Origin: Escherichia phage phT4A
Length of the DNA: 64,000 nt
Sequence record: NC_055712.1
Strand: one strand, 5' to 3'
Shown: positions 1 through 64,000 of the stretch, piece after piece
Position numbering within the stretch: position 1 is the stretch's first letter
Layout: each line of letters opens with the position of its first letter
The notes under the pieces: generated by a model
Told to the model about the DNA's origin: nothing
Database searches by the model: none
The model's input: only the letters and a program-made list of their open reading frames with translations
Position numbers and translations under genes: made by a program

Positions 1-436
1 AGGATTCGGCTTTATGGGTATCACGATGTTAACAGTATTCATCAACTCTGGTTTGTCAATGACTCATAACGAGACAATCATTGATATTCTGAGAAACTAC
101 CGTTTCGATAGTGGTTATCCTAAGTTCTGGCCTGATCGCATTGCGAGTATGGACGGTAACGGAAACCAACAATTCGACCTGGTTACTGGTGAACCTCTGT
201 ACACCGCACACCCGCGAGCGGGGGAACCTTTTGATGTACCTCCGGAATATGACATTGAAGAAAAACCGCTTAACGGTGTTCTTCCTTCTGCGCGACGGTT
301 CGATCAAAGCCCGTTGTTCGATTGCTCAGGCGTTAAATATTCACAGTTCCGTAATTTGGTGGATAAACGACTGAAAGATGATGCAGGAAACCCACGTGAT
401 CCAAATCCTCCATCACAGATTAAGGTAGGAAATTAA
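1..436 (+). CDS. 7: baseplate wedge protein gp7, C-terminal fragment (5' end outside window)
   Basis: ORF runs from the window edge to a stop at 434-436, immediately before the gp8 start; assigned by T4 synteny 7-8-9-10-11-12. Confidence 0.6.
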   Translation, partial: GFGFMGITMLTVFINSGLSMTHNETIIDILRNYRFDSGYPKFWPDRIASMDGNGNQQFDLVTGEPLYTAHPRAGEPFDVPPEYDIEEKPLNGVLPSARRFDQSPLFDCSGVKYSQFRNLVDKRLKDDAGNPRDPNPPSQIKVGN

Positions 437-1429
437 ATGGCACAACAAAACTTGTATCGGTCGGTAATTACTGCAAAATTCCGAACCGAAAACTTGATGA
501 ACTTCAAAGATATGATCGGCGATGCCGCCGATCTAAACACGATTTATATGTCTATTGGGCGAACTGAATCATGGGCGGATAACGAATCCGACCCTAACTT
601 CGCCCCGCCATATCCAAATGATAGCACCGATGGTGTTAGTGATATGTGGACGCATATGATCGGGGCTACTAAAGTTCCTGGTGATATGATAGATGCAATT
701 TTACCACGTAAAGACTGGGGTGATACTCGTTATCCAAACCCGAAAATCTTTTACTTTAACGATATTGTCGTTGTAAACACCGCGCCTTATAACCGTACTG
801 ATCCGGGTAAAGGTTGGATGGTTTATCGTGTAGTCGATGTTCCTGATATCGGTTCTTGCTCCATTTCGAGCATTACCGGAAAACTTGAATGTATCAGGAT
901 CGGCGGTATCTGGAGTCCGTCTCATGAATCTAGTGAACCTCCACGCGGAGAAGCTAACGGGATCGACATGGGCGACGGTTATAAATGGGAATACCTCTAC
1001 ACAATCCCGCCAGATGTCGTGATCAACCGCTGTACAAACGAACATATCGTAGTTCCTTTCCCTGGCGAACTGGAAGAGGATCCGGTACGTTGGGGTTATG
1101 ATAACGTGATTCAATGGTATCCAGGACAATACGATCTAGTGTATCGGTTGAAGGTGAATTCAATGCGTTTTCGTGCATACATGGATTCTCTTTTCTTCCC
1201 GCAATCTACGCTTCCTGGTAACAAAGGGTTCCGTCAGATAAGTATTATTGTAAACCCGTTGATTAAAAAGGCAAGCCCGACCGAACCTGAAAAGAAAGCA
1301 ACTGGTGATTACTATAATGCTAACGCGCTTGAACCTGATTCCGGACGTATGATTTACATGGAAAACAGACAACCTATTATTCGCTCCCTTGATCAGACTG
1401 AGGAAGTGAGTATTGTATTCGAATTCTAA
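437..1429 (+). CDS. 8: baseplate wedge protein gp8
   Basis: 330 aa; co-linear similarity to T4 gp8 (e.g. PPYPxDS..DMWTHM, NRCTNE(Y/H)IVVP, GNKGFRQISII, MIYMENR); synteny. Confidence 0.93.
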   Translation: MAQQNLYRSVITAKFRTENLMNFKDMIGDAADLNTIYMSIGRTESWADNESDPNFAPPYPNDSTDGVSDMWTHMIGATKVPGDMIDAILPRKDWGDTRYPNPKIFYFNDIVVVNTAPYNRTDPGKGWMVYRVVDVPDIGSCSISSITGKLECIRIGGIWSPSHESSEPPRGEANGIDMGDGYKWEYLYTIPPDVVINRCTNEHIVVPFPGELEEDPVRWGYDNVIQWYPGQYDLVYRLKVNSMRFRAYMDSLFFPQSTLPGNKGFRQISIIVNPLIKKASPTEPEKKATGDYYNANALEPDSGRMIYMENRQPIIRSLDQTEEVSIVFEF

Positions 1430-1438
1430 GGAAAAACA

Positions 1439-2302
1439 ATGGCTTACCAAACAGCAAAAAAACTAATTGATGTCGGTGAAATCGGCAACCCATCAACAGG
1501 CGACCCGCTTTATGATGGTGGTGTTAAACTGAACGAAATGATCACCAACGTTTATAATGCGTTTGGTGATGTGCGTATGCTGTCTGCAAACGAAGGTGTC
1601 GGTAACATGGTGATCCATGCTACCGGATACTATCAGAAACTACCACGCACTTACTATTCAAGCACACCGATCGAACTGGGTTCCTTGCATGACATGGATA
1701 CTTCAACAGGTTCGATTACCGTTGTTCTTCCTTCTGGTAAGGTTGGAGAAGGTTGCTACTTCATAAATAGTACGGGTAGTGTCTCTGTTGATCGTCCTAT
1801 CGCGTTTCGTCCTCAAGTTGGCGATACTATCGCGGGGGTTGCAGACCAGTTGTATATCACGTCACCTTACACCTTTGTAAAAATCTGGTGTACCAAAAAA
1901 GAAGGTGCGGTAACAACATGGGATTATTCTGTAGAATCTATGTTCGGTTCTAAAACGATGCCTGTTGACACTACGGCGCTTGTACTGAAAGCAAACCCGA
2001 CTGCTATTCCTATGTTCGGATATAGCGAATTTAGCGGGGCTAAGGTGCTCGTATACGCAGAAAACGTAGCTGGTACAGTTACCAAAATGGCAGAAGTTTT
2101 AATGACCGTGGATCGTGTAAACAAAACGATTTATTCAACGGAATACGCTATTTTGAAAAACAGTGAAGATGAAATGTTTACATTAAACTTTACTGTCGGT
2201 GCTGGTGATGTCGTATACGCTAACGTGCAAGCGATCAAAGAAGATCGAATTAAATTCACGATTAAAGCAATCGATACGATTAAATCAGGGATCGCGTCAT
2301 GA
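1439..2302 (+). CDS. 9: baseplate wedge protein gp9 (long tail fibre attachment)
   Basis: 287 aa; N-terminus KKLIDxGEIGNxSTGD and IHATGYYQK match T4 gp9; synteny. Confidence 0.93.
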   Translation: MAYQTAKKLIDVGEIGNPSTGDPLYDGGVKLNEMITNVYNAFGDVRMLSANEGVGNMVIHATGYYQKLPRTYYSSTPIELGSLHDMDTSTGSITVVLPSGKVGEGCYFINSTGSVSVDRPIAFRPQVGDTIAGVADQLYITSPYTFVKIWCTKKEGAVTTWDYSVESMFGSKTMPVDTTALVLKANPTAIPMFGYSEFSGAKVLVYAENVAGTVTKMAEVLMTVDRVNKTIYSTEYAILKNSEDEMFTLNFTVGAGDVVYANVQAIKEDRIKFTIKAIDTIKSGIAS

Positions 2303-4116
2303 AACAAGAAATTTTAATAGGTCAGGTTGTAGACGATGGTACAGGCGATTACCTGCGTCGAGGTGGTCAAAAGACTAACAGCAACTTTACAGAATTGTAT
2401 AACATGCTGGGGGATGGTGAGATCCCCCATCCAGCAGGTGCCTGGAAAACTTTTGCGGGTACGACGCTATCACCAAAATTTGGTGAATCATGGGCGTTGA
2501 ATACCAGTGCAAACAAAATCACCGTAAACCTCCCGAAAGGCGGCGTAGGCGATTATAACAAAGTTATTCGTCTGCGTGATGTGTGGTCGCGTTGGGCTAC
2601 CAACAACGTTAGACTGATCCCCGCAACTGGTGATACTATCAAAGGTTCCCCAACTCCTAAAGATCTGTTTAAAGATTTTATGGATGTGGAATTGGTGTAT
2701 TGTTCTCCGGGCCGTTGGGAATACGTCGAAAACAAACAGATTGACAAAATCACAACTTCGGATCTGGCAACAGTAGCAAAAGAAACGTATATTGCTACTC
2801 AGGGACAAACTGACTTCCCTAACGTATTCGGTGTTGGTAATGAATACAACCTGCAATCGTTCGAAGTTTACTATCGCGGTAACTTGCTTTTCATCGATGA
2901 GAAAGACGGATTCAATGCTGATAACTCAGACTATGGATCGATTGGTTCTGCTCCTGGTGAACTGGTTGCACTTGATGGTAATTCAGTACGTCTTAAAAAC
3001 CCGTGTAACGCTGGTGACACGCTTCAATTTGTTACCTATCTAGATGGGTTAGCAACATGGCGTTCGAGCTATGAAGCGTATGTGATGCGCATGTATCAGA
3101 CTGGTGATACTTCTCTGGAAACCGTTCCTGGTGAACAGTGGGTAGGTGATCTGGCAACCAAAAAAGAGTTTACACCTGCTGAATTTGGTGTTAACCCTCG
3201 CGTGTTGATTAACCCTAACTCGTTTGAACTGCTTCTCAACGGTAAACAACTGGTTAAAGGCGGTGACGCTGACTATCCGGCGTTTTCCTGTGAAGGTGCG
3301 GAAGGTGTTGATGAAAGTACGTGTGTTGGTAACTCTGGTGTATGGGTTCCGTCAGGACAGGATTATAGTTTAGTATTCACTGATTCTGTAGTGACTTCAA
3401 TCAAGTTTGCTCAGGAACTGGAATCCGGCGACGTTGTAACGATCCGTTGGTTTAACAATGATATTGGTACTCTGATGGATTGGGAAGGAACTGGCGGTAT
3501 TAAAGAAAAAGCTGATAAGGTTTATCTCAATAACGAAGAAGAAGTTATATTGACGAACCGTATCGAATATACCGATTATAATAACCCTTCTCAGAAAACA
3601 ATGCGTAATACAGGGGAAACCTATCAGGGACGTATTCTGGATATTCAGGCTATGTTTGATATTATCCACCCGATCGGAACCATCTATGAAAACGCACACA
3701 ACCCGGCAAACCCTGCTGATTATATGGGATTTGGTGGTTGGAAACGTTACGCAGAAGGTTATTTCCTGGCTGGCTGGACATCAAATGCAGCGGATCCTGA
3801 TTTCGCATTAAACAATAATGATTTAGATAGTGGTGGTCAACCGAGTCATACGGCAGGTGGTACAGGCGGTGATCGTGGTACAGAAATCAAAATCATCAAC
3901 GTTCCTGAACTTGTATCAAAAGATAAAGTTCTGATTGCTGATGAAAATGGTGCTGTGATCATTGGTGGTTGTCAGTTAGATCCTGATGCTTCTGGCCCTG
4001 GATACACTAAATACCGTGAGGATACATTGAAAGTGAATCATGGTAACACATTACCTGATAAAATCAAAACTATTCCACCGTATATGACTGCACATCGCTG
4101 GATAAGGGTTGCATAA
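2299..4116 (+). CDS. 10: baseplate wedge protein gp10
   Basis: 605 aa; MKQ..IGxVVDDGTGDYLR N-terminus and ALNNNDLDSGGxPSHTAGGTGG, YTKYRE near C-terminus as in T4 gp10. Confidence 0.93.
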   Translation: MKQEILIGQVVDDGTGDYLRRGGQKTNSNFTELYNMLGDGEIPHPAGAWKTFAGTTLSPKFGESWALNTSANKITVNLPKGGVGDYNKVIRLRDVWSRWATNNVRLIPATGDTIKGSPTPKDLFKDFMDVELVYCSPGRWEYVENKQIDKITTSDLATVAKETYIATQGQTDFPNVFGVGNEYNLQSFEVYYRGNLLFIDEKDGFNADNSDYGSIGSAPGELVALDGNSVRLKNPCNAGDTLQFVTYLDGLATWRSSYEAYVMRMYQTGDTSLETVPGEQWVGDLATKKEFTPAEFGVNPRVLINPNSFELLLNGKQLVKGGDADYPAFSCEGAEGVDESTCVGNSGVWVPSGQDYSLVFTDSVVTSIKFAQELESGDVVTIRWFNNDIGTLMDWEGTGGIKEKADKVYLNNEEEVILTNRIEYTDYNNPSQKTMRNTGETYQGRILDIQAMFDIIHPIGTIYENAHNPANPADYMGFGGWKRYAEGYFLAGWTSNAADPDFALNNNDLDSGGQPSHTAGGTGGDRGTEIKIINVPELVSKDKVLIADENGAVIIGGCQLDPDASGPGYTKYREDTLKVNHGNTLPDKIKTIPPYMTAHRWIRVA

Positions 4117-4784
4117 TGGCTTACAACAATATTTCAAAAACAAGGGAGGGCGCTCGCGTCCTCTCTAAAGAAGCAGATTACTTACAGTATGATACTTATG
4201 GTAAGTTGCCTCTGATCGGCGGTAAACGTTCGATCGGCGAACCAAACATTGACCAAACAAAACGCGGTGTTCTGTATGGAAACGTACAATCCGCAATTGA
4301 TGACCTGTATACGCTTATCGAGCAAATCCCGATTAACGGCGTTGTTACCATGACTGAGGATGCACCTCCAATCGCCGTACAGCAGGTTGAGAGCGTTTCT
4401 TTTGATGGTATTGTACAGAACATCGATTCAGACCAAGAACAGGCTGTAGTTCACGTATACGGCTTCCCTTTCATCTTTGATAATGGGACTAACGCCGCAA
4501 CCGTTTGTGAAACTGCATACAACAAATTTACTGAATTCGTTGCAGCGGAAAAATATTTCGCAGAAGTTAACCGCAAAGGTGTTGATGGTACGATCCTTGA
4601 ATGTCGATTTATTGATAGTGTTCCGCACCCGGCAACAAATATCTCAGAAAACGGTATTCGTCAAATCGGAACTATCGACGTAGCCGCAAAAAATGGCTAT
4701 GGTTCATGGGTTAAGTTGGGTTCTGGTTTCTTACCTGATGTTACTCCGCAAGTAACCGTGTATTACTTCAAACGAATTGCATAA
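4116..4784 (+). CDS. 11: baseplate wedge protein gp11
   Basis: 222 aa (T4 gp11 219 aa); position between 10 and 12; start overlaps gp10 stop. Confidence 0.85.
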   Translation: MAYNNISKTREGARVLSKEADYLQYDTYGKLPLIGGKRSIGEPNIDQTKRGVLYGNVQSAIDDLYTLIEQIPINGVVTMTEDAPPIAVQQVESVSFDGIVQNIDSDQEQAVVHVYGFPFIFDNGTNAATVCETAYNKFTEFVAAEKYFAEVNRKGVDGTILECRFIDSVPHPATNISENGIRQIGTIDVAAKNGYGSWVKLGSGFLPDVTPQVTVYYFKRIA

Positions 4785-4793
4785 GGATAACAC

Positions 4794-6179
4794 ATGAGTA
4801 ACAATACAATCAACCACGTAAGTGATAAATCCATTTACGTGACATTTGACCCAACAGGTACTGATTGGCCTGATACCATAACCAACGTACAAGATGCGTT
4901 GGAAAAAATAGGTAGTTGGGCGCGTACTGATACTGGGCTTCCTATCGCAACAACTTCTGTTCGTGGTATTGCTCAGATCGCAACCGAAGCTGATATTGAC
5001 GCTGGCACGGATAACACTAAGATTGTTACTCCGAAACTGTTAGCATATCGTATGCAGAACCCTAAAGCATCACAAACCGTATGGGGTTATACGAAGTATT
5101 CGACTGATGCGGAATCTACAACCGTAACTAACGATGCATCGTCTATTACTCCGCGATCTCTGAACTATGTGTTCAATAACCGTAAAGGTACAGAATCGGT
5201 TTGGGGTTCTTCTAAAATTGCTACCACTGCACAGGCGGTTGCTGGTACAGATAACACTGTAACTATGACTCCGCTTAAAGTCAAGCAAGCGATCGCGTCC
5301 CTGGTTCCTGTTCAGTCAAGCGCGACCGAAAGCTCGCAAGGTTTGGTACAACTGGCAACAGTTGCACAGGTTCAGGCTGGTACGATCCGTGAAGGGTATG
5401 CAATTTCACCTTATACGTTTATTCGTTTAACTGCAACTGAAAGCAACCTGGGCGTTATTCGTATCGCATCACAGGCAGAAGCAAACGCGGGTACTGATGA
5501 CACCAAAGCGATTACTGCGAAAAAATTAATCAATACCCGTGCAACTGGATCTCAGTTCGGTGTTGTCAAATTAGCAACAACTGTTGGTTATGTGGCAAAC
5601 ACTGCACTTTCTTCAAACGCTGCTGTATTACCTAGTGATCGAAATGCGGTAATTAACGGTTCTCTTTATGAGAATAGCGCAATATATAACAACAAATATC
5701 AGACGTGGACAGATCTTGATTGGCATTTCCCAGTAGGTGCTATTGTCATGACTGGTTTTCAGACTGACCACGGTAGTTTGTATATTTGTGATGGTCGCTC
5801 ACTGAATAAAAATAACTATCCGTTACTTTTTGAGCGTATAGGTTATACATTTGGTGGTGGCGGTGATTGGTTTAACCTTCCAGATTGTCGAGGCGTTGCA
5901 GTACGTGGTCATGACCGTGGACGCGGATTAAACCCTAATCGTGGGTATGGTACATATGAAGGCGATATGTTGGGCTGGCACGAACACCCATTACAGCTTA
6001 TCTACCAGAACGGCGGTAATATTCCGAAATGGCAAGCAGTTTATGAACTTAAAAGCGCCGAGAAAAACGATCAGAGTGCTCGCGTGTTTGATTCTTCCAT
6101 AACTAAAGCTACTGGTGTGGGCGGAGAAGAAACCCGCATGAAAAACATCGCATTAAACTACGTAATTCGCGTATTATAA
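4794..6179 (+). CDS. 12: short tail fibre protein gp12
   Basis: 461 aa; MSNNT..HVS, SVRGIAQIATEA, ESSQGLVQLATVAQ, REGYAISPYTF repeats and C-terminal NIALNYVIRV match T4 gp12. Confidence 0.93.
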   Translation: MSNNTINHVSDKSIYVTFDPTGTDWPDTITNVQDALEKIGSWARTDTGLPIATTSVRGIAQIATEADIDAGTDNTKIVTPKLLAYRMQNPKASQTVWGYTKYSTDAESTTVTNDASSITPRSLNYVFNNRKGTESVWGSSKIATTAQAVAGTDNTVTMTPLKVKQAIASLVPVQSSATESSQGLVQLATVAQVQAGTIREGYAISPYTFIRLTATESNLGVIRIASQAEANAGTDDTKAITAKKLINTRATGSQFGVVKLATTVGYVANTALSSNAAVLPSDRNAVINGSLYENSAIYNNKYQTWTDLDWHFPVGAIVMTGFQTDHGSLYICDGRSLNKNNYPLLFERIGYTFGGGGDWFNLPDCRGVAVRGHDRGRGLNPNRGYGTYEGDMLGWHEHPLQLIYQNGGNIPKWQAVYELKSAEKNDQSARVFDSSITKATGVGGEETRMKNIALNYVIRVL

Positions 6180-6192
6180 CAGAGGTTATTAA

Positions 6193-7945
6193 ATGATCAT
6201 CGACAAATTAAACCCGTTGCCGAAGATCCCGTTTGTTGATGGCGTCCCAGATGACGCCACGACTCAAACGAAGATTATTTGGATCAAAAACGGTGAAACT
6301 CTGGACGGTTCGCCAGATAAAGTGTCAAACACTGGTAGTCTTAACCGAACTGGTGTAAACATCCAGCAGAACGCGGTTCAGTTAGAACAAAATACCATCA
6401 CCCATAATGATAAAATCAACGAAGTAATCGATCAGGTTAACTTGATTACTGAAAACATTGATGCTATTGGTGATGAGAGCGTAATCAAAAAAAGTTAACC
6501 AGTTGGATCAGGATGTTCAGGCATTAACTTTATCTAACACCCAAACACAGAACAAGGTAGCACAGTTAACCCTTTCTGTAAATGCTCAGAACGATGAAAT
6601 TGGGGAATACGATCCAGAAAAGGATCCTAAACACCGCACAATTCGTAATGATATCATTTACATTAAGAAAGAAGTTGGTTCATATCCTGGATTTAACGTT
6701 GATGGTGATGTTGACCCCTCTTCTACTGGTACTGGCCTTAAATACCGCGTACTGAGTAACCAACGTGCTATTTCTATGCAGGAAACTCGCATAACCAAAC
6801 TGGAAGATGATTGGGCGCTTTCCGAAGTAGGACAACTGACAGAAGAGGTAAAAGAACTTCGTGCTGAAATGGGTGATTCTGGTCTTGCCACAACCCGATC
6901 AATCTATGCGCGAATCAAGATCCTTGAGGATGGTTCTATTGTAATGCAAAATGAACTTGATGCGATTAATAGTTATATCGGTCGCACGTCAGGTTCAACC
7001 AGTTCCATTAACGATCGTGTGAACAGTCTGGAAAACTCCGTTAGTTCTCTGGCTACACAAATCAATGATCCGGTAACTGGTATCACTGCACAAATTGCAA
7101 CCATTAACGGTCAAATCGGTACGGCTTCTGCTCAGGGTAGTATCCGTTATGATATTGCGGAAACTAAACGCAGATTGATGGATATGGAAATGATTCTGGG
7201 TGAATCCGGCGATGATGGATTGCAGGGACAAGTTGCGATCTTAACTGGTGACGTTGGTGAAGATTCAGATCCTACCAGTATCAAAGGCCGTTTGAGTGTT
7301 GTTGAGGGTGAATTACGCACCAACACTAGCGCACTCTGGGAACTGCAAGGCGTTGTAGGTAACTCTTCTAGTGGCCTCGTTGCAACTAGCCAGCAGATTA
7401 ACAAAGAAATCTATGGTGATGGTGTTAGTTCCGATCCTGTTACTCGCGCTGGTTTGAAAACAACAACCCGCAACCTGTTCACTCAGGTAGGAGATAACTC
7501 CGAAGGTAACGAAACGGGCATTTATGCACTGATTGCCGACCTTACTAAACGTGTTGAGGATTTAGAAGCGTTGAACATTGCACAGGCACTTGCAGATCGC
7601 GTAACTATCGAAGATCTGAATGCTAAACTGGCTCTGTACATCAAAGAAGCTGACGCCGATCTCCGTTATGAGAGCAAAAACCCGCCTCTGTCATTCGGTA
7701 CTAACCTAACTGGTGATACTGAATACACTACTGGCGATCCATTGTCTCTAAGCGTAACTATGAATGGTGGTGTTTCTCCGCTGTCTTACCAGTGGACGAA
7801 AAACGGCGTAAACGTTGGTACTGATGCTAACACATTTACCATCGATTCGCTACAGCCTTCTGATTCCGGAACTTACAAAGTAACGGTAACTGATGCAAGC
7901 CATAAAGTCATCGTTTCTGATGAACTGGCGATCACTGTCGCTTAA
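6193..7945 (+). CDS. wac: fibritin (whisker protein), interrupted by a single-base frameshift in an A7 run at 6487-6493; C-terminal Ig-like domain
   Basis: Track ORFs 6193-6498 and 6503-7945 both match T4 Wac (PFVDGxP..WIKNGE; RTIRND..IKxExGxY) and are joined by removing one A from the A7 run. Confidence 0.85.
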
Positions 7946-7953
7946 CGATTAAC

Positions 7954-7974
7954 AAGGGGCTTCGGCCCCTTTTG
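7954..7974 (+). terminator. rho-independent terminator hairpin (ggggc-ttcg-gcccc + T tract)
   Basis: GC stem with ttcg loop followed by tttt directly after the wac stop. Confidence 0.6.
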
Positions 7975-7983
7975 AGGATCTTT

Positions 7984-8910
7984 ATGATTACGAACAACCC
8001 AGCACAATTAAAAGATGAAATTCTGCGCCGTTTAGGTGCTCCGATCGTCAAAATCGAAGTGACAACCGAACAGGTTTATGACTGCATTCAACGAGCATTA
8101 GACCTATATGCAGAATATCATTACAATGGATCTAACAAAGGGTATATCATTCTCACCCTGGGGCCGGACAACCCGAAAAATATTTTCGATCTGAGTAAAG
8201 AACACATTTTCGCAATTACTAAAGTGTTGCGTACTAACATGGGTTCCCTTGTATCGATGGATGGTACTGCGGTTTATCCGTGGTTTACTGATTTCCTGAT
8301 GGGCCTTACTGGTGGTTCTCTGGGCGGTGGTGGTTGTGCATCACGTACCTACGGAATGAACGCATATGGCGCGGATATGGGCTATTTTACCCAGATGATG
8401 AGCTATCAGCGGTCAATGCAAGATCTCCTGTCTCCGCTTCCGGATTACTGGTATAACGACGACACAGGACAGTTTGCAGTATACGGAACCGTTAAAGATG
8501 GTGATATTGTTGTTATCGAAGCAATGATCAGATCCTTTGTTGATGTACCCAGTATGGTCGGTAACGTCGCTGGATACGCTACAGCGGGTTCTGATGGTGA
8601 AGATAAGCCAACTATAGCAGATATATACAATAACCCCTACAAAGCCGTCTCAGGCGGCGTGAAGGCTGGTCAAGGTACAGGCGTTCAGAGTTCATCCTCT
8701 GCGTATAACAACCGTTGGGTGAAAGATTACGCAACTGCTCTTGTTAAAGAGGTAAACGGTCAGGTGCTGGCTAAGTTTCAGGGTATGCAATTGCCTGGTG
8801 GTGTTGCTCCGGATGGAACCAGACTGATTCAGGAAGCTATGCAAGAAAAAGAAAACCTCCGTCAAGAACTTCTGTTACTGTCTGATGCACTTCCAGTGTT
8901 GATGATGTAA
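7984..8910 (+). CDS. 13: neck protein gp13
   Basis: ATG at 7984 (track start 7972 is a TTG); LKDxILRRLGAPIxxxExTxxQxYDCIQRAL matches the T4 gp13 N-terminus. Confidence 0.9.
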   Translation: MITNNPAQLKDEILRRLGAPIVKIEVTTEQVYDCIQRALDLYAEYHYNGSNKGYIILTLGPDNPKNIFDLSKEHIFAITKVLRTNMGSLVSMDGTAVYPWFTDFLMGLTGGSLGGGGCASRTYGMNAYGADMGYFTQMMSYQRSMQDLLSPLPDYWYNDDTGQFAVYGTVKDGDIVVIEAMIRSFVDVPSMVGNVAGYATAGSDGEDKPTIADIYNNPYKAVSGGVKAGQGTGVQSSSSAYNNRWVKDYATALVKEVNGQVLAKFQGMQLPGGVAPDGTRLIQEAMQEKENLRQELLLLSDALPVLMM

Positions 8911-8919
8911 GGGGGAAAA

Positions 8920-9534
8920 ATGCAATTTAGATTATATCTAGTAGAGTTTAAAACTTCTACGGGAATAAAAATATATGGAGGTAAACGCCATTCTCCATTT
9001 AATGATCCTAGACATGATTGTTATTGCGGATCTGGGGTATACATCAAACGAGCATTAAAAAAATATGGAAGAGAATGTATTGTTAATATACAATGGTCAA
9101 AACCGTTTCCAAACAAGGATTTATTAGCGGAAGCCGAAGAATTACTTGTTGATGAGTTGATAGCATCTTATGATAATTGTGTTAATTTAGTTCGTGGCGG
9201 TAAAGGAGGTGCTTCTTTTTATAATCCAGAAGATAACCCTAATTTTGGTTCTAAACGATCTATTGAATCTAAAATAAAGATGTCAGAAAAGGCAAAAAAT
9301 AGGGTTTATAGCGAGGAAGGACTAAAACGAAGACAGGAAGCCACTAGGGTCATGATTCAACACAGAAAGCCTCGTGATGTTTCTGGAAGCAAAAACCCAG
9401 CCGCACGAAGGGTAATTGTGGATGGAGTAGAATACTCAACATTGAAAGAATGTGGAGATCATTACGGGATAACTAAAAACTCCGTCTTTAGTCGAATAAA
9501 ATCTAAGAAATGGGAGGGATGGAATTATGCGTGA
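8920..9534 (+). CDS. putative Seg-like GIY-YIG homing endonuclease (degenerate GIY-YIG N-terminus, NUMOD-like C-terminal DNA-binding repeats)
   Basis: 204 aa inserted between gp13 and gp14 (no gene there in T4); N-terminus YLVEF..GIKIYGGKR, basic C-terminus with IVDGVEYSTLKECGDHYGITKNSVFSRI. Confidence 0.6.
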   Translation: MQFRLYLVEFKTSTGIKIYGGKRHSPFNDPRHDCYCGSGVYIKRALKKYGRECIVNIQWSKPFPNKDLLAEAEELLVDELIASYDNCVNLVRGGKGGASFYNPEDNPNFGSKRSIESKIKMSEKAKNRVYSEEGLKRRQEATRVMIQHRKPRDVSGSKNPAARRVIVDGVEYSTLKECGDHYGITKNSVFSRIKSKKWEGWNYA

Positions 9535-10273
9535 TTGGGATGATAATTTATTCGCACAGTTGGAATCTGGCGAAGGTGTTGATAATAGTTTAAAAACGGA
9601 AGTTACTAACAAATACGTTAACTGGTACAAGTATAACCCTACTCAACAGTTACATGATTCACTAACAGCCGAAGCAATTCAAATGAAATCTCCGGATATG
9701 TATTACGTCCGTCGAGAATTTGTTAATATTGATAAAATTTTGGGTGAAGACCGTGAATCGAAGTTTACAAAATCGTGGAAAATTGCAGCATACATCGATT
9801 CGTATGCAAACTACGAAGGACAGAGAGACTTTTACAGCAAATTCGGTATGATGTCAAACGATGAAATGACACTTGTGATCAATCCTCGTTTATTTGCACA
9901 TCAAACTGATGGCGGGATCCCTGTTCTGGGGGATTTGATTTATTTCCCTATGGATAATAGCCTGTTTGAAATTACATGGATTGAGTTTGATCCGTTCTTC
10001 CAGTTCGGTGATCGTCCTCAACGTAAAATCAACCTCGTTAAATTTATCTATACTGGTGAAGAATTGGATCCTAAACTGCAACGAAATGAAGGGATTAACC
10101 TTGCTCCAGATGCTGATCTGGATCTCGAACCTATTCGAAATCTTGATGGATTGGCTGATACCAATATTGAACAATACGAAGAAGATCAAGCCTTTGAAGA
10201 TGAAGGCGATGAATTCATTGAATCGTTTGATGTTGTTAACGGACGCGGATCACCGTTCGCACAGTTCCCATAA
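9527..10273 (+). CDS. 14: neck protein gp14
   Basis: 248 aa; NLFA(K/Q)LE, FTKxWKxAAY, GDLIYFPxDNSLFEIxW, LQRNEGIN as in T4 gp14. Confidence 0.92.
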   Translation: MRDWDDNLFAQLESGEGVDNSLKTEVTNKYVNWYKYNPTQQLHDSLTAEAIQMKSPDMYYVRREFVNIDKILGEDRESKFTKSWKIAAYIDSYANYEGQRDFYSKFGMMSNDEMTLVINPRLFAHQTDGGIPVLGDLIYFPMDNSLFEITWIEFDPFFQFGDRPQRKINLVKFIYTGEELDPKLQRNEGINLAPDADLDLEPIRNLDGLADTNIEQYEEDQAFEDEGDEFIESFDVVNGRGSPFAQFP

Positions 10274-10353
10274 ATATAACCAGGGGAAACCCTATACATG
10301 TAAGGGTATAAGATTTCTCCTATACCCGCTTTAACCCATACAGGAAAAATAAA

Positions 10354-11174
10354 ATGTTTGGATTTTGGTATAATAGTTCGCTGCGAAATTATATTGTCTT
10401 GATGGGTTGTCTTTTCAATCACGTGCAAGTTAAACGCATTCGCGGCGAACAAGAAAAATTTATCAAGGTTCCGATTACCTACGCATCAAAAGAAAAATTC
10501 CTGGCATCCATGAACAAGCTGAACTATGCATACAGTCAGGAAAATGTTGCTAAAACGGAAACAATTTTACCACGTATGAATCTATCCCTCGTTGATTTGC
10601 AGTATAACGCAATTCGTAAAACGGGGATCGCGGTAAACCAAAAAATGACGCAGTTACGCGCACCTGGAAAAACAGTAACGCAGTTTAACCCTGCTCCGTA
10701 TCGTCTCATGTTCGAACTGGGAGTGTATACCCGTTACGAAGATGATGTGTTTCAGATCATAGAACAGATACTGCCATACTTCCAGCCGCATTTCAACTGT
10801 CGTATTACAGAATTACATAAAAACGACATTAAAATAGACCGAGATATTAAAATATCTCTGCAATCTGTTTCCCCTGATACCACGTTTGAAGGTGATACAA
10901 CGACACGGCGACACATTGAATGGTCTTTAATGTTTGAATTACAGGGCTACCTGTATCCGCCTGTTAACGAGATTAAAGGCGAGATCAGAACAGTATACAC
11001 GGATTTCTTTTCCAATATGAACCCGTTGGACAAAGACAATTTTGAATCCGTTGATGCTCAGGTGGATCCGGTTGATATGCCTATACAGGATTACACGGGA
11101 GAAGAATACGTTCAAACGTATGCTAATGATATCCCAATTCCTAGCGGTGATCAACCTCCTAAACCGAGGGGCCA

Positions 11175-11178
<4 letters not shown>
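10354..11178 (+). CDS. 15: tail sheath stabiliser / tail completion protein gp15
   Basis: 274 aa; MFG(Y/F)(F/W)YNSS, FIxVPITYASKE, FQIxEQILPYFQPHFN, RRxIEWSL match T4 gp15. Confidence 0.92.
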
Positions 11179-13515
<2,337 letters not shown>

Positions 13516-13534
13516 ATTTAGAGGAAACTTAATA

Positions 13535-15526
13535 ATGGCTTTAATCTCTCCAGGCATTGAAACTAAAGAAACATCGGTACAATCTACCGTTGTTCGAAAT
13601 TCAACTGGTCGTGCTGCTATTGTTGGTAAATTTTCATGGGGGCCAGCTTACCAGATCCGTCAGATTTCTAACGAAGTCGAACTGGTAAACTATTTTGGCT
13701 CCCCAGACAATGACACCGCTGATTATTTCATGAACGCTGTAAACTTTTTACAGTTCGGTCAGGATCTGCGTGTTGTTCGTGTCGTCGATAAAGAAGCCGC
13801 AAAAAACGCAACCGCGATCTATAATCAGATCAAAACCACGATCACCGCTGCTGGTTCTAACTATGCAGTAGACGATCAGATCAAAGTTAAACACAATAAC
13901 GTTGTTATTGAAGAAGATGGTGTTGTTACCAGCGTTGATGATCAGGGTAAAATCCTGTCTGTGTTCATTCCGAGCACTAAGATCATCGCACATGCTAAAC
14001 AGGTTGGTGTATATCCGGATCTATCTAGTGGCTGGACTACAGAAATCATTTCCAGTTCTTCTGGTGTTTCTGCTACGATTACAATCGACGGCGTAGAAGT
14101 TGATCCGGGTATTACTCTGCTCAACCTTGATACCGCAAAAGAAACTATTCAGGCAACTGCTTTCCAGGAACTTTGCACCAAATACCAGCTACCGTCTGTT
14201 ATTGCAATTTATCCTGGCGAAATGGGTAGCACCGTAACGGTTGAAATTCTGTCTAAAGCTGCATACGATTCTTCGGCTGTCATTAAGTCTTATCCTTCTG
14301 GTAAGTCTGGTAAAAACAGCGGTCGCAGTTCGATGAACTTTGGCCCTCAGAATGATAACCAATACGCGTTTATCGTTCGCCGTGGTGGTATTATCCAAGA
14401 AACGTTTATCGTGTCAACCGCTAAGGGTGATAAAGATATCTACGGTTCAACGATCTACATGGATGATTTCTTTGCAAACGGTGGTTCGCAGTATCTGTAT
14501 GGTACGTCCCTAAACTGGCCTGTCGGATTCTCCGGCGTTCTGGAACTGGGCGGCGGTACTTCTGCAAACTCCACTGTAGGCGCTGATGAACTCATGGCTG
14601 GTTGGGATATGTTCGCAGATCGTGAATCTCTGCATGTTCCTCTGCTGATTGCGGGTGCTTGTGCTGGCGAAACTGCCGAAATTTCGTCTACTGTACAGAA
14701 ACACGCTGTGTCTATCGGTGAAACCCGTTCAGATTGCGTTGTATTCGTTTCTCCGCCGCGTTCTGCTCTGGTTAATATCCCACTGGCTCAGGCCGTTGAT
14801 AACCTCGTAGAATGGCGTACAGGCTACAAAATCGGTAATACTACCCCAGTTGATAATAACATGAACGTAAGTTCAAGTTATGCGTTCATCGACGGTAACT
14901 ATAAGTTCCAGTATGATAAATACAACGATGTTAACCGTTGGATCCCGCTCGCGGGTGATATGGCTGGCCTCTGTGTTTATACCGATCAGGTATCGCAACC
15001 GTGGATGTCTCCGGCTGGCTACAACCGTGGTCAACTGCGTAACTGCATCAAACTGGCTATCGAACCGACCAACGCGCATCGCGATTCTATGTACCAGGTA
15101 CAGATTAACGCGGTTACTGGTTTCTCTGGTGGTGCCGGATACATTCTGTACGGTGATAAAACCGCAACGACTGTTCCAAGCCCGTTTGACCGTATCAACG
15201 TTCGTCGCTTGTTCAACATGATCAAGAAAGACATTGGCGATAACGCAAAATATAAACTGTTTGAGAATAACGATGATTTCACTCGTTCTTCCTTCCGTAT
15301 GGATGCAGGACAGTATATGTCTAACGTTCGCGCTCTGGGCGGTGTATACGATTACCGTGTGGTTTGTGACACTACGAACAACACGCCGGATGTTATTGAT
15401 CGCAATGAGTTTATTGCATCAATCTACGTCAAACCAGCACGTTCTATCAACTACATCACACTGAACTTCGTAGCAACCTCAACTGGTGCGGATTTCGATG
15501 AGTTGATTGGATCAACGTCAGTATAA
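13535..15526 (+). CDS. 18: tail sheath protein gp18
   Basis: ATG at 13535 gives MALISPGIETKETSVQSTVV, matching the T4 gp18 N-terminus; track ORF start 13466 overlaps gp17 and is rejected. Confidence 0.95.
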   Translation: MALISPGIETKETSVQSTVVRNSTGRAAIVGKFSWGPAYQIRQISNEVELVNYFGSPDNDTADYFMNAVNFLQFGQDLRVVRVVDKEAAKNATAIYNQIKTTITAAGSNYAVDDQIKVKHNNVVIEEDGVVTSVDDQGKILSVFIPSTKIIAHAKQVGVYPDLSSGWTTEIISSSSGVSATITIDGVEVDPGITLLNLDTAKETIQATAFQELCTKYQLPSVIAIYPGEMGSTVTVEILSKAAYDSSAVIKSYPSGKSGKNSGRSSMNFGPQNDNQYAFIVRRGGIIQETFIVSTAKGDKDIYGSTIYMDDFFANGGSQYLYGTSLNWPVGFSGVLELGGGTSANSTVGADELMAGWDMFADRESLHVPLLIAGACAGETAEISSTVQKHAVSIGETRSDCVVFVSPPRSALVNIPLAQAVDNLVEWRTGYKIGNTTPVDNNMNVSSSYAFIDGNYKFQYDKYNDVNRWIPLAGDMAGLCVYTDQVSQPWMSPAGYNRGQLRNCIKLAIEPTNAHRDSMYQVQINAVTGFSGGAGYILYGDKTATTVPSPFDRINVRRLFNMIKKDIGDNAKYKLFENNDDFTRSSFRMDAGQYMSNVRALGGVYDYRVVCDTTNNTPDVIDRNEFIASIYVKPARSINYITLNFVATSTGADFDELIGSTSV

Positions 15527-15533
15527 CATGTAA

Positions 15534-15549
15534 GGGGCTGAAAAGCCCC
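15534..15549 (+). terminator. hairpin after gp18 (ggggc-tgaaaa-gcccc)
   Basis: GC-rich inverted repeat immediately downstream of the gp18 stop. Confidence 0.5.
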
Positions 15550-15557
15550 TATAAATA
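15550..15557 (+). promoter_or_regulatory. T4-type late promoter box TATAAATA upstream of gene 19
   Basis: Exact TATAAATA 18 nt upstream of the gp19 ATG. Confidence 0.6.
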
Positions 15558-15574
15558 CACATAGAGGTTAGAAA

Positions 15575-16060
15575 ATGCTTACTGATATTGTACGCGCCTT
15601 TGAATCCGGTGATTTCGCACGTCCGAACCTGTTCGAAGTAGAGATCCCGTACCTGGGCAAAAACTTTAAATTAAAATGTAAAGCCGCTACTATGCCAGCG
15701 TCTACCGTTGAAAAAGTTCCGGTAGGTTACATGAACCGCAAAATTAACGTTGCTGGTGACCGTACCTATGATGACTGGACAATCACGGTATATAACGACG
15801 ATGCACACACAACCCGTGATGCAATCGTAGCATGGTCAAACATGCTGCATGGTATGGGTGAAGACATTACAGGGGATATCCCTGCAAACTACAAAAAAAC
15901 CGCTACGGTTAAACAAAAAAACCGTAACGACGAAGTAACCGCCGAACATACCATTTATGGCCTGTTCCCGACCAACGTTGGTGAGGTTACTTTAGACTGG
16001 GATAGCAACAACGAAGTGAGCACTTTTGAGTGTACTTTCGCGCTAGACTGGTGGGTTTAA
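15575..16060 (+). CDS. 19: tail tube protein gp19
   Basis: 161 aa; RAFESGDFARPNLF(E/Q)VEI, VGxMNRKINVAGDRT, LDWDSNNE match T4 gp19. Confidence 0.95.
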   Translation: MLTDIVRAFESGDFARPNLFEVEIPYLGKNFKLKCKAATMPASTVEKVPVGYMNRKINVAGDRTYDDWTITVYNDDAHTTRDAIVAWSNMLHGMGEDITGDIPANYKKTATVKQKNRNDEVTAEHTIYGLFPTNVGEVTLDWDSNNEVSTFECTFALDWWV

Positions 16061-16064
16061 ACGC

Positions 16065-16072
16065 TATAAATA
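16065..16072 (+). promoter_or_regulatory. late promoter box TATAAATA upstream of gene 20
   Basis: Exact TATAAATA between the gp19 stop and the gp20 start. Confidence 0.55.
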
Positions 16073-16075
16073 TAG

Positions 16076-16095
16076 GGGTAGCAATACCCCTTATC
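16076..16095 (+). terminator. hairpin (ggggtagcaatacccc) after gene 19
   Basis: Inverted repeat followed by a T-rich stretch. Confidence 0.45.
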
Positions 16096-16115
16096 ATTAT
16101 TTTTCGGAGTTGTAA

Positions 16116-17690
16116 ATGAACTTTTTTGGATTAGACAATGTGTTAGGGTTTTTCAAAAATTTCGCCAAACAGGATGAAATGGAATTTGAAGCCCAATTAA
16201 AAGATGATACAGGTTCGATTGCGCCTCCGAAAAATAACGACGGGGCGCACGAAATCGAAACGGACTTATCAAACCAGCGTTATTCTTCTGTGTTCCAACA
16301 GTTCTATTCCGGACAGGATCCGCGAATTCAGAACAAAACACAGCTAATAAATACATACCGTGGCATCATGACATACCCGGAAGTGGAAAACGCTGTTTCT
16401 GAAATCATTAACGAAGCGATTGTTAATGAACAAGGAAAAGATATTGTTACGATGGATCTTACTAAAACGAATTTTAGTAAAAATATCCAAGATAAGATCA
16501 TGGAAGAACTCGATACCGTAATGAATATTCACGATTTCGATAACCGAGGCTCTCGTTTATTCCGTGATTGGTATGTTGATTCGCGTATCTATTTCCATAA
16601 AATCATGCACAAAAATGAAGCTGACGGCATCAAAGAATTGCGCCAGTTAGATCCCCGTTGCATGGAACTGATCCGAGAATCGGTTACAGAAACCCTACCC
16701 GGTGGGGTTAAAATTTTCCGTGGCTATCGTGAATACTTCGTATACACCGCACCGAAAAACGGTTATAGCTACAACGGACAGATTTATAGTCACAATGACA
16801 AGGTAAAAATTCCTCGCTCTGCGATTGTTTACGCTCATAGCGGCCTTGAAGATTGCGACAACAACATTATAGGCTACCTGCACCGCGCGGTCAAGCCAGC
16901 TAACCAGTTGCGTTTGCTGGAAGATGCTATGGTGATTTACCGTATTACCCGTGCGCCTGAACGTCGTGTGTTCTATATCGACGTAGGTCAGATGGGTGGC
17001 CCTAAAGCTACACAGTACGTAAATAACATTGCACAGGGCTTAAAAAACCGTGTTGTATATGACGCGAGCACTGGTAAAGTTAAGAATCAGCAAAATAACC
17101 TGTCAATGACAGAGGACTATTGGCTGATGCGTCGTGATGGTAAAGCAGTTACCGAAGTTTCAACGCTTCCTGGTGGCACTGCCTTCTCTGATATCGACGA
17201 TGTTAAATGGTTTAACCGTAAGCTGTATGAAGCGTTGCGTATTCCGTTAAGCCGTATGCCTCGCGATGATGGCGGTATCCAGTTGGGTAACGATGGCGGT
17301 ATTACCCGCGACGAATTGAACTTTAGCAAATTTATTCGCGAATTGCAAATTCAATTCAACCCTGTTCTTGCGGATCCGTTAAAAACTAACTTGATCGCGA
17401 AGAAAATCATTACAGAAGATGAATGGGATGAAAACGTAAGTAAGATTGCTTTTGTATATCAGCAAGATTCTTACTATTCCGAAATCAAAGATATTGAGAT
17501 TTTGGAACGCCGTTTAAACCTGATGGGCCAACTTGAAGGAGTGGTCGGCAAATATATCTCCCATAAATACGTAATGAAAGAAGTTCTCCGGATGTCTGAT
17601 GAGGAAATTCAAAGCGAAGCCAAACAGATAGAAGAAGAATCAAAAGAAGAACGTTTTAAAAATCCAGAAGCGGAAGAGGAAAACTTTTGA
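16116..17690 (+). CDS. 20: portal vertex protein gp20
   Basis: 524 aa (T4 gp20 524 aa); extensive co-linear identity (GYLHRAVKPANQL(R/K)LLEDA, NLSMTEDYWL, DEEI(Q/E)xEAKQIEEESKE). Confidence 0.97.
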   Translation: MNFFGLDNVLGFFKNFAKQDEMEFEAQLKDDTGSIAPPKNNDGAHEIETDLSNQRYSSVFQQFYSGQDPRIQNKTQLINTYRGIMTYPEVENAVSEIINEAIVNEQGKDIVTMDLTKTNFSKNIQDKIMEELDTVMNIHDFDNRGSRLFRDWYVDSRIYFHKIMHKNEADGIKELRQLDPRCMELIRESVTETLPGGVKIFRGYREYFVYTAPKNGYSYNGQIYSHNDKVKIPRSAIVYAHSGLEDCDNNIIGYLHRAVKPANQLRLLEDAMVIYRITRAPERRVFYIDVGQMGGPKATQYVNNIAQGLKNRVVYDASTGKVKNQQNNLSMTEDYWLMRRDGKAVTEVSTLPGGTAFSDIDDVKWFNRKLYEALRIPLSRMPRDDGGIQLGNDGGITRDELNFSKFIRELQIQFNPVLADPLKTNLIAKKIITEDEWDENVSKIAFVYQQDSYYSEIKDIEILERRLNLMGQLEGVVGKYISHKYVMKEVLRMSDEEIQSEAKQIEEESKEERFKNPEAEEENF

Positions 17691-17933
17691 TGAAAGAATT
17701 TATCGAAGCAATCAAAAGCGGTAATCTGGTGGAAGCTAAAAAAAACTTTTTACTCCATCATGGAAGACCGCAAAGAAGCGCTTCGTCACGAATTGCGCGT
17801 TGAACTTGCCGAAGCTGTACGCATCGAAGGCGAAGAAGACAAAGAAAAAGACGACGAAGGCGCTGATAAAGATGACGAAAATGGCGATAAAAAGCCAGCC
17901 GAGGATGATAAATCCGATAAAGATGATGAGTGA
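17690..17933 (+). CDS. 67: prohead core protein gp67, interrupted by a single-base indel in an A8-C-T5 tract (17738-17751)
   Basis: N-terminal 24 codons (MKEFIEAIKSGNLVEAKKNF) in one frame, acidic C-terminal part (..IEGEEDKEKDDE..) in the +1 frame; removing one base restores a T4 gp67-like ~81 aa protein. Confidence 0.7.
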
Positions 17934-17941
17934 GGTGTGTA

Positions 17942-18346
17942 ATGCAACTTGACATCGAAATCACCGCCGAAGATCTCCAGGAACATTTAGACGAAGCGAA
18001 AGCCCGTGTAGATATTCTGGGTATCGATGAAGGCACGGTTAAAATCATCGAAAATTTGGCGGTCACCGAACCAAATTTAGCCCTTGCTATGATGGCGGTT
18101 GTTGAAGGTTTAACACTTGATGAGGTAATTGTCAAGCATGTTGATTCCCGTGGCAACGTAGAACGCCTCAAAGACAGGAAAACCCGTGAGCGTAATGCGT
18201 ATCAGACGACCGGATTAACTAAATCCCAACGTCGCCAGATCGCGCGTCGTGCTCTCAAAACAAAACGTGCTAACCCGTCAATTGCTACTCGCGCACAACG
18301 TAAGCGCAAGAAAGCATTGCGTAAACGTGCTGCACTGGGGCTATAA
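17942..18346 (+). CDS. 68: prohead core protein gp68
   Basis: ATG at 17942 (track start 17930 is a GTG); position between 67 and 21; basic C-terminus. Confidence 0.75.
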   Translation: MQLDIEITAEDLQEHLDEAKARVDILGIDEGTVKIIENLAVTEPNLALAMMAVVEGLTLDEVIVKHVDSRGNVERLKDRKTRERNAYQTTGLTKSQRRQIARRALKTKRANPSIATRAQRKRKKALRKRAALGL

Positions 18347-18348
18347 AT

Positions 18349-18996
18349 ATGAATGAATCCCAAATCAACGAAAACGGCGATATGCTTTTAATCGAAGAAT
18401 GGGGTTTACCTTGCGGTGACGTTTCAGAATCTATTTTAGAATCTGTTGGGGAATCAAAAGACGGTAAATTGCGGATCGAAGGTATTTTCCTTCAAGCCGA
18501 AAAGGTTAACCGTAACCGTCGTTTGTATCCTAAAAACGTACTTGAAGAAGCAGTTAACGATTATATTAGAACTCAAGTTAACACCCGTCAAGCATTAGGT
18601 GAAATGAATCACCCTCCGCGCCCGAATGTGGATCCGCGAAATGCTTGCATCCTGATTGAAAAATTGTGGTGGAAGGGTAACGATGTTTGGGGCCGCGCTG
18701 TTGTTGTTGAAGGCGACGGTGGTGATGGTGACAAACTGGCGGCGTTGATTCGTGCTGGTTGGGTTCCTGGTGTTTCTTCCCGTGGATTAGGTAAGCTCTC
18801 CGATTCCGGCAAAGGCTACGGCGTTGTACAAAAGGGCTTTAAATTAGCTGTAGGCGTTGATGTCGTCTGGGGGCCAAGCGCACCTGATGCATATGTTAAG
18901 CCTATAGTGGAAAATCAGCAAAGCAAACCGCTTGTTGAGAATAATAGTGCTGATGACGCTTTTCGGGAATTGTCCGAGCGTTTGAAAGGTCTATAA
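18349..18996 (+). CDS. 21: prohead core scaffold protease gp21
   Basis: 215 aa; EGIFLQAExVNRNxRLYPK, ALGExNHPPRxNVDP, WWKGNDV(W/Y)GRA, GWxPGVSSRGLG as in T4 gp21. Confidence 0.96.
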   Translation: MNESQINENGDMLLIEEWGLPCGDVSESILESVGESKDGKLRIEGIFLQAEKVNRNRRLYPKNVLEEAVNDYIRTQVNTRQALGEMNHPPRPNVDPRNACILIEKLWWKGNDVWGRAVVVEGDGGDGDKLAALIRAGWVPGVSSRGLGKLSDSGKGYGVVQKGFKLAVGVDVVWGPSAPDAYVKPIVENQQSKPLVENNSADDAFRELSERLKGL

Positions 18997-18999
18997 ATA
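18992..18999 (+). promoter_or_regulatory. late promoter box TATAAATA upstream of gene 22
   Basis: Exact TATAAATA about 30 nt upstream of the gp22 ATG. Confidence 0.6.
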
Positions 19000-19028
19000 C
19001 ATTAAACAAAACAACAGGAAAATCAAAA

Positions 19029-19817
19029 ATGCTTAAAGAACAACTGCTGGCGGAAGCCCAGAACCTGGATACTCCGGTCGAGTTAGACAGCATTTTCGAA
19101 TCAGTTGAACTTTCTGATGACGTGAAAGCGACATTCACCACTGTATTCGAACAAGCTGTAAAAGCTGGCGCGGCAAAACTCGCTGAATCCCACATTACCC
19201 AGATCGCGGAACGTTCCGACGAACTGGTCGAAGCTCAGGTAACTGAACGTGCCGCTGAAATCGAAACTAAGCTGTACGAAGATGCTGATAAATATTTTGC
19301 GCACATTTCCGAAGAATGGCTGAAAGAAAACAAAGAAGCCGTTTCCCGTGACATCAAAGCAGATCTGTTTGAATCCCTGATCATGGGCCTCAAAGAAGTT
19401 CTGGTTGAACATAACGTTGTCATTCCGGAAGAACAGGTTGATGTAGTCGCCGAACTGGAAGACGAACTGACTGAGAATCAGCAGGAAGTTAAAACCCTGT
19501 TTGAAGCAAATCAGGAACTGACCAAAGAAATTTCAGAAATGAAACGCAATGCAGTAGTTTCAGAGAAAACTAAAGGTTTGACCGAATCTCAGGTCGAAAA
19601 AGTAGAATCTCTGATTGAAGGGCTGGAATATTCCGCAACCTTCGAAAATAAACTCAGCGCAATTGTTGAAATGGTAGCAACCAAAGCTGAAAAACCCGTT
19701 GACGAGTCTGTAAATACTCCGCAAACGAAAGATGACTTTGTTCCGGTAGTCGAAAGTGTTCCGGCAGAGAAATCCAAGATCAATAAATATGTACAAGCGG
19801 CAAAAGCCCTTTCTTAA
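19029..19817 (+). CDS. 22: prohead core scaffold protein gp22
   Basis: 262 aa; MLKEQL(L/I)AEAQ, KLAESHI, AELFES(L/M), EHNVVxPEExVDVVAE, KLSAIVEMV match T4 gp22. Confidence 0.95.
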   Translation: MLKEQLLAEAQNLDTPVELDSIFESVELSDDVKATFTTVFEQAVKAGAAKLAESHITQIAERSDELVEAQVTERAAEIETKLYEDADKYFAHISEEWLKENKEAVSRDIKADLFESLIMGLKEVLVEHNVVIPEEQVDVVAELEDELTENQQEVKTLFEANQELTKEISEMKRNAVVSEKTKGLTESQVEKVESLIEGLEYSATFENKLSAIVEMVATKAEKPVDESVNTPQTKDDFVPVVESVPAEKSKINKYVQAAKALS

Positions 19818-19836
19818 TTTCAAAAGGTAAGAAACA

Positions 19837-21405
19837 ATGTCTAAGAAAAACGAATTGATGGAAAAATGGAACGATCTTCTGGAGTCTCAGGAAGGCTTAC
19901 CGGATATCGCTACCAAATCCAAAAAACAACTGATTGCTGCCATTATGGAAGCACAGGAAAAAGACGCAGAAGTTGATCCGGTTTACCGCGACGAGAAAAT
20001 CGTTGAATCCTTCGGTGGTTTCCTGGCGGAAGCTGAAATTGCTGGTGACCACGGTTACGACGCAACCAAAATCGCTTCTGGTAACTCAAGCGGTGCTATC
20101 ACCAACATCGGCCCTGCTGTAATCGGTATGGTTCGCCGTGCGATTCCTAACCTGATTGCGTTCGATATCTGCGGTGTTCAGCCTATGACTGGCCCTACTG
20201 GTCAGGTGTTCGCTCTCCGCGCAGTGTACGGCAAAGATCCGCTGGCTTCCGGTGCTAAAGAAGCATTCCATCCGATGTTCTCCCCGGATAGCATGTACTC
20301 CGGTCAGGGCGCGGCTCCGAGCAACGGCTTTAACGAACTGGCTTCCGGTACTGCTATCGCTGACGGCGCTATCGTGTTCCACGATTTCTCTGAAACTGGT
20401 CGTGTGTTCCTCCAGAACGTTTCTGGCTCTCCGGTTACTGTAACTGGTTCTACCGCCGATGCTCTGGATGCTGCTGTTATCGCCGAACAGGAAAAAGGTA
20501 CTCTGGCTGAAATTTCTTACGGTATGGCTACCAGTGTAGCAGAACTGCAAGAACAGTTCAACGGTTCTACTGGCAACCCGTGGAACGAAATGGGCTTCCG
20601 TATCGATAAGCAGGTTATCGAAGCACGTAGCCGCCAACTGAAAGCACAGTACTCTGTAGAACTGGCTCAGGATCTCCGCGCTGTTCACGGTATGGACGCT
20701 GACGCCGAACTGTCTGCTATTCTGGCAACCGAAATCATGCTGGAAATCAACCGCGAAATCGTTGACATGATCAACTATACCGCACAGGTTGGTAAAACTG
20801 GTTTCACTCAGACCGTTGGCTCTAAAGCTGGTGCGTTTGACTTCCAGGATCCGATTGATGTTCGTGGCGCTCGTTGGGCTGGTGAAAGCTACAAAGCTCT
20901 GCTGATTCAGATCGACAAAGAAGCAAACGAAATCGCACGTCAAACTGGTCGTGGTGCTGGTAACTTCATCATCGCTTCCCGTAACGTGGTTTCCGCTCTG
21001 GCTCGTATCGATAGCGGTATCACTCCGGCAGGTCAAGGTCTCCAGAAGACTCTGAACGTTGACACCACTAAAGCAGTATTCGCTGGTGTTCTGGGTGGCG
21101 TGTACAAAGTATACATCGACCAGTATGCACGTGGTGATTACTTCACCGTGGGTTACAAAGGCGATAACGAAATGGATGCTGGTATCTACTACGCTCCGTA
21201 TGTTGCGCTGACCCCGCTGCGTGGTTCTGATCCGAAGAACTTCCAGCCAGTAATGGGCTTCAAAACTCGTTACGGTGTAGGTATCAACCCGTTTGCGAAC
21301 TCTCGCTCTCAGGCTCCGTCCGACCGTATCACTTCTGGTATGATTACCAAAGAAATGTTCGGTAAAAACGCATACTTCCGCAAGGTTTATGTGAAAGGCT
21401 TATAA
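19837..21405 (+). CDS. 23: major capsid protein gp23
   Basis: 522 aa (T4 gp23 521 aa); near-identical blocks (GPAVxGMVRRAIPNLIAFDICGVQPM, GSDPKNFQPVMGFKTRYG). Confidence 0.98.
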   Translation: MSKKNELMEKWNDLLESQEGLPDIATKSKKQLIAAIMEAQEKDAEVDPVYRDEKIVESFGGFLAEAEIAGDHGYDATKIASGNSSGAITNIGPAVIGMVRRAIPNLIAFDICGVQPMTGPTGQVFALRAVYGKDPLASGAKEAFHPMFSPDSMYSGQGAAPSNGFNELASGTAIADGAIVFHDFSETGRVFLQNVSGSPVTVTGSTADALDAAVIAEQEKGTLAEISYGMATSVAELQEQFNGSTGNPWNEMGFRIDKQVIEARSRQLKAQYSVELAQDLRAVHGMDADAELSAILATEIMLEINREIVDMINYTAQVGKTGFTQTVGSKAGAFDFQDPIDVRGARWAGESYKALLIQIDKEANEIARQTGRGAGNFIIASRNVVSALARIDSGITPAGQGLQKTLNVDTTKAVFAGVLGGVYKVYIDQYARGDYFTVGYKGDNEMDAGIYYAPYVALTPLRGSDPKNFQPVMGFKTRYGVGINPFANSRSQAPSDRITSGMITKEMFGKNAYFRKVYVKGL

Positions 21406-21430
21406 GTTATTGAAAAATAACGATATTAAA

Positions 21431-21453
21431 GGGAACCTTCGGGTTCCCTTTTT
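21431..21453 (+). terminator. rho-independent terminator after gene 23 (gggaacc-ttcg-ggttccc + T5)
   Basis: Perfect 7-bp GC stem with ttcg loop and T tract. Confidence 0.7.
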
Positions 21454-21459
21454 CATTTC

Positions 21460-21467
21460 TATAAATA
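21460..21467 (+). promoter_or_regulatory. late promoter box TATAAATA upstream of the seg-like gene
   Basis: Exact TATAAATA. Confidence 0.5.
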
Positions 21468-21490
21468 GTGAAAACAATTGAGGCTATATT

Positions 21491-22126
21491 ATGAAACATA
21501 TTATCTACAAAATAACAAATTTGGTTAATAATAAAATTTATGTTGGTGCTCATTCAACAGAAGACATCAACGATTCATACATGGGTTCAGGGGTGGCTAT
21601 AAAGGCGGCTCAGAGGAAGTATGGTATCGATAAATTTATAAAAGAAATATTACATATTTTTGATACCCGTGAAGAAATGTATGAAAAAGAAAGAGAGATT
21701 GTTAATCTAGAATTTGTTAATAATCCACATACATATAATATGGGTATCGGTGGTGATGGTGGCCCTATGTTGGGTATGTTTCATTCAGAAGAGAAGAAAC
21801 AAGAAATTTCCAAGATTACTAAAGAGAGAATGACAGATGAAGTAAAATCTCGTCTCTCTAAACTTAAAAAGGGTAAACCACAGTCCAAAGAATCCAACAG
21901 GAAGCGCTCAGAGACGTTAAAAGCTAAATATATGAATGGACGTATAGACAGAGAGTATAAACCTCTCACAGAAGCGCACAAGGCGAAATTAGGCCGTTCT
22001 GTATCGATAGATGGAGTTGTATACTCATCCGGATCGGAGGCGGCAAAATCCCTTAGTATGTCCCACTCTGGTTTAAAATATCGGATTAATAGCGACAAAT
22101 ACCCTACCTGGAAATTTGTTGCATAA
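21491..22126 (+). CDS. GIY-YIG homing endonuclease, SegD-like
   Basis: 211 aa; canonical N-terminal GIY-YIG module (IIYKITNLVNNKIYVGAHS ... GSG), basic C-terminal DNA-binding tail; sits between 23 and 24 as segD does in T4. Confidence 0.8.
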   Translation: MKHIIYKITNLVNNKIYVGAHSTEDINDSYMGSGVAIKAAQRKYGIDKFIKEILHIFDTREEMYEKEREIVNLEFVNNPHTYNMGIGGDGGPMLGMFHSEEKKQEISKITKERMTDEVKSRLSKLKKGKPQSKESNRKRSETLKAKYMNGRIDREYKPLTEAHKAKLGRSVSIDGVVYSSGSEAAKSLSMSHSGLKYRINSDKYPTWKFVA

Positions 22127-22158
22127 ATACCATTATACACTTTACGCAGGAACATAAA

Positions 22159-23448
22159 ATGAGTGAAAAATTTTACACAATTAACAAGCTGGTGCGTCAG
22201 TCACAGCTACCGCCTGGCCTGTCTAAAAAGGTTCTTGATGAGGCAACCGGAACAGAAACAATTAACGTAGCTAATACCCGTCCGGATCTGGTATCTCTTA
22301 CCCGTGCGGTAAACAACCTGATCTACGGTGAACTTGTAGCAATTCAGGAAACTAATTTGCCTACCGCAACTCTGTTCGGTGTGCGTTATCGTAACCCTAA
22401 AGGCGATATGACGTTTTCCAGCGCTGCTACCTATTCCGGTAAGTATGCAAGCCGTGATAACATTCCAGTTGGTGCGGTTGGTACTGCCTATACCAAAGGC
22501 CAAGTTTTTAAACATCCGACAAGCGATGTCGTATACGAAGCAACTGATAGCGTAACTCTCGCAGGTGCTGATATTGATGAAGCAATTATGGTCGCAGTAT
22601 TCAGCAATAAATTACGCCTGGCAAGCGAAGCCGCGCCAACAAGTCAGTATGAAACCAGCGAAGATATTAGCACAACTTCTTTCGAAATGGATCGTTGGAA
22701 TATCAACGTTCGTTCCCGTAAATTCAAAACTGAAATGACCGTGGAACTTATGCAGGATCTGGAAGCAAACCAATTCAACGCAGAAAATGTGATTGAAGAT
22801 GTTCTGGGTACTGTTGCCAGCGAAGAAGTAAACAAAGATATCATCCAGACTCTGATCAACGTATCACATCGTTACAACGTTGATGGTGTGGTAACAAATG
22901 GCATTTTCGATGCTACAACCGCATACACTGCAAAGGATGCTCCGGCTTTAGGTCGTTTCCTGTATCAATTAGTGTGTGAAATGGGGCAGGAAATGAATAG
23001 AACGACTTCATTTGAAGCTACCTATGTCCTGGCCTCTTCTCGCGTTGTAAGCGTTCTGTCTGCGTCTGGTTGGATGCATGAAACTGATGAAACCCACCCG
23101 TTAGCAACAGGTCGACTTAAAAACGGTTATTATGTCTATACTGACACCAATACACCGTTTGATTACCTGTTGACTGGTTGCAAGTACGATCTGGGTGAAA
23201 TGGATCATGTTGGCTCTCTGTTCTATACGCCATACACAGAAGCTGATCAGGCAGGTTCTATCAAGATTTCTGTTGATCCTCAATCCTTACAGCCTAAAGT
23301 TGCTATTCTGATGCGCTACGGTTTATCGGTTAACCCGTATACCACTGCTGCTAATGAAAGACTTGTGAAAGGTGATGACTGGGTAAACCTCTCAGGCAAA
23401 TCTAAAATGAGTCAGATTGTTGGTATCAAACTTCCTAAACTGGGTTGA
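22159..23448 (+). CDS. 24: capsid vertex protein gp24
   Basis: 429 aa; TVELxQDLEAN, MVCEM, SIFYxPYTE, VxPYTxA match T4 gp24. Confidence 0.95.
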   Translation: MSEKFYTINKLVRQSQLPPGLSKKVLDEATGTETINVANTRPDLVSLTRAVNNLIYGELVAIQETNLPTATLFGVRYRNPKGDMTFSSAATYSGKYASRDNIPVGAVGTAYTKGQVFKHPTSDVVYEATDSVTLAGADIDEAIMVAVFSNKLRLASEAAPTSQYETSEDISTTSFEMDRWNINVRSRKFKTEMTVELMQDLEANQFNAENVIEDVLGTVASEEVNKDIIQTLINVSHRYNVDGVVTNGIFDATTAYTAKDAPALGRFLYQLVCEMGQEMNRTTSFEATYVLASSRVVSVLSASGWMHETDETHPLATGRLKNGYYVYTDTNTPFDYLLTGCKYDLGEMDHVGSLFYTPYTEADQAGSIKISVDPQSLQPKVAILMRYGLSVNPYTTAANERLVKGDDWVNLSGKSKMSQIVGIKLPKLG

Positions 23449-23481
23449 TAGTATAACCCAACGGGGATAATATTCAATAGG

Positions 23482-23509
23482 TGGAGTAGGGAAACTTACT
23501 CCATCTTTT
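23482..23509 (+). terminator. hairpin (tggagta...tactcca) + T tract after gene 24
   Basis: 7-bp inverted repeat followed by tctttt. Confidence 0.45.
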
Positions 23510-23529
23510 AATAATTATTATAATTAATA

Positions 23530-23735
23530 TTAAATTAGATCTTGAATTTATAAATGATTTATGATAAAATTTATTAATTATAATAATTATAGATCAAACA
23601 ATTTTTGAAATCAAGTAAAAATAAATTTGATTTTATAAATTAGATCATGTATAATTATTCTTTTAATAATATATTATATTAGATCAATTTAAATTTGACT
23701 ACTAATTAATATAGTATATTATAGATCAACTGGGT
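23530..23735. repeat. AT-rich intergenic region with five spaced TAGATC(A/T) iterons (GATC at 23538, 23592, 23643, 23682, 23724)
   Basis: Five copies of the same 7-mer at 39-54 bp spacing in a roughly 85% AT stretch upstream of uvsY. Confidence 0.6.
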
Positions 23736-23752
23736 AAATTGGTGAGTATGTT

Positions 23753-24172
23753 ATGAGTTTGAAATTAGAAGATCTACAAAATGAACTTGAAAAGGATATG
23801 CTGATAGATCCCCTCAAGTTGCAATCAGAATCAGCGGATATCCCGAAGATTTGGGCTAAATGGCTTCGATACCATTCAAACGCTAAGAAAAAATTGATCC
23901 AACTTCATGCGAAAAAAGAAGCTGATGTGAAGGATCGTATGTTGTACTACACCGGAAGGCATGACAAAGAAATGTGCGAAGTGGTGTATACTGGGACTAC
24001 TGAAATTAAAATCGCGATCGCTGGGGATCCGAAAATTGTAGAAACCAACAAGCTGATCCAGTATTATGACATGGTGGTAGATTTCACCAGCAAAGCACTG
24101 GATATCGTCAAAAACAAAGGATACTCTATCAAAAACATGTTAGAGATCCGTAAATTAGAAAGTGGTGCATAA
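23753..24172 (+). CDS. uvsY: recombination mediator protein UvsY
   Basis: 139 aa; LEDLQxEL(E/K)KD, LQxExAxxxxxxxKWL, RxxYYxGR, DxxKxKGxxIK pattern matches T4 UvsY. Confidence 0.9.
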   Translation: MSLKLEDLQNELEKDMLIDPLKLQSESADIPKIWAKWLRYHSNAKKKLIQLHAKKEADVKDRMLYYTGRHDKEMCEVVYTGTTEIKIAIAGDPKIVETNKLIQYYDMVVDFTSKALDIVKNKGYSIKNMLEIRKLESGA

Positions 24173-24348
24173 TGTCTACTGAAAATGAAAAATGTGTAGT
24201 GTGCAAGTGTCCGGTTCCTTCTACTGGTTTTGTGACTGAATCTGGGCGCGTGTGTAGTACTATCTGTGCTGACTACATCGCAGAAAAAACAAAAAACGGC
24301 GAGATCAACGAATCCGATGATCTGAATGAAGTTCAAATGTTGCTGTAG
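24172..24348 (+). CDS. small zinc-ribbon protein (uvsY-adjacent small ORF, 58 aa)
   Basis: ATG overlaps the uvsY stop; CVVCKC...CSTIC cysteine pairs; below the track length cut-off. Confidence 0.45.
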   Translation: MSTENEKCVVCKCPVPSTGFVTESGRVCSTICADYIAEKTKNGEINESDDLNEVQMLL

Positions 24349-24592
24349 GAGGATCTTATGATTGGATACGGTGAAGGAATTACAGATCGTGATGAACATC
24401 CTGATTTTTAGTGCATAAATACTAGCGTACCCGAAAGGGGCTTGATAAAAGAATGCTGGATGATAGGCGTACTCTTTTGCGCCGTCCGATGGAGTTTACC
24501 TTCGGCGGGGTGATTGATAATATACCTTCGATCAAGGGCATGTGAATAGAATAGCCAGAATAGTACAGCACTGGCGTTAAGCAAATGTACAA

Positions 24593-24618
24593 AAGCCCCT
24601 TCCTTTCGGTTGGGGCTT
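24593..24618. terminator. bidirectional terminator between the convergent uvsY operon and uvsW.1
   Basis: aagcccc / ggggctt stem flanked by an A tract upstream and a T tract downstream. Confidence 0.65.
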
Positions 24619-24622
24619 CTTT

Positions 24623-24856
24623 TTAGAACTTTTCTTCTTCTCCGCTTTCGAGTTCGGCCTTTAATTCTTCGGCTCGACCTTTCAGCGCATCGCGCATAGA
24701 AATATCGTCTGACGGCGCAACATCAACTTCTTTTACACGATTTTTGTAATATTTTTCAAGCTCTTTAAGGCCGTCCATAGTACGGCAAGAGGCGACCTTG
24801 CTCATGAAATCATCAATAGCCGCCTCATAAAGTCGAAAATCGTTGAAACTCTTCAT
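24623..24856 (-). CDS. uvsW.1: UvsW.1-like small protein
   Basis: 77 aa ORF immediately downstream of uvsW on the same strand, as in T4. Confidence 0.7.
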   Translation of the reverse strand: MKSFNDFRLYEAAIDDFMSKVASCRTMDGLKELEKYYKNRVKEVDVAPSDDISMRDALKGRAEELKAELESGEEEKF

Positions 24857-24864
24857 TTTGACCT

Positions 24865-26364
24865 CTAAATTTCGATTTGTTTGATCACGTAGTCAAACTT
24901 TTCTTCATTGTAAATGCGTACTCGTTCGATTGCGTGTTTCATACCATAGTTTTTGTATGAATATTTATTTTTAGCATTTTTGGACTTTGCCAGCGTTGCT
25001 AAGTTATCAACCAAATCCCAAACAGTAGCAAGAGATTTAGAATCATGTTTACGCAGTACGCGCCCAATTGACTGTTTGACTATAACAGCAGATTTGCAAG
25101 GATGTCCGAAGATGATGTGATGCAGGTTCTTGACAGAAATACCTGTACTCAGTACACCAATAGAACCGATTACGATCAGTCCCTTCGTTGATTCCGCGAT
25201 CCGTTTCATTTCGTTTCGCTCATCAATCCCCGTTTCCCCAGAAATGTATACAACGTTGTCATATACCTTTTTGAGTTGCTCATACAGCCATTTACCATGT
25301 TTGATCTGATTGAACATCACAAACACGTTTTCATCTTTTTCCCTTGCCAGTTTCAACGCCAGCTTACAGATCCATGCGTTACGCCTGGTATGCGATGTTA
25401 TATACTTGATTTCGCTTTGGTAATCGGCCCCCTTCATTTTCTTAATCTCATCCTCTTTGTATCTCATGAAGATGGTATTAATTCGAAGGTTGGTAACTTG
25501 ACCTTCCTGCATCAACCGATTTGTATCAACTGGCTTGAAGATTTGACCAAAAGCGCCAATGTATTGCATCATGTTTGCTTTGCCTTCTTTCAGAGAACCA
25601 GAAAGGCCAAACTTGAAAATACACTGATCCATTGTGTTGATGATCTTCTGTATGCTTTGTCCTGTTGATTTGTGGCATTCATCCACCATCAAACACATGA
25701 ACTGTTGAAACCACTCAGGAGGCATTTTAACAGCCGATTGCCACGTAGACACGTAGATCAATGCATTACTGTTTTTAGCAGTTCCTGAACGTATTCCAAG
25801 CATTGCCTCGCGAGGTAAAAGGCGATAGTTGACAATATCACCGATCATCTGATCAACAAGGGCGGTTGTTGGGACAATGATTAGTACTTTGCCTGTGTAA
25901 TTTTCCAGACACCAACGAGATATCAACCCCTGGATAAGAGATTTACCCGCTGACGTTGGGAGGTTAAGCACAGCACGGCGGTTTTTAATCGCATGGAACA
26001 CCGATTGTTTTTGATACCAATACGGATCAATCTGCTTGTTTCCGTCGTATACTGGGTGTTCTTCTAACCACTTGTCAAAATCTGGCTGGGTAATTTCTTC
26101 TGTTTCGTGGATCTTAGGATCCATCCAGATAGAATACCCGCGAGACTCCGCGAATTTTGTTACAAGATAGGCTAAACCGTAGGGCAGTTTCCCGTTATAG
26201 TCCATCAAGTATATGTAGCCGTTCCATCCACCATATTTGTATTTTGCCTGGTACTGATAACCTGGCGGCTGGAAGCTGAAATAGTCGCGCAATTCATAGA
26301 CTATGTTAGCCTCTGCCTGAATCTGCACATGACTAGTGTTAAGGAATTTGACTTCGATATCCAC
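24865..26364 (-). CDS. uvsW: UvsW DNA/RNA helicase (SF2)
   Basis: 499 aa; co-linear with T4 UvsW: FSFxxxGYxxxxxYxxGxWxG, NLPTSAG(K/R)SLIQ, IIVPTTAL, DECH, FGLSGSL, SIGRVLRKH. Confidence 0.95.
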   Translation of the reverse strand: MDIEVKFLNTSHVQIQAEANIVYELRDYFSFQPPGYQYQAKYKYGGWNGYIYLMDYNGKLPYGLAYLVTKFAESRGYSIWMDPKIHETEEITQPDFDKWLEEHPVYDGNKQIDPYWYQKQSVFHAIKNRRAVLNLPTSAGKSLIQGLISRWCLENYTGKVLIIVPTTALVDQMIGDIVNYRLLPREAMLGIRSGTAKNSNALIYVSTWQSAVKMPPEWFQQFMCLMVDECHKSTGQSIQKIINTMDQCIFKFGLSGSLKEGKANMMQYIGAFGQIFKPVDTNRLMQEGQVTNLRINTIFMRYKEDEIKKMKGADYQSEIKYITSHTRRNAWICKLALKLAREKDENVFVMFNQIKHGKWLYEQLKKVYDNVVYISGETGIDERNEMKRIAESTKGLIVIGSIGVLSTGISVKNLHHIIFGHPCKSAVIVKQSIGRVLRKHDSKSLATVWDLVDNLATLAKSKNAKNKYSYKNYGMKHAIERVRIYNEEKFDYVIKQIEI

Positions 26365-26434
26365 TATGTGTATCCTATATACGGTTTATATGAATATTTA
26401 TAGGCTAAATAATGATAAACATTGGAGAACTACA

Positions 26435-27058
26435 ATGAGTATTGATTACGAAAAGGTTGAAGGTTTCAAAGCCTTAGAACAAAAAGAAGCCAAATTACAG
26501 CTTGCTACCTACGCGCAAGAAACGTTTGATGTCAAACTGAACCGTCAGAAGTCATTCGAAAATATGCTTGCTGATCTGGAAGCTGCCGTACCGGAAGAAA
26601 AACCGGAACTGTTGATCGACTCCCCTGATCCTGAAATTGTTACATACGAAGGTGAACCATCTGTTCCTGATGTTGTTATTGATGTGACTAACGATTTCAT
26701 GGATTACGTTAAAGAGGTTGCTCCGGAAATCGCAGACCAGATTGAAATTGTTCCCGACGCTCTACAAGCTCCTGTAAGCGATTCTGAGACGGTTTCTGAT
26801 GAACTGGCATGGATGGAAGGGTTTACCCCGTCTATCATCATGATGGGCCGCTCTGTTTCGAATACTGGCTTTTATACGTGTCCGTATTGGATCTATGATT
26901 GGATGAAACAAAATCCGGATTGGTACAAGCATCCTGATGGTTGCCCTCATTATTCAGCGCGTCAAACCCTCAAGTCGCTGGCATGGTACATGCACCGTGA
27001 TGGGATGGTTACTGTACGCGAAACCAGAAATAGCCAGTTCGACACGTTCAAAAAATAA
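26435..27058 (+). CDS. hypothetical protein (acidic N-terminal half, Cys/His/Trp-rich C-terminal half)
   Basis: 207 aa ORF with GGAG RBS 9 nt upstream of the ATG at 26435; divergent from uvsW; no family recognised. Confidence 0.55.
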   Translation: MSIDYEKVEGFKALEQKEAKLQLATYAQETFDVKLNRQKSFENMLADLEAAVPEEKPELLIDSPDPEIVTYEGEPSVPDVVIDVTNDFMDYVKEVAPEIADQIEIVPDALQAPVSDSETVSDELAWMEGFTPSIIMMGRSVSNTGFYTCPYWIYDWMKQNPDWYKHPDGCPHYSARQTLKSLAWYMHRDGMVTVRETRNSQFDTFKK

Positions 27059-27071
27059 TTTTAAAAAGTAG

Positions 27072-27100
27072 TTGACCTTACCCTGCTGTTCGAGTATATT
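27072..27100 (+). promoter_or_regulatory. sigma70-like early promoter (TTGACC-N17-TATATT)
   Basis: Near-consensus -35/-10 pair with 17-nt spacer about 50 nt upstream of the 27151 ORF. Confidence 0.5.
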
Positions 27101-27150
27101 TGTATTCGAAGGCGGGGGAATGGCTCTCGCAGTGAAGAAGGAAATACAAA

Positions 27151-27462
27151 ATGAACATGATGAAAAATGCTTACTACCCAGTTCTGTTTGTTTGGACTAA
27201 TGGTGAAGTTAAGAAAATAGTCAATTCTAAAGCTCCTTATTACACTGTAGGTGAAGCACTTCGCCACGCTGCGGAAGCAAATTATCCTGTTCATGCTGAA
27301 CCTGGTTATGCTCGTTGGAACGGTTCTAAATGGGTTGCTGATACCTGGGACAACTACGAAGAAGAAAGAATGGAGTGTGATCCTGATTACGTATCTCGTC
27401 AAATGGAAGCTCATATGATTGCAGATCGTAGACTGGATAATGAAGCTCGCGGATTTTATTGA
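27151..27462 (+). CDS. hypothetical protein
   Basis: 103 aa ORF with RBS, followed by a terminator; no family recognised. Confidence 0.5.
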   Translation: MNMMKNAYYPVLFVWTNGEVKKIVNSKAPYYTVGEALRHAAEANYPVHAEPGYARWNGSKWVADTWDNYEEERMECDPDYVSRQMEAHMIADRRLDNEARGFY

Positions 27463-27469
27463 TTAACAA

Positions 27470-27492
27470 GGGGCTACGGCCCCTTTTCTTTT
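27470..27492 (+). terminator. rho-independent terminator (ggggc-tacg-gcccc + T tract)
   Basis: GC stem-loop plus ttttctttt. Confidence 0.65.
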
Positions 27493-27501
27493 AGGTGAAA
27501 T

Positions 27502-28071
27502 ATGAACTTAAATCACGAATGTTTAAAAGATTTGAGCGATGGTAACGAGATTGGTAACGTTATTTTTCTTGATATCGATGGCGTTCTAAATAATATGCGG
27601 TGCATGAAATTTGGTGAACATATGGACATCGAATGCGCACGACACTTACGCCGGATAGTGAATCACGCTAATTGTGATATCGTCATTTCCTCTACGTGGA
27701 GAATCGGCAACAGTACCCATAATCTACGTGAAATATTTTATCCGTGGGGATTGTATCGGATCATTGGTAAAACTTGCACTAACTTCCCTCATAGCACTGG
27801 AATGCGTGGTGATGAAATCAAGGCATGGATCGATACTTTCGGATGTAAAAACTATCTCATTCTTGATGATGACACCGATATGCTTTCTTCACAAAAAGAT
27901 CATTTTATTAACACTGATGGGTTTGTTGGGTTGACCGAAGAACAATCCACTTATGCGATCCGTAACATTTTCGGGGTTACTACTCCGTTTTGTCCTGAAT
28001 GCAATGGGTATGGACGTGTTAACGGCTACGACAAATGCGGAACGTGTAACGGTAAAATACTCCGGCTATAA
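27502..28071 (+). CDS. HAD-superfamily phosphatase-like protein with C-terminal zinc ribbon
   Basis: 189 aa; HAD motif I VIFLDIDGVLNN near the N-terminus, ILDDD later; CPECNGYG...CGTCNG at the C-terminus. Confidence 0.6.
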   Translation: MNLNHECLKDLSDGNEIGNVIFLDIDGVLNNMRCMKFGEHMDIECARHLRRIVNHANCDIVISSTWRIGNSTHNLREIFYPWGLYRIIGKTCTNFPHSTGMRGDEIKAWIDTFGCKNYLILDDDTDMLSSQKDHFINTDGFVGLTEEQSTYAIRNIFGVTTPFCPECNGYGRVNGYDKCGTCNGKILRL

Positions 28072-28074
28072 ATA
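28067..28074 (+). promoter_or_regulatory. late promoter box TATAAATA upstream of the hoc-like gene
   Basis: Exact TATAAATA 25 nt upstream of the ATG at 28100. Confidence 0.55.
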
Positions 28075-28099
28075 CCAATAAACATAAGAGGTTAAATTT

Positions 28100-28633
28100 A
28101 TGGCAATTCCTTCTGTAACAATTAGCGCCAACAAAAACGAACTTTTGATTGGTGAAACTTTGACCTTAGAGGTTAAAAATACTGAACTAGATCCGGGTGA
28201 TGTGTTTCTGGCCTACCGTTGGCAAAAAGATGGTGTAGATATTCCAGGCGCAACCGCCGATACTTACACAACTACGGTTGACGGTACAACTGCTGGTGAT
28301 TATACCCTGATCTTAAAACACGGTGCTGATGAAGAATCAGCAACAGAAACCACGTCAGATACAATCACCGTGACCACTTATTCTGATGATCTCGTTTCTA
28401 AATGGACGGTTCACCCGATTCCGTGGCGTGATACCAGCTTTACCCCGATCGGTTATTGGGTACTTGATGAAATTCTGTATCAGAAAGCACAGGGTAAAGA
28501 TTGGAAAACTGATTATGCTGATTACAAGTATAGTGAGGAAGTACAAACGATCCTGAAAGCGTTCATGGAAAACGGTGAATGTGAGATCCAGGATTCACGA
28601 AACGGCTATATTCATAAAATGAGTGAAATCTAA
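28100..28633 (+). CDS. hoc: mini-Hoc: one Ig-like domain + Hoc-type capsid-binding C-terminal domain
   Basis: 177 aa; N-terminal Ig-like segment (YRWQKDG..GATADTYTTTV..GDYTL); C-terminus HPIPWR..S....GYWV(L/M)DEI...GKDWKTD...(Q/I)(D/E)SRNGYIHK resembles the T4 Hoc capsid-binding domain. Confidence 0.7.
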   Translation: MAIPSVTISANKNELLIGETLTLEVKNTELDPGDVFLAYRWQKDGVDIPGATADTYTTTVDGTTAGDYTLILKHGADEESATETTSDTITVTTYSDDLVSKWTVHPIPWRDTSFTPIGYWVLDEILYQKAQGKDWKTDYADYKYSEEVQTILKAFMENGECEIQDSRNGYIHKMSEI

Positions 28634-28643
28634 GAGGCTTTAA

Positions 28644-28919
28644 ATGGCAACTGAAAAATGGACTACGGTTCATCCTATTCCGTGGAGAAATACCAGTTTT
28701 ACATATCTTCCATACTGGCTATACGATATTATCGTTGATGCTTTTGAGAAAGGCGACGACTGGCGCGATTATGCGGAAGAAAAATATAAATTAGAGTTTG
28801 ATACTCTGAAAGAGGCGTTTGAAGATTATGGTGATATTCATGTAATCGAATCTCGTAATGGTAAACTGGTTAGTCTGTTGTCATTGACTCCTGCTCCTGA
28901 ACCAGATCCTGACCAATAA
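28644..28919 (+). CDS. Hoc C-terminal (capsid-binding) domain paralog lacking an Ig domain
   Basis: 91 aa; KWTTVHPIPWRNTSFTYLPYW..DDWRDYAEEKY...IESRNGK is paralogous to the C-terminal half of the preceding gene. Confidence 0.6.
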   Translation: MATEKWTTVHPIPWRNTSFTYLPYWLYDIIVDAFEKGDDWRDYAEEKYKLEFDTLKEAFEDYGDIHVIESRNGKLVSLLSLTPAPEPDPDQ

Positions 28920-28932
28920 AATAAGGCAAACA

Positions 28933-29451
28933 ATGAATACACTTCTTTTTGATTTCGACGACACTTTAGCAGAATTTTCTCAGACTTTTTATGATAAGTT
29001 CGGTGTACGTCCGGAAGGAACGCCAAAAGAACGATATGACGAAATGGCGGCTTCTTTGGTGCGTACTGATTTTTATAAAAACCTTCCCCGTATTCAGGCT
29101 GGGATTGACCTCCTTCAATGGAGTTTCCAACGCCGAATCGGTGATCCTGCTACTTTGCTGCTTCGCGCGGAAGCGGTCAGCCCTCTTTGGGTTATGAAAG
29201 AAAAACTGAACTATACAGATAAGATTTGCGCTGAACTGGGGATCCCTCGTCTCGATTTTAGTCGCATTGACTATCCGGAACAGTTCGCAGAACATGCCTA
29301 TCGTGGTGTTCTGATTTCCCGCAACCAGAAACATCTTGAAATCTGGAACAATTCTCATCTAGCTAATAAAGTTCCTGGTATTTTCCTTGCGGAAACCCTG
29401 GAAGAAAATATTCAGCTAGTCACGGAAGCGCTTGCAAAGGCTAATCAATAA
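28933..29451 (+). CDS. HAD-superfamily hydrolase-like protein
   Basis: 172 aa; N-terminal LLFDFDDTLAEF (DxDx(T/V) motif I). Confidence 0.5.
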   Translation: MNTLLFDFDDTLAEFSQTFYDKFGVRPEGTPKERYDEMAASLVRTDFYKNLPRIQAGIDLLQWSFQRRIGDPATLLLRAEAVSPLWVMKEKLNYTDKICAELGIPRLDFSRIDYPEQFAEHAYRGVLISRNQKHLEIWNNSHLANKVPGIFLAETLEENIQLVTEALAKANQ

Positions 29452-29458
29452 CAAAAAA

Positions 29459-29485
29459 GGGAACCGCAATGGTTCCCTTTCTTTT
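29459..29485. terminator. bidirectional terminator between convergent genes (gggaacc-gcaat-ggttccc + T tract)
   Basis: 7-bp GC stem, A tract upstream, T tract downstream. Confidence 0.6.
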
Positions 29486-29948
29486 ACAATCTTTTTAATT
29501 CATCAAGCGCTGTTTTCTTATCACCAACAAAGAGGATTGCTTTACCTCCTGCTTTTCTGAAAGGCAACACCGCTTTTGCCCGATCGTCAAACAGAATTCC
29601 TTTACCAGCGAATGCTGCTTTTTCATGGCTACTTTTAACGTAGTGGAATTCTGGAACGTAACCCAATACTTTTTGTAATGCTTTACGTTTTTGTTCGGCA
29701 ACACCGTCAGAATTGAATTTACCGACACTGGTTAGTATTGCTACATCACCAAGTGTTCTTAAATGATGGAATAATTCAAATCCTTCTTTGATTGGTTCCA
29801 GATTTTCGTAGAAATCAGTTTTGGCAATTTTTGCTTTGCACTTTTTCAACTCATCTTCTGTCATCATAGAGGGTTCGCCATACATTGGCACAAATGAACC
29901 TTCCCAGTCGAACAATACACCATCCATATCAAAGAAAAACTTATTCAT
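29484..29948 (-). CDS. HAD-family 5'(3')-deoxyribonucleotidase-like phosphatase
   Basis: 154 aa; FFFDMDGVLFDW at the N-terminus, characteristic of NT5C-type HAD nucleotidases. Confidence 0.6.
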   Translation of the reverse strand: MNKFFFDMDGVLFDWEGSFVPMYGEPSMMTEDELKKCKAKIAKTDFYENLEPIKEGFELFHHLRTLGDVAILTSVGKFNSDGVAEQKRKALQKVLGYVPEFHYVKSSHEKAAFAGKGILFDDRAKAVLPFRKAGGKAILFVGDKKTALDELKRL

Positions 29949-29997
29949 ATCAATTCCTCAGTTTGTGTATGCATACTATAATGTTTAATCATTAATG

Positions 29998-30837
29998 TCA
30001 ACCCCAAGTGTCAGTTTTCGGTGCGTATGCTGCAACTTTAGCCACAATTTCCTTATCCAGTTCAGCTACAGATTTCTGAGGCTTACCACGGGCTTTAACT
30101 TTGATGTAGTTTGACTTAACAACAAACATCCCTTTGTTACTTGATTTCTTGATCTCGCTATCAACACCAACTTTGTTAAAGCTGATCCAAATGTCGCCGT
30201 CCATATACTGTTTAAGAGAATCACCCATGTTCAGGATCTTCGCCATAGTAAGGGCCGCGCCTTCGTGGGTATCCATGAGAATTTCTTTAGGAACTACACG
30301 ATCGCGTTTCTGGTTCTGCTGCATAGCAATATGCACATCGTTCATAACCCATACGATATGTACGTTTTCTTTTTTGTATCCCAGCGTTTCGACATCACGT
30401 GCGATGCTTGCCAGCTTGCTCATGCCTTTTAACGTTACGTCAAAGATGAGGTTAGGTTTACGATCTTCTGGTGCTGCCATAATACCGGAATAAACACGGT
30501 TTTGGTTTTTGTTGGAAATGTTGAAAACGTCGGCGATCACATGATGGAGGGTAGATACGTTTTCTGGGTTTTTGAGGTTCATTGTTTTGACATCATGACC
30601 CGTTTGTTTCTTGATCTCTGCTGCGAGTTTATCGCTACCCATTACAAGTTTTTTCAGGGCGTCAACGTCCAGGGTAATACCTTCGATGCCTAGCAGTTTT
30701 TCCAGTGTGAATCCTTTACCGGAACCAGCACCGCCAGCCAGAATAACAACCTGACCGAACTTAGGATAAGCACGGCCCCCGAAGGTGATCAGCGCTTCGG
30801 TTAAGGTGCTTTCTGTGAATTGTTTAAATGACTTCAT
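29998..30837 (-). CDS. glycine-rich-loop nucleotide-binding protein, NMP-kinase-like (function unknown)
   Basis: 279 aa; VVILAGGAGSGKGF resembles the adenylate/NMP-kinase P-loop (GxxGxGKG), later hhhhD (LIFDV) candidate Walker B. Confidence 0.5.
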   Translation of the reverse strand: MKSFKQFTESTLTEALITFGGRAYPKFGQVVILAGGAGSGKGFTLEKLLGIEGITLDVDALKKLVMGSDKLAAEIKKQTGHDVKTMNLKNPENVSTLHHVIADVFNISNKNQNRVYSGIMAAPEDRKPNLIFDVTLKGMSKLASIARDVETLGYKKENVHIVWVMNDVHIAMQQNQKRDRVVPKEILMDTHEGAALTMAKILNMGDSLKQYMDGDIWISFNKVGVDSEIKKSSNKGMFVVKSNYIKVKARGKPQKSVAELDKEIVAKVAAYAPKTDTWG

Positions 30838-30869
30838 GTAAAATTCTCCAGTTTATTTTCTATTATTTA

Positions 30870-30899
30870 TTGACATGCTTTCTGACAGTGGTGTATGGT
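30870..30899 (+). promoter_or_regulatory. sigma70-like early promoter (TTGACA-N18-TATGGT)
   Basis: Consensus -35 and acceptable -10 in the divergent intergenic region upstream of the 30952 ORF. Confidence 0.4.
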
Positions 30900-30951
30900 T
30901 ATGGTGTTCGACGGATAGGCCGGAAGAACTTTAAACCATAAGGTATACGAT

Positions 30952-31827
30952 ATGAAAATCAATTTACATCGCTTCATTGTAGAATTTTCCCGCGACCGCG
31001 ACATGGACTCTTTCAACTACTACTCCCGTGAAATTGAAGATCGTTTTGCGGCTCATGTTGGGTTCCGTCGCCACCATACTCCTAAAATGCGCCCTGACCA
31101 CGATCCGAAGTATAGCCCTATCACATGGCAAGCCCCGATCAATGGTTACGTTGAAGGGATCCGGATCATGACTTTTAACGCGATGTATGGAAACGCTTTG
31201 ATCCATATTGCACGTGAGAAAAGGGCAGAATTCCCTAACGGCTGGCGTATTGATGAAGTGATTCAAACCCTTATGCAGTTACGACGTGAATACAAAGCTG
31301 GTATGTGTCTGCGTAATGAACAGTATCCGATGTATAAAACGTATGCCTATATCTCTAAGCATCTAATTAATTCCATGTTTTACATCGTTGGTAATCATGG
31401 TTCCGCTATAGATATCGGTTCTTATGAAATCGTGGCTTATGCTCGCGAACAAGGAAAGGCCGCTGCACTGAAAATCATTGAATCTGGTGCTATCATTCTT
31501 AACCATCGCATTGATACTATTGCTTACTATGGCGATCAGGTTGAGGTTGAAGGCGTACACCATGAACGATTCAACAAAGCCGTATTTGCTAAAAATGGTT
31601 ATGCTTATGGTAATGACATTATAACTTCTGCTATTCCTTTCGTTCGTCTAACTGTTGAAGGATTTGGAGAAAGGTTGCCTTATAAACTGTCAGAAGCTCA
31701 AATGTGTGCGGCTGCTGAAAGAATCGCCAAAAAGCGGAAAATGTATACCGATGAATACCTGGCGTATGTCAACAAGACAAAAGAAGATGTAGATCGAGAA
31801 ATTTCTTGCATGGATTTGTGCCTTTGA
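30952..31827 (+). CDS. hypothetical protein
   Basis: 291 aa ORF, no family recognised. Confidence 0.55.
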   Translation: MKINLHRFIVEFSRDRDMDSFNYYSREIEDRFAAHVGFRRHHTPKMRPDHDPKYSPITWQAPINGYVEGIRIMTFNAMYGNALIHIAREKRAEFPNGWRIDEVIQTLMQLRREYKAGMCLRNEQYPMYKTYAYISKHLINSMFYIVGNHGSAIDIGSYEIVAYAREQGKAAALKIIESGAIILNHRIDTIAYYGDQVEVEGVHHERFNKAVFAKNGYAYGNDIITSAIPFVRLTVEGFGERLPYKLSEAQMCAAAERIAKKRKMYTDEYLAYVNKTKEDVDREISCMDLCL

Positions 31828-31859
31828 TATAATGTAAGCATCTTTTAAAGGGAGGATGC

Positions 31860-32177
31860 ATGAAAACGATACATTGCAGAAATGAAAACGTTGTTTACTA
31901 TCACGGTTCGTGTACTGCTGCTGGTATTGAAAGCATGTTATTGCCTCCCTGTGATTCTGATACTCTGTCTGAAAAAGGCAGGAAGAAAAATTTAGACCGT
32001 GTTTTCTTTACCGCTGATATCGGGTTAGCTCGTATATACGCTGGAAGGGCCGCGCGTTCTATAGGTGGGGAACCTGTTCTGTACAGGGTTGTGTGTCCGG
32101 TTGATGTTGTATGCATGAACGAAGACAAAGGCGCGAGCGTTTACCATGCAGCATGGGCGTTTTGTGAGGAATTATGA
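31860..32177 (+). CDS. small ART-fold-like protein resembling the NAD-binding lobe of Tpt1/KptA RNA 2'-phosphotransferase (tentative)
   Basis: 105 aa; VYYHGS ... VFFTAD ... RIYAGRAAR...PVLYRV parallels KptA LYHGT ... VHLSAD ... ARKVGARHGSPVILTV. Confidence 0.35.
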   Translation: MKTIHCRNENVVYYHGSCTAAGIESMLLPPCDSDTLSEKGRKKNLDRVFFTADIGLARIYAGRAARSIGGEPVLYRVVCPVDVVCMNEDKGASVYHAAWAFCEEL

Positions 32178-32349
32178 ATGATAAAGTGTTGGCGTATCTC
32201 GTTTTCTTGCTGGGATATCGCTTAGAAGTGATGGGCGCGTATTCATCAATGTATGGTGATTTAACGGCTATCTGGATGGTTGGGTTAGGGGTTGCTTTTA
32301 CATTCCTTTCCTTTGCAATTGTTAATGAATCGGAAAAGGATATTGTATG
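32177..32349 (+). CDS. small hydrophobic protein (57 aa, two predicted membrane helices)
   Basis: ATG overlaps the upstream stop and its stop overlaps the next start; below the track cut-off. Confidence 0.4.
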
Positions 32350-32673
32350 AAACTATATCATGTGATCTACTCTGGTGTTTTAGGCATTGACAAACAAATG
32401 TTAGTTGATGTAATGTGTAAAAAACTCGATGAGCGAATTGGAACCCGATACAAAAATCATGTATCGGAAAGTATCTTCATCAACGTTGACCATCCAAATG
32501 ACATGGAAGAAATGGTTAATACTCTTGATGATCAGCAGATCCCGTTTGTTGACAATTTCAACATGAGCGCTGGAGTGTATACGGTAGTAACTTTTGTTCT
32601 AAAAAATGTTGACAGCCGAAACGATAGCGTGTTGAATGTAGTTGCAAAAATCGATTCTACCAAAGGAAAATAA
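32347..32673 (+). CDS. hypothetical protein
   Basis: 108 aa ORF, translationally coupled to neighbours. Confidence 0.5.
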   Translation: MKLYHVIYSGVLGIDKQMLVDVMCKKLDERIGTRYKNHVSESIFINVDHPNDMEEMVNTLDDQQIPFVDNFNMSAGVYTVVTFVLKNVDSRNDSVLNVVAKIDSTKGK

Positions 32674-32674
32674 T

Positions 32675-33031
32675 ATGAAAATTGTACACCGTAGCATTTC
32701 CGAACTGTCTCAAGCTGAAAAAGTGCAAATTCATTTCAAATTCAATGATTTGCGTAAAGGTTATGCCGAAATTGCCCGTGAACATGGGTTAGATAACGGC
32801 GATATTTACCAGGTAGTACAGGAAATTGAACGTATCCGCGCGTTCCGTTCTGCAAATCTCCCTGTTAAAAATGCAATGCGCCGCGAAGCGATCGAAATCC
32901 ATCGTAAGCGTGTGTACAATTTAGAACGTGCTAAACGTCCGATGAAGAAAGAAAAGAAACCTCGTCCGTTTAAACGTGAACATCTTAACACCTCTATGGC
33001 GCTGGCGTTTCAAGATGCGGGGATTATCTAA
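32675..33031 (+). CDS. hypothetical basic protein
   Basis: ATG at 32675 with RBS; 118 aa, lysine/arginine-rich C-terminus. Confidence 0.5.
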   Translation: MKIVHRSISELSQAEKVQIHFKFNDLRKGYAEIAREHGLDNGDIYQVVQEIERIRAFRSANLPVKNAMRREAIEIHRKRVYNLERAKRPMKKEKKPRPFKREHLNTSMALAFQDAGII

Positions 33032-33555
33032 TGCGTAAATCTGCGATGGATCGTTGGGCTAGTATTGCTACTTCAAACGTAAAACCAAATCAAGCCGCAC
33101 CTGATGTAGAAGCGGTTCGTAAAGCAAAAGAACCTGAGATCGTGGCCCTTAGCCCTGAACTCATCGAGCATCGCCGTCGTGCGTCTGCTATTGAACTGGA
33201 TCTGCGTATTGCGCGTTCATATAATCTCAAGCATGAACACGCCGCAAAGAACAACCATTCTTTTGACCTTACTCTGGAAGATTGGAAAGTGTTGATGACA
33301 ACTGAACGTTGTCAGTATTCCGGCAAGATGTTTAGCAATAAACCAGGTAGCCCATATGCCCGTACAATGGAACGTATTAATCCACGTCTGGGATATACAC
33401 AAGAAAATACAATAGCGGTTATCAACGCCGCTAATGCCGAAAAATCACAGCTTGATGCATTCGTTAAGGGTGATGTCATTCTGGATGAAGTAAAAGTGAA
33501 GTTGCTGCGTAAAGCACTTTATCAAGTCGAAAAACGTGTGAAAATGAAAGGTTAA
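33031..33555 (+). CDS. hypothetical protein, possibly a degenerate HNH-type nuclease domain
   Basis: 174 aa; ERCQYSG...MERINPRLGYTQENTIAVINAANAEK resembles an HNH core with substitutions; weak. Confidence 0.35.
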   Translation: MRKSAMDRWASIATSNVKPNQAAPDVEAVRKAKEPEIVALSPELIEHRRRASAIELDLRIARSYNLKHEHAAKNNHSFDLTLEDWKVLMTTERCQYSGKMFSNKPGSPYARTMERINPRLGYTQENTIAVINAANAEKSQLDAFVKGDVILDEVKVKLLRKALYQVEKRVKMKG

Positions 33556-33558
33556 ATT

Positions 33559-34578
33559 ATGTTTAAGAAATATTCTTCTCTGACTAACCATTATGAAGGT
33601 AAGTTCATCAATGGTGTAATTATGAACGGGCTTACTGGCGGTGTGTGGGTTGCACGTGAAAAGATCCACGGTGCTAACTTTAGTTTTATCACCGATGACG
33701 GTATTACCGTTACCCCCGCAAAGCGTACTGATGTTGTTAAGCCAGCCGAAGATTTTTATGGCTGTTCAGCAGTAGTTGCAAAGTATTCCCCAGGGATCCG
33801 TAAGATGTGGGAAACCCTCAAAAAGACCGGAACTTATGATGATTTGGTTATTCAAGTCTACGGTGAATTTGCGGGGCGCGGTGTACAGAAAGATGTTGAT
33901 TACGGCGAAAAAGATTTCTATGTATTCGATATCCGTGTAAATGGTGAATTCCTTCCGGATAACCTGTGCTCGCTGATCTCTCGATCTCATGGCCTGAAAA
34001 TGGCCCCGCTGTTGGGATATGGTACTTTTGAAGAGATCAAAGAACTGCCGATCACGTTTGAATCTGTTGTGAATAAAGCAAATAGCGGCATTGGTAGCGA
34101 TAATACAGTATATGGTGAATTCGTATATCCTATCATGGAAGTTGAAGAGGGCAACATTGCAGAAGGTTTTGTAATGAAACCTGTTTCACCTGCTTTTATG
34201 CCAAACGGTGAACGCGTTGCAATCAAATGCAAAACAACCAAATTCACTGAGAAGAAAGCGAAGAAAGCAACCCGCTTTAATGCTCCGGTTTCATTGTCAG
34301 AAAAAGACAAAAACCAACTCGATGAGTTTGTTTGTTACCTTACAGAGAACCGTGTGAAAAACGTTCTTTCGAAACTGGATCTGGCTTCGATCACTGCGAA
34401 AGATTTTGGTCGCATTATGGGCTTAACTGTTCAGGATGCTATCGAAGAAATCAGCCGTAATCACGGGCCTTTCCTCGAACAGTTCGAAGACCCAGCAATG
34501 GCTAAGAAGCTGTTTGTAACCGAAGCCCAAAACATGATTCGCCCTGTATGGGGCAAAATCCTGAACCATGAATTTTAA
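33559..34578 (+). CDS. rnlB: RNA ligase 2 (RnlB)
   Basis: 339 aa; MFKKYSSL.NHY..KFI, GGxWVAREKIHG(A/T)NFS (active-site Lys motif), VFGEFAG.G(V/I)QK.VDYG(E/D)KDFYVFDI, VAIKCK, MGLTVQD as in T4 Rnl2. Confidence 0.93.
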   Translation: MFKKYSSLTNHYEGKFINGVIMNGLTGGVWVAREKIHGANFSFITDDGITVTPAKRTDVVKPAEDFYGCSAVVAKYSPGIRKMWETLKKTGTYDDLVIQVYGEFAGRGVQKDVDYGEKDFYVFDIRVNGEFLPDNLCSLISRSHGLKMAPLLGYGTFEEIKELPITFESVVNKANSGIGSDNTVYGEFVYPIMEVEEGNIAEGFVMKPVSPAFMPNGERVAIKCKTTKFTEKKAKKATRFNAPVSLSEKDKNQLDEFVCYLTENRVKNVLSKLDLASITAKDFGRIMGLTVQDAIEEISRNHGPFLEQFEDPAMAKKLFVTEAQNMIRPVWGKILNHEF

Positions 34579-35149
34579 TCAGATTCTGGTTGATGCAAAA
34601 GCGGCTACCCTGATCGGTAGCCGTAAACCTCCTGAACGTATCGCAAACATTGCTGTTAAAATCGGACGTGCTTTGAACGAACGCGGGATCAGGGCTTATT
34701 CTGGCGGCGCTCCTGGTATGGATAGTCACTTTCTGTTTGACTATAGTCCGGATAACAGATGTATAATCCTTCCTGATAACGGGTTTAACGGCCTTTTCTC
34801 AAACGGAAAGGATATCATCGACTTTCGAGATTTAAACACACAGAAAGCTGCTGACGAAGCCAGAAAGGTAGCAGGTAACTTCGATACACAGAATGAATAC
34901 GTTCAAAGAAGGTATGCGCGAAACACGATTCAAGTTCTTCGTGAAAATCTTGACAATCCAACTGATTTTGTTTTATTTTGGGCGGAAGAACGTGAAGGAT
35001 GTGTTAAAGGTGGAACCGCGATCGCTGTAAGATTGGCTAGGTTGTACAGGGTTCCATGTTTCAATCTCTTCAAAGAAAGTGTATTGAACGATGTGTGTGA
35101 TACGTTAGGGATCAATATCAAACCCCCAACGTTGGATTTTTTATGGTAA
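34568..35149 (+). CDS. SLOG/DprA-LOG-like Rossmann-fold protein (putative nucleotide-binding)
   Basis: 193 aa; IRAYSGGAPGMDSHF matches the SGGxxGxD signature of the DprA/Smf-LOG (SLOG) fold. Confidence 0.45.
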   Translation: MNFNQILVDAKAATLIGSRKPPERIANIAVKIGRALNERGIRAYSGGAPGMDSHFLFDYSPDNRCIILPDNGFNGLFSNGKDIIDFRDLNTQKAADEARKVAGNFDTQNEYVQRRYARNTIQVLRENLDNPTDFVLFWAEEREGCVKGGTAIAVRLARLYRVPCFNLFKESVLNDVCDTLGINIKPPTLDFLW

Positions 35150-35661
35150 TTGAACATGCGCCCTTACTTCGTGAAACATACGAAAGATGGGCTGTTAATA
35201 ACGCAATAGGTGAAAATATGATTCATGTACGTAGTATCGGTGCTGACGGCGAAACTCCAGTAGAAGGCCGATCGCCCACTCTCGCAGAACGAGCAAGAGA
35301 AATTATCAACGATCAGAATGCTAAGATGATCGAACATGCGCGGGATACAATCACAAAAGGTGTTCTGAAACACGCGACACAACAAAACCTTATCTATGAT
35401 ATGAAGCACGATATCGGCTCTTGTCTGGGTATTGAATGTACTCGCTATGCATTCCAACGAGTTTCTGAATGGTTGGAAGAAGAAGGGCTAAAATTCGATA
35501 CAGAAGAAAAACGCAACGCCGCTAAGATCACAAATTCTCTGGCTAGTAAGTACAATCAAACGTATAGAAACCAGGAAGAACGTGAAGTGTTCGGTTTCAA
35601 AATTCCTGAAAGGAAAACAGATCGCCGTGTAAGTGAATTCACTTTTTACATTAGTTGGTAA
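35143..35661 (+). CDS. hypothetical protein
   Basis: 172 aa ORF; start uncertain. Confidence 0.45.
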   Translation: MVIEHAPLLRETYERWAVNNAIGENMIHVRSIGADGETPVEGRSPTLAERAREIINDQNAKMIEHARDTITKGVLKHATQQNLIYDMKHDIGSCLGIECTRYAFQRVSEWLEEEGLKFDTEEKRNAAKITNSLASKYNQTYRNQEEREVFGFKIPERKTDRRVSEFTFYISW

Positions 35662-35668
35662 AAAGGTG

Positions 35669-35697
35669 TTGACGGGGGTTGGTTATAGTAGTATTCT
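35669..35697 (+). promoter_or_regulatory. sigma70-like early promoter (TTGACG-N17-TATTCT)
   Basis: -35/-10-like pair upstream of the 35739 ORF. Confidence 0.35.
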
Positions 35698-35738
35698 AAC
35701 TCCCGTAGACAAGACACTAACTCAGAAGGATAAACATC

Positions 35739-35999
35739 ATGGAAATCGTAATGAAAGCAACTTATGCTGGATACTGCCTGGAAGCAAAAGGTGTTGCTAA
35801 CAATGGTAAAGGCTTACGGGCCAATGTTGAAGCAATGCTGGATGAATTACATGCAATGTACGAATATGACAACGTAGCGGGTAGTGTTCTTATCCAGGCG
35901 TTGGAAGTCGATGGTGTTGATTGTGCTGGTTGGTGGGATGCTTACATTGACTACAACGATAACCGGGTTTACCTGTTGAGCAACAAAGATTATTTCTAA
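35739..35999 (+). CDS. hypothetical protein
   Basis: 86 aa ORF. Confidence 0.45.
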   Translation: MEIVMKATYAGYCLEAKGVANNGKGLRANVEAMLDELHAMYEYDNVAGSVLIQALEVDGVDCAGWWDAYIDYNDNRVYLLSNKDYF

Positions 36000-36008
36000 G
36001 GAACCATT

Positions 36009-36458
36009 ATGAGCGATGAAGCTGAGGCTTTAGAAGATTGGGCTGATTTTGATGACGAAGAAGACGGTGAATATTTCTGCGTTAATCGTGGTGCTTATAA
36101 AGACCGTTTAGAACTCCGTAAACTTTTATCGGGTTCCTCTCAAATATCAGGATCCAAACGAAAAAGTAGTAAACAAAAAGTTCAGTATAGTGATGGTTCT
36201 GTACGTGATGAAACTGTTGTTGCTGAATTCCGTGGTCGGGTTATCACAAAAGAAAGACAAATTGATGTAAAGAACTTGTATGAAGTGGCTAAGGCTGCTA
36301 AAATAGGTTCTGTGATTGTTTGCCCTGTGTGCAAAGAAAAACACACAAAGACAACGTATCACAAAGTTTTCTGTTCGAATGGCAGAAAAACCAGTAAGGA
36401 TTGTAAGTCTAAATATCACAATACAATCCATCCCGAACGACTGGATCGGGTATTTTAA
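36009..36458 (+). CDS. hypothetical zinc-ribbon protein
   Basis: 149 aa; acidic N-terminus, CPVCKEKH...C(17)CKSKYHN Cys/His cluster. Confidence 0.5.
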   Translation: MSDEAEALEDWADFDDEEDGEYFCVNRGAYKDRLELRKLLSGSSQISGSKRKSSKQKVQYSDGSVRDETVVAEFRGRVITKERQIDVKNLYEVAKAAKIGSVIVCPVCKEKHTKTTYHKVFCSNGRKTSKDCKSKYHNTIHPERLDRVF

Positions 36459-36485
36459 AATAAACCTAAAACGTGGAGTACGTTT

Positions 36486-37919
36486 ATGAACAACAAAACT
36501 TTCGAAGAACTGAACAGCATCATCACTTCCGTAGATTCCTATAAGGTTTCTCACTGGTCGCAATATCCAACTGGCTCCGAAGAGGCGCTGTTTTATATTG
36601 AATCTCGTGGTGGTAAATTTGATCAAGTAGTTACGGCTGGCTGTAACCGCCTTGCGCAAATCCTATCACGTCCGGTGACTATGGAAAACGTAGATTTTGC
36701 TAATCGGTTGTACAAAATGCACTTTGGGCGCGAAATCTTCAACTACAAAGGTTGGAAAGAAATTGCAGAACTGGGTTACATCCCTCTTGAATTCAGAGCG
36801 ATTCCGGAAGGAACCCCAGTAGCGGTTAAAAATCCGGTTGCAACTTTCCATGCTGGGAAAAATGCGCTGTGGTTAGCAGGACACGTAGAAACCCTGGCGA
36901 TCAGGGGAGTATGGTTCCCTTCAACCGTAGCAACTCTATCCCGCGAATGTAAAAAAGTGTTGAAGAAATATCTCAAGAAAACCTCCGATCTCGAAGGTGA
37001 AGCATTTGATATGGTATTACGTACCCGTTTGCATGACTTCGGCGCACGTGGAACCTCTTCTGCTGAATCTGCTGGTATTGGTGGCCTTGCTCATCTGTAT
37101 AACTTCCTCGGTACTGATACCGTAGAAGCGCTGATTATGGCTATCTCTCTGTTTGAAGATTGTCAGAAAGCGTTTGATGATGGTGAAATGGCGGCTGGTA
37201 TTTCAATTCCTGCTCGCGAACATTCCACTACCGTTTCTTACGGCAAAGAAAACGAAGACCTTGCATACAAAAACAGTATTGAGATCTTCGGTGAAGGGAT
37301 GTATGCATGTGTGTATGATTCCTGGGATTTTAAAGCGGCGGTTCGCCGTATCGCAGAATATAAAGATTCTATTCTTTCTAAGGGCGGTACTCTGGTAGTT
37401 CGTCCGGATTCTGGCGATATGGTAGACAATATCATGTACGCTCTTGAAGAACTGGGCCGTATCTTTGGCTATACAGTGAACTCAAAAGGGTATAAAGTAC
37501 TACACCCAGCAGTAAGGATCATTCAAGGCGATGAAATTCATGGCCCTGAAACAATCAATCGGGTGTTGAACTGGATGGAGTCTAACCGTTGGGCGTCTGA
37601 AAACATCGCGTTTGGTATGGGCGGCGGATTGCTTCAAGAAGTTACCCGCGACACTCAAAAATATGCGATGAAAATGTGCGCAATCAAAATTAACGGTGTG
37701 TGGACTGGTGTGTATAAATGTCCAAAAGGCGCTGAATGGAAAAAGAGTAAAAAAGGGTTGTTAATGACTATCACTGATGGTGTTAACTTTAAAACCATTG
37801 ATACTCTGGAACAGAAAGTGCCGGAAGGCTGGAAAGATGCTATGATCACATACTATGTCAACGGAAAGATTACTGCCCGTGACACTTTAGAGGAAATTAG
37901 GAACCGTGCCGGGATTTAG
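36486..37919 (+). CDS. nadV: nicotinamide phosphoribosyltransferase family protein (NadV/NAMPT-like)
   Basis: 477 aa; N-terminal DSYKVSHW signature, HDFGARG, GxGGGLLQ-type C-terminal block typical of the NAMPT family. Confidence 0.88.
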   Translation: MNNKTFEELNSIITSVDSYKVSHWSQYPTGSEEALFYIESRGGKFDQVVTAGCNRLAQILSRPVTMENVDFANRLYKMHFGREIFNYKGWKEIAELGYIPLEFRAIPEGTPVAVKNPVATFHAGKNALWLAGHVETLAIRGVWFPSTVATLSRECKKVLKKYLKKTSDLEGEAFDMVLRTRLHDFGARGTSSAESAGIGGLAHLYNFLGTDTVEALIMAISLFEDCQKAFDDGEMAAGISIPAREHSTTVSYGKENEDLAYKNSIEIFGEGMYACVYDSWDFKAAVRRIAEYKDSILSKGGTLVVRPDSGDMVDNIMYALEELGRIFGYTVNSKGYKVLHPAVRIIQGDEIHGPETINRVLNWMESNRWASENIAFGMGGGLLQEVTRDTQKYAMKMCAIKINGVWTGVYKCPKGAEWKKSKKGLLMTITDGVNFKTIDTLEQKVPEGWKDAMITYYVNGKITARDTLEEIRNRAGI

Positions 37920-38208
37920 TATCCGCAAAAACGACAAAGGAACCGTGATTTTCTATGACAACATGCCCCTTGTAGCTCGCAAGGGGCTTTTTGCTAAAAT
38001 CGCTGGGTATTCCTTTAAACTGGAAGAAGTCAACGACGAAACACTAAAAGAGATCGTAAGAATTGCCTTACAGTTAAGAGGTAAGAAAGACGAACAAAAA
38101 GCTATTGACATGATCAATAAATTGGGTGAAACTCAATGCTTCATAGTGAATCGTGGTTACAAGTACGATACCATTGCAAAATTTGAAAAAGGGCTTTGTG
38201 AATTATGA
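37906..38208 (+). CDS. hypothetical protein
   Basis: 100 aa ORF overlapping the nadV end; start uncertain. Confidence 0.4.
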   Translation: MPGFSIRKNDKGTVIFYDNMPLVARKGLFAKIAGYSFKLEEVNDETLKEIVRIALQLRGKKDEQKAIDMINKLGETQCFIVNRGYKYDTIAKFEKGLCEL

Positions 38209-39056
38209 GTTATTATGGTGTGATCCCATACACAGGAAACAAGCAAAAGCTACTTCCTGAACTGTTCAAATTATTTCCAGACAGAAACAGCTATATGCGA
38301 TTCATCGACTGTTTTTGTGGTGGTTTGAGTGTGTCGCTAAACGTCCCTAAACCCGTTCTAAGCAACGATTACGATCGGACGTTGATTGATATGTATAAGC
38401 GCCTTCAAATGCTTCCTGACCTCTCTCCTGTGCGAGAATTGATTAAACAGCATGGTCTGGGTAAGAACGAGAAAGAAGCGTATCTCACATTTCGTGATGC
38501 GTATAATAAGAACAAGGATCCTCTATGGCTCTACGTTCTGATCCTTCATTCGTTTAGTAATGTTAATCGAACCAACGATAAAGGCGATTTTAACGCCAAT
38601 TTTGGTTGTAGAACGTTGAATGATTCTACCGTTAAACGGTTTGAACACTTCAAAAATAATGTTCGGGGGATTGAATTCTCTAGCGCATCGTTTAAGGATC
38701 TTGATATCTGTTTGAATGATTTTGTGTACTGCGATCCGCCGTACCTGATCACTGATGCAGTTTATAACAAGTTCTGGAACGAAGAACGCGAGCATGAATT
38801 ATATGATTTTCTCGATAATTTAAACTCTGATGGTATCAAGTTTGGTTTATCAAACGTGACACATCATGCAGGAAAGCAAAATGATATCCTGATCGAGTGG
38901 ATGCAAAAATATAATGTGCATAACCTCGATAAAAAGTATCTGTTAGGCCAGCATACTGATTCTTACGAACAAAATAAAACGCAAGAAGTCTACGTGTGCA
39001 ACTACCAGAAACGCGACGTAAATACATACCCTGAAACACTGGATGACTTAATGTAA
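38205..39056 (+). CDS. dam: DNA adenine methyltransferase (Dam, GATC-specific family)
   Basis: 283 aa; YTGNKQKLLPEL, FxDCFCGGLSVSLN, DPPYLIT, KFGLSNV match T4 Dam. Confidence 0.93.
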   Translation: MSYYGVIPYTGNKQKLLPELFKLFPDRNSYMRFIDCFCGGLSVSLNVPKPVLSNDYDRTLIDMYKRLQMLPDLSPVRELIKQHGLGKNEKEAYLTFRDAYNKNKDPLWLYVLILHSFSNVNRTNDKGDFNANFGCRTLNDSTVKRFEHFKNNVRGIEFSSASFKDLDICLNDFVYCDPPYLITDAVYNKFWNEEREHELYDFLDNLNSDGIKFGLSNVTHHAGKQNDILIEWMQKYNVHNLDKKYLLGQHTDSYEQNKTQEVYVCNYQKRDVNTYPETLDDLM

Positions 39057-39064
39057 GGTAACAT

Positions 39065-39340
39065 ATGTTTAAGATTTTTGGTTATATCCCTTCTGTTTAC
39101 AATTGCGCTCCATGCCTGAATTCTAAACGTCTCCTGGACGCAAAACGAAAAGAATATGAGTTTGTTTCTGTAGCCGATGAAAAAGACGCAGACGGCAAAC
39201 CGATCCTGAATGAAACGGTCATTTCTGAACTCGAAAGCCTGTTAGGTACTCGTAGACTGACCATGCCTCAAATTTTCCACGATGGTAAGCACATCGGCGG
39301 CTTTGACCAACTGCGTGAGTACGTTCGCACGTTGGGATAA
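39065..39340 (+). CDS. nrdC: glutaredoxin/thioredoxin NrdC-like
   Basis: 91 aa; CxxC active site (CAPC), LTMPQIFHDGKHIGGFDQLREY matches T4 NrdC. Confidence 0.88.
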   Translation: MFKIFGYIPSVYNCAPCLNSKRLLDAKRKEYEFVSVADEKDADGKPILNETVISELESLLGTRRLTMPQIFHDGKHIGGFDQLREYVRTLG

Positions 39341-39371
39341 ATATTAACACCTTTATTTGATTGGTGTTATT

Positions 39372-39854
39372 ATGCTCACTAAACGTATTACTAAGAAAGA
39401 TTATCCATCCATTAAACAAGCTCTTTTTGAACAGCAAAACGGCTTGTGCGCGTTATGTGGTCGCCCTTTAGAGGGTGACCTTGAAAAGCATCACCTTGAC
39501 CATGATCATGCTCTATCTGGCTCTAATGCCGGACGTGTGCGCGGCCTCCTATGTAACCTATGCAACGGTACAGAAGGTATTGTAAAGCACAAATTTAATC
39601 GTTCTGGTCTGGTTTCCCGTGATGTTGATTACATCGAATGGCTAGAAAGCCTGGTAGCATACCTCAAACGCGACTATTCACAAAACCGTATGCACGACAA
39701 ATTTATACCCGATAAGGTTAAATGGTTTACACGCCTGACTAAATCGGATATGATAGCCGAAATGATTTCTATGGGCTTTGAGTACTCAGAAACTGAGGAT
39801 CGCAAGGCTTTAGCAAAGAGCTATAGAAGACAATTAATGAAGGCAACCAAATGA
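39372..39854 (+). CDS. 49: endonuclease VII (Holliday junction resolvase gp49)
   Basis: ATG at 39372 (track start 39357 is a TTG); QNGxCxxCxRxL, HLDHDH, (K/R)VRGLLCNLCN, KHKFNRSGL, DYxEWLExL, GFEY match T4 gp49. Confidence 0.93.
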   Translation: MLTKRITKKDYPSIKQALFEQQNGLCALCGRPLEGDLEKHHLDHDHALSGSNAGRVRGLLCNLCNGTEGIVKHKFNRSGLVSRDVDYIEWLESLVAYLKRDYSQNRMHDKFIPDKVKWFTRLTKSDMIAEMISMGFEYSETEDRKALAKSYRRQLMKATK

Positions 39855-40113
39855 AAGTAGAAAAANNNNNNNNNNNNNNNNNNNNNNNNNNNNNNNNNNN
39901 NNNNNNNNNNNNNNNNNNNNNNNNNNNNNNNNNNNNNNNNNNNNNNNNNNNNNNNNNNNNNNNNNAAAACGTAGGTTATGGACAGGATATACCCTGGAGG
40001 CTTTACAGGCCGACCCAGAACGTTCTAAGCTACTTCCTTACATTGATGTTCTGATTGATGGTAAGTATGAAAAAGATTTGCCAACAGAAAAAGCCGTTTC
40101 GCGGTTCAGATAA
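39851..40113 (+). CDS. nrdG: ORF interrupted by scaffold gap; the C-terminal 46 codons resemble the NrdG (anaerobic RNR activase) C-terminus
   Basis: MKVEK start overlaps the gp49 stop; after the gap ..WTGYTLEAL...VLIDGKYEKDL resembles E. coli NrdG ..WTGYKLDEL...VLVDGKF.QDL. Confidence 0.45.
39866..39965. other. scaffold gap (100 N)
   Basis: Exactly 100 N; true size unknown. Confidence 0.99.
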
Positions 40114-40166
40114 TCAACGTATGATCGAATTCGCAATAAAAATTCGATAGAAATTAAAAATATTGC

Positions 40167-40194
40167 TTGACCTAATGTGTAACTATGGTAATCT
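40167..40194 (+). promoter_or_regulatory. candidate early/middle promoter (TTGACC-N16-TAATCT, overlapping a TGCTT MotA-box-like motif)
   Basis: ATTGCTTGACC ... TAATCT about 45 nt upstream of the 40240 ATG. Confidence 0.35.
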
Positions 40195-40239
40195 TACCAC
40201 ATCGTAAATGACGATTAACTTTAATTGAGAGATAATATC

Positions 40240-41208
40240 ATGATCCTGAATTTCAAAACCCGTAAAGAAGCGCGTAACTACTGCTGGAAGTGGAACATTC
40301 CCCTGAAAACCATCCGTAATACAGGGCGCGGTTCTTGCCCGTGGACAGTTCAAGCAAATGAACTGAAAACGTTCGTGGTTGGTAAAACTTACAAACTGGT
40401 TGACCGTGAAGGGTTTACTACCAATTCACACGGCGGATCTAACACCGCAAACACTATCCAGGCGAGACAGATCGAAAAATTCCTGAATAACGAGGTAAAA
40501 ATTATCTCGAAAACCAATTCAGATACTTTCAAAATTGAGCATACTCCGGAAATGACTTTTAGCTCTCTGCGTTCGTGGGAAGCTCGTTATTTCGTCGAAG
40601 TTGGCGCGGCTCCGGTTAAGAAAACGAAAGCTAAACCGAAAAAAGCCAACGTTACGGCTCCGGTCGCACCTGTTGCACCAGTAACAGCAGTAACAGCAGA
40701 TCTTGATCAAATGCTTGATGGTGGTTCGGCAATGTCGGTTGAACTGGATCCGACTAAATTTGTTGAAGGCCGTTCGTATGTTCTGGTTAAACCGCAGCAA
40801 TTTAAAAATCGTTGTGGCGCTAACCACGGGATCAAATCATATACCGATGAACACAGTAATGGTGTATACACCGTTTACCATACGACTTCGCTCGGTCATC
40901 ATCAATTGAGCAAAACGGTAGAAACCATTGATTCCCAGACCGGAAAAGTTGGTTACTATCTGCTTGATTCTGAACGTTCGTTCTTCCGTGAACTGGCGAC
41001 AGGAATTGTTGATGAACCTGTTAGCGTTTCCGGTAATAGCGCTATCGCTATCAATGTAGACGAAGCGGCTAAGAAAGAAGAAATCGCAAAAGCAATGACA
41101 CAGCTTGAAGAAGCGGTTAAGGCCCATGATGACGCTCTTCAAAATCTGCGTACTGCTTCCGACCTGGTTCGCAAAGCTGCTCGAAAAGTAGCAGAAGTAA
41201 GCAAGTAA
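40240..41208 (+). CDS. hypothetical protein with internal tandem-duplicated domain, Pro/Ala/Val-rich linker and C-terminal coiled coil
   Basis: 322 aa from the ATG at 40240; repeats ..FVVGKTYKLVDREGF..SHGGSN.. and ..FVEGRSYVLVKPQQF..ANHG..; linker APVAPVAPVTAVTA. Confidence 0.55.
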   Translation: MILNFKTRKEARNYCWKWNIPLKTIRNTGRGSCPWTVQANELKTFVVGKTYKLVDREGFTTNSHGGSNTANTIQARQIEKFLNNEVKIISKTNSDTFKIEHTPEMTFSSLRSWEARYFVEVGAAPVKKTKAKPKKANVTAPVAPVAPVTAVTADLDQMLDGGSAMSVELDPTKFVEGRSYVLVKPQQFKNRCGANHGIKSYTDEHSNGVYTVYHTTSLGHHQLSKTVETIDSQTGKVGYYLLDSERSFFRELATGIVDEPVSVSGNSAIAINVDEAAKKEEIAKAMTQLEEAVKAHDDALQNLRTASDLVRKAARKVAEVSK

Positions 41209-41216
41209 ATTAAACT

Positions 41217-41239
41217 GGGTGCTCCGGCACCCTTTTTTA
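41217..41239 (+). terminator. rho-independent terminator (gggtgc-tccg-gcaccc + T6)
   Basis: Perfect GC stem and T tract after the stop. Confidence 0.65.
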
Positions 41240-41250
41240 TGAGGTGACAC

Positions 41251-41919
41251 ATGGAATTATTAGAAGGTAAATCTTATACCCTGAACATCGACGCTAAAGA
41301 ATTTGCAGAAAAAACCTGGCGAAATGCTTTAGCTGAATTGATCAAAAACAACGGCTATATTACAATCGATCGTATTGCGATTGGGGATACTGAGGACATT
41401 GCTTATGTTCTGCAAGATGATTTCGAATATGAGATCCCTAGCCATATCTGGAAATACTTTAAACCATATGATTTACCGGAAGAAGAACCGAAGATTGCTA
41501 CTAAAGAAGAAATCGCCGCGCCTGATTTAAATTTCGTATCTTCCGATCCTAAAATGTGGATGACTGTAAAACCTGTTCAACAAGATATCAATGATCTGCG
41601 ATTTGATTATCCTTTTGTCAAGCGGATCACTTCGATTTCTGTACTACCAGCGCCGACGGATTCACAGGCACTTGAATTTGCATTACAGCATGTTTTCGGT
41701 GATAATAAGCTGTACGCGATTGACAAGGAAGCTGCTATTGATGAACAGAAAAAGGAAATCATCAACCTTCTTTCTCTGCATCAACAACTTGAAGCGGTGG
41801 AATTGATTGAGCGTATGCTTTCTGATACAAAGAAAGATATCATTAGCAAAATCACTCCGGCACGAAGGAAAGCAATTGATGAAAATCGAGATTTACGGTA
41901 TTCCCGAATCGCTTCATAA
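41251..41919 (+). CDS. hypothetical protein
   Basis: 222 aa ORF; 3' end overlaps the next gene by 41 nt. Confidence 0.5.
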   Translation: MELLEGKSYTLNIDAKEFAEKTWRNALAELIKNNGYITIDRIAIGDTEDIAYVLQDDFEYEIPSHIWKYFKPYDLPEEEPKIATKEEIAAPDLNFVSSDPKMWMTVKPVQQDINDLRFDYPFVKRITSISVLPAPTDSQALEFALQHVFGDNKLYAIDKEAAIDEQKKEIINLLSLHQQLEAVELIERMLSDTKKDIISKITPARRKAIDENRDLRYSRIAS

Positions 41920-42160
41920 ATGTTATGGTTGTATTGAAGCTCGGAAATTACTTGATGAGCATGGATTAGAATACGAATTTTATTCTGTTCTAAAGCCAGC
42001 AAATAACAGTGTGGGGTTTGATTACGATCGGCCCCGCATTGAAGAGTTAGCGAAACGTGTTCGTAGTCGAAGCATGGCATTTACTTACCCTCGGATCTTT
42101 GTAGATGGTAATTTTATTGGCGGTTATATGCAATTGAAAGAGTATTTGGGTGAAGCATGA
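41879..42160 (+). CDS. glutaredoxin-like protein (possible NrdH-type redoxin)
   Basis: 93 aa from the ATG at 41879; CYGC active site, TYPRIFVDGNFIGGY glutaredoxin signature. Confidence 0.7.
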   Translation: MKIEIYGIPESLHKCYGCIEARKLLDEHGLEYEFYSVLKPANNSVGFDYDRPRIEELAKRVRSRSMAFTYPRIFVDGNFIGGYMQLKEYLGEA

Positions 42161-42456
42161 ATAAAGAATACATTCGCAAAGTAGCAAACGCTATTCACGC
42201 AACAACGATTGATTTTCTGGAAGGGTTTGATCATATTATCCATCCCGAAACGTTGGATAGTTGGGAAGCCAAACTGTTTAAAAGTATCAATGAACAGTTT
42301 CCGGAAAAGGTTAAGCGCTGGTTTATCAGACAGGAAATCGTAGCAACGATCCTTAATGAACGTGGTGTTGAGGCGTTCGGTGTAACCCCTCTATATAAAC
42401 GAAACCAGATTACAGACGAAACAATCAAGAAATATAAAAAGATGGTTCGGAAGTAA
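42157..42456 (+). CDS. hypothetical protein
   Basis: 99 aa ORF, start overlaps the upstream stop. Confidence 0.5.
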   Translation: MNKEYIRKVANAIHATTIDFLEGFDHIIHPETLDSWEAKLFKSINEQFPEKVKRWFIRQEIVATILNERGVEAFGVTPLYKRNQITDETIKKYKKMVRK

Positions 42457-42472
42457 TAAATAATCAGTTAAA

Positions 42473-42492
42473 TGGCCTTCGGGCCATTTTTT
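42473..42492 (+). terminator. terminator hairpin (tggcc-ttcg-ggcca + T6)
   Basis: Stem-loop plus T tract before the gene 34 late promoter. Confidence 0.55.
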
Positions 42493-42495
42493 GTA

Positions 42496-42503
42496 TATAA
42501 ATA
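42496..42503 (+). promoter_or_regulatory. late promoter box TATAAATA upstream of gene 34
   Basis: Exact TATAAATA 33 nt upstream of the gp34 ATG. Confidence 0.6.
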
Positions 42504-42535
42504 TTGGTATTGAATACAATATAGGAAAAAAGATA

Positions 42536-45500
42536 ATGGTAGCTAAATCATTCCGCGCACGAAGTGGCCTTGATGCTGCTGGTGAAAAAGTTATCAACGT
42601 TGGGAAGGCTGATCGTAATACGCTGAGTGACGGCGTTAACGTTGACTTTTTCAATGAATTTAACGGAATCCAGCAGTATGACCCGACCCGTGGTTATTCT
42701 CAAGACATGGCGATCATTTATGCGCGTCGTATCTGGTACGCAAAACAGAATATTGCTTCCCCTGCTGGGGCTTTCGACGAATCCAAATGGATCGCAACTC
42801 GTAATGACCCGAAATGGGTTTATAGTAACGTAACCACTCCGGACGGTAGTATTATCGATTCTGGTAGTTACATTATGGCTGATGGGCGTTTTACCGAACT
42901 TCTGTACCTGCTGCCGGACAACCCGACAGAAGGCGACGTAATCACGTTTAAAGATTGCGGTGGTTTGGTTGGTGTAAACAGTATCCTCGTTAAGTCTAAC
43001 ACTCGTCAGATCCGTTTACGTGCGGTACAATCAGCGCAATATAGATTAACTCATCCTTACATGATCGCAACGTTTATCTATAACGGTAACGTGTGGCGTG
43101 TTTCTGAGGCGCTGGATAACCGTGATTCTGAAATAGTAAATGCAACCGGAACAGGTTCATTCCAGTTACAATCTGGCATGACAGTTTTCCGTAATAGCGC
43201 TACAGGTAAAATCACTCTCCAGTTACCAAAATATGCAAACGACGGTGATGTGATCACAACCTACGACGCTGATAAAATGAACTCTATCAACGTAGCCGTT
43301 TTGCAGATATATCCGGGTAGCGGACACACTATTTCTGATGGTGCAAGTACTGGTGTTACTTCGGTAACTAGCCAGAAATCCGGCTTTGGCATGTTCATCT
43401 TTGATGCACAGAATAGCCAATGGAAAGTATACGATGCGGATAACCGTGTTCGTCTACGTCGTATCTATAGTGATTTAAACGCAGTTCCAAATGATTATGT
43501 TTTTGTTACTGCAAACCCTTCTGGGGCTGTACCAAACGTTACTGTTACTCTCCCAACTGATGTTGCTGATGGTGACCGTGTTTACGTATCCCTGTATATG
43601 ATGGGTAAAAACCAGAACTGTACAATCAAAGTTAAAGATGGTACTACGGATAAGATCCGAACCAATAAAAACATGATGCAGTTCCCGCAGCGCAAAGATT
43701 ATCCGCCCGATGATTGGTTTAGCGTAACGTCTCTTGCTTTTAACGCAGGTAGCGATTACCTCCCTTATATCGAGTTTTCTTACCTGAAAGCTACGAAAGA
43801 ATGGGTTGTTGCTAACTATCGTCCGATTGTTGAACGCGTTGATGCAACAAACCGTACTCGTACTGGTGTTATTGCTCTGGCTGCTCAGGCAGAAGTTAAC
43901 AAAAACCTGGAAGATAACCCGAACGACGAAACGGCTATTACTCCGATGACGTTAGCAAATAAAACAGCTACTGAAACGCGTCGTGGTATTGCGAGACTGG
44001 CAACTACTGCCGAAGTTAACAAACTATCTACAGATACCTATCTGGATGATGTGATTGTTACTCCTAAGAAGCTGAACGAAAGAACAGCTACTGAAACGCG
44101 TCGTGGTTTGGCTGAGATTGCAACCCAGGCAGAAACAAACGGAAGTACCGATGACATTACGATCGTGACTCCTAAAAAGCTGCATAATCGTATCGCATCA
44201 CCAACATTAACGGGGATCCTTGCTCTTGTTGCAACTGGTGGTACTGCAAACACCAACACAGACCGTGCTCAGGCTGGTACTGGAATTTACGATCACTCAG
44301 ATTATCAAAAGGCGGTAACGCCTAAAACACTGCGTGAATATAAAGCAACTGAATTACAATCCGGTGCTGTATGGCTGGCAAACCTGAATGAAGTTATTAA
44401 CGGTACTGTTGCAAGTTCTAACATTCCGACCGTCGTTACTCCGGAAATGTTACACAAGAAAACTTCTACTGATGCGCGTATTGGTTTGATTGAGATCGCG
44501 ACTCAGGCAGAAACCAACGCAGGGACTGATTACACGCGAGCGGTAACGCCTAAAACGCTTAATGATCGTACTGCTACCGAAGGTCTAACCGGGATTATTG
44601 CAATTGCAACCACTGCCGAAGTATCAGCAGGTACTGTAACGAATAAAGCGATCGTACCGTCTAAACTGAAAGGTTATCTGGACGATACAAGTCATATTAC
44701 TGTTGCTACTGCTGACGGGTTAACTCAATCTGGTACTATCTGGACTACGGTTAACATCGGTATTCAATCAGCAACTGAAACTCAACGTGGTACTTTACGC
44801 GTTGCTACGCAGTCTGAGACGAACGCAGGGACATTAGATACAGTATTTGTCACCCCTAAGAAGTTACACGCTAAGAAAGCGACTGAGAGCGCAGAAGGTA
44901 TCATTCAGGTGGCTACGGCTGCTGAAACTACCGCTGGCACCGTTGCAAACAAAGCTGTTTCTCCTAAGAACTTGAAAAATACGATTCAGGTTGATACTTC
45001 ATGGCAAGCTACCGATCTGGTACGTGGTACGGTGAAACTGTCTAAAGGTGCTGGTACTTGGTCTGGTAATGATGTGGCTGGTTCTACTCTTCCTGATGAT
45101 GGTTACGCCGCTGTAGGTGTTGCTGTTTCTCCGTATGAATTGAACTTAACGCTGAAACATTATCTGCCTATCGGTGCTAAAGCTGTTGATGCTGATAAAC
45201 TTGATAATCTGGATTCTTCTCAGTTTATTCGTCGTGATGTTGCACAAACTGTTAATGGTGCGTTGACCCTGACACAAACAACCACTGTACAAGCTAACAT
45301 CAACTCAACTGCTGATGCATCTTTTCGTGTGATGAATGTCAACGGTGATTTAAACGTTGGCGACGGTTCGTCGATGGGTAAACTTCGTCTGAATGGTGGT
45401 TCAGCTAACGACTGGTCTATTCAAGCCAGTGCTGCTTCTGGGCGTATTGCGATGATTTCGACGGGTAATACTAGCACAGTTCATCTTTCTGTGTATAATG

Positions 45501-46309
45501 ATACTCGCGGCGTTGTAGCTAACGTTAAATTTCAGGCTCCTGAAATTCAGGCAACTAGCAAAGTGTCTTTAGGTAGTGATAGCGTTATTTCTGCAAGCGG
45601 TTCTAACCTTTTACTGGGGGTGAACAGTAAGACAACGCAGATCAATACATCCGATGCAGGTAACATTGTAGCGGCTGAATCTGGGAACTCTTACAAAGTC
45701 TTTACTGAGAAGAACGCGCAAACCTTGCTGAATCCTACGTATGTACGTAAAGCAGGTGATACGATGTCTGGACGGTTGACAATCAACAACAGTTCTCTTA
45801 TCATCGCAGGTCAAGCGGCTTGGTCAACTCAGGATGCAGTAAACGAAGCATCACGGGGATACTGGACAGCAGAAATTACCTCTGCTGCACAATACAACTT
45901 GCTTCCTGGTTATGCGGTTCCGGTTCTCGAACCAGATCCGATTAACCCAGATATTATGATTGTAACCCGTTATACCTACGTTAAAGCACCTGGTACGTTA
46001 ACTCAGTTTGGTAACGGAACCGCATACACTTATCAGATTTGGGCACCTCGTCCGACCTCTGGTACTGGTGTTAACGCGTTGGCGCAATCCTTCTGGATCC
46101 GTCAAATGAATCCAATTACAGGTAAATTTGATGAATGGGGCCGCATGTATACGAGCAACAACCCGCCTACTGCTGGTGAAATTGGGGCAACGTCTGCTGT
46201 TGGTACTACGGTTAAAAACATGACTGTTACTGATTGGATCAAAGTTGGTAATGTTAAGATTTACCCAGATCCGGTTACTCAGACAGTTAAATTTGAGTGG
46301 GTGGCATAA
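42536..46309 (+). CDS. 34: long tail fibre proximal subunit gp34
   Basis: 1257 aa from the ATG at 42536; N-terminus GLDAAGEK(V/I)INV..ADRNT.SDGVNVD, QQYDPTRGY, TATETRRG(I/L)A repeats and C-terminal PDPVTQTVKFEWV match T4 gp34. Confidence 0.95.
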   Translation: MVAKSFRARSGLDAAGEKVINVGKADRNTLSDGVNVDFFNEFNGIQQYDPTRGYSQDMAIIYARRIWYAKQNIASPAGAFDESKWIATRNDPKWVYSNVTTPDGSIIDSGSYIMADGRFTELLYLLPDNPTEGDVITFKDCGGLVGVNSILVKSNTRQIRLRAVQSAQYRLTHPYMIATFIYNGNVWRVSEALDNRDSEIVNATGTGSFQLQSGMTVFRNSATGKITLQLPKYANDGDVITTYDADKMNSINVAVLQIYPGSGHTISDGASTGVTSVTSQKSGFGMFIFDAQNSQWKVYDADNRVRLRRIYSDLNAVPNDYVFVTANPSGAVPNVTVTLPTDVADGDRVYVSLYMMGKNQNCTIKVKDGTTDKIRTNKNMMQFPQRKDYPPDDWFSVTSLAFNAGSDYLPYIEFSYLKATKEWVVANYRPIVERVDATNRTRTGVIALAAQAEVNKNLEDNPNDETAITPMTLANKTATETRRGIARLATTAEVNKLSTDTYLDDVIVTPKKLNERTATETRRGLAEIATQAETNGSTDDITIVTPKKLHNRIASPTLTGILALVATGGTANTNTDRAQAGTGIYDHSDYQKAVTPKTLREYKATELQSGAVWLANLNEVINGTVASSNIPTVVTPEMLHKKTSTDARIGLIEIATQAETNAGTDYTRAVTPKTLNDRTATEGLTGIIAIATTAEVSAGTVTNKAIVPSKLKGYLDDTSHITVATADGLTQSGTIWTTVNIGIQSATETQRGTLRVATQSETNAGTLDTVFVTPKKLHAKKATESAEGIIQVATAAETTAGTVANKAVSPKNLKNTIQVDTSWQATDLVRGTVKLSKGAGTWSGNDVAGSTLPDDGYAAVGVAVSPYELNLTLKHYLPIGAKAVDADKLDNLDSSQFIRRDVAQTVNGALTLTQTTTVQANINSTADASFRVMNVNGDLNVGDGSSMGKLRLNGGSANDWSIQASAASGRIAMISTGNTSTVHLSVYNDTRGVVANVKFQAPEIQATSKVSLGSDSVISASGSNLLLGVNSKTTQINTSDAGNIVAAESGNSYKVFTEKNAQTLLNPTYVRKAGDTMSGRLTINNSSLIIAGQAAWSTQDAVNEASRGYWTAEITSAAQYNLLPGYAVPVLEPDPINPDIMIVTRYTYVKAPGTLTQFGNGTAYTYQIWAPRPTSGTGVNALAQSFWIRQMNPITGKFDEWGRMYTSNNPPTAGEIGATSAVGTTVKNMTVTDWIKVGNVKIYPDPVTQTVKFEWVA

Positions 46310-47245
46310 TGTCAAACTTAATGGCGGGGTTCGGCCCCGATTTTGTAGAAACGCAAATTCTATCGGAAACAAACAGCGTAACTTACAGAATAACCGCAAA
46401 GGCAACACATCCCAATGCGGTTCCTAATCAGTATGAGTTTACACTAAATCAAAAGGCGGTAGGGACACCGCCTAGTGTTGGGATCAACGTATGGAGAATT
46501 AACAATGCTGTAGTTGATCCAATTAAAACCTTCACATTATCGAATGATAATTCAGCAACTGCAAACAAAGCGTTTGTTGAATATATGGATGCTCAACCTT
46601 CTGGGCTGTATTTGATAATGACTAACGGTGAATACAAAACAAGCCAAATCGTTGATGATTGGTTTGCTAAAAACAGATCCGTTATGTGGCAAGGCGCTGA
46701 TTTCGCTCAGAGATTCCCAAATTCTGCATATGTTGCATTGTATGGGGCTTCAAAATCTCGTATACTGATTGAATCGTTTTACGCGAACGATGGAGTTTTA
46801 AAAGAAGATTCACGCGCATCAATCGATCTTGTCTATGATAACGTTGGTGATGTTGGGCGAACTGGTGTACCTTTCCGATCTGTTGAAGATACGGAAGAAT
46901 ACAATTCAACCAATGGATCTGAATATAAAGTATATCCTGTTGCAAACCCAGTGATCTCTAAACTGGCTGATTATGGTATGGCTCCTGGATTAGCTATGAT
47001 GATTGCTGGTGATTTTTACGCCAGCAAAGCATTATTGGATGCTGGATCAACAACAAGGGTTACTGTTCGATGGTTTACGGGTACTGCTCAAACTTCATCA
47101 TCGGTGATTGAAGTTCCTGCAAATAAACCTGATGAGTGGTTACGATTTGAACAGTTCTATACGATCCCTAGTGGTTGTGATGGATTTAACGTTGCTGTAT
47201 CTCGTTATCCTAAACCCGCTACGGATAGTTTATCTGCGTATCCGT
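46309..47245 (+). CDS. 35: long tail fibre hinge protein gp35 (3' end lost in scaffold gap), assigned by position
   Basis: ATG overlaps the gp34 stop; 312 codons before the gap (T4 gp35 is 372 aa); the track's 1640-aa ORF is an artefact of reading through N. Confidence 0.55.
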
Positions 47246-47345
47246 NNNNNNNNNNNNNNNNNNNNNNNNNNNNNNNNNNNNNNNNNNNNNNNNNNNNNNN
47301 NNNNNNNNNNNNNNNNNNNNNNNNNNNNNNNNNNNNNNNNNNNNN
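47246..47345. other. scaffold gap (100 N)
   Basis: Exactly 100 N; probably hides the gp35 3' end, possibly gp36, and the first codons of the distal fibre gene. Confidence 0.99.
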
Positions 47346-50300
47346 TTTAGCAAAAATTCAATTCCTACGTAGCACAGTTGCGGGGAAAACACCTACTACA
47401 AGTCAGCTTGCAGATGGTGAACTGGCGATCAACATGGCTGATTATGCCATTTACACGAAAAATGGTTCTTCGATCGTTCAGTTAGCGGGTAAAGGTATCC
47501 CAGAAACAAATACCAAAAAATTAACAGTAAATGGGCCTAGTGCTCTTAATGATACCGTTACCGTAGCGGAAGGTAAAACTATTACTTTCACCAACGCGGA
47601 TTTGAGCGGGGGTATGGTTCGTCATATCACTGGTAAAAACGCGCTTAATGATGGTTGGTACATCGGTTCTGGTGGTGAGAGCAATAAAGGGTTTTTAGAA
47701 ATCGGTACAATTGATGACGGTGATGAAGAGATCCGTTTCGTTTCCCGTGGTTCTGGTGATACTGTTCGTCGTACTCTGAAACTTATTGATTCCGGTGGTA
47801 ACACTCGCGTACCAGGTAACATCTATATTGATGAAGCTATGGGCGGTGGTGGTTCTGCTTTTATTTCAAAAAACAAAGCATATTTCGGTGCTGGCGGTGC
47901 TGATATCTATATGCGTAACACTGCTGGCGGTGCGACAAATCAGTTAACGATCACTGATGGCGGTGAATTGCTGTTTCAAGCAAAACCTGTATACTGGGAC
48001 GGTCGTAAACCGACTTTAACCGAATTGGGGATCGGGCGGGTTGAAAACGCGCGTCAAATGCAGCAAGACAATTGGCCTATAACTACAGGTAATGAAACCC
48101 GATGGGTTAAAGTTGCTCTTTTAAAAGATCCTGGCTCAGGTCATAGTCGCTTGCAACTGATGGTGACTAACGGCGGTAACTATGGTTCTACACGCGGATC
48201 GTTCGATTTTATCGATTGTTCTGCTCGTAGTATGCCTTCAACATTAACGGCTGCAAATATTCGTTCTTATCTGCAAATTCGTCGATTGGGCGATCCGGCA
48301 ATGGATGACACTAACCAGATGCGTTATAGTTTGGTTCGCACATCCGAAGGTTTGGAATTGTGGTTTACTCAAAGATCGTTCATCGGTAGTACAAAAATTG
48401 CTCTGTTATCTACGGCTGGCGTGACTGAATATTATATTCCTAGTGGATATACATCACAAACAACCGCTCCGGATGGTTTGATCGAGAGTAAGCCTATTCG
48501 TATCTATGACGAAATGAACAAACCTAGCCTTGACGATGGTACTGATGGTATTCTGTCTGTTGCTAAAGGTGGTACAGGCGCAAGTACAGCGGCTGCTGCT
48601 CGCACAAACTTAGGTTTGGGTACTGCTGCAACCCGTGATGTTGGTACAGGTTCCGGACAAGTAATGCTTGTTGGTGCTTACGGTTTAGGCGGTAAGGGTA
48701 CATCATATAGCATCGCAAATGCTCGCGACTTCCTGAAACAACTGCGTACTGATGGTTCTCAGTTCATGCGAAATACGCTTGGTACTGACATTAACTATGG
48801 TATGGGCGCAAGTTTTTATAGTTCCGTATCAGATGTTCATGCAGTGATCTCGGTTGATTGGAATACTGGTCGCGTTAAAGTTGGTGCAACTAATGATACT
48901 AACCTTAACTCAGATACAGGAAGAATCAACTTCCAGGAACTGTACGGTACTGCATTTAAACCGACTCCGGATGACGTAGGGGCTGTTGCACGTGCTGGTG
49001 ATACGATGTCTGGTGATCTGACGATCTCTAAAGTGTCGCCTGGTTTCCATTTGAATGCTGAGAGCGGAAACTCCGTAATTTGGTTTAAGTATAAAGGGGT
49101 TGAAAGTGGTGCTGTGTGGGCGTTGCCTAATACTGCCTCTTCTGGTGAAGTTCGCATTCGTGCCAGAACGTCGGGCGGAACGACTGGGGGCGAATTCTCA
49201 TTTAAATCAGACGGTACATTTACATCACCTGGTAATATCAATATTACTAGCGGCGCTTTCAACGGTAAAAGTGTCAATACTCAGTATGCGAACTTTAATA
49301 ACACAAGTTCAACAACAACCGAACAAACCGTTTCTATTAGTGGTTCGCAGCACACTCCTCTGTTACTGAATAGACCGACTAACTCGAACTTGTCTATCGG
49401 GTTTAAACTTTCCGGAATGAACATGAAACGTTTGGGTATCGATGTAAACGGTGATATTCGTTACGGTGAAGCCGAAAACCAGACACAAAACGCATGGCTG
49501 TTGACTTCGGATACCATAAACAGATGGAGTGTTAACTTCGGGCGTGATATTAACGTTGCAGGTGTAGTTAATTCAACTGGTGGATTTACTGGCCCTGTTA
49601 CTGCATATGATTTGACCGGGGTAACTCAGGATCTTGATGCTTTAACATTGAACAATGCCGAACCAGGACATATTAAAGTTTATTCGTGCCGTAGTATGGG
49701 TGGCGGTGATAACATCACCAATAAACCTTCCGGCGTAGGTGGTAACTTTATTGTTATCGTTGAATGTCTCCGTAAAGTCGGCGATACTGATTACACTAAC
49801 CGTCAAGTATTACGCGCATCGGACAATAAACGCAGTTGGGAACGTTGGTTTACTGTTAGCGGTACTGCTAAAGCCTGGACACCGTGGAGAATGAACGTTG
49901 TTAGCGGAAACGATGACGATGTATCATTTAAATCTGTTACCACAACTACAGGAAACCTGAACAGTGGAAACGATCTGATTGTTGCGAACAACGCTCGCGT
50001 AGGTGGCAACTTAGGGTTAGGTGGTGCTTCTTCCACGACATACACTGATAAAGGTGTTGTGATTGGTAACGGTAGTGCGCTGTTAGAATCCACTGATGGT
50101 CGCATGATTATTGGTAGTTCTGGTGCTGGTCGTGCTGTTGAATTGCGTCCTGGTGGCCCAACTCAAACCAACAACGGGATCAAAGTGACTGCTACCTCTG
50201 GAAGTGGTGGTGATACTGCGATCGAGTATGCGCAAGGGGTGAAAATCCGGGCAAATAACGGTGGTGCGTTGATTATTTCTGCTAAAGCTGGACAAACGAT

Positions 50301-51219
50301 TTATCTACGTCCTCAAGGAGATACATCCAGCACAAACGAAACAAGGATTGATTCTAGTGGTAACATGATAGTTAATGGTAATATCAGTGCAAACGGAAAT
50401 ATGTCTGCTACTGGTACGTTAACTGTTTCTGGTGCTACTACATTAAACAACACATTAACGGTTAATAATGTAGGGCCAATCGAGAAACGGGGGATCAGGA
50501 CGTATACAGAAGGTTCTGTTACTGTCAACGAAACCGACGGCATTACGATGTTTGGTAATGGCACAATTCATGGCACAATGCGATTAGTTGAGAGAGTGAA
50601 TAATACTACTTTCATCGGTCTGCAAACTTCCATTAATGACACTACAAACGGTTGGTTTGAATTCCACCACACAGGAAAATTCAAATCAAACAATATCGAA
50701 GCCTCTGGTAATATTGTTAGTTTGACTGGTTCCATTGGTGCTGTTGGTGCATTGACTGTAACGGCTCCTTCTTCTGATAACGGTACTGACCATATTTGGT
50801 TCCGTAACTCTGATGGATCTGAACGTGGTGTTATCTATATGCCAGGCAATGCTAATATTGGCGGTTTCCGCGTTCGTGGTGTGGAATGGCAATTTGATGG
50901 CGGTGCTAGTCAGTTTATCGGCCCTGGTGCTCGTTGGCGTATTCACCCTGATGGTAATATTCAGGCTGATGTTTTTAGCGGTTATCTGAATAACTACATC
51001 AATGATCGGTTTAACGCGTGTGCTCAGTGGGTTCGTACTGGTGCTCAACAGGACTTTGGTCAGATCGGTCGTCCTGCTCCTGGTTTAACAGTTCCTGCTG
51101 GTTGGGTTTTAGTTGGTCTTAACGCCAACGGTAACGAAGCTAACCAGAACATGCAGTTAATCGGTGGTCGTTTGCAGGTATGGAAGAATAACGTTCAATG
51201 GGTTGATTCTGCAACTTGA
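47346..51219 (+). CDS. 37: long tail fibre distal subunit, gp37-type (fibre A; 5' end in gap)
   Basis: Begins (truncated) LAKIQFLRSTVAGKTPT.SQLADGELAINM, matching the T4 gp37 N-terminus MATLKQIQFKRS..AGTRP...LAEGELAINL; about 1290 aa; no C-terminal chaperone domain; followed by a gp38-like chaperone. Confidence 0.8.
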
Positions 51220-51226
51220 TAAAATA

Positions 51227-51240
51227 GGGGCTTCGGCCCC
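51227..51240 (+). terminator. GC hairpin (ggggc-ttcg-gcccc) after fibre A, weak T tract
   Basis: Same hairpin type as other terminators in the window but followed by ttcattc. Confidence 0.35.
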
Positions 51241-51261
51241 TTCATTCTTAAAGGTAAAATA

Positions 51262-51663
51262 ATGATTGTTAAACAAATGAAAGGTATTCGCTGGCATCAT
51301 AATTTTGAAGGTGGTGCTTACTATCGTGATTGTAATGACAAGTGCTGGTATGAATTTCGTAATTCTTTGGATAAAAATTCCCATATCATTATAGTTGATG
51401 CTAAAACCAATAAAATCATTAACTATTATAACGGTGATGATCCTACGATGATTGGATTGTTTGCTGATAAAGAAATGATTCTTAATGTGTATCAGCTATC
51501 AGAATTTCCTGTTAATGACTGGGGAGAATTCTCTAAGCGAGAATTTAAGTTCGAAGATGATAAGGTAGTCATGACGAAAGATGTTGAACTTCCGAAATCT
51601 CGAACAAAAGAAGATATCATGGCAGATTTGATAAAACTTCAAAAAGAGCTAGAGGTAATGTAA
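51262..51663 (+). CDS. 38: tail fibre assembly chaperone, gp38-like
   Basis: 133 aa directly after fibre A; pattern similarity to the T4 gp38 chaperone (..IIIVDAKTNKIINYY.. vs ..YAVVFDERTQDWIY..; ..FPVNDWGEF.. vs ..FDEPGEFDIW..). Confidence 0.5.
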   Translation: MIVKQMKGIRWHHNFEGGAYYRDCNDKCWYEFRNSLDKNSHIIIVDAKTNKIINYYNGDDPTMIGLFADKEMILNVYQLSEFPVNDWGEFSKREFKFEDDKVVMTKDVELPKSRTKEDIMADLIKLQKELEVM

Positions 51664-51669
51664 TTTCTA

Positions 51670-51747
51670 AGGCTACCTATATGGTAGCCTTTTTGTTGTA
51701 TGCTAAATATACCTATAGCAACCTAAGAAGAGTCTTATAAAATGGCT
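51670..51747 (+). repeat. intergenic element copy 1: terminator hairpin (aggctacc...ggtagcct + T5) + AT box + ATGGCT start
   Basis: About 90% identical to 56445-56513. Confidence 0.8.
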
Positions 51748-51847
51748 NNNNNNNNNNNNNNNNNNNNNNNNNNNNNNNNNNNNNNNNNNNNNNNNNNNNN
51801 NNNNNNNNNNNNNNNNNNNNNNNNNNNNNNNNNNNNNNNNNNNNNNN
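51748..51847. other. scaffold gap (100 N)
   Basis: Exactly 100 N; flanks share ggct, compatible with a direct join giving ATG GCT GAT TTA (MADL...). Confidence 0.99.
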
Positions 51848-54800
51848 GGCTGATTTAGCAAAAATTCAATTCCTACGTAGCACAGTTACGGGGAAAACAC
51901 CTACTACAAGTCAGCTTGCAGATGGTGAACTGGCGATCAACATGGCTGATTATGCCATTTACACGAAAAATGGTTCTTCGATCGTTCAGTTAGCGGGTAA
52001 AGGTATCCCAGAAACAAATACCAAAAAATTAACAGTTGATGGGCCTAGTGCTCTTAATGATACCGTTACCGTAGCGGAAGGTAAAACTATTACTTTCACC
52101 AACGAGGATTTAAGTGGTGGAATAACTCGTCATATCGTTGGCAAATGCGCCACTAATGATGGTTGGTACATCGGTTCCGGTGGTACAAGCAACAATGGTA
52201 TTCTTGAAATCGGTACTATTGATGACGGCGTTGAAACCATCCAGATCGTACAGCGCGGCGCAGGCAACGTTGAAGCCAGAAAGTTAGTCTTGCTTGATGG
52301 TTCGGGTAATACGAATCTTCCTGGTGATTTAAGATTAACCACCAATAAAGCTGTTAAAATTTCGAATGGAAGCACTCTTACACTAGAAATGGGCGTAGGT
52401 GCTAACGATGTATACATTAAAAACCTGAAAGGCTCTGGCGTTCTTCAATTAACCAATGATAGTAATCTGTCGTTCAGAAATTACCAGGTTTATTATGCCA
52501 TGAGTGGAAAAGGCCCTGGTAAAGATGGTACTCTTCTGACTAATGTAGAAAACGAGCGCCAACTTAAACAGGATAATTTCCCTATAACTACAGGCAACGA
52601 AGCTCGGTGGACTAAAGTTGCTCTTTTAGTAGACCCCGGCTCAGGGCCGAGTCGCTTGCAACTGATGGTGACGAACGGCGGTAACTTTGGTTCTACGCGT
52701 GGCTCTATCGACTTTATCGATTGTAGCGCTAGAAACTTTCCCGCAACATTAACAAGCAGTAACATTCGTTCTTATCTGCAAATTCGTCGAATCGGCGATC
52801 CTGGACTTGATGGCACAAACCAATTACGTTATAGTCTAGTTCGTACCTCTGAGGGTTTAGAACTGTGGTTTACACAACGCGCGTTTATTAGTGGTGTTAA
52901 AGTTGCTCTGCTGTCTATTGATGGTAATACTAAATATTATCTGCCTACTGGTTACACGACTACTTCAACTGCTCCAGAAGGTTTAGTTGAGAGTACGGCT
53001 ATTCGTATCTATGATGAGGTAAACAAGCCTAATCTCGACGATGGTACTGATGGTATTCTGTCTATTGCTAAAGGTGGTACAGGTGCAAGTACAGTAGATG
53101 CCGCTCGCACAAACTTAGGTTTGGGTACGGCTGCAACCCGTGATGTTGGTACAGGTTCCGGACAAGTAATGCTTGTTGGTGCTTACGGTTTAGGCGGTAA
53201 GGGTAAATCCTATAGTAGTTCAACCTCTCGCGATTACCTGAAACAACTGCGTGCTGATGGTTCTCAGTTCATGCGAAATACGCTTGGTACTGAAATTAAC
53301 TATGGTATGGGCGCAAGTTTTTATAGTTCCGTATCAGATGTTCATGCGGTGATCTCGGTCGATTGGAATACTGGACGCGTTAAAGTTGGTGCGACTAATG
53401 ATGCTAACTTGAACTCAGATACCGGAAAAATCAGCTCTCAGGAACTGTACGGTACTGCATTTAAACCAACTCCGGATGACGTAGGGGCTGTTGCTCGTAC
53501 TGGTGATACAATGTCTGGTGATTTGCTTATCAGTAAAGAGTCACCTGGGTTATTTTTGAATGCCACTAATGATACCGGAAACTCTGTAATTTGGTTTAGA
53601 AACAAAGGAGTTGAGACAGGTGCTGTATGGGCAATACCTAACACCGAGTCTTCGGGTGAGGTTCGAATTCGTGCTAGAACGACTGCTGGGGTCACAGGCG
53701 GCGAGTTCAAATTTAAATCTGACGGTACATTTACATCACCTGGTGATGTAAATATCACCAGCGGTGCTTTCAACGGTAAAAGTATCAACACTCAGTATGC
53801 GAACTTTAATAACACAAGTTCAACCACAACCGAACAAACCGTTACTATTAGTGGTTCACAGCACACTCCGCTGTTACTGGATAGACCGACTAACGCGAAC
53901 TTGTCTATCGGGTTTAAACTTTCCGGAATGAACATGAAACGTTTGGGTATTGATGTAAACGGTGATATTCATTACGGTGAAGCAGAAAACCAGACAAACA
54001 ACGCATGGCTGTTGACTTCGGATACAGTAAACAGATGGGTTGTTAACTTTGGTCGTGATATTAACGTTGCTGGTGTGGTTAATTCGACTGGTGGATTTGC
54101 TGGCCCTGTCGCAGCGTATGATTTGGCTGATGTTAAACTAGATCTTAATGATTTAACGCTAACTGGCGCTACCCCAGGCCATGTTAAAGTTTATTCATGC
54201 CCTAGTATGGGTGGCGGTAATAACATCACCAATAAACCTTCTGGCGTCGGTGGTAACTTTATTGTTATTGTTGAATGTCTCCGTAAAATAAACGATACCG
54301 ATTACACTAACCGTCAAGTATTACGCACATCTGATAGTAAACGCAGTTGGGAACGTTGGTTAACTGTTAGCGGTACTTCTAAAATCTGGACACCGTGGCG
54401 TGTTAATATTGTTAATGGGAATGATGACGATGTATCATTTAAATCCGTTACCACGACTACAGGAAACCTGAACAGCGGAAATGATTTGATTGTTGCTAAC
54501 AACGCTCGCGTAGGTGGTAACTTAGGGTTAGGTGGTGCTTCTTCAACGAAATACGCTGATAAAGGTGTTGTGATTGGCAAAGGTAGTGCTCTGTTAGAAA
54601 CTACTGATGGTCGTGTGATTATTGGTAGTTCTGGTGGTGGTAATGCTGTTGAATTGCGTCCCGGTGGCCCAACTCAAACCAACAACAGGATCAAAGTAAC
54701 TGCTACCTCTGGAAGTGGTGGTGATACTGCGATCGAGTATGAACAAGGCGCTAAAATTCGTGCTAATAATGGTGGTGATTTGATTGTTTCTGCTAAAGCA

Positions 54801-55823
54801 GGTCAAGCAATTTATCTGCGACCGCAAGGTGATGCATCCAGCACAAACGAAACCCGTATTGATGCAAACGGTAGTATCACGATTAACGGCAATATTAACG
54901 CCAACGGTACATTAACTTGTACTGGTGGTGCTGTTAACGGAGACTTGACTGTATCAGGAAAAGTAGATATCACTGGAAACCAGTTAAAAACTACATCGCT
55001 CTGGGTTACTGGAGATGCTGCTGTTAACGGTGTTTTAACTGTTGATGGAAGGGCTAGGTTTAATCAAGAGTTCATTGTATCAACTTCGGTTAACGTCCAG
55101 AACACTGGTAACAGTCATTTGGTCTTCCGTAAAGCTGATGGTACAGAAAAAGGACTTATTTGGGCTGATGAGCCTGGTAGCGTTAGTATAAGAGCAGGTG
55201 GTGTCTCTGGGCCAACGTGGAATTTCTGGAACAGTGGTTCTTGCCAATTCCCAGGTGCTATTAGTAACTTTAATGGTGTTAATAGTACTACTAATTACCC
55301 TGGCGGCGGAAGTGGCGCGTATTTAAATACCGCTGGCTTAACAAGTAGATTTAGTAATGGTGCTTATGTTTCCTTATACTTCCAAGAATATGTAGGAAAT
55401 TATCACCAGGCTATTCTTAATGTTAACGGCTATGGTCGAGATGACAATTTCTATTTCAGGGCCGGCGGTGACTTCTTCTGTACTCGTAACGGTTCTTTTG
55501 ATAACGTTGAGATTCGTTCTGACCGTAGAGCCAAATCGGATATCAAAGTTATTGAAAATGCTTTAGAAAAGGTTGAAACATTATCTGGTAATACTTATGA
55601 ACTTCATAACACTTCTGGCGGTACTACTCGTTCTGCTGGGTTGATTGCTCAGGAAGTTCAAGAAATCTTACCGGAAGCAGTTACTCAAGATAATGAAGAA
55701 GATGGCGGTATGCTTCGTCTGAATTATAACTCAGTAATTGCACTTCTTGTTGAATCTGTTAAAGAGCTTTCTGCCGAAGTTAAAAATCTTAAAGCAGAAA
55801 TTGAAGAACTTAAATCTAAATAA
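51848..55823 (+). CDS. second gp37-type distal tail fibre (fibre B) with C-terminal S74-type intramolecular chaperone domain
   Basis: Reads (M)ADLAKIQFLRSTVTGKTPT... from the gap edge; co-linear with fibre A at 70-95% aa identity over about 1100 aa, then a different tip. Confidence 0.8.
55518..55823 (+). other. C-terminal intramolecular chaperone (peptidase S74-like) domain of fibre B
   Basis: SDRRAKSDIK.IENALEKVETLSG.TYEL......RSAGLIAQEVQEILPEAV...........LNYNSVIALLVESVKEL matches the T5 pb1 / endosialidase CIMCD consensus. Confidence 0.8.
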
Positions 55824-55826
55824 TGC

Positions 55827-55850
55827 ATGGGGCTTCGGCCCCATCTTTTA
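55827..55850 (+). terminator. hairpin (atggggc-ttcg-gccccat) after fibre B
   Basis: 7-bp stem, ttcg loop, then ctttt. Confidence 0.5.
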
Positions 55851-55862
55851 GGAGAAATAACT

Positions 55863-56390
55863 ATGGCAGTAACAGGGCCGTGGGTCGGAAGTTCAGCAAA
55901 GGCTGAAACTGGTGAGTCGTGGATGGCTCAAGCTGGGGCCAAATTAAGAATAGGGACACCGTTTTGGATGTCTAATATGATTGGACAAAGCGTATTCCAT
56001 TTAATTTTCAGAATTAACTATGCACAGGGTTCTTCTGGTGATCCATCTAGATATAGAGGATTCTTTAAAAGAGGGTTAGCAGTAAGTGTAGGAGATTCTG
56101 CTAACCAACCGACGCTGAATGCGTTCCCTGGCGGAGATGTGGGTTCACTAGTAGCTATTACAAATATCAAAGGCGACCCTTATTGCCTTTCTATTTGGAA
56201 TGGTCAAGATAGGCGAGTTAAAGTTTCTATTTTTAGAAGCGATGGAGCCGAACAATACGATGTTTATTTTAGCGGAACTACTATGGCTGACGGGTGGAGA
56301 AGGTATAAATGCGAAGATGCTGGAGGTCTCAATGGGTATTTTGAGGCTAGAATGGATAACCAGTTTGGTGCTTTATTAGAATATGTTTGA
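55863..56390 (+). CDS. hypothetical protein in the gp38 position downstream of fibre B (possible fibre accessory/adhesin)
   Basis: 175 aa from the ATG at 55863 with AGGAG RBS; Gly/Ser/Trp-rich; no family recognised. Confidence 0.5.
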   Translation: MAVTGPWVGSSAKAETGESWMAQAGAKLRIGTPFWMSNMIGQSVFHLIFRINYAQGSSGDPSRYRGFFKRGLAVSVGDSANQPTLNAFPGGDVGSLVAITNIKGDPYCLSIWNGQDRRVKVSIFRSDGAEQYDVYFSGTTMADGWRRYKCEDAGGLNGYFEARMDNQFGALLEYV

Positions 56391-56444
56391 TAGGTAAACC
56401 AACAAATTCACCTCATAATATTAAATAGATTAAAAGGCTACCAT

Positions 56445-56513
56445 ACAGGTAGCCTTTTTGTTGTATCCTAAATATACGTATAGTAACCTAAGAAGAGTCT
56501 TATAAAAATGGCT
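56445..56513 (+). repeat. intergenic element copy 2 (terminator hairpin + AT box + ATGGCT holin start)
   Basis: About 90% identical to 51670-51747. Confidence 0.8.
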
Positions 56514-56742
56514 GAGAGAAATCCCGTAGATAAACTAGCCTTATTTGATCGGGTAATCTCGTTTGTGATGGGTGTGAAAACATGGAAACAATTGCTGATA
56601 AAAATAATTCTAATAATGGTTATGTTTCTTATGGTAGTAACTTGGTACAAATGGACTGATATATTCCCGATGATAAAAGGTGCCCTTGTAGTCGATACAA
56701 GGGCTATCGAAATGGAAAGAACTGAAAAGTTTAATCAATCCG
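56508..56742 (+). other. t: 5' portion of holin gene t, duplicated on the left side of a scaffold gap (probable unmerged contig overlap)
   Basis: 56506-56742 is identical base-for-base to 56843-57079. Confidence 0.85.
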
Positions 56743-56842
56743 NNNNNNNNNNNNNNNNNNNNNNNNNNNNNNNNNNNNNNNNNNNNNNNNNNNNNNNNNN
56801 NNNNNNNNNNNNNNNNNNNNNNNNNNNNNNNNNNNNNNNNNN
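56743..56842. other. scaffold gap (100 N), probably spurious
   Basis: Flanked by a 237-bp exact overlap. Confidence 0.95.
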
Positions 56843-56845
56843 AAA

Positions 56846-57493
56846 ATGGCTGAGAGAAATCCCGTAGATAAACTAGCCTTATTTGATCGGGTAATCTCGT
56901 TTGTGATGGGTGTGAAAACATGGAAACAATTGCTGATAAAAATAATTCTAATAATGGTTATGTTTCTTATGGTAGTAACTTGGTACAAATGGACTGATAT
57001 ATTCCCGATGATAAAAGGTGCCCTTGTAGTCGATACAAGGGCTATCGAAATGGAAAGAACTGAAAAGTTTAATCAATCCGCGTTGGAACAGTTGAGCATA
57101 GTTCATCTTACTTCCAACGCGGATTTTTCAGCGGTATTGGCATTCAGACCAAAGAATATAAACTATTTTGTTGACATTGTAGAATATCAGGGAAAACTAC
57201 CATCCCAGATCGATCCTAAAAACCTCGGCGGTTATCCGATCGATAAAACATCCGAAGAATACACGAATCATATAAATGGCTTGTATTATTCATCCACTAA
57301 AGCAAGTTCCTACCTACCGACACGTGGTTTTGTGCCAGTAGCTTATACTTTTAGTTGCCCTTATTTTAATCTTGATAACTACTATTCTGGATCGGTTTTG
57401 ATGGAATGGTACGCAAAGCGGCCTAATATACCAGATATGAAGCTAAACATCATATGTGGACAGGCCGCGCGTATTTTAGGTCGAGTGAGGTGA
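56846..57493 (+). CDS. t: holin T (lysis/lysis-inhibition)
   Basis: 215 aa; N-terminal TM segment, ALEQL.IVH..S.ADFSAV..FRPKN.NYFVDI..Y.GKLPS, LGGYP.DKT, SCPYFNLDN.Y.G, ICxQAARILGR match the T4 gpt holin. Confidence 0.93.
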   Translation: MAERNPVDKLALFDRVISFVMGVKTWKQLLIKIILIMVMFLMVVTWYKWTDIFPMIKGALVVDTRAIEMERTEKFNQSALEQLSIVHLTSNADFSAVLAFRPKNINYFVDIVEYQGKLPSQIDPKNLGGYPIDKTSEEYTNHINGLYYSSTKASSYLPTRGFVPVAYTFSCPYFNLDNYYSGSVLMEWYAKRPNIPDMKLNIICGQAARILGRVR

Positions 57494-57763
57494 TTAACGT
57501 AATGCTGGTGTTAAATTGTGTGTTCTTCCAATAGCCCGTTTGATTGCTTTAAAGAAGTTCATCACCGGGCTATTTTTCTCGTAAATATCCCAAACTTTCA
57601 ATTTGTCCCACGGATCCGGAACATAATCTTCATTCCTTGCCGAAAACCCCAACGTAACCCGCCTGTATCCAGCGCTGTCGTGATAATACACGAAGAATGG
57701 CCTACCTATTGGCGCAACTTTACAACCTCTCTTAGCGGCTCTCATAGCCTCATCGAACGTCAT
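57494..57763 (-). CDS. small hypothetical protein, possibly DUF2829-like
   Basis: 89 aa from internal ATG; FDEAMRAAKRGCKVA...PWDKLKVWDIYE loosely follows the DUF2829 pattern; low confidence. Confidence 0.4.
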   Translation of the reverse strand: MTFDEAMRAAKRGCKVAPIGRPFFVYYHDSAGYRRVTLGFSARNEDYVPDPWDKLKVWDIYEKNSPVMNFFKAIKRAIGRTHNLTPALR

Positions 57764-58050
57764 TGATACCCCCAAAAATTTCTATGCATGAATGGTCGAA
57801 TTCCGATAGTTTCACTCAAAATGAATATCGGATGATCTAGCTCATCGTGGTTTTCTTCGTCAATGACGATATCCCAATCAGTAGCCTTTTGTTCTTCTAC
57901 CGTGGCAATGAATACCTGGTTTACTTCACACTTGCGGTGTGTACGTCTGATGATTGTATCCCCTTCACGAAACACAATCATATCAGGGTTGGTAGTGCGG
58001 TACGCGGTTTTACCCGCGCACACTTCATTAAGCATATCTTCGTATGTCAT
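57760..58050 (-). CDS. hypothetical protein
   Basis: 96 aa ORF, translationally coupled. Confidence 0.5.
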   Translation of the reverse strand: MTYEDMLNEVCAGKTAYRTTNPDMIVFREGDTIIRRTHRKCEVNQVFIATVEEQKATDWDIVIDEENHDELDHPIFILSETIGIRPFMHRNFWGYQ

Positions 58051-58847
58051 TATAAAACCTTTACACGTTGAACGATGGTTTGTTTAACGTCTTTGTATTC
58101 TCCGTGCTCTTTAACGGTTGCTTTGAAAGTGATTTCATCACCTTCGTTTGCAATGTTATTACCGAAGTAAACAACAACATTACCATCAACATTAATTTTG
58201 GTCATGAATCTTTCTACAGAAGTGTAGTAAGAAACTTGAGTATATCCCAGTGAAATCACTTTCTCAACGGTTCCGGTCATTTCCAGACGCTGTTTGATTT
58301 CACCGATGTGGTTAGCTTTAGAAATGCGTTCCTGACGCTCTTGTTCCCACTGTTCGCGGATTTCTTCGCGTTTGGCGATATAATCCTTCTCCAGTGCAAC
58401 ACCCATGCAGTAAGCACACACGGCGTCAAATACAGGGCTGTTTTTGTTGTCTTCTTTAGACTGGTCAGCCCACCAAAGAACAGTAAACATTGGCATTTCT
58501 GCAATTACTTCGCCTTTACGCTTGCCAATCGGCATGATCCCTTTTTCCAGCAGTTCCAGTTTTTCAGTATCGAACACTGACAGTTTACCGCGACGTTCGA
58601 ACAGATCGAAATCTGCAAAGCCCTGGAATACCATTTTGAAAGTATCAGTTTCAGTTAAACGGGCTGAAACACGGTCGAAATACTCACGCGCTTTCGCTTC
58701 CGCTTTCTCCGGATCGGTAGATAAGTTGCAGATATAGTTATCAGAAGTATAACCGCCACCTCTACGCTCAACACGCAAGGTGTACATTGCATTTTTACGA
58801 CCAGAAGAAATGAAGTAAGTGGTAGTAACTACGGTTGCGTTAGTCAT
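58050..58847 (-). CDS. hypothetical protein
   Basis: 265 aa from the ATG at 58845-58847 with AAGGAG RBS 8 nt upstream; no family recognised. Confidence 0.55.
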   Translation of the reverse strand: MTNATVVTTTYFISSGRKNAMYTLRVERRGGGYTSDNYICNLSTDPEKAEAKAREYFDRVSARLTETDTFKMVFQGFADFDLFERRGKLSVFDTEKLELLEKGIMPIGKRKGEVIAEMPMFTVLWWADQSKEDNKNSPVFDAVCAYCMGVALEKDYIAKREEIREQWEQERQERISKANHIGEIKQRLEMTGTVEKVISLGYTQVSYYTSVERFMTKINVDGNVVVYFGNNIANEGDEITFKATVKEHGEYKDVKQTIVQRVKVL

Positions 58848-58897
58848 GGTATTTCTCCTTAAAGGGTATCTCGTTTCGATATGGCTAATATAGCAAA

Positions 58898-58925
58898 AGC
58901 CCCTGACCGAAGTCAAGGGCTTTTT
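58898..58925. terminator. bidirectional terminator hairpin (gcccctgac...gtcaagggc) flanked by A and T tracts
   Basis: Imperfect 9-bp inverted repeat with flanking A4/T5. Confidence 0.5.
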
Positions 58926-58927
58926 CA

Positions 58928-59155
58928 TCATTCATTCGAATCTTTCATTGTTTTATGAAGATGAATATCAAAAATTTTCCAGTACGCCTTTCCGCGAGGA
59001 TAAATTTTTGCTTTGTCAATATCGTTGTTGCTTCCCCATGTGTTGTTTGGGCCACGACATCGATTTTTTATATAATCTGTATGCCAGAATAAGCGCTGAA
59101 CCGATGATTCCGTACCTAATGGATCTTCTTTACTGAACAGAATTTGTATACTCAT
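58928..59155 (-). CDS. small hypothetical protein
   Basis: 75 aa ORF between the terminator and the upstream gene. Confidence 0.4.
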   Translation of the reverse strand: MSIQILFSKEDPLGTESSVQRLFWHTDYIKNRCRGPNNTWGSNNDIDKAKIYPRGKAYWKIFDIHLHKTMKDSNE

Positions 59156-59571
59156 AAGAAGAACCCTGTTCTAACTACTAAATCGATCTGTTTTTCCGGT
59201 ATCAGTGGCACATCTGCATCAACGTTGCACTGATAATACATCCCGACATACTCATGAGGAATGTTGGATTCACTCGCCCATGCCAGGTTGTCGTCTGTAC
59301 GCGGCCCTAACATGAGGTTAACGATATCGACAGCGCGATCCTGTTCTGGGGTGTTGTTGCATCCGTTCACATAATGCCCGTGAGCGGTTTTGAGGATTTC
59401 AATGATATCTTCGTCGGCTTCAACGAGATACAGCCCCGTGTTTTCTGGGATTTCCTCAAGAATAATCAAAGCGGTTTTCATCACACTTACCTTTATGTTT
59501 CTGCTTACGTTTTGCTTCTTTAAGTGCTCGCTTGCGATCGCGGTGAGTAGAAGCGCGGTTAATCCATGCAT
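59152..59571 (-). CDS. hypothetical protein (start uncertain; alternative ATG at 59481)
   Basis: 139 aa ORF; acidic. Confidence 0.45.
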   Translation of the reverse strand: MHGLTALLLTAIASEHLKKQNVSRNIKVSVMKTALIILEEIPENTGLYLVEADEDIIEILKTAHGHYVNGCNNTPEQDRAVDIVNLMLGPRTDDNLAWASESNIPHEYVGMYYQCNVDADVPLIPEKQIDLVVRTGFFL

Positions 59572-59589
59572 GTTTCGCTACCAGATTGT

Positions 59590-59820
59590 TCATCGAGGAT
59601 ATAATGGCACATGATGTTGAATACTGACTTCACCATACATTTTTACGATAGTTAAGCTATCAGATCCTTTAACAATTCTGTATTTTTCTGGAACAACGCG
59701 GTCGATTTCTTTTTTGACGAAGTTAAGCAATCCGAAGTCATCTATATCTTTTGGTGCTTTGGAAATAGAAGACAGTGATACTCGTTGACGCGAATCATAG
59801 TACGAAGAAATTACAAACAT
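59590..59820 (-). CDS. small hypothetical protein
   Basis: 76 aa ORF. Confidence 0.4.
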   Translation of the reverse strand: MFVISSYYDSRQRVSLSSISKAPKDIDDFGLLNFVKKEIDRVVPEKYRIVKGSDSLTIVKMYGEVSIQHHVPLYPR

Positions 59821-59864
59821 ATATTATTTTCCTTATTGGGGCTTTTCAGCCCCATTTTAGAGAA

Positions 59865-60113
59865 TTAATCCAGCAATTTGCGGATCTTGTCTGCGATACG
59901 TCCGGCACGGGTTGCGCTTTCGGTATGATTGCTTTCTTTGGTAGCCAGTTCAGCCAGCTTACGCTGATGTTCTTCTTCTGCTGCTTGGCGATCTGCTGCA
60001 ACCTGTGCAACCTGCTCATTATCGTGAGCAATACGCGCTTCCAGTTCAGACAGGGTTTTGTCGAAAGTTGCTACGATTTCATCTACAGAACGAATTTTAT
60101 TAAACAGTTTCAT
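59865..60113 (-). CDS. small coiled-coil protein
   Basis: 82 aa, Ala/Glu/Arg-rich heptad-like sequence. Confidence 0.45.
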   Translation of the reverse strand: MKLFNKIRSVDEIVATFDKTLSELEARIAHDNEQVAQVAADRQAAEEEHQRKLAELATKESNHTESATRAGRIADKIRKLLD

Positions 60114-60149
60114 AATTTATCTCAATTGGTTAGTTTTAATCAGTATACA

Positions 60150-60587
60150 TCAATACGGCTGGAATTCAAAATCATAAATGTCATTCAGTGCGCGGTTCCA
60201 CTCGGTGTAGTTTTCACCAGCACCATAACGCATTTGAATAGCACTTTCGAACGTTGATCCGTTGAGGTTCGGGAAACCGAACAGGTTTTTGATTTTGTCA
60301 TGTGCTACATAGTACAAAGAAGCACTTTCCAGCATCGCAACCATCGCAGACGGTTCGTGTTCGCGGCGCTTGATACGTAACAGAGTACGACTAGCACCAG
60401 TTTTACGGCGTTGATTTGGTGCTACGTAGAAACGGAATACTACGCGCCCTGTTTTATCATCAACTACCAGGTAAAACCCGTTTTCTTTCAGATCCACGCC
60501 TTCGAATTTCTTGAAGGTTCCGCGTTTCATGTCACCAATTTTAATTGCATATTTGTGAATGTCAAGTCTTGTCAGAATTCTTTTCAT
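60150..60587 (-). CDS. ndd: nucleoid disruption protein Ndd-like
   Basis: 145 aa; FYLVVDDKTGR..FRFYVAPNQRRKTG and C-terminal YTEWNRALNDIYDFEFQPY resemble T4 Ndd (FYFLVSKLDGR..ARFYVGNQRSKQG; ..FKFVLQAY). Confidence 0.6.
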   Translation of the reverse strand: MKRILTRLDIHKYAIKIGDMKRGTFKKFEGVDLKENGFYLVVDDKTGRVVFRFYVAPNQRRKTGASRTLLRIKRREHEPSAMVAMLESASLYYVAHDKIKNLFGFPNLNGSTFESAIQMRYGAGENYTEWNRALNDIYDFEFQPY

Positions 60588-60936
60588 ATTTTTTAGATAC
60601 CAGTTTGCCTAATTTTGTAATTTCGCCTGTTTTTACGTTAACAAACAAGGCGATGCTCAGAAATGGGATGCTAATCACTACGCTGATCAATGTAAACAGA
60701 AAACGTATCACAAAAAGAACAGCACGTTCAAGATATCGTTGCATCCACGCGATTCCTAAACAACTATACCCTACTATAAAGGTGGTTGCAACATAAAATG
60801 CACCAAATCCTTTACGAAATACGTAACCTTTCCCGGATTCTATCCGGTCGTCGGCCCACATTTCACGGGCAGTTTTCAGAATAGATTCACCACTAGCGCG
60901 AGTTTCGTTAGCCGAAGGCATGTTTTTAAATTTCAT
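60562..60936 (-). CDS. hypothetical membrane protein
   Basis: 124 aa with two hydrophobic segments. Confidence 0.5.
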   Translation of the reverse strand: MKFKNMPSANETRASGESILKTAREMWADDRIESGKGYVFRKGFGAFYVATTFIVGYSCLGIAWMQRYLERAVLFVIRFLFTLISVVISIPFLSIALFVNVKTGEITKLGKLVSKKYEKNSDKT

Positions 60937-60981
60937 GATAGTCTCCTATGCGCCCAGAACTCTCCAGGCGCGGTTGTTTAG

Positions 60982-61890
60982 TTAGTAATGGCTAAAACCA
61001 TATGTAACATCAATCATGACTTTATAACGGCATACACGCATTTTTGCGTTATTGTAATCCACTGGGATCGCTACCACGTCAGCAGGATCCACCTTTACCT
61101 GAATGACTCTACCAACACCGCCCCCGTAGTGTGGAAGGTATGATTTAGCCGCAACGTGTAGGCCAGTAGAACAGGTGCGCGTTTTATCTTCGTCTACCAT
61201 GTTTCGAGGCATGGAGACAGTCACACCAGGACTATTATCAAATTTGCCAGTAGCGAGATCTTTATAGTTATCGCGTACACGTTTCCAGGCAAGAAAACAA
61301 CCATCATCGGTCAGTTCAATGTCATTATGTACAAGGAACCCATAAAGCTGGTATACAGCATCGCGTGAAGGGTTTCGCATCAACCGTTCAAAGAAGTTCA
61401 CCAGATGTTCATACGGACGATCGTTATACATTTCGCGAATGATTCGTTGAGTGATATCAGAATCAAACACTACATCTTTATATAGAAGCTGATGACCAAT
61501 GATTTTAATGTTGCCTTTGCTATAGGTTCGGATCGCTTCTTGAGTATCCAAACAAGTTACAGCACCTTTGACATCACCAGCTTTCAGCATTTCATGCGCT
61601 TTCTTAAAGTTCGGATGTGTTTCACCCGCCATGAAAACGCGCCCTTCGTATACAACCGTAATGAACGATTCAGATCCGATCATACGCGGTACAGTGTCTG
61701 ATACTTTAGGCTTTTGTTTTACATCCCTTTTCTTAGGGAATTCCGCTAACTTGCGGTTGATAACGCGCCCAATGGTTCGGGCGCTTACGTTGAACTGTTG
61801 GGCCAGTGCTGTTTTACTTGCCCCCGTCAACCATCCATTATAGATAGCTTTCTGTTGTACTTCGTCAAGAATTTTGACCATTATTTCCAC
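60982..61890 (-). CDS. rIIB: rIIB protein
   Basis: 302 aa; N-terminal HTH-like, F.FLV.NDIE(L/I)T(D/E)DG.F.AWK.VR.NY, DNSPG, TCS(T/R)GLHV, SYL/IPH(Y/F)G, VKV.P.DVV.IP.DYN.AKMR.C.Y.V match T4 rIIB. Confidence 0.93.
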   Translation of the reverse strand: MEIMVKILDEVQQKAIYNGWLTGASKTALAQQFNVSARTIGRVINRKLAEFPKKRDVKQKPKVSDTVPRMIGSESFITVVYEGRVFMAGETHPNFKKAHEMLKAGDVKGAVTCLDTQEAIRTYSKGNIKIIGHQLLYKDVVFDSDITQRIIREMYNDRPYEHLVNFFERLMRNPSRDAVYQLYGFLVHNDIELTDDGCFLAWKRVRDNYKDLATGKFDNSPGVTVSMPRNMVDEDKTRTCSTGLHVAAKSYLPHYGGGVGRVIQVKVDPADVVAIPVDYNNAKMRVCRYKVMIDVTYGFSHY

Positions 61891-64000
61891 CGTATTAATT
61901 TCTTAAACTCACTGAGATTCTTTTCGTTGTTGTAAATCGGACGAATTGAATAAGAATCGCTATGTTCAACAAGTGAAGCCAGTAACGGGTTTAGTGATTT
62001 AAAGATTTCCCATGCCTGATCAACACGTTTTTTCATATTGCTGCGTTTAACGCGCATTGATGCTACAGATTCACGCAGAATCGGACAACGCGCCCTGGAA
62101 AGATTTTTACCATCTTTCTCATACCCTTCCAGACACACTATACGTTCGAGGGTATCAACAATCTTATACAGTTTTTCATTATATCGGTTTTTCACAATCC
62201 GATCAAGCGATACACCAAAACGGCTATGCAATGCGTCTGTTTCTGTTGAGTGTTCCTTACCAATCCATCCAGGCAAGCAATTATCTTTCAATGCCTTTTC
62301 GGATTTAACATACTGCTTGCACAGCATATCATCAAAGCATACCAGATTTGAATCCGGGATCCACTTCCAGAGGCTGTTACGGATAGCAAACACAACAGGG
62401 ATCCCAGTATGGCGCATGATACGCGATAAAGTAGATTCTTTCATTGCTGAATCCATAGACAACCTGGAATTTTCACCATCTAAGCGGCTATATTCATCAA
62501 TACCATACAACCGAACACCTGGGGCTTTATCCAGTGATAAAAACTCTGATTTTGTCATAAACAGAGAAGTTTTTGCCAGATTGCCGTTACTATCCAACTC
62601 ATAACGATATACGGTCGGGGTTTTTGGGCGCGGTTCTGAATTTTTCGGTGCATATAGCGCTTTTGATTTTTCGCGATCTGCATCATAGATCTCTTTTTCT
62701 TTTGTCATTTCACTGGTACGGAGATACACAATTTCCGATTCATCAAAATGACCTTTCCGAACGATATCATTAACAATCTCACGCTTTGAATCACTATCGT
62801 AATATGCAACAAAGCTAACACGGCTTAGGTTATGCATTTTAGCATACCCGACGATATACGGTTTAACCGTGTTGGTATCCACTTTTAACAGAATGAGTTT
62901 CTTCTGTTTCCACGGATAATAAATGCGTGTGATGTCCTGGCGTTTGGTTGTTTCTGGCTTATACTTGCTCCAGCGGCCTCCGCTACCCGTTACCTGATAC
63001 CATGCATCTTTACCGTCGTATTCGTTCGCCCAATACCCAGCAACATAATCATCATTATATTTGTTTGGTTTGACTAGTTCGCTATGGATCCAGCCAATAG
63101 AATCACCATTGATGCGAAAATTAGCATCTTTACCAACAAAGTTTTGTACCATTGAAGGCAGAGAATGGAACCACGTCAGTTTATCACGAACGGTTTGTAA
63201 CTTATCGAATTCTGATTTAACTCGATTGAAATACACCCGGCTGATTTGTTTCAGACGTTCTTTAACAATCCCTACTGTCATTTTATCCATACTCAACTCT
63301 TCGCGAGAAGGCATGAAATCAAGTTCACCGATCGGGAAGTCAATAATATACGTATACTGGCTTTCGGTATAACAATAGAACATCGATGTATCATACAAAT
63401 CTTTATCCAGGGGATAAATGATGTTACCCATGCGAGCATATACACCGCTCGTGTATGCTGATTTGTGACGGATCACCCCACTATCGTTGGTTGCTTCTTT
63501 CGGCTGATAGTTGATTTTGAGAATAGAAGCACCAACAAAGTTAGGACGAATATCAGTAAATGATTCGTATACCCTTGCTGCTTCGTTTTCCCATTCTTTG
63601 ATATCTTCAACCTTAACCGGAACCGTGATAGTAACCCCGTTAGGTTCATCGCTTTCAATCTCATACAGAGGATCGCAGAACGGTTCCCCATCATCCATAT
63701 AGATTGTATAACCGCATTTGATACCGTCTTTTACAGATTCAACTGTGAACGCATCGGAATAGCAAAGCGGAGATTTGCAACCCAGACCCATAGAACCGAT
63801 CAGGTCGTTTGAATCATTTTTAGTTGATTCGAAGTAAACGGTAAACGCATCACTAACGAAATCAGGAGACATACCGATCCCGTAGTCACGAATAACAAAA
63901 CGAGGATCAACAGCAGTTGGCAACTGGACATCAAACGGGTTCTGATTTCCCGCTTCTTTGTGTCCATCGATCGCATTACAAGACAGTTCGCGAATGATTG
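61881..64000 (-). CDS. rIIA: rIIA protein (N-terminus beyond the window edge)
   Basis: ORF stays open to position 64000; RDYGIGM (GHKL ATPase-like G1 box) near the N-terminal end; upstream of rIIB as in T4. Confidence 0.85.
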   Translation of the reverse strand, partial: IIRELSCNAIDGHKEAGNQNPFDVQLPTAVDPRFVIRDYGIGMSPDFVSDAFTVYFESTKNDSNDLIGSMGLGCKSPLCYSDAFTVESVKDGIKCGYTIYMDDGEPFCDPLYEIESDEPNGVTITVPVKVEDIKEWENEAARVYESFTDIRPNFVGASILKINYQPKEATNDSGVIRHKSAYTSGVYARMGNIIYPLDKDLYDTSMFYCYTESQYTYIIDFPIGELDFMPSREELSMDKMTVGIVKERLKQISRVYFNRVKSEFDKLQTVRDKLTWFHSLPSMVQNFVGKDANFRINGDSIGWIHSELVKPNKYNDDYVAGYWANEYDGKDAWYQVTGSGGRWSKYKPETTKRQDITRIYYPWKQKKLILLKVDTNTVKPYIVGYAKMHNLSRVSFVAYYDSDSKREIVNDIVRKGHFDESEIVYLRTSEMTKEKEIYDADREKSKALYAPKNSEPRPKTPTVYRYELDSNGNLAKTSLFMTKSEFLSLDKAPGVRLYGIDEYSRLDGENSRLSMDSAMKESTLSRIMRHTGIPVVFAIRNSLWKWIPDSNLVCFDDMLCKQYVKSEKALKDNCLPGWIGKEHSTETDALHSRFGVSLDRIVKNRYNEKLYKIVDTLERIVCLEGYEKDGKNLSRARCPILRESVASMRVKRSNMKKRVDQAWEIFKSLNPLLASLVEHSDSYSIRPIYNNEKNLSEFKKLIRWK

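Follow-up and report, generated by a model that had tools for sequence, protein, structure and literature searches.

We analysed a window of 64,000 nucleotides from Escherichia phage phT4A (NC_055712.1), in which two adjacent genes, ORF1 and ORF2, encode proteins with the capsid-binding domain (CBD) of the T4 head decoration protein Hoc (Table 1). The region 27500–29500 of the window was 99.6–99.8% identical to Klebsiella phages KP27 and Tauntaun_ER47, and approximately 110 KP15/KP27-like genomes (genus Slopekvirus, family Straboviridae) were matched by megablast. A Hoc-like annotation of both genes is already present in GenBank, where the KP15 and KP27 entries name them "Hoc head outer capsid protein" and "Hoc large outer capsid protein". 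The gene order in the window is uvsW (− strand), inh (+ strand), two small genes, ORF1, and ORF2, and that in T4 is uvsW-segE-inh-hoc; the two ORFs are thus located beside inh and uvsW, at the position of the Hoc family.

An AGAGG Shine-Dalgarno sequence lies 6–8 nt 5′ of each ORF, and ORF2, which follows the stop codon of ORF1 after a gap of 10 nt, has its own. The motif TATAAATA occurs 8 times in the window (7 on the + strand) against 4.1 matches expected by chance, and the match upstream of ORF1 is the only one near the locus; we assigned it a promoter role from the T4 late-promoter consensus. The KP27 equivalent of the strong stem-loop terminator is annotated on both strands (bidirectional), and the terminator probably closes a late transcription unit consisting of ORF1, ORF2, and a nucleotidase gene. 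From this promoter and terminator context we infer that ORF1 and ORF2 would be co-transcribed late. Fusion of ORF2 with, or read-through into, the downstream nucleotidase was considered and dismissed; the frames differ, ORF2 is closed by a TAA codon, and the nucleotidase gene starts from a codon of its own.

Table 1. Positions of the features discussed (numbering of the window unless another locus is given).
Feature	Position	Strand	Evidence or remark
Hoc docking loop of the major capsid protein (gene 19837-21405)	20818-20874	+	Equivalent of T4 gp23 Gly326-Arg344
Inh C-terminal ~65 residues, distant Hoc CBD homologue	26861-27055	+	Within inh 26480-27058
T4-type late promoter motif	28067-28074	+	26 nt upstream of the ORF1 start codon
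ORF1, mini-Hoc, 177 aa	28100-28633	+	PHROG, T4 Hoc alignment
ORF1 Ig-like domain, residues 1-95	28100-28384	+	9ncf_S (Ig-like domain protein), E 2.9e-13
ORF1 C-terminal Hoc CBD, residues 96-177	28385-28630	+	T4 Hoc match
ORF2, 91 aa, N-terminal-type Hoc CBD (residues ~1-81) and tail	28644-28919	+	Alignment, PHROG, AF2, Foldseek
ORF2 acidic Pro-rich tail of 10 residues, residues 82-91 (TPAPEPDPDQ)			Linker remnant; cargo domain absent
Stem-loop terminator	29453-29483	called on −	13-bp stem, then T run
353-aa Hoc of phage PMBT1	L002 2101-3162		

Several neighboring genes gave observations of their own. The gene just 5′ of ORF1 (27502–28071, + strand) encodes a 189-aa "hypothetical protein" with a HAD_SAK_2 phosphatase-like domain (E 5e-29) and a DnaJ-type CxxCxGxG zinc-finger motif, the latter below the Pfam cut-off, and is kept at the same position in Slopekvirus, Pseudotevenvirus, and JC221. 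The genes at 28933–29451 (+ strand) and 29484–29948 (− strand) are convergent paralogs encoding 5′(3′)-deoxyribonucleotidase-like proteins, both of phrog_2643, with the terminator between them. The 279-aa protein encoded at 29998–30837 (− strand), which is hypothetical in KP27, contains a Zeta-toxin-like P-loop kinase domain (Pfam Zeta_toxin, E 2.8e-7).

A preliminary description of this DNA had read ORF1 as a mini-Hoc composed of one Ig-like domain and the CBD, and ORF2 as a CBD without any displayed part, and the alignments bear out both readings. Residues 27–173 of ORF1 aligned with residues 215–364 of T4 Hoc (E 1.6e-18), which comprise the third Ig domain and the C-domain, and residues 8–79 of ORF2 aligned with residues 293–365 (E 4.9e-10). 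The two ORFs aligned with each other (ORF1 101–169 and ORF2 5–73) with 50% identity over 70 residues (E 7e-21), and the motif string quoted earlier for the pair (HPIPWR..TSF..YW..D..DW..YK..SRNG) was found in both. Among the Hoc-like PHROG families, ORF1 matched phrog_1149 (E 1.5e-45) and ORF2 matched phrog_14282 (E 2.5e-62). A CBD profile run against all 652 six-frame segments of the window matched ORF1, ORF2, and, weakly, Inh, and no others. These CBD matches are far beyond chance. In searches of Pfam and NCBIfam, no match was obtained for ORF1 and only sub-threshold, chance-level matches for ORF2, and neither collection gave a model for the Hoc CBD or Inh.

The fold and the contact residues agree with these alignments. 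The AlphaFold (AF2) model of ORF2, which was made with a 34-sequence alignment and replaced a poor single-sequence run (pLDDT 63), had a pLDDT of 82.5 and the order beta-beta-helix-helix-beta-beta. A Foldseek search of the PDB with this model gave a single significant match, 8t1x_X (E 1.8e-6, TM 0.67, rmsd 2.1 Å over 74 columns), which is the C-domain of T4 Hoc attached to the gp23* capsomer. His295, Arg300, Trp310, and Asp313 of T4 Hoc correspond to H10, R15, W25, and D28 of ORF2, and the loop Glu355-Ser-Arg-Asn-Gly359 corresponds to E69-S-R-N-G73. Fokine et al. 2023 (PMC10385173) name these residues and the loop of T4 Hoc as conserved, either as capsid contacts or as structural pins. Both ORFs carry the His/Arg/Trp/Asp residues and the E-S-R-N-G loop of the Hoc CBD, with DSRNG in place of ESRNG in ORF1, and the model of ORF2 matches its fold, a four-stranded sheet with a helical bundle. 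The paralogs differ from each other at three other T4 contact positions: the equivalents of Trp306, Gln354, and Tyr360 are Y, I, and K in ORF2 and P, Q, and Y in ORF1. All three proteins are acidic, with a pI of 4.3–4.4 for ORF1 and ORF2 and 4.7 for T4 Hoc. In regards to the Ig string that precedes the CBD, ORF1 has one Ig-like domain and ORF2 has none, its CBD being followed by only 10 residues.

We compared the hoc locus among Slopekvirus genomes. Among the 60 records listed, 31 carried a locus of approximately 861 bp (860–867 bp) and 29 carried one of approximately 1389 bp (1389–1390 bp). The shorter form encodes the 177-aa one-Ig Hoc seen in the window and the longer form, as in PMBT1 and phiEap-3, encodes a 353-aa three-Ig Hoc. 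The two extra Ig domains of the 353-aa protein sit exactly between Y94 and S95, and the two forms differ by a clean in-frame indel of 528 bp with only 2 nt of microhomology at the junction; the comparison also took in the loci L018 and L019. Because near-identical sister genomes carry the 353-aa form, the mini-Hoc is a deletion allele of a polymorphic hoc gene. Single-Ig Hocs of 165–185 aa were common among the 148 representative clusters found. The Hoc of Klebsiella phage Lemur_ER36 has 469 aa. Both Hoc genes of this phage (L006 581–2495) were highly diverged from those of the window (dS 0.8–1.1), and the adjoining nucleotidase gene (L006 2504–3022) was nearly identical to its counterpart (dS 0.06). 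The Hoc cassette of Lemur_ER36 looks like a mosaic or exchanged module, to judge from these distances.

ORF2 belongs to a lineage other than that of the C-terminal domain of ORF1. Its residues matched the PHROG profiles from their first position (1–90 of 246 in phrog_14282, 1–84 of 167 in phrog_11091, and 1–71 of 502 in phrog_9703), and these three families have the CBD at the N-terminus. In a neighbor-joining tree of 33 CBDs, which is rough and was made without bootstrap, all N-anchored CBDs including that of ORF2 formed one clade, and the CBD of ORF1 fell among the conventional C-terminal CBDs, in another clade. The tree and the register of the PHROG matches led us to reject ORF2 as a recent duplicate of the C-terminus of ORF1. 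The preliminary description had called ORF2 a paralog of the C-terminal domain of ORF1; this holds insofar as the two CBDs are homologous (50% identity), but the CBD of ORF2 groups with the separate N-anchored lineage.

Orthologs of ORF2 were found in Pseudotevenvirus/RB43, JC221, and Lemur_ER36 at the same genomic position and with the same MATEKWTTVHPIPWR start, with 68–81% identity over residues 1–84. In these proteins, of 164–245 aa, the CBD is followed by a Pro-rich linker and then by one or two Ig-like domains. The ortholog of Lemur_ER36 (164 aa, 81% identity over the CBD) continues into a Big_2-like domain, a call that falls below the Pfam cut-off in the only one of these proteins scored by Pfam; those of Cronobacter phage SemperBestia (Pseudotevenvirus) and Yersinia phage JC221 have 172 and 166 aa, respectively. 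In a DNA alignment the window diverges from Lemur_ER36 and SemperBestia right after the codons of ...SLLSLTP and reaches a stop eight codons on (PAPEPDPDQ), and approximately 230 bp of Ig-like cargo coding sequence present in the two phages has no counterpart in the window. The matching of profiles from position 1, the longer orthologs at the same site, the tree, and the missing cargo DNA together indicate that ORF2 is a cargo-less derivative of a second, older, N-anchored Hoc lineage, and not a full member of it. In Pseudotevenvirus and JC221 the N-anchored protein is the sole CBD protein of the genome (one place per record by tblastn), which means that this lineage can serve as the Hoc of a phage.

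The N-anchored lineage also includes forms with an enzyme as cargo. The ortholog of Erwinia phage COW86c has 508 aa and a GDSL-type esterase at its C-terminal end; in this gene (L005 2501–4027) the capsid anchor is fused to a GDSL/SGNH esterase (Lipase_GDSL_2, E 4e-18), and display of the esterase on the head is predicted, an arrangement that has been reported for PG7. In a metagenomic contig (L023 1183–2719) a CBD-GDSL gene is split by a frameshift into ORFs of 111 and 417 aa. Six short metagenomic representatives (P0030, P0099, P0111, P0013, P0050, and P0004) consist of the CBD only. P0004, the one that was checked, was rejected as an independent case, as it is a frameshift-split fragment of a CBD-GDSL gene, and none of the six was counted as evidence. 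A further metagenomic representative, P0008 (184 aa), has an N-anchored CBD and, after it, an Ig domain (LPATK...TVAVTGGTSPYTYVW) like Ig domain 2 of the 353-aa Slopekvirus Hoc, and this likeness suggests domain shuffling between the two Hoc lineages.

We examined whether ORF2 is retained in related genomes. All 110 Slopekvirus records matched by megablast covered at least 80% of the two-ORF query, and each of the 60 listed covered 100%. [quoted passage not shown] With the ORF2 protein as the tblastn query, 79 records showed at least 99% identity and 31 showed 95–99%, so that 110 records had at least 95% identity over the full length. Codon-by-codon inspection of eight genomes revealed no frameshift or stop. 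In the CBD (codons 1–84) of these genomes there were four segregating nucleotide sites, three synonymous and one a conservative D38E replacement, a ratio of synonymous to non-synonymous sites of 3 to 1 compared with approximately 1 to 4 predicted by neutrality. The tail varied in frame (PAPEPVTDQ, PAPAPEPDPDQ). The dN/dS value between ORF2 and the full-length ortholog of Lemur_ER36 was 0.17, and when amino-acid changes were assigned with five outgroups, the truncated branch received 4 and the Lemur branch 9, with 3 ambiguous. The intact ORFs, the pattern of sites in the CBD, the dN/dS value, and the branch changes give no apparent sign of decay or relaxed constraint in ORF2, although these tests are weak, because the truncated clade is young (at most 2% divergence) and the comparison is of one non-synonymous with three synonymous sites.

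These data bear on the possibility that ORF2 is a recently truncated and functionally spent remnant which, whether or not it is expressed, plays no selected part and survives only owing to the youth of the KP27/KP15 clade. In favor of this, ORF2 has lost the cargo domain, in which the function of a decoration protein presumably resides, and its tail is variable; in a clade of this divergence an intact ORF is a weak sign of selection, and Hoc itself is dispensable in T4 (PMC10385173). The unbroken frame in the eight genomes and the 110 full-length tblastn records are, however, not what a spent gene would lead us to expect, nor are the excess of synonymous sites in the CBD and the lack of acceleration relative to the Lemur ortholog. 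ORF2 has also kept all capsid-contact motifs, a strong Shine-Dalgarno sequence, and its late operon context. We consider it rather unlikely that ORF2 is such a remnant.

The weak match of the CBD profile to Inh proved to reflect distant homology. The inh gene, which encodes the prohead-protease inhibitor, was identified by phrog_1051 (E 1.4e-58). ORF2 matched the Inh PHROG (E 0.017) and Inh matched a Hoc PHROG (E 0.0086), and these reciprocal weak matches agreed in register. The CBD HMM matched eight of eight diverse Inh proteins in register with 17–26 bits; the proteins were taken from T4 and from Acinetobacter, Krischvirus, Shewanella, Slopekvirus, and Pseudotevenvirus phages. Profile-profile alignment of Inh with the CBD by hhalign gave a probability of 96.8% (P 3e-10, 63 columns), compared with 0.1% for a reversed-sequence control. 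The inh and hoc genes are neighbors in T4 as well, which suggests an ancient tandem duplication. No mention of an Inh-Hoc relationship was found in the searchable literature, and it may have been known before.

A CBD-like domain in Inh, a prohead-associated protein, implies that this fold is used outside the decoration of the mature capsid, and ORF2 is small and without cargo. It could then be a non-virion protein, a soluble intracellular CBD that acts, for example, as a chaperone or decoy delaying or limiting the attachment of Hoc, or that binds Inh or prohead intermediates. This role has no direct support; the nearest relatives of ORF2 are cargo-bearing proteins annotated as head decoration, and the contact residues of ORF2 fit the binding mode of the mature capsid. 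We regard a non-virion role as highly improbable.

The docking site on the capsid is conserved in this phage. The loop GSKAGAFDFQDPIDVRGAR of the major capsid protein shares 17 of its 19 residues with that of T4 gp23, among them Asp336 and Arg344. In T4, the Hoc CBD contacts gp23 Gly326-Arg344, and both of these residues take part in the contact; one Hoc is bound per gp23* hexamer after expansion, and the CBD lies near the center of the capsomer and touches all six subunits (PMC10385173). The preliminary description had suggested that ORF2 could compete for Hoc sites or decorate a different capsomer position, and the T4 structure favors same-site competition over a different position.

Building on the homology, fold, architecture, conservation, and synteny of the two ORFs and on the conserved docking loop, we propose that ORF1 and ORF2 are two late-expressed head-decoration proteins that share the Hoc CBD as their anchor. 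ORF1 would be a conventional Hoc cut to one Ig domain by the in-frame 528-bp deletion, and ORF2 would be the cargo-less member of the second, older, CBD-first lineage, of which the anchor and a short acidic Pro-rich tail are left. After expansion of the capsid each protein would dock at the center of a major-capsid-protein hexamer. As each hexamer offers a single site, which is covered by the CBD, the two should exclude each other on any one capsomer and would compete for roughly 155 sites. Some hexamers of the virion would then carry a short Ig fiber and others would be capped by a bare acidic plug, in a mosaic. Overall, the coat of Ig fibers would become sparser and shorter, on a surface that is still acidic and whose hexamer centers are still occupied. 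In Lemur-type phages the same arrangement would show two different adhesin-like domains. We give this model of competition and a mosaic surface a probability of approximately 0.55. Both genes would have to be expressed and both proteins would have to be present in the virion and compete there for the same site, steps that we infer, as we do any effect on fitness. We found no Slopekvirus with published virion proteomics, transcriptomics, or cryo-EM in the searchable literature.

The differences between the CBDs at the equivalents of W306, Q354, and Y360 make a different affinity, orientation, or hexamer preference possible. In another reading, the second option of the preliminary description, the two proteins would not compete, and the diverged CBD of ORF2 would prefer another subset of capsomers (e.g., vertex-proximal or cap hexamers as opposed to those of the midsection) or another site. 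The two CBD lineages are old and separate, as would suit such partitioning, and T4 Hoc shows orientation preferences on vertex-proximal hexamers (PMC10385173). Against this, conservation holds for both the core docking residues and the capsid loop, and the N-anchored type is the sole CBD protein in Pseudotevenvirus and JC221, where it must serve the general hexamer site. We know of no second type of site for the Hoc CBD fold. Partitioning of the sites is, in our estimate, distinctly unlikely.

The structural effects of Hoc in T4 are only marginal, and a bare plug could therefore be nearly neutral. A more ambitious extension of the competition model, which we hold to be unlikely, sees the cargo-less anchor as a "blank" under selection, by which the number of Ig fibers on the capsid, and hence adhesion and immunogenicity, would be tuned, and as one of three proteins of this locus (Inh, Hoc, and ORF2) with a common hexamer-center-binding fold. 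If this were true, Inh would reach the capsid-protein hexamers of the prohead by the same fold and the decoration proteins would later take over the site, and an ancestral domain shared by these proteins would link protease control with head decoration.

T4 nanotechnology uses Hoc as its main display scaffold, and Hoc has been proposed to serve in adhesion to mucus and the host. ORF2 is a natural bare anchor of 81 folded residues, and it is fixed across a large number of related therapeutic Klebsiella phages. Its conservation suggests that the anchor may stand alone, and it could provide a minimal natural display tag for either terminus. The bare anchor also points to a natural dilution of the immunogenic Ig coat. 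Together with the polymorphism between one-Ig and three-Ig Hocs, it implies that near-identical Slopekvirus candidates for therapy may differ in their surface properties.

Single-Ig Hocs, phages with two Hocs, and N-terminal CBDs are already known (Fokine et al. 2023, PMC10385173). We found no description in the literature of the cargo-less N-anchored form or of its fixation in the KP15/KP27 clade. The finding is incremental, a variation within the well-known Hoc family and not a new kind of system. T4 Hoc (PDB 8t1x, 5vf3) has the same CBD as both ORFs in sequence and predicted fold, with conserved contact residues, and resembles them in its syntenic locus beside inh and uvsW, its acidic character, and the conserved docking loop of its capsid. 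However, T4 has a single Hoc gene, whose product has three Ig domains N-terminal to the CBD, whereas ORF1 has one and ORF2 has none. The ORF1 Ig domain gave weak matches to the "Decoration protein" chains 5lxk and 8zvi, which we take to be pb10 of phage T5. No sequence match at E ≤ 1 was obtained between ORF2 and the binding domain of pb10. In pb10 a small N-terminal capsid-binding domain sits at hexamer centers and a C-terminal Ig-like domain is displayed (PMC5292684). This architecture matches that of the full-length ORF2 orthologs, and we regard pb10 as a functional analog and not as a member of the family.

Close parallels to the present pair are the phages that encode two Hoc-like proteins, such as Enterobacter phage PG7 and Serratia phage Muldoon (Fokine et al. 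2023, PMC10385173), which have two CBD-bearing genes in one phage, as here. PG7 encodes a one-Ig Hoc (233 aa) and a protein of 511 aa that has its CBD at the N-terminus and also contains a GDSL lipase/acylhydrolase domain (PMC10385173), and this is the same two-gene plan as that of ORF1 and ORF2. The members of phrog_14282 and phrog_11091 in Pseudotevenvirus/RB43, JC221, and Lemur_ER36 go on past the linker, and the N-anchored protein of PG7, with which the 508-aa protein of COW86c belongs in type, carries the GDSL domain as its cargo, whereas ORF2 stops after the linker and carries none.

Follow-up and report, generated by a model that had tools for sequence, protein, structure and literature searches.

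The 105-amino acid protein encoded at positions 31860–32177 of the window, the 64,000-nucleotide stretch of Escherichia phage phT4A (NC_055712.1) analyzed here, is the product of a complete, autonomous and highly conserved gene and is predicted to be a minimal ADP-ribosyltransferase (ART) of the Arr clade. On balance, we favor an active, early-expressed mono-ART that acts on a conserved acceptor other than a rifamycin. The initial annotation had likened the protein to the NAD-binding lobe of Tpt1/KptA and offered two options, a small ADP-ribosyltransferase or a Tpt1/KptA fragment; the first was retained, while the second was abandoned because the gene is complete and its homology is to Arr.

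The gene and its start signal were located as follows:
31860..32177, + strand: ART coding sequence from the ORF list, ATG start, 105 amino acids
31850..31856, + strand: purine-rich, Shine-Dalgarno-like GGGAGGA, read from the sequence just 5′ of the ATG

The computed mass and pI of the protein were 11.6 kDa and 6.3. The median pI in the family is 7.7–9.2, and charge was uninformative as a hint of nucleic acid binding. In phage KLB15, the counterpart of the Shine-Dalgarno-like sequence carries a ribosome-binding site annotation, and the ART stop codon overlaps the start of the next ORF in the ATGA at 32174–32177. All four strings on which the likeness to KptA had been based were present in this ORF, at residues 12–17 (VYYHGS), 48–53 (VFFTAD), 58–66 (RIYAGRAAR) and 72–77 (PVLYRV). 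The protein matched phrog_2110 (“unknown function”) end to end with an E-value of 2.5e-60, was detected with tblastn in 608 of 50,697 phage records (E-values down to 3e-66; hosts Escherichia 214, Klebsiella 116, Acinetobacter 68, Aeromonas 62, and others) and had 231 relatives at E ≤ 0.001 in an HMM search of 1.84 billion cluster representatives; 31860..32177 is therefore no chance reading frame. Nearly all carriers were T4-like phages, the rest being a few Vibrio phages of 100–150 kb. Over 2.2 kb, the window was 100% identical to KP15-like Klebsiella phages (Slopekvirus, Straboviridae), and it is itself assigned to this group.

An AlphaFold2 model of the 105-amino acid protein was generated from a narrow alignment of 34 T4-like sequences (A1) and had a pLDDT of 86.2 and a pTM of 0.77. 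Strands were predicted at residues 13–18, 48–51, 72–81, 84–87, 94–97 and 99–104 and a long helix at 54–68, with only 12 residues, of low pLDDT, ahead of β1; as modeled, the protein is an ART core of six strands and one long helix. The top matches in structure comparison were (score, positions, deviation):
KptA 9ld3_A: 8.4, 73, 1.8 Å
Arr 9iaf_A: 8.0, 86, 2.5 Å
AcrIF11: 6.0, 70, 3.1 Å

These were followed by diphtheria toxin, OspC3, DarT1, pertussis-like toxins and PARPs. The ART fold was thus borne out by the model and by the structural ranking, and the likeness to the NAD lobe of KptA is real at the level of structure. Using Foldseek, Arr (9iaf and 2hw2) took the top ranks with probability 1.00 and Tpt1/KptA (PDB 9LD3 and 7KW9) came next, with a probability of only 0.38–0.44 and TM of 0.34–0.36. 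The first position of the ART triad is H15 on β1 and the second is F49 on the next core strand, both present in 45 of 45 family sequences.

Searches with the single 105-amino acid sequence against Pfam, NCBIfam, PADLOC and PDB sequences returned nothing meaningful, including no match to PF12120 (Arr-ms) at E ≤ 1 and none in NCBIfam. The narrow T4-like profile failed to reach Arr among PDB sequences, and the narrow alignment gave only 36.5% against Arr in hhalign. When the family alignment was widened (A2), Arr-ms became the top match among PDB sequences (E = 0.02), and profile-profile comparison with an Arr alignment (A5) using hhalign gave a probability of 93.7% and an E-value of 1.9e-7 over 70 columns, corresponding to residues 9–84. 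PF12120 was matched by 15 of 45 domain sequences, by 31 of 54 multidomain relatives (best E = 1.8e-9) and by a 618-amino acid jumbo-phage protein. Relatives above the PF12120 gathering score of 25 spanned 25.5–29.4 bits (P0130, 26.9; P0132, 27.5; P0150, 29.4), with matches covering model positions ∼1–70 of 99 and ending at 66–67 in the relatives inspected. Against the NF033144 rifampin_ARR equivalog, relatives scored 18.7–25.7 bits, compared with a cut-off of 130, and matched model positions 2–70 of 131, so that the homology, as judged from sequence, is to the N-terminal two thirds of Arr. PF01885 (Tpt1) was matched by neither the protein nor its 45 relatives at any threshold used. Together, the PF12120 matches in relatives, the PDB and hhalign results with A2 and the lack of a match to the Tpt1 model identify the family, at the sequence level, as a sister of Arr.

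Motifs were mapped onto the gene and paired with residues of Arr-ms as follows:
31899..31910, + strand: codons Y14-H15-G16-S17 on β1, the “HG[ST]” NAD-binding motif and triad position 1; H15-G16-S17 pairs with Arr-ms H19-G20-T21 (HMM, hhalign)
31956..31991, + strand: codons T33...S37-E38-K39-G40-R41-K42-K43-N44, the conserved basic loop between β1 and β2 (column statistics, Arr-ms alignment); [ST]33 pairs with S37 of the Arr-ms S[NH][YF] motif and E38-K-G-R41 with E40-A-G-R43
32001..32012, + strand: codons V48-F49-F50-T51 on β2, triad position 2; F49 is invariant and stands at the place of Arr-ms Y49, F49-F-T51 pairing with Y49-I-T51
32028..32051, + strand: codons A57...Y60-A61-G62-R63-A64 in the long helix; Y60 is invariant and pairs with Arr-ms W59
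32118..32126, + strand: codons N87-E88-D89 right after the strand 84–87, candidate third catalytic position; N87-E88 stands approximately at the place of Arr-ms D83-D84, the HMM alignment being extrapolated by 2–3 residues

The predicted NAD+-pocket residues, comprising H15-G16-[ST]17, [ST]33, the E38-x-G-R41 loop, F49/T51 and Y60, are invariant. Y60 lies 11 residues past F49, the spacing found in diphtheria-toxin-type ARTs. Position 87 was always polar and was N in 31 of 45 family members, while position 88 was D or E in 31 of 45; an acid at 87–89 was present in 31 of 34 T4-like members and in 32 of 45 members of the wider family, with none in the other 13. The third catalytic position has no strictly conserved canonical acid, and the tyrosine of H-Y-[EDQ] is replaced by the invariant phenylalanine. 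The basic loop, in which E38 and R41 are invariant, aligned with Arr-ms S37-N-F39-E40-A-G-R43. As the Phe39 loop of Arr gates the NAD pocket (bioRxiv 10.64898/2026.05.04.722716), we infer a role in the NAD pocket for the basic loop of the phage protein.

Like Arr (PF12120; PDB 2HW2 and 9IAF), which is among the smallest ARTs, the phage protein is a minimal single-domain ART. Common to both are HG[ST], the [ST] of S[NH][YF], the E-x-G-R loop, an aromatic residue and T on the next strand, A followed by an aromatic residue in the helix, a G-rich turn and a V-x-P-x-G strand. In Arr, the NAD motifs are HGT and S[NH][YF], Y49 and D84 are 100% conserved, and rifamycin is bound at site 1 (residues 87–95) and site 2 (residues 126–133, helix α2) (PMC8492726). 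The phage ART is 105 amino acids, compared with ∼140–150 for Arr, and stops at residue 105, close to the end of the Arr β-core; it is missing the Arr extension of ∼35 residues, and with it the C-terminal helix α2 that forms site 2. In the alignment, its site-1 loop is ∼10 residues shorter, Y49 is replaced by an invariant F and D84 by a variable N-[D/E], whereas E38 is invariant in the phage family and not in Arr. The two also differ in where they occur, the phage ART in lytic phages and Arr in bacterial chromosomes or integrons. A few GenBank records, among them that of the KLB15 orthologue (XAO34737.1), bear the name “rifampin ADP-ribosyl transferase”. Because site 2 is absent, the site-1 loop is shorter, position 49 is F, the D84 position is variable and the scores fall below cut-off, this label is over-specific, and identity as a rifampin ARR was rejected on the missing site 2, the Y49 to F change and the scores of relatives (at most 26 bits for a 130-bit cut-off). 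Such a label could wrongly flag therapeutic phages as carriers of antibiotic resistance.

Aeromonas phage avDM5 served as the comparison for conservation, and the ART of the two phages was 68.6% identical, compared with 55.9% for the capsid vertex protein gp24, 35.5% for Hoc, 34% for the Srd-like protein and only 27% for the 291-amino acid ORF upstream of the ART. Purifying selection on the ART is stronger than on the core capsid protein gp24. In all 45 family sequences, down to 32% identity, H15, G16, E38, R41, F49, A57, Y60, A61, G69, G70 and G91 were invariant. Conservation of this strength is atypical of arms-race effectors and could alternatively reflect a metabolic or nucleic acid substrate.

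Kinship with Tpt1/KptA was not upheld, since the sequence homology detected is to Arr and PF01885 is unmatched. The N-terminal winged-helix RNA lobe of Tpt1/KptA (9LD3 and 7KW9), on which the Tpt1 R-H-R-R tetrad largely depends, is absent from the phage ART, and a Tpt1 fragment was rejected because the 12 residues before β1 leave no RNA lobe. The second motif position, which is H in the H-H-h signature of Tpt1 (catalytic tetrad R-H-R-R; PMC8120803), is the invariant F in the phage protein. The upstream 291-amino acid ORF had been suggested as a source of an RNA-binding lobe, a suggestion that failed on both structure and distribution. Its low-confidence predicted structure matched family-B DNA polymerases; it was found in 203 phage records, compared with 608 for the ART, is missing from ∼2/3 of ART carriers, and adjoins the ART in 12 of 45 T4-like IMG/VR loci. 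As modeled, it looks like a family-B polymerase palm/fingers module with no winged helix, and it contains a motif A-like [TS]-F-N-x-M-Y in which the catalytic Asp is replaced, a motif B-like K136-x-x-x-N140-S and a motif C-like Y-Y-G-D195-Q.

The neighbors listed in the initial annotation, RnlB, NadV and HAD phosphatases, were all found near the ART, with two HAD genes identified by Pfam and one by GenBank only:
33559..34578: RNA ligase 2 (RnlB), PF09414 and T4_Rnl2_C
36486..37919: NadV/Nampt, PF04095 and NAMPT_N
27502..28071: HAD-type enzyme, HAD_SAK_2 (E = 5e-29)
29484..29948: HAD-type enzyme, NT5C
28933..29451: HAD-type candidate with no Pfam match, annotated in GenBank only (5′-nucleotidase domain / 5′-3′ deoxyribonucleotidase)

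As a clue to function, this proximity is lineage-specific, since there was no constant neighbor among 45 T4-like loci: RnlB was within 5 kb in 11, dmd was adjacent in 9, and gp41 and gp61 were within 5 kb in 14 and 16, respectively. The PolB-like ORF precedes the ART in Slopekvirus, Karamvirus and Aeromonas phages, where hoc and uvsW are close by; the Mosigvirus copy is placed between gene 41 and dmd, and that of Acinetobacter Lazarusvirus between 41 and 61, with a DUF7275/DUF7277 protein encoded nearby. The syntenic dmd-41 site of T4 contains only a 58-bp gap. The downstream gene encodes a 58-amino acid membrane protein in this phage, is dmd in Mosigvirus and is replaced by unrelated small ORFs in Acinetobacter and Aeromonas phages, and a conserved partner, immunity or antitoxin gene beside the ART was rejected because this gene differs by lineage. 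A theme of RNA damage (dmd, RnlB, HAD_SAK_2) recurs around the ART. For transcription, a consensus scan gave one site upstream of the 291-amino acid ORF:
30870..30899, + strand: sigma-70-like promoter TTGACA-18-TATGGT, tentative

Contiguous or overlapping + strand ORFs extend from 30952 to past 35661, and the site is tentatively assigned as the early promoter of this run, which includes the ART, with the number of sites in the scan not above shuffled expectation.

The neighborhood bears on a second reading, in which the protein would process nucleic acid ends by transferring ADP-ribose to a terminal phosphate, either removing a 2′-phosphate, as Tpt1/KptA does, or capping a 5′-phosphate; in this phage, the mini-ART would form an RNA-repair set together with RnlB, the P-loop kinase and the two phosphatases HAD_SAK_2 and NT5C. 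Analogous NAD-dependent RNA-repair neighborhoods have been proposed for phage sirtuins (PMC9503650). The Slopekvirus neighborhood contains HAD_SAK_2, the “Swiss Army Knife RNA repair” HAD, together with RNA ligase 2, a Zeta-toxin/AAA_33-like P-loop kinase and a DprA/SLOG-like protein, and in Mosigvirus the ART sits directly beside dmd, whose product counteracts the RNases RnlA and LsoA. Among relatives there are three fusions to NUDIX and one to a 2H phosphoesterase, the basic loop SEKGRKKN could bind phosphate, and a universal substrate would fit the high conservation. This reading is nevertheless unlikely, as the winged-helix lobe and with it much of the R-H-R-R tetrad are missing, the upstream ORF is polymerase-like and mostly absent, PF01885 is unmatched, F replaces H at the second motif position, RnlB is nearby in a minority of loci and the protein is near neutral.

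Many of the 231 relatives were parts of large proteins, the longest with 3,924 amino acids. In the 54 multidomain relatives, the Arr-like segment was accompanied by ART-PolyVal (8), NUDIX (3) and DUF7178 (3), as well as by GNAT, Toprim, lambda-type portal, minor tail, LPD23, CHAP, ddrB-ParB and, in one relative, 2H/Acb1-like phosphoesterase domains. This mix is a hallmark of phage polyvalent proteins, which, it has been proposed, are delivered together with the phage DNA and have their targets in the host (PMC5512222). Solo relatives of 99–148 amino acids were found in uncultured viral contigs of 16–145 kb. ART-PolyVal (PF18760; Tox-ART-HYD2 clade), an ART of H-Y-D type for which modification of host proteins upon entry has been proposed (PMC5512222), shares giant proteins with the Arr-like segment and is often adjacent to it (P0135, P0137, P0159). 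PF18760 was matched neither by the 105-amino acid protein nor by the homologous segments of relatives; in P0159, PF18760 at residues 1501–1617 is separate from the Arr-like segment at 1714–1802. AcrIF11 (PDB 6KYF), an anti-CRISPR mono-ADP-ribosyltransferase directed at the Csy complex, has no detectable sequence kinship with the phage ART. Its distribution is much narrower than that of the phage ART family. Among ARTs of T4-like phages, T4 Alt, ModA and ModB draw on host NAD+ early in infection to modify proteins of the host, and RNA-linked targets; they are larger than the phage ART, have no sequence-level homology to it and belong to the R-S-E clade (PMC5512222).

According to the mono-ART reading favored here, this stand-alone minimal ART of the Arr clade (H-Y-[EDQ]/diphtheria-toxin-like) would be transcribed early with the surrounding + strand accessory genes, as gene order and the promoter-like site suggest. 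It would bind NAD+, release nicotinamide and transfer one ADP-ribose to an acceptor, with N87/E88 or the invariant E38 perhaps assisting oxocarbenium formation. The acceptor would be a non-rifamycin molecule shared, in conserved form, by Enterobacteriaceae, Acinetobacter, Aeromonas and Vibrio hosts and, by analogy with T4 Alt/Mod and with the ARTs delivered in polyvalent proteins, would most likely be a host macromolecule (a protein or a nucleic acid) that is modified as infection begins. The NadV of this phage may help keep NAD+ available. A literature search found no biochemical, genetic or other experimental work on any member of the family.

Two further readings deny transfer to such an acceptor or change its nature. 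The ART fold could serve without transfer, as a binder of NAD+ or of an ADP-ribose derivative (for example, a sponge for immune signals built on ADPR) or as a plain NAD+ glycohydrolase. The NAD-pocket residues are invariant while the canonical catalytic acid is not, a fixed small-molecule ligand would fit the strong conservation, and ∼100 amino acids is a typical size for phage signal sponges. We consider this quite improbable: there was no sign of an oligomeric sponge architecture, the domain occurs singly in large polyvalent proteins with several enzymes, a setting in which stoichiometric sequestration would achieve little, an NADase would oppose the NadV salvage enzyme of the phage, and position 87 is always polar, with an acid at 87–89 in nearly all T4-like members. 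Least probable is a rifamycin-type small-molecule ART, which would disarm rifamycin-like compounds, other diffusible molecules with antibiotic or anti-phage action, or immune signals derived from ADP-ribose. In its favor, Arr is the closest family by sequence profile, XAO34737.1 bears the rifampin name, Arr-family genes of other phages have been proposed to act against antibiotics or diffusible immune compounds (PMC9503650), and Arr, which holds rifampin loosely, has been suggested to have a different primary function (PMC8120803). Against it, the homology stops short of the C-terminal third of Arr, the 105-amino acid protein itself is unmatched and its relatives score far below the equivalog cut-off, rifamycin site 2 is absent and the site-1 loop shorter, the Y49 of Arr is F, and protection of RNA polymerase from rifamycin would be of doubtful use to strictly lytic phages of Gram-negative hosts during infections that last minutes.

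A broader form of the mono-ART reading, which is tentative, would make the protein a fourth ART class of T4-like phages, consisting of an Arr core that has none of the drug-binding elements. It would modify an acceptor of a new kind, one conserved throughout the Gammaproteobacteria, and would also serve as a warhead in virion-delivered polyvalent proteins; Arr would then be a specialized offshoot or a sister of a much larger phage-borne family. A nucleic acid end, a nucleotide-derived immune signal and a universally conserved site in a host protein are examples of acceptors that would suit this class. Because phrog_2110 is already catalogued and a few annotators wrote ADP-ribosyl transferase, the fold assignment is not new. 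The formal link to Arr, the absence of the defining substrate-binding parts of both Arr and Tpt1 and the connection with an Arr-like module of polyvalent proteins appear to be new: the 2017 survey of polyvalent proteins covers ART-PolyVal without any Arr-like module (PMC5512222), and in the text of the 2022 survey of viral NAD-ADPr systems, Arr is placed only in actinophages and Sinorhizobium phage PBC5 (PMC9503650); this T4-like family appears in neither.

At least 608 sequenced phages carry the ART, including many Klebsiella, E. coli, Acinetobacter and Enterobacter phages that are candidates for therapy. As the gene is annotated “hypothetical” almost everywhere, though more conserved than a core capsid protein, a predicted, conserved host-modifying activity is unaccounted for in these phages. 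With the solo T4-like proteins and the polyvalent or virion module placed beside Arr itself, the Arr family is extended well past antibiotic resistance. At 11.6 kDa, the ART is a tractable model in which to search for the acceptor, which, if new, would add to the ADP-ribosylation chemistry of phage-host conflict.

A search of 185,579 species genomes returned 8 loci only, comprising three T4-like phage contigs, two CPR MAGs, one short alphaproteobacterial MAG fragment and two spurious Shewanella matches. A plasmid search gave no match to the ART; together with the 8 loci, this led to rejection of a plasmid or bacterial origin. The two CPR MAG homologues are solo proteins, and the one at locus L011 adjoins an IS-type integrase.

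Five genes in the window suggest that the phage carries a set of genes for RNA end healing: those encoding a HAD_SAK_2 protein, the RNA ligase RnlB, two NT5C-type HADs and a P-loop kinase. The following features of this neighbourhood are considered here:

27502..28071, plus strand: 189-aa HAD_SAK_2 protein (E 5e-29)
29998..30837, minus strand: 279-aa P-loop protein (Zeta_toxin, E 2.8e-7; AAA_33, weak)
31806..31833, plus strand: TATAAT with upstream TTGCAT
32174..32350, plus strand: 58-aa predicted membrane protein, phrog_7619
34568..35149, plus strand: 193-aa DprA/SLOG-like protein

HAD_SAK_2 is the 'Swiss Army Knife RNA repair' HAD, and in the 189-aa protein this domain is followed by a tail resembling a DnaJ-type CXXCXGXG zinc finger. 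The P-loop gene is divergent from the operon of ART, the 105-aa Arr-like ADP-ribosyltransferase gene, and from its sequence its product is predicted to be (poly)nucleotide-kinase-like. The start of the DprA/SLOG-like gene overlaps the end of rnlB; its product matched PF02481 and the PADLOC models ShosA and PsyrA, components of defence systems, all weakly. Predictions assign SLOG-type domains a role in handling derivatives of nucleotides or of ADP-ribose, and with this protein, ART and NadV the stretch is therefore well stocked with NAD- and nucleotide-related genes.

ART may have a promoter of its own at 31806..31833, where a perfect TATAAT (31828-31833) lies 26 nt 5′ of the start codon and TTGCAT lies 16 nt upstream of that hexamer, inside a TGC-containing stretch reminiscent of the MotA box of T4 middle promoters. 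This site was absent from the output of the consensus promoter scan. Downstream, an ATGA overlap translationally couples the phrog_7619 gene to ART. The phrog_7619 gene was kept only within the Slopekvirus/Karamvirus group (9 of the 45 T4-like loci compared), while in Mosigvirus the coupled downstream gene was dmd, not phrog_7619.

Three homologues of ART outside phT4A are of note:

6961..7278 of L001: orthologue in Klebsiella phage KLB15 (GenBank PP526028.1)
5902..6348 of L011: Candidatus Kaiserbacteria MAG
5890..6321 of L012: Patescibacteria MAG

The name deposited for the KLB15 orthologue, 'rifampin ADP-ribosyl transferase', is unsupported, as the protein is without rifamycin site 2 and scored far under the equivalog cut-off; this name could trigger false antibiotic-resistance flags on therapeutic phages. 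The solo homologues from the two CPR bacterial genomes (143-148 aa, 44-49% identical) carry an extra helix-rich N-terminal extension, and that of L011 adjoins an IS-type integrase/transposase ORF.

Among giant or polyvalent proteins from metagenomes, the Arr-like module directly adjoins an ART-PolyVal domain in P0135 (3735 aa), P0137 (354 aa) and P0159 (1955 aa), thus placing two different ART domains in tandem within one polypeptide; in P0159 the module is followed by NUDIX. In P0162, a lambda-type portal domain and a 2H/Acb1-like phosphoesterase flank the Arr-like module.

Follow-up and report, generated by a model that had tools for sequence, protein, structure and literature searches.

A DprA-related SLOG protein encoded next to RNA ligase 2 in Escherichia phage phT4A and its predicted role in counter-defence or repair

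Background

What does a small DprA-like protein do for a phage when its gene begins inside the gene for an RNA ligase? Escherichia phage phT4A carries such a gene in the stretch of 64,000 nucleotides analysed here (sequence record NC_055712.1; hereafter the window). In GenBank, 99%-identical Slopekvirus proteins encoded at the same place after rnlB are named 'DprA-like DNA recombination-mediator protein'. The fold assignment is already known, since both GenBank and PHROG 768 carry the label 'DprA-like', and computational surveys of viral SLOG domains exist; in an independent prediction, Iyer et al. (2022) proposed derivatives of ADP-ribose as what viral SLOGs act on (PMC9503650). The label 'recombination mediator', however, names a presumed function that the gene context does not favour.

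Here we examine the gene, its fold, its relatives and its surroundings across phages. Relatives are repeatedly fused to ADP-ribose hydrolases, and the gene lies near those for RNA ligase 2 (Rnl2) and NAD salvage; both observations suggest a part in repair or counter-defence and not in recombination. If such a role were shown, a widely propagated annotation would be corrected and the role of T4-type RNA ligase 2 perhaps illuminated.

Results

The SLOG gene is genuine and overlaps rnlB

The reading frame at 34568..35149 is a genuine coding gene under purifying selection in a Slopekvirus (T4-like) genome. Compared with relatives of 77-79% amino acid identity, it shows 94-104 changes at third codon positions, 20-34 at first and second positions and no stops; its GC content is 0.427 and that of the whole window 0.424. 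The gene and its upstream neighbour are arranged as follows.

33559..34578, + strand: rnlB, T4-type RNA ligase 2, directly upstream of the SLOG gene (assigned from Pfam, PHROG 548 and sequence)
34568..34578, + strand: 11-nt overlap of rnlB and the SLOG gene, ATGAATTTTAA, read from the sequence
34568..35149, + strand: SLOG gene, ATG to TAA, encoding a single-domain protein of 193 aa, DprA clade, PHROG 768

The rnlB product matches Pfam RNA_ligase (5.3e-19), T4_Rnl2_C (7.1e-15) and PHROG 548 (1.7e-115) and has the motif-I lysine (EK35IHG), by which it is identified as a true T4-type RNA ligase 2. An earlier note on this DNA, made from the letters alone, had placed the start of the SLOG gene across the rnlB stop, and this is what the sequence reads: the ATG at 34568-34570 lies within the final rnlB codons, and the rnlB stop TAA is at 34576-34578, within the 11-nt overlap. 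This overlap is a likely site of translational coupling between the two genes. Their co-expression is plausible, given the overlap, the shared strand, a consensus scan that found no terminator-like site between them on the + strand, and the lack of a late promoter around the SLOG gene in the region scanned.

Both genes belong to a co-directional string with the following further features.

30870..30899, + strand: sigma-70-like promoter match, TTGACA-18-TATGGT, at the head of the string (consensus scan)
31860..32177, + strand: predicted ADP-ribosyltransferase of 105 aa, p0068-like family
36486..37919, + strand: NAMPT (NAD salvage), last gene of the string (Pfam NAPRTase 6.9e-41, NAMPT_N 2.6e-22)
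37965..37987, + strand: terminator-like hairpin closing the string (9-bp stem with 6 GC pairs, T-run; consensus scan)

These operon boundaries are suggestive only, because promoter and terminator sites of this kind are no commoner than in shuffled sequence. Neither Rfam families nor tRNAs were found across 29-40 kb of the window. Homologues of the predicted ADP-ribosyltransferase include ZZ1p0068 of the p0068-like family (PMC9503650), and the source records of some give the name 'ADP-ribosyl transferase'. An Arr/KptA-like identity guessed by eye for this frame was set aside: the frame has no Pfam or PDB sequence match, and its assignment comes from the source names and p0068-like membership only.

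Downstream, a reading frame at 35143..35661 apparently overlaps the SLOG stop. Its alignment to PHROG 7671 begins only at residue 26 and an AGGTG Shine-Dalgarno-like sequence precedes the ATG at 35218, so that this ATG is probably the true start and the overlap probably not real. Along with ORF86 and ORF149, this frame is confined to the Slopekvirus-like group, for which reason it was rejected as a partner in the module.

The protein has a SLOG fold and keeps the DprA pocket

As the earlier note had proposed, the protein next to RnlB is a SLOG/DprA-LOG-like Rossmann protein, with both profile and structure matches to DprA. It has the Rossmann-like three-layer alpha/beta fold of the superfamily (DprA, LOG, YpsA, MCP, ThsA-SLOG) and both of the superfamily's motifs, namely a glycine-rich loop (SGGxxGxD or GGGxxGxMG) after strand 2 and a G-G-T/S after a later strand. 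The octapeptide SGGAPGMD, singled out before as an instance of SGGxxGxD, does align with SGGALGVD of H. pylori DprA (HpDprA). All six frames of the window contain it once, whereas windows with shuffled codons contain it 0.03 times on average. The motifs are located as follows.

34616..34624, + strand: GSR motif with R19, which aligns with the ssDNA-binding R52 of HpDprA (hhalign, to GTR)
34700..34723, + strand: glycine-rich loop S45-G-G-A-P-G-M-D52 (hhalign, to SGGALGVD of HpDprA)
34919..34924, + strand: R118-N119, the DprA 'RN' motif, R118 aligning with the ssDNA-binding R143 of HpDprA
35009..35017, + strand: G148-G149-T150, equivalent to SGS of DprA and to the GT of PGGxGTxxE in LOG

Conservation was scored over 165 diverse family members. 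The GSR motif is invariant in alignment A1, and its G and R are 100% conserved among the 165, as are G46, D52, R118 and G148-G149-T150; N119 is conserved in 98% (hhalign column ARN/ARN), and position 153 is Ala in 98%. The S45-D52 loop and G148-G149-T150 align with the DprA motifs and are family-invariant, the latter falling against KSGSMSSARLA of HpDprA. R155 aligns with R170 of HpDprA and is not 100% conserved family-wide. The roles of R52 and the other ssDNA-binding arginines of HpDprA are described in PMC12961424. Judged from these aligned residues (R19, S45-D52, R118-N119 and G148-T150), the phosphate/nucleotide pocket with which DprA holds an ssDNA nucleotide is kept.

D52 is the sole invariant acidic residue of the family, and it is also invariant in DprA, which is not an enzyme. 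The aromatic and His positions W70, H102-P-x-W105 and H116, which about 80% of members of the wider family retain, are lost in the Slopekvirus/T4-like subgroup, so the ligand of this subgroup may differ. The family is mildly basic (median pI 8.4).

Relation to known SLOG families

The phT4A protein belongs without difference to PHROG 768 (for example YP_009626476.1 of Klebsiella phage PMBT1), matching it over its full length at E 1.5e-60 (residues 11-188 on positions 4-187 of the 191-position profile); no Pfam model captures this family. It is not a bona fide DprA, since its scores do not reach the cut-offs of Pfam and TIGRFAM (21.4 bits against 29.6 for PF02481, over the 45 residues 10-54 only; 18.7 bits against 191.15 for TIGR00732) and has neither the N-terminal SAM nor the C-terminal winged-helix domain of DprA/Smf. 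All three ssDNA arginines of HpDprA (reference structures 4LJK/4LJR) are matched, R52, R143 and R170 by R19, R118 and R155. Nor is it a LOG enzyme, since the catalytic Glu in PGGxGTxxE of LOG/PpnN (PF03641) is replaced by A153 (sequence KGGTAIA); no match to the Pfam LOG model (Lysine_decarbox) was obtained. Similarity to ShosA and PsyrA of the ShosTA and PsyrTA defences (PDB 8ZVA) covers residues 9-53 only (PADLOC E 3.4e-5 and 3.8e-4). ShosA is a protein of about 300 aa with a SAM domain and a PRTase toxin partner and acts via RecA (PMC12961424), whereas the phT4A protein lacks the SAM domain and its gene has no toxin-like neighbour of PRTase or helicase type. With the SLOG sensor ThsA of Thoeris (7UXS), which binds an ADP-ribose-derived ligand, it shares the fold.

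The protein also falls outside the YspA/YpsA SLOG families (PF10686 YAcAr, DUF1273, DUF2493): giant-virus YspA/DUF2493 models match it only at E 1e-3 to 1e-2, with a TM of about 0.4. Viral SLOGs of that type are likewise stand-alone or fused to DUF4326 (Marseillevirus), and likewise annotated 'Smf/DprA'. Among them probably belongs ORF83 of phage DruSM1, the one SLOG with a known phage phenotype, for which there is genetic evidence of an anti-defence role against Avs3 (preprint 10.1101/2024.04.14.589459). Compared from its descriptions, ORF83 has LOG as best PDB match and an RN-to-T spacing of 23 residues, against at least 30 in the phT4A protein. In the Queuovirinae, a PHROG 768-type profile found no match in phage CAjan, and the portion of the phage 9g genome examined has no gene annotated as DprA-like. 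With these negatives, and with the giant-virus SLOGs that ORF83 is said to resemble being distant and YspA-type, kinship was rejected; as ORF83 represents a different SLOG family, its anti-Avs3 phenotype is not transferable to the phT4A protein.

Fusions and neighbours across phages

Of 50,697 phage records, 1,340 contain a member of the PHROG 768 family, so that about 2.6% of the phage genomes sequenced carry it; at 50% identity the family forms 6,408 clusters. Most members are stand-alone, and their neighbours vary: T5-like phages have replication genes there, other phages RNR or PhoH. Where members are fused, the partners recur. Twenty long relatives sampled from a profile search included five fusions to NADAR, four to DUF4326 and one to MazG; the NADAR-fused set contains two polyvalent proteins of about 1,480 aa that also bear YAcAr and LDcluster4 SLOGs. 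P0038 is a fifth SLOG-DUF4326 fusion, and a SLOG-Macro fusion on a plasmid was confirmed. Among 36 sequence groups of IMG/VR loci, DUF4326 is fused or near in five and NADAR adjacent in one. Experiments have established NADAR (T4 gp30.3/AdfN) as a DNA ADP-ribosylglycohydrolase with activity against DarTG1 (PMC11257639). In the near-identical genome Roth22, gp30.3 (Pfam 7e-56) and DUF4326 (1.6e-18) are encoded as stand-alone proteins, and an NMNAT-Nudix is present too.

In 10 of the 36 SLOG groups, an Rnl2-type ligase is encoded on the same strand at a distance of at most 10 kb, and in 7 it is no more than three genes away; examples are Jiaodavirus, a T4-like vibriophage and phiN3. As an obligate partner Rnl2 was rejected, because most phages with Rnl2 lack the SLOG gene and most SLOG phages that are not T4-like lack Rnl2: Rnl2 is found in 1,372 phage records, 554 of them Escherichia phages, the SLOG gene in only 178 Escherichia-phage records, and SLOG without Rnl2 is seen in Pseudomonas phages, in at least about 200 records. 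The adjacency is facultative and largely reflects T4-like synteny at the rnlB-gene 24 locus. NAMPT or other NAD-salvage genes stand close to the SLOG gene in Slopekvirus, Pakpunavirus, Menderavirus and phiN3 (NAMPT in 4 of the 36 groups); in Pakpunavirus the SLOG gene comes after those for PRPP synthase, NAMPT and a phosphatase.

Discussion

From these fusions, read by Rosetta-stone logic, and from the neighbours we infer that the protein may act in a conflict system, probably by helping the phage to cope with NAD/ADP-ribose-linked damage to its nucleic acids. The explanation we favour, tentatively, is that it reads either an ADP-ribosyl-nucleotide or one nucleotide of a single strand of DNA or RNA, within an early module of counter-defence and repair. 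The protein would be made early in infection, probably through translational coupling to RNA ligase 2, and would bind a single-strand nucleotide unit, plausibly one bearing ADP-ribose or another lesion. In a phage network for damage control and counter-defence it could thereby serve as the recognition subunit, or possibly as a processing one. Elsewhere, in phages and plasmids, the domain is fused to NADAR, Macro and DUF4326; in this phage lineage gp30.3/NADAR and DUF4326 are separate genes, and the SLOG gene is grouped with the nick-sealing Rnl2, the ADP-ribosyltransferase-like gene and NAMPT. Consistent with this, R19 and R118, the counterparts of R52 and R143 of HpDprA, are 100% conserved, and R155, that of R170, is present in phT4A. 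Against this reading are the facultative linkage to Rnl2, the heterogeneous neighbours, the aromatic and His positions lost in the subgroup and the lack, besides D52, of an invariant acidic residue for catalysis. It is also against it that the pocket could equally hold a free nucleotide.

A soluble ligand is a possibility to be weighed, if an unlikely one: the protein would bind, sequester or cleave a free immune nucleotide derived from ADP-ribose (cADPR isomers, ADPr-phosphates), acting as a sponge or a signal-degrading enzyme, as proposed for viral SLOG domains by Iyer et al. (PMC9503650). Fusions to Macro, NADAR, DUF4326 and MazG suit the processing of small nucleotides equally well, and genes for NAMPT, NMNAT and PRPP synthase are repeatedly found close to the SLOG gene. 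The aromatic and His residues conserved in the wider family and absent from DprA suggest an enclosed site, but this cluster is lost in the phT4A subgroup, the invariant residues are those that DprA uses for ssDNA, the catalytic Glu of LOG is absent, and neither ThsA nor LOG comes as near in sequence and structure as DprA and ShosA, which bind ssDNA. That same proximity is the strength of the database label, by which the protein would bind ssDNA and load UvsX or host RecA in recombination-dependent replication or repair. DprA is the top match in both sequence and structure with its ssDNA-binding arginines conserved, a T5-like phage has two tandem SLOG copies among DNA ligase, helicase and primase genes, and a survey of jumbo phages put forward the binding of ssDNA as a role of phage DprA/Smf (PMC7824862). 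We nevertheless regard this role as doubtful, since the protein falls under the DprA thresholds without SAM or winged-helix domains, the phage already has a full UvsX/UvsY/gp32 set, the gene is part of a string of accessory early genes away from recombination genes, and in the long relatives sampled no fusion partner is a recombinase, all being hydrolases of ADP-ribose or nucleotides. Members were also found in an N4-like and a T5-like phage; to our knowledge, these two have no recombinase of their own.

Two further explanations draw on enzymes and antitoxins of the same superfamily. A LOG/PpnN-like phosphoribohydrolase could release ribose-5-phosphate from AMP or another NMP and so feed PRPP to the reconstitution of NAD by phage NAMPT and NMNAT, an idea that fits the Pakpunavirus gene order and the NAMPT gene of the phT4A string, and to which the predicted AMP binding of the related SLOG DruSM1 ORF83 (preprint 10.1101/2025.06.06.658234) lends some colour. 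It is very improbable, the PGGxGTxxE glutamate being Ala in 98% of members, with no Pfam LOG match and with NAMPT near the SLOG gene in few of the groups. Overall, the protein is probably neither a classical RecA/UvsX loader nor a LOG-type hydrolase. Still less credible is the idea that the phage has copied one of the DprA-like antitoxins, ShosA or PsyrA, and uses it as an orphan mimic to neutralise ShosTA- or PsyrTA-type defences. The weak PADLOC matches and the precedent of AdfN/NADAR as a phage orphan antitoxin against DarTG1 (PMC11257639) speak for it; those matches, however, span a short N-terminal segment, ShosA activity requires a SAM domain, dimerisation and RecA binding (PMC12961424) and the phT4A protein lacks such extra parts, and a mimic aimed at one defence would form a much smaller and less diverse family.

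A bolder form of the favoured nucleotide-reader explanation would make the protein an enzyme or obligate specificity factor for ADP-ribosylated or otherwise adducted nucleotides in ssRNA or ssDNA, which would remove the adduct or pass the strand on to NADAR, DUF4326 and Rnl2 in a hitherto unrecognised repair pathway of de-ADP-ribosylation plus ligation, letting T4-like phages escape DarTG/CmdTAC-type defences. We consider this improbable. If it were true, RNA ligase 2 would at last have a role in vivo.

The family is rare on plasmids (34 of 72,556 records), and a consensus query of bacterial genomes, built on poorly conserved peptides, returned one locus, in a Chthoniobacteraceae MAG.

The SLOG gene overlaps rnlB in a packed gene string

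The SLOG gene of phage phT4A starts within the end of rnlB, as the earlier note had read from the sequence; the overlap at its start codon is 11 nt (ATGAATTTTAA). The main features of the region are:

30870-30899 (+), sigma-70-like match preceding the string; consensus match only
31860..32177 (+), p0068-like predicted H-Y-[EDQ] ADP-ribosyltransferase, 105 aa, four genes upstream of rnlB, assigned through homologues
33559..34578 (+), rnlB, RNA ligase 2 (Pfam RNA_ligase 5.3e-19, T4_Rnl2_C 7.1e-15; PHROG 548 1.7e-115), with motif-I lysine K35
34568..35149 (+), SLOG gene, ATG to TAA, 193 aa
37965-37987 (+), strong terminator-like hairpin after NAMPT; consensus match only

Compared with five relatives of 77-79% amino-acid identity, the SLOG gene carries 94-104 third-position substitutions against 20-34 at the first two codon positions, no stop codon occurs in it across these relatives, and its GC content is that of the window. 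It is thus a genuine, native gene maintained by purifying selection. Neither an Rfam family nor a tRNA was found overlapping its region, where small accessory genes are strung between hoc/inh and gene 49/nrdD. Window positions 33000-37000 share 98.8% identity with phage PMBT1 (Straboviridae, genus Slopekvirus) and 99.5% with Klebsiella phage Roth22, whose sequence from 113243 onward matches the window coordinates one-to-one.

From 30952 to 37919 every gene is on the + strand and tightly packed. Among its genes are those for the ADP-ribosyltransferase-family protein, a DUF2774 protein and an Srd/HNH-like protein, along with rnlB, the SLOG gene, three small genes specific to the lineage, and NAMPT. 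Because the sigma-70-like match and the terminator-like hairpin bracket twelve genes, and a consensus scan found no TATAAATA late promoter between 28075 and 42495, the interval 30870..37987 looks like one early transcription unit. The predicted ADP-ribosyltransferase is highly conserved (>65% identity across many T4-like phages); its homologues include Acinetobacter phage ZZ1p0068, some bear the name 'ADP-ribosyl transferase', and no Pfam or PDB sequence match to it was found.

The SLOG protein belongs to the DprA clade

The SLOG protein matches PHROG 768, 'DprA-like DNA recombination-mediator protein', over its full length (1.5e-60). A PDB search with a profile of 32 homologues (A1) finds Helicobacter pylori DprA (HpDprA; 3.7e-6) as well as a LOG-type enzyme (8e-4), and hhalign of A1 against the verified HpDprA sequence gives 94.8% probability (E 5e-8, 140 columns), pairing GSR with GTR, SGGAPGMD with SGGALGVD, ARN with ARN and KGGTAIAVRLA with KSGSMSSARLA. 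AlphaFold2 models the protein with confidence (pLDDT 94.1, pTM 0.89); Foldseek places HpDprA at the top of its PDB matches (5e-6), followed by ShosA, other DprAs, Moco-carrier proteins, ThsA, LOGs and YpsA. Within the SLOG superfamily, the protein is therefore a member of the DprA clade, and the SLOG/DprA-LOG fold proposed in the earlier note is correct. The SGGxxGxD signature claimed for SGGAPGMD (residues 45-52) is borne out by the HpDprA alignment. A chance motif in an unrelated fold had also been considered; translated in six frames, the window has one SGG..G.D pattern, against an average of 0.03 over 200 codon shuffles, and the DprA fold was found. The original observation is confirmed and its interpretation supported.

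Narrower assignments were rejected. The protein is not DprA in the strict sense: its scores lie under the curated cut-offs of both models (Pfam DNA_processg_A, 21.4 bits vs 29.6 and residues 10-54 only; NCBIfam TIGR00732, 18.7 bits vs 191), and it is a single domain lacking SAM or winged-helix. A LOG enzyme is rejected as the glutamate of PGGxGTxxE is A153, alanine in 98% of 165 diverse members. A YspA/YpsA-type SLOG is likewise rejected, with no Pfam match and giant-virus YspA models reaching only E 1e-3 to 1e-2 and TM ~0.4.

The pocket is conserved

Conservation was assessed in 165 family members, each <60% identical to the query. G17, R19, G46, D52, R118, G148, G149 and T150 are 100% conserved, and S18, P22, S45, A48, G50, P69, N119, Q122 and N166 reach at least 95%. 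The DprA nucleotide/phosphate pocket is intact. The ssDNA-binding arginines of HpDprA named in the ShosA study (PMC12961424), R52, R143 and R170 (sequence indices 48, 139 and 166), align by hhalign with R19, R118 and R155, of which the first two are invariant across the family and R155 is variable. The median pI of the family is mildly basic, at 8.4.

The wider family keeps aromatic/His positions missing from DprA, in LPW, GFNG, HPxW and LH before RN. In the T4-like subgroup that includes the query most of these are replaced (D70, A102-G-N-F105, R115-Y116), and R125 stands where Gly is 97% conserved in the wider family. Across query residues 44, 70, 102-105, 115-116 and 125 of the alignments A1 and A2, this subgroup is without R44, W70, H-P-x-W, L-H and G125, kept in ~80-97% of the wider family. 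Judged from the alignments, this loss hints at a changed ligand or partner.

A widespread and already annotated phage family

Searching 1.84 billion cluster representatives with the family profile returned 6,408 proteins at E <=1e-3 and 2,277 at <=1e-30, most of them stand-alone and ~170-200 aa long. By tblastn the family is present in 1,340 of 50,697 phage records, mainly from Klebsiella, Pseudomonas, Escherichia, Vibrio, Aeromonas and Acinetobacter, and including T4-like, Pakpunavirus, Vequintavirinae, phi92-like, T5-like, N4-like and jumbo phages; only 34 of 72,556 plasmids carry it. Many public records of the family already bear the DprA-like label, and a few read 'YspA SLOG family protein', 'RNA ligase' or 'FHA domain-containing protein'. 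Since the gene is annotated in public records and its family catalogued, the finding is not novel. The database label of the family is probably misleading. Among orthologues, 'RNA ligase' (Pantoea phage Phynn, P0017) and 'FHA domain-containing protein' (Escherichia phage UPEC03, P0021) are probably annotation errors.

Neighbouring genes and fused domains

In 10 of 36 sequence groups from IMG/VR and phage loci, the SLOG gene has an Rnl2-type ligase on its own strand within 10 kb; in 7 of them the ligase is no more than three genes away. It directly adjoins the SLOG gene in Slopekvirus and relatives and in Jiaodavirus; one ORF intervenes in Sinorhizobium phage phiN3 and two small ORFs in a T4-like vibriophage, and Krischvirus carries the SLOG gene at the same gene-24 locus without rnlB. 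A DUF2774 gene travels with the block in T4-like phages. Adjacency within T4-like phages is mostly inherited synteny, and the Rnl2 link is not obligatory. Record counts likewise mark it as facultative: 1,372 phage records have Rnl2, and Escherichia phages account for 554 of these, versus SLOG in only 178 Escherichia phage records, and SLOG occurs in 238 Pseudomonas records, a genus outside the ten most frequent Rnl2 hosts (the tenth has 30 records).

NAMPT lies within 10 kb in 4 of the 36 groups. The order is PRPP synthase, NAMPT, phosphatase, SLOG gene in Pakpunavirus and NMNAT-like gene, NAMPT, SLOG gene in Stenotrophomonas phage YB07. The T5-like Proteus phage vB_PMC-PL1 (L087 3998..5628) has two tandem DprA-like-annotated genes (211 and 333 aa) flanked by transcription regulators and genes for helicase, DNA-ligase subunit B and primase. 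Other neighbours are rII and RNR in an N4-like phage, PhoH in another phage and, on plasmids, leading-region-like accessory genes (SRAP, DUF736, ImmA, SocA).

In a sample of 20 longer relatives from the profile search, NADAR is present in 5, DUF4326 in 4 and MazG in 1; P0038 is a fifth DUF4326 fusion. Two of the NADAR carriers, the metagenomic polyvalent proteins P0044 (1,488 aa) and P0045 (1,475 aa), combine SLOG, YAcAr and LDcluster4 SLOG domains with a C-terminal NADAR, and an Erythrobacter megaplasmid encodes a SLOG+Macro protein (Pfam Macro 1.7e-11). Of the 36 groups, 5 have DUF4326 either fused or no more than 10 kb away, and 1 has NADAR immediately next to the SLOG gene. Experiments have shown NADAR (T4 gp30.3, AdfN) to be a DNA ADP-ribosylglycohydrolase able to overcome DarTG1 (PMC11257639); the uncharacterised DUF4326 is predicted to process ADP-ribose phosphates (PMC9503650). 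These domains, the most often fused to SLOG elsewhere, are separate genes in this phage, since the near-identical Roth22 genome has a stand-alone gp30.3/NADAR adjoining DNA ligase (Pfam 7.4e-56; L104 2781..3218) and a stand-alone DUF4326 beside nrdB, rnlA and pseT (1.6e-18; L103 43967..44293). Roth22 also encodes Rnl1, PNK and a bifunctional NMNAT-Nudix protein (L104 26139..27197), NMNAT being the partner enzyme of NAMPT.

Candidate roles

The gene overlapping rnlB encodes a single-domain DprA-clade SLOG fold in which the LOG catalytic Glu is missing. Our favoured but tentative reading is that its pocket may bind either an ADP-ribosyl-nucleotide or a nucleotide within single-stranded nucleic acid, and that the protein would cooperate with enzymes that remove ADP-ribose and seal strands, as part of an early, NAD-linked network for damage control or counter-defence. 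A role confined to soluble ligands, in which the protein would be a sponge or hydrolase for signals derived from ADPr, was predicted by Iyer et al. 2022 (PMC9503650) and seems somewhat unlikely. The database label would make the protein a true recombination mediator. This we consider distinctly unlikely: the DprA thresholds are failed, the extra domains of DprA are missing, the nature of the fusion partners speaks against it, and UvsY is already present, Roth22 carrying the full mediator set of UvsX, UvsY and gp32. A LOG-like supplier of ribose-5-phosphate is very improbable, and an orphan ShosA/PsyrA mimic slightly more so. As Rnl2, NADAR, DUF4326, Macro and NAD salvage recur alongside it, the protein is a reasonable, not urgent, experimental target.

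The presence of DruSM1 ORF83, annotated Smf/DprA, lowers sensitivity to Avs type III (preprint 10.1101/2024.04.14.589459). A link between the two proteins is not established. The reported best PDB match of ORF83 is LOG; its RN-to-T spacing is 23 residues versus at least 30 in the query's family; and the close structural homologues reported for it are SLOG-DUF4326 proteins of the Marseillevirus type, a kind of giant-virus SLOG only distantly similar to our model. No query-family member was found in two other Queuovirinae genomes (CAjan by profile; part of 9g by annotations).

Other observations in the region

The twelve + genes of 30870..37987 include a 291-aa protein of unassigned function. 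Divergent from the string, 29998..30837 (-) encodes a P-loop protein of 279 aa whose kinase domain is Zeta_toxin-like (Pfam E 2.8e-7; PHROG 5268). The ORF at 33031..33555 (+) is annotated 'decoy of host sigma70' (PHROG 4592, Srd-like); it has no Pfam match, but PHROGs of HNH and endonuclease VII proteins match it as well (2e-20 to 6e-7), and the label may be questionable. In an IMG/VR relative with a 94% identical SLOG (L006), a 172-aa ORF (9484..10002) separates rnlB from the SLOG gene, and the matching region of phage ALF_ER54 (H25) carries an HNH endonuclease annotation; this is probably a homing-endonuclease insertion breaking the overlap. In L012 (SLOG 72% identical), a 370-aa opposite-strand ORF upstream of 10001 replaces rnlB and the rest of the string is kept. 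Masked stretches totalling 400 N bases lie in 39865..56841, the first inside the beginning of nrdD, and make ORF calls there unreliable. The ORF 35143..35661 (+), of a family limited to Slopekvirus-like phages, seemingly overlaps the SLOG stop; its true start is probably the ATG at 35218, since AGGTG precedes it, the PHROG 7671 alignment begins at residue 26 and the PMBT1 annotation starts at the corresponding ATG.

Follow-up and report, generated by a model that had tools for sequence, protein, structure and literature searches.

The window analysed here, a stretch of 64,000 nt from Escherichia phage phT4A (NC_055712.1), contains a complete gene for a protein of the NAMPT family, which is referred to below as nadV. 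The gene begins with an ATG codon and ends with a stop codon at positions 37917-37919. The coordinates of nadV, of its putative signals, and of other features of the window and of the closely related phage VAC13 are given in Table 1.

Table 1. Positions of nadV, its predicted partner gene, and other features discussed in the text (window coordinates unless VAC13 is named)
Feature	Position	Strand	Basis
nadV, 477 aa; very probably Nampt, the first NARP2 enzyme (predicted activity)	36486-37919	+	ORF listing, domains, residues, tree
Shine-Dalgarno sequence GGAG, 6 nt 5' of the nadV ATG	36476-36479	+	Read from the sequence; predicted function
Terminator-like hairpin GCCCCTTGTAGCTCGCAAGGGGC, then TTTTT	37965-37987	+	Consensus scan; 9-bp stem, 6 G-C pairs
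natV, 353 aa, "nicotinamide nucleotide adenylyl-transferase NadM family"	VAC13 158836-159897	opposite to nadV	VAC13 annotation
Candidate ADP-ribosyltransferase, 105 aa	31860-32177	+	VAC13 annotation ("putative ADP-ribosyltransferase")
DprA-like protein, 193 aa	34568-35149	+	PHROG 768 ("DprA-like DNA recombination-mediator")
P-loop protein, 279 aa	29998-30837	-	Pfam Zeta_toxin (2.8e-7, above cut-off)
Runs of exactly 100 N	39866-39965; 47246-47345; 51748-51847; 56743-56842		
Distal long-tail-fibre module (gp37-like, gp38-like, holin start), two copies	47346-51747; 51848-56742		
Second gp38-like protein	55827-56390		
Segments without a megablast match to VAC13	8926-9598; 21399-22143		

The original prediction, which described a NAMPT-family enzyme with the motifs DSYKVSHW and HDFGARG, was borne out by the ORF itself and by all four collections searched. 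The two motifs occupy residues 17-24 and 183-189 of NadV. Pfam analysis revealed the domains NAMPT_N (PF18127; 2.6e-22, residues 12-95) and NAPRTase (PF04095; 6.9e-41, residues 181-426). The score against the NCBIfam equivalog NF006629 was 463.7 bits, which is above the cut-off of 405, and the protein matched PHROG 448 at 7.6e-166. In the PDB, the matches were as follows: 2.9e-104 (Xanthomonas Nampt, 7yqo); approximately 1e-87 (human NAMPT); and, far weaker, 2.5e-58 and 2.2e-48 (the solved Namat proteins 9w5x and 9ke8). As judged from these comparisons, the assignment of NadV to the NAMPT family is far above chance and secure.

At the DNA level, nadV is 100% identical to the annotated nadV genes of phages PTP25 and VAC13 and 99.9% identical to that of phage Matisse. 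Among the best 30 of 115 phage records, nearly all of them Klebsiella phages, the identity was 99.4-100%, and the gene was present at no less than 95% DNA identity in 111 phage records. The NadV proteins of related genera share about 70-76% identity with that of the window.

The whole window aligns at 98-99.8% identity with positions 21757-85466 of Klebsiella phage vB_KpnM_VAC13 (MZ322895.1; Straboviridae, Slopekvirus); the tail-fibre region diverges more from VAC13 than the remainder. The gene is located in a variable block of the T4-like genome, between hoc/inh and nrdC/gene 49. The co-directional genes of this block are arranged in the following order: the candidate ADP-ribosyltransferase, Srd, rnlB, the DprA-like protein, three small ORFs, nadV, dam, nrdC, and gene 49. 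The description of the locus as an accessory island was thus only partly appropriate. It agrees with the variable character of the block, but nadV has the same G+C content as its surroundings and is retained in the 111 records mentioned above.

The T4-type late promoter motif TATAAATA was absent between positions 28074 and 42496, and for this reason the nadV block is probably transcribed early or in the middle of infection. The terminator-like hairpin listed in Table 1 is located 46 nt past the stop codon of nadV. In the VAC13 annotation, the following ORF has a start codon (window position 37963) that overlaps with this hairpin, which might act in transcription termination or in the control of translation. 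We regard the hairpin as no more than a lead, since the number of terminator-like sites in the region is no higher than expected from shuffled sequences.

Members of the NAMPT family encoded by phages include Nampt and Namat, and the position of NadV relative to these two groups was assessed by phylogeny and by comparison of the substrate pocket. The set of 21 sequences aligned with MAFFT included the window protein and NadV of KVP40 (NC_005083, 138214-139707), nine further homologues, seven of them encoded by named T4-like phages and two by contigs, and the Nampt proteins of Xanthomonas and human, the human sequence being identical to 2gvg. Five Namat proteins were included as well: SPbetaL1 9w5x, 9ke8, and the products of the Adps-adjacent genes of FelixO1, BPS10C, and Staphylococcus phage A5W. 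NadV shares the following identities with these proteins: 50% (KVP40 NadV); 43% (Xanthomonas Nampt); 39% (human NAMPT); and 29-33% (the five Namat proteins). In the neighbour-joining tree, a small one that is not of the maximum-likelihood type (455 columns, 200 bootstraps), the Namat proteins formed a clade supported by 100% of the bootstraps. NadV was placed on the other side of this split, together with the Nampt proteins of T4-like phages, KVP40, Xanthomonas, and human. The comparison with the Nampt and Namat clades, which had been proposed along with the original prediction, therefore puts NadV on the Nampt side.

Seventeen positions were tabulated in the alignment. The 14 catalytic or substrate-binding positions among them are all intact in NadV in comparison with the human, Xanthomonas, and KVP40 enzymes. 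These are, in human numbering, Y18, F193, R196, D219, H247, R311, D313, G353, D354, G383, G384, R392, D393, and K400.

The specificity of Namat for ADPR-PP has been attributed to a "selectivity clamp", which consists of the aromatic residues F392 and Y396 on a helix and of a longer beta1-beta2 loop; the Namat mutants that mimic Nampt are F392G and Y396K (PMC12774641). In NadV, the corresponding helix reads GMGGGLLQEVTRD and has Gly and Glu at the positions of SPbetaL1 F392 and Y396. The clamp loop is of the short Nampt form, ESRGGK-FD, as in KVP40 and Xanthomonas. The helix of KVP40 NadV, GMGGGLLQQLDRD, agrees with that of the window protein. Four of the five Namat proteins, including the solved one from SPbetaL1, display the pattern G-x-G-S-[FY]-x-Y-x-[YF]-x-T-R-D and a loop that is 4-7 residues longer. 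The remaining one, 9ke8, also has the longer loop, yet carries Gln and Arg at the clamp positions. Both the tree and the published diagnostic residues identify NadV as Nampt-type; its predicted preference for substrate follows from homology and from the pocket. The presence of Gly/Glu versus Phe/Tyr at the clamp positions may serve as a quick sequence test to tell Nampt from Namat.

The cellular Nampt enzymes of Xanthomonas campestris (7yqo) and human (2gvg) share with NadV the fold family and the catalytic residues, including the autophosphorylated histidine (human H247). Unlike these enzymes, NadV is encoded by a phage, has Glu instead of Lys at human position 389, and lacks the eukaryotic-type long loop after beta-1. 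The Namat proteins of NARP1 (SPbetaL1 9w5x, Bas63/FelixO1 type) are homologous TIM-barrel phosphoribosyltransferases with the same catalytic core, but they differ from NadV by their separate clade, the aromatic clamp, the longer clamp loop, and the adjacent Adps gene.

The statement that no NMNAT or Prs-like gene occurs in the window was confirmed by two kinds of search. No NatV, NadR, PnuC, or Adps above chance level was detected in the window by tblastn with NatV of KVP40 and VAC13, NadR and PnuC of KVP40, and three phage Adps proteins as queries. Likewise, hmmsearch of all six-frame ORFs of at least 50 aa in the window against small Adps and NMNAT-domain HMMs gave only chance-level matches. 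The missing partner in a 64-kb window is uninformative, since the genes of NARP2 are normally located far apart. Such a missing neighbour is the normal situation, because natV (94507-95532) and nadV (138214-139707) of KVP40 are also separated by 43 kb.

The situation is different in the complete genomes of near-identical relatives. VAC13 encodes NatV, the sole NMNAT in its genome, with an N-terminal CTP_transf_like domain and a C-terminal NUDIX domain (Pfam), the motifs HYGH and SSTNLR, and a Nudix box. This protein shares 40% identity with NatV of KVP40 over its full length (348 aa, E 1e-82) and matches the solved NadM-Nudix enzymes end to end: 1.5e-51 (2qjo, Synechocystis slr0787); and 3.1e-43 (2qjt, Francisella). 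The HxGH and ISSTxxR-type motifs and the Nudix box are common to NatV and these enzymes. Unlike the latter, NatV is phage-encoded and falls below the NCBIfam equivalog cut-offs; its score for the bacterial bifunctional enzyme was 257.7 bits versus the required 397, as expected of a diverged phage copy.

A natV gene with at least 95% DNA identity occurs in 111 phage records, as many as contain nadV at this threshold. Both genes occur together in all near-identical genomes examined, namely those of PTP25, VAC13, Snake_ER16, KP1, and KP15 as well as two IMG/VR contigs. In complete Slopekvirus genomes, they are separated by approximately 73 kb or 101 kb, depending on the way round the circularly permuted genome. 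By analogy with these near-identical relatives, natV is expected in the genome from which the window is derived. Adps or Prs could not be found in the whole VAC13 genome or in the window (best E 0.32 in tblastn and 0.28 with a three-sequence Adps HMM).

The presence of NARP3, which comprises NadR-like and PnuC-like proteins, was also considered and rejected, as neither a NadR-type kinase domain nor PnuC occurs in VAC13 or in the window. The KVP40 PnuC query gave no match in either of them, and the KVP40 NadR query matched only the HxGH stretch of natV (E 5.6e-5).

NARP2 was described in KVP40 as a pathway composed of Nampt and Nmnat; it was shown to increase NAD+ and to eliminate the defence exerted by Thoeris and DSR2 (Osterman et al., 2024; bioRxiv 10.1101/2024.02.11.579819). 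According to the same study, 94% of phages with a KVP40-type Nampt also encode Nmnat. The KVP40 Nampt makes some NAD+ from ADPR-PP in vitro, with PRPP being the preferred substrate. The Slopekvirus pair resembles that of KVP40 in most respects. The same two enzymes with the same domain architectures are present, the identities over the full length being 50% for NadV and 40% for NatV. KVP40 NadV has the Nampt-type pocket GMGGGLLQ-x-x-x-RD and the short loop, as does the window protein, and both phages are T4-like myoviruses with unlinked nadV and natV. The differences are that KVP40 is a Schizotequatrovirus infecting Vibrio, unlike the Klebsiella-associated Slopekvirus represented by the window, and that KVP40 also encodes NadR and PnuC, both of which are missing in VAC13.

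Taken with the residues and the tree, this makes it very probable that the gene is nadV and that it codes for the Nampt of phage NAD+ reconstitution pathway 2 (NARP2). The original prediction left open which pathway applies and suggested looking for NMNAT, Nudix, or Prs-like genes beyond the window. That question no longer stands as it was put: near-identical complete genomes carry a canonical natV and lack Adps and Prs, and NadV groups with bona fide Nampt and does not possess the Namat clamp. Both observations had been named along with the original prediction as grounds for ordinary salvage, and the pathway is very probably ordinary NARP2 salvage.

The proposed mechanism is as follows. NAD+-cleaving effectors of host defence systems (TIR, SIR2, SEFIR) convert NAD+ to ADP-ribose and nicotinamide. 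NadV would combine nicotinamide with PRPP, supplied by the host Prs, to give NMN, and the N-terminal HxGH nucleotidyltransferase domain of NatV would produce NAD+ from NMN and ATP. NatV ends in a Nudix domain of the NadM-Nudix family, members of which are annotated and described as ADP-ribose pyrophosphatases. This domain could turn ADP-ribose into ribose-5-phosphate, from which PRPP would be formed via the host Prs. As a net result, NAD+ would be kept up during infection, including infection of hosts with NAD+-cleaving defences. That the enzymes have these activities, draw on host PRPP, and counteract host defence is inferred from the experiments on KVP40 and from knowledge of the protein families.

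The window nadV is already known as a catalogued NARP2 Nampt and represents one more copy of it, since Table S2 of Osterman et al. (10.1101/2024.02.11.579819) labels the protein of Matisse, KP15, and KP27 as "Nmnat-associated". Over the stored part of these table entries, approximately the first 400 residues, the sequences are identical to NadV from the window. There is no difference of substance between nadV of the window and nadV of these three phages; the window is another isolate or assembly.

The Pfam domains detected in NadV are common to Nampt and Namat, so that annotation alone cannot separate the two, and the KVP40 Nampt has the weak in vitro activity with ADPR-PP mentioned above. NadV might accordingly be a Namat that uses nicotinamide and ADPR-pyrophosphate provided by an unrecognised Adps, as in NARP1. 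This reading is extremely improbable and already close to refuted. NadV falls outside the fully supported Namat clade, it lacks the aromatic clamp residues and has a short clamp loop, and the solved Namat proteins are weaker PDB matches than Nampt. Also, the neighbours of nadV are unrelated, whereas in the NARP1-type phages FelixO1, BPS10C, and A5W the Prs-like Adps gene is located directly upstream of the transferase gene or one gene away. The searches of the window and of the whole VAC13 genome for an Adps or Prs-like ORF yielded only the chance-level E values given above. The view that the ORF encodes a NAMPT homologue that has decayed or lost its activity and plays no enzymatic role has a virtually negligible probability; no observation spoke in its favour, and the pseudogene reading was rejected. 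The ORF is of full length, all catalytic and substrate-binding positions are preserved, the sequence is nearly invariant in more than 100 isolates, and its score exceeds the equivalog cut-off.

It is also conceivable, if improbable, that NadV functions largely alone and that host NadR, or PncC/NadD/NadE, turn NMN into NAD+, with NatV being dispensable or having another role. Enterobacteria possess NadR and PncC. In addition, nadV and natV lie on opposite strands at the distances given above and are thus not co-transcribed, and roughly 6% of the phages whose Nampt is of the KVP40 type do not encode Nmnat. Against this, natV is conserved across the genus as much as nadV, the nadV-natV pair recurs in many T4-like genera, and NadV is present in every NadM-containing phage. 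Moreover, the KVP40 enzymes were tested jointly, and E. coli NadR alone fails against the depletion caused by Sir2-HerA. Compared with this option, joint action of NadV and NatV in NARP2 is the reading that we prefer.

The significance of this result beyond correct annotation is small. For phage therapy of Klebsiella infections, Slopekviruses would be expected to resist NAD+-depleting defences, such as Thoeris, DSR, SIR2-HerA, and similar systems. The cost of this expected resistance would be the consumption of host PRPP.

Several genes upstream of nadV deserve mention. The candidate ADP-ribosyltransferase gene is located 4.3 kb upstream of nadV. Its product belongs to PHROG 2110, a group of unknown function, and gave no sequence match in Pfam, NCBIfam, or PDB. 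The pattern YYHG...VFFTAD...LYRVV in this ORF, inspected by eye, may point to a resemblance to the very small Arr (rifampin ADP-ribosyltransferase) family. If Arr-like, the protein would consume NAD+. The 193-aa DprA-like protein displays a weak, sub-threshold match to Pfam DNA_processg_A (1.6e-4, residues 10-54) and may contain a SLOG-type nucleotide-binding domain instead of being a true DprA. The gene for the 279-aa P-loop protein is annotated as hypothetical in VAC13 and is the sole minus-strand gene in the block.

The Arr-like candidate, the DprA/SLOG-like protein, and the zeta-toxin-like kinase of Slopekviruses are encoded approximately 1.3-6 kb upstream of nadV, which lies in a probably non-late block. 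NadV could be partly uncoupled from NatV and serve a local NAD+/ADP-ribose module, beyond NARP2 counter-defence alone; for example, it might supply NAD+ or NMN to a phage ADP-ribosyltransferase. We regard such an arrangement as quite improbable.

Some observations were made on other phages in the course of these comparisons. Beside nadV and natV, KVP40 (105001-155000 and another region) carries a NARP3-like pair, nadR and pnuC, and also encodes a Sir2 homologue. KVP40.0259 encodes a second PF04095-type protein of 297 aa, located among QueC-like and radical-SAM genes. The same arrangement occurs in Vibrio phage D484, where the paralogue is annotated as a second "nicotinamide phosphoribosyl transferase". 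The match between this short PF04095-type paralogue and NadV of the window is weak (E 3.8e-5). Megablast with nadV of Vibrio phage D484 did not reach KVP40.

The window is a scaffolded draft with four runs of N (Table 1). At the first of these gaps, about 4.95 kb of the VAC13 sequence is absent from the window (nrdD through nrdG, VAC13 60990-65942). An exact pattern spanning this first gap had no match among the viral contigs searched. The flanks of the last gap have about 238 bp of VAC13 sequence in common, which points to contig ends that had not been merged. The distal long-tail-fibre module is present twice, with identities to VAC13 of about 94% for one copy and about 86-92% for the second. 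For the second tail-fibre segment, no match above 94.9% was found in the phage collection. The doubled module may stem from co-assembly of two strains that differ in their receptor-binding alleles or from an artefact of scaffolding. Exact copies of the second gp38-like protein were detected in a 128-kb contig of JGI sample 3300015157 and in a 3-kb contig of Logan run SRR22111975, the layout of which is unlike that of the window scaffold. A scan of metagenomes with NatV did not recover this JGI contig, and the representative NatV was assigned to different samples. Finally, the two segments without a megablast match to VAC13 are flanked on either side by 99% identical sequence and probably represent short stretches inserted or replaced among the structural genes.
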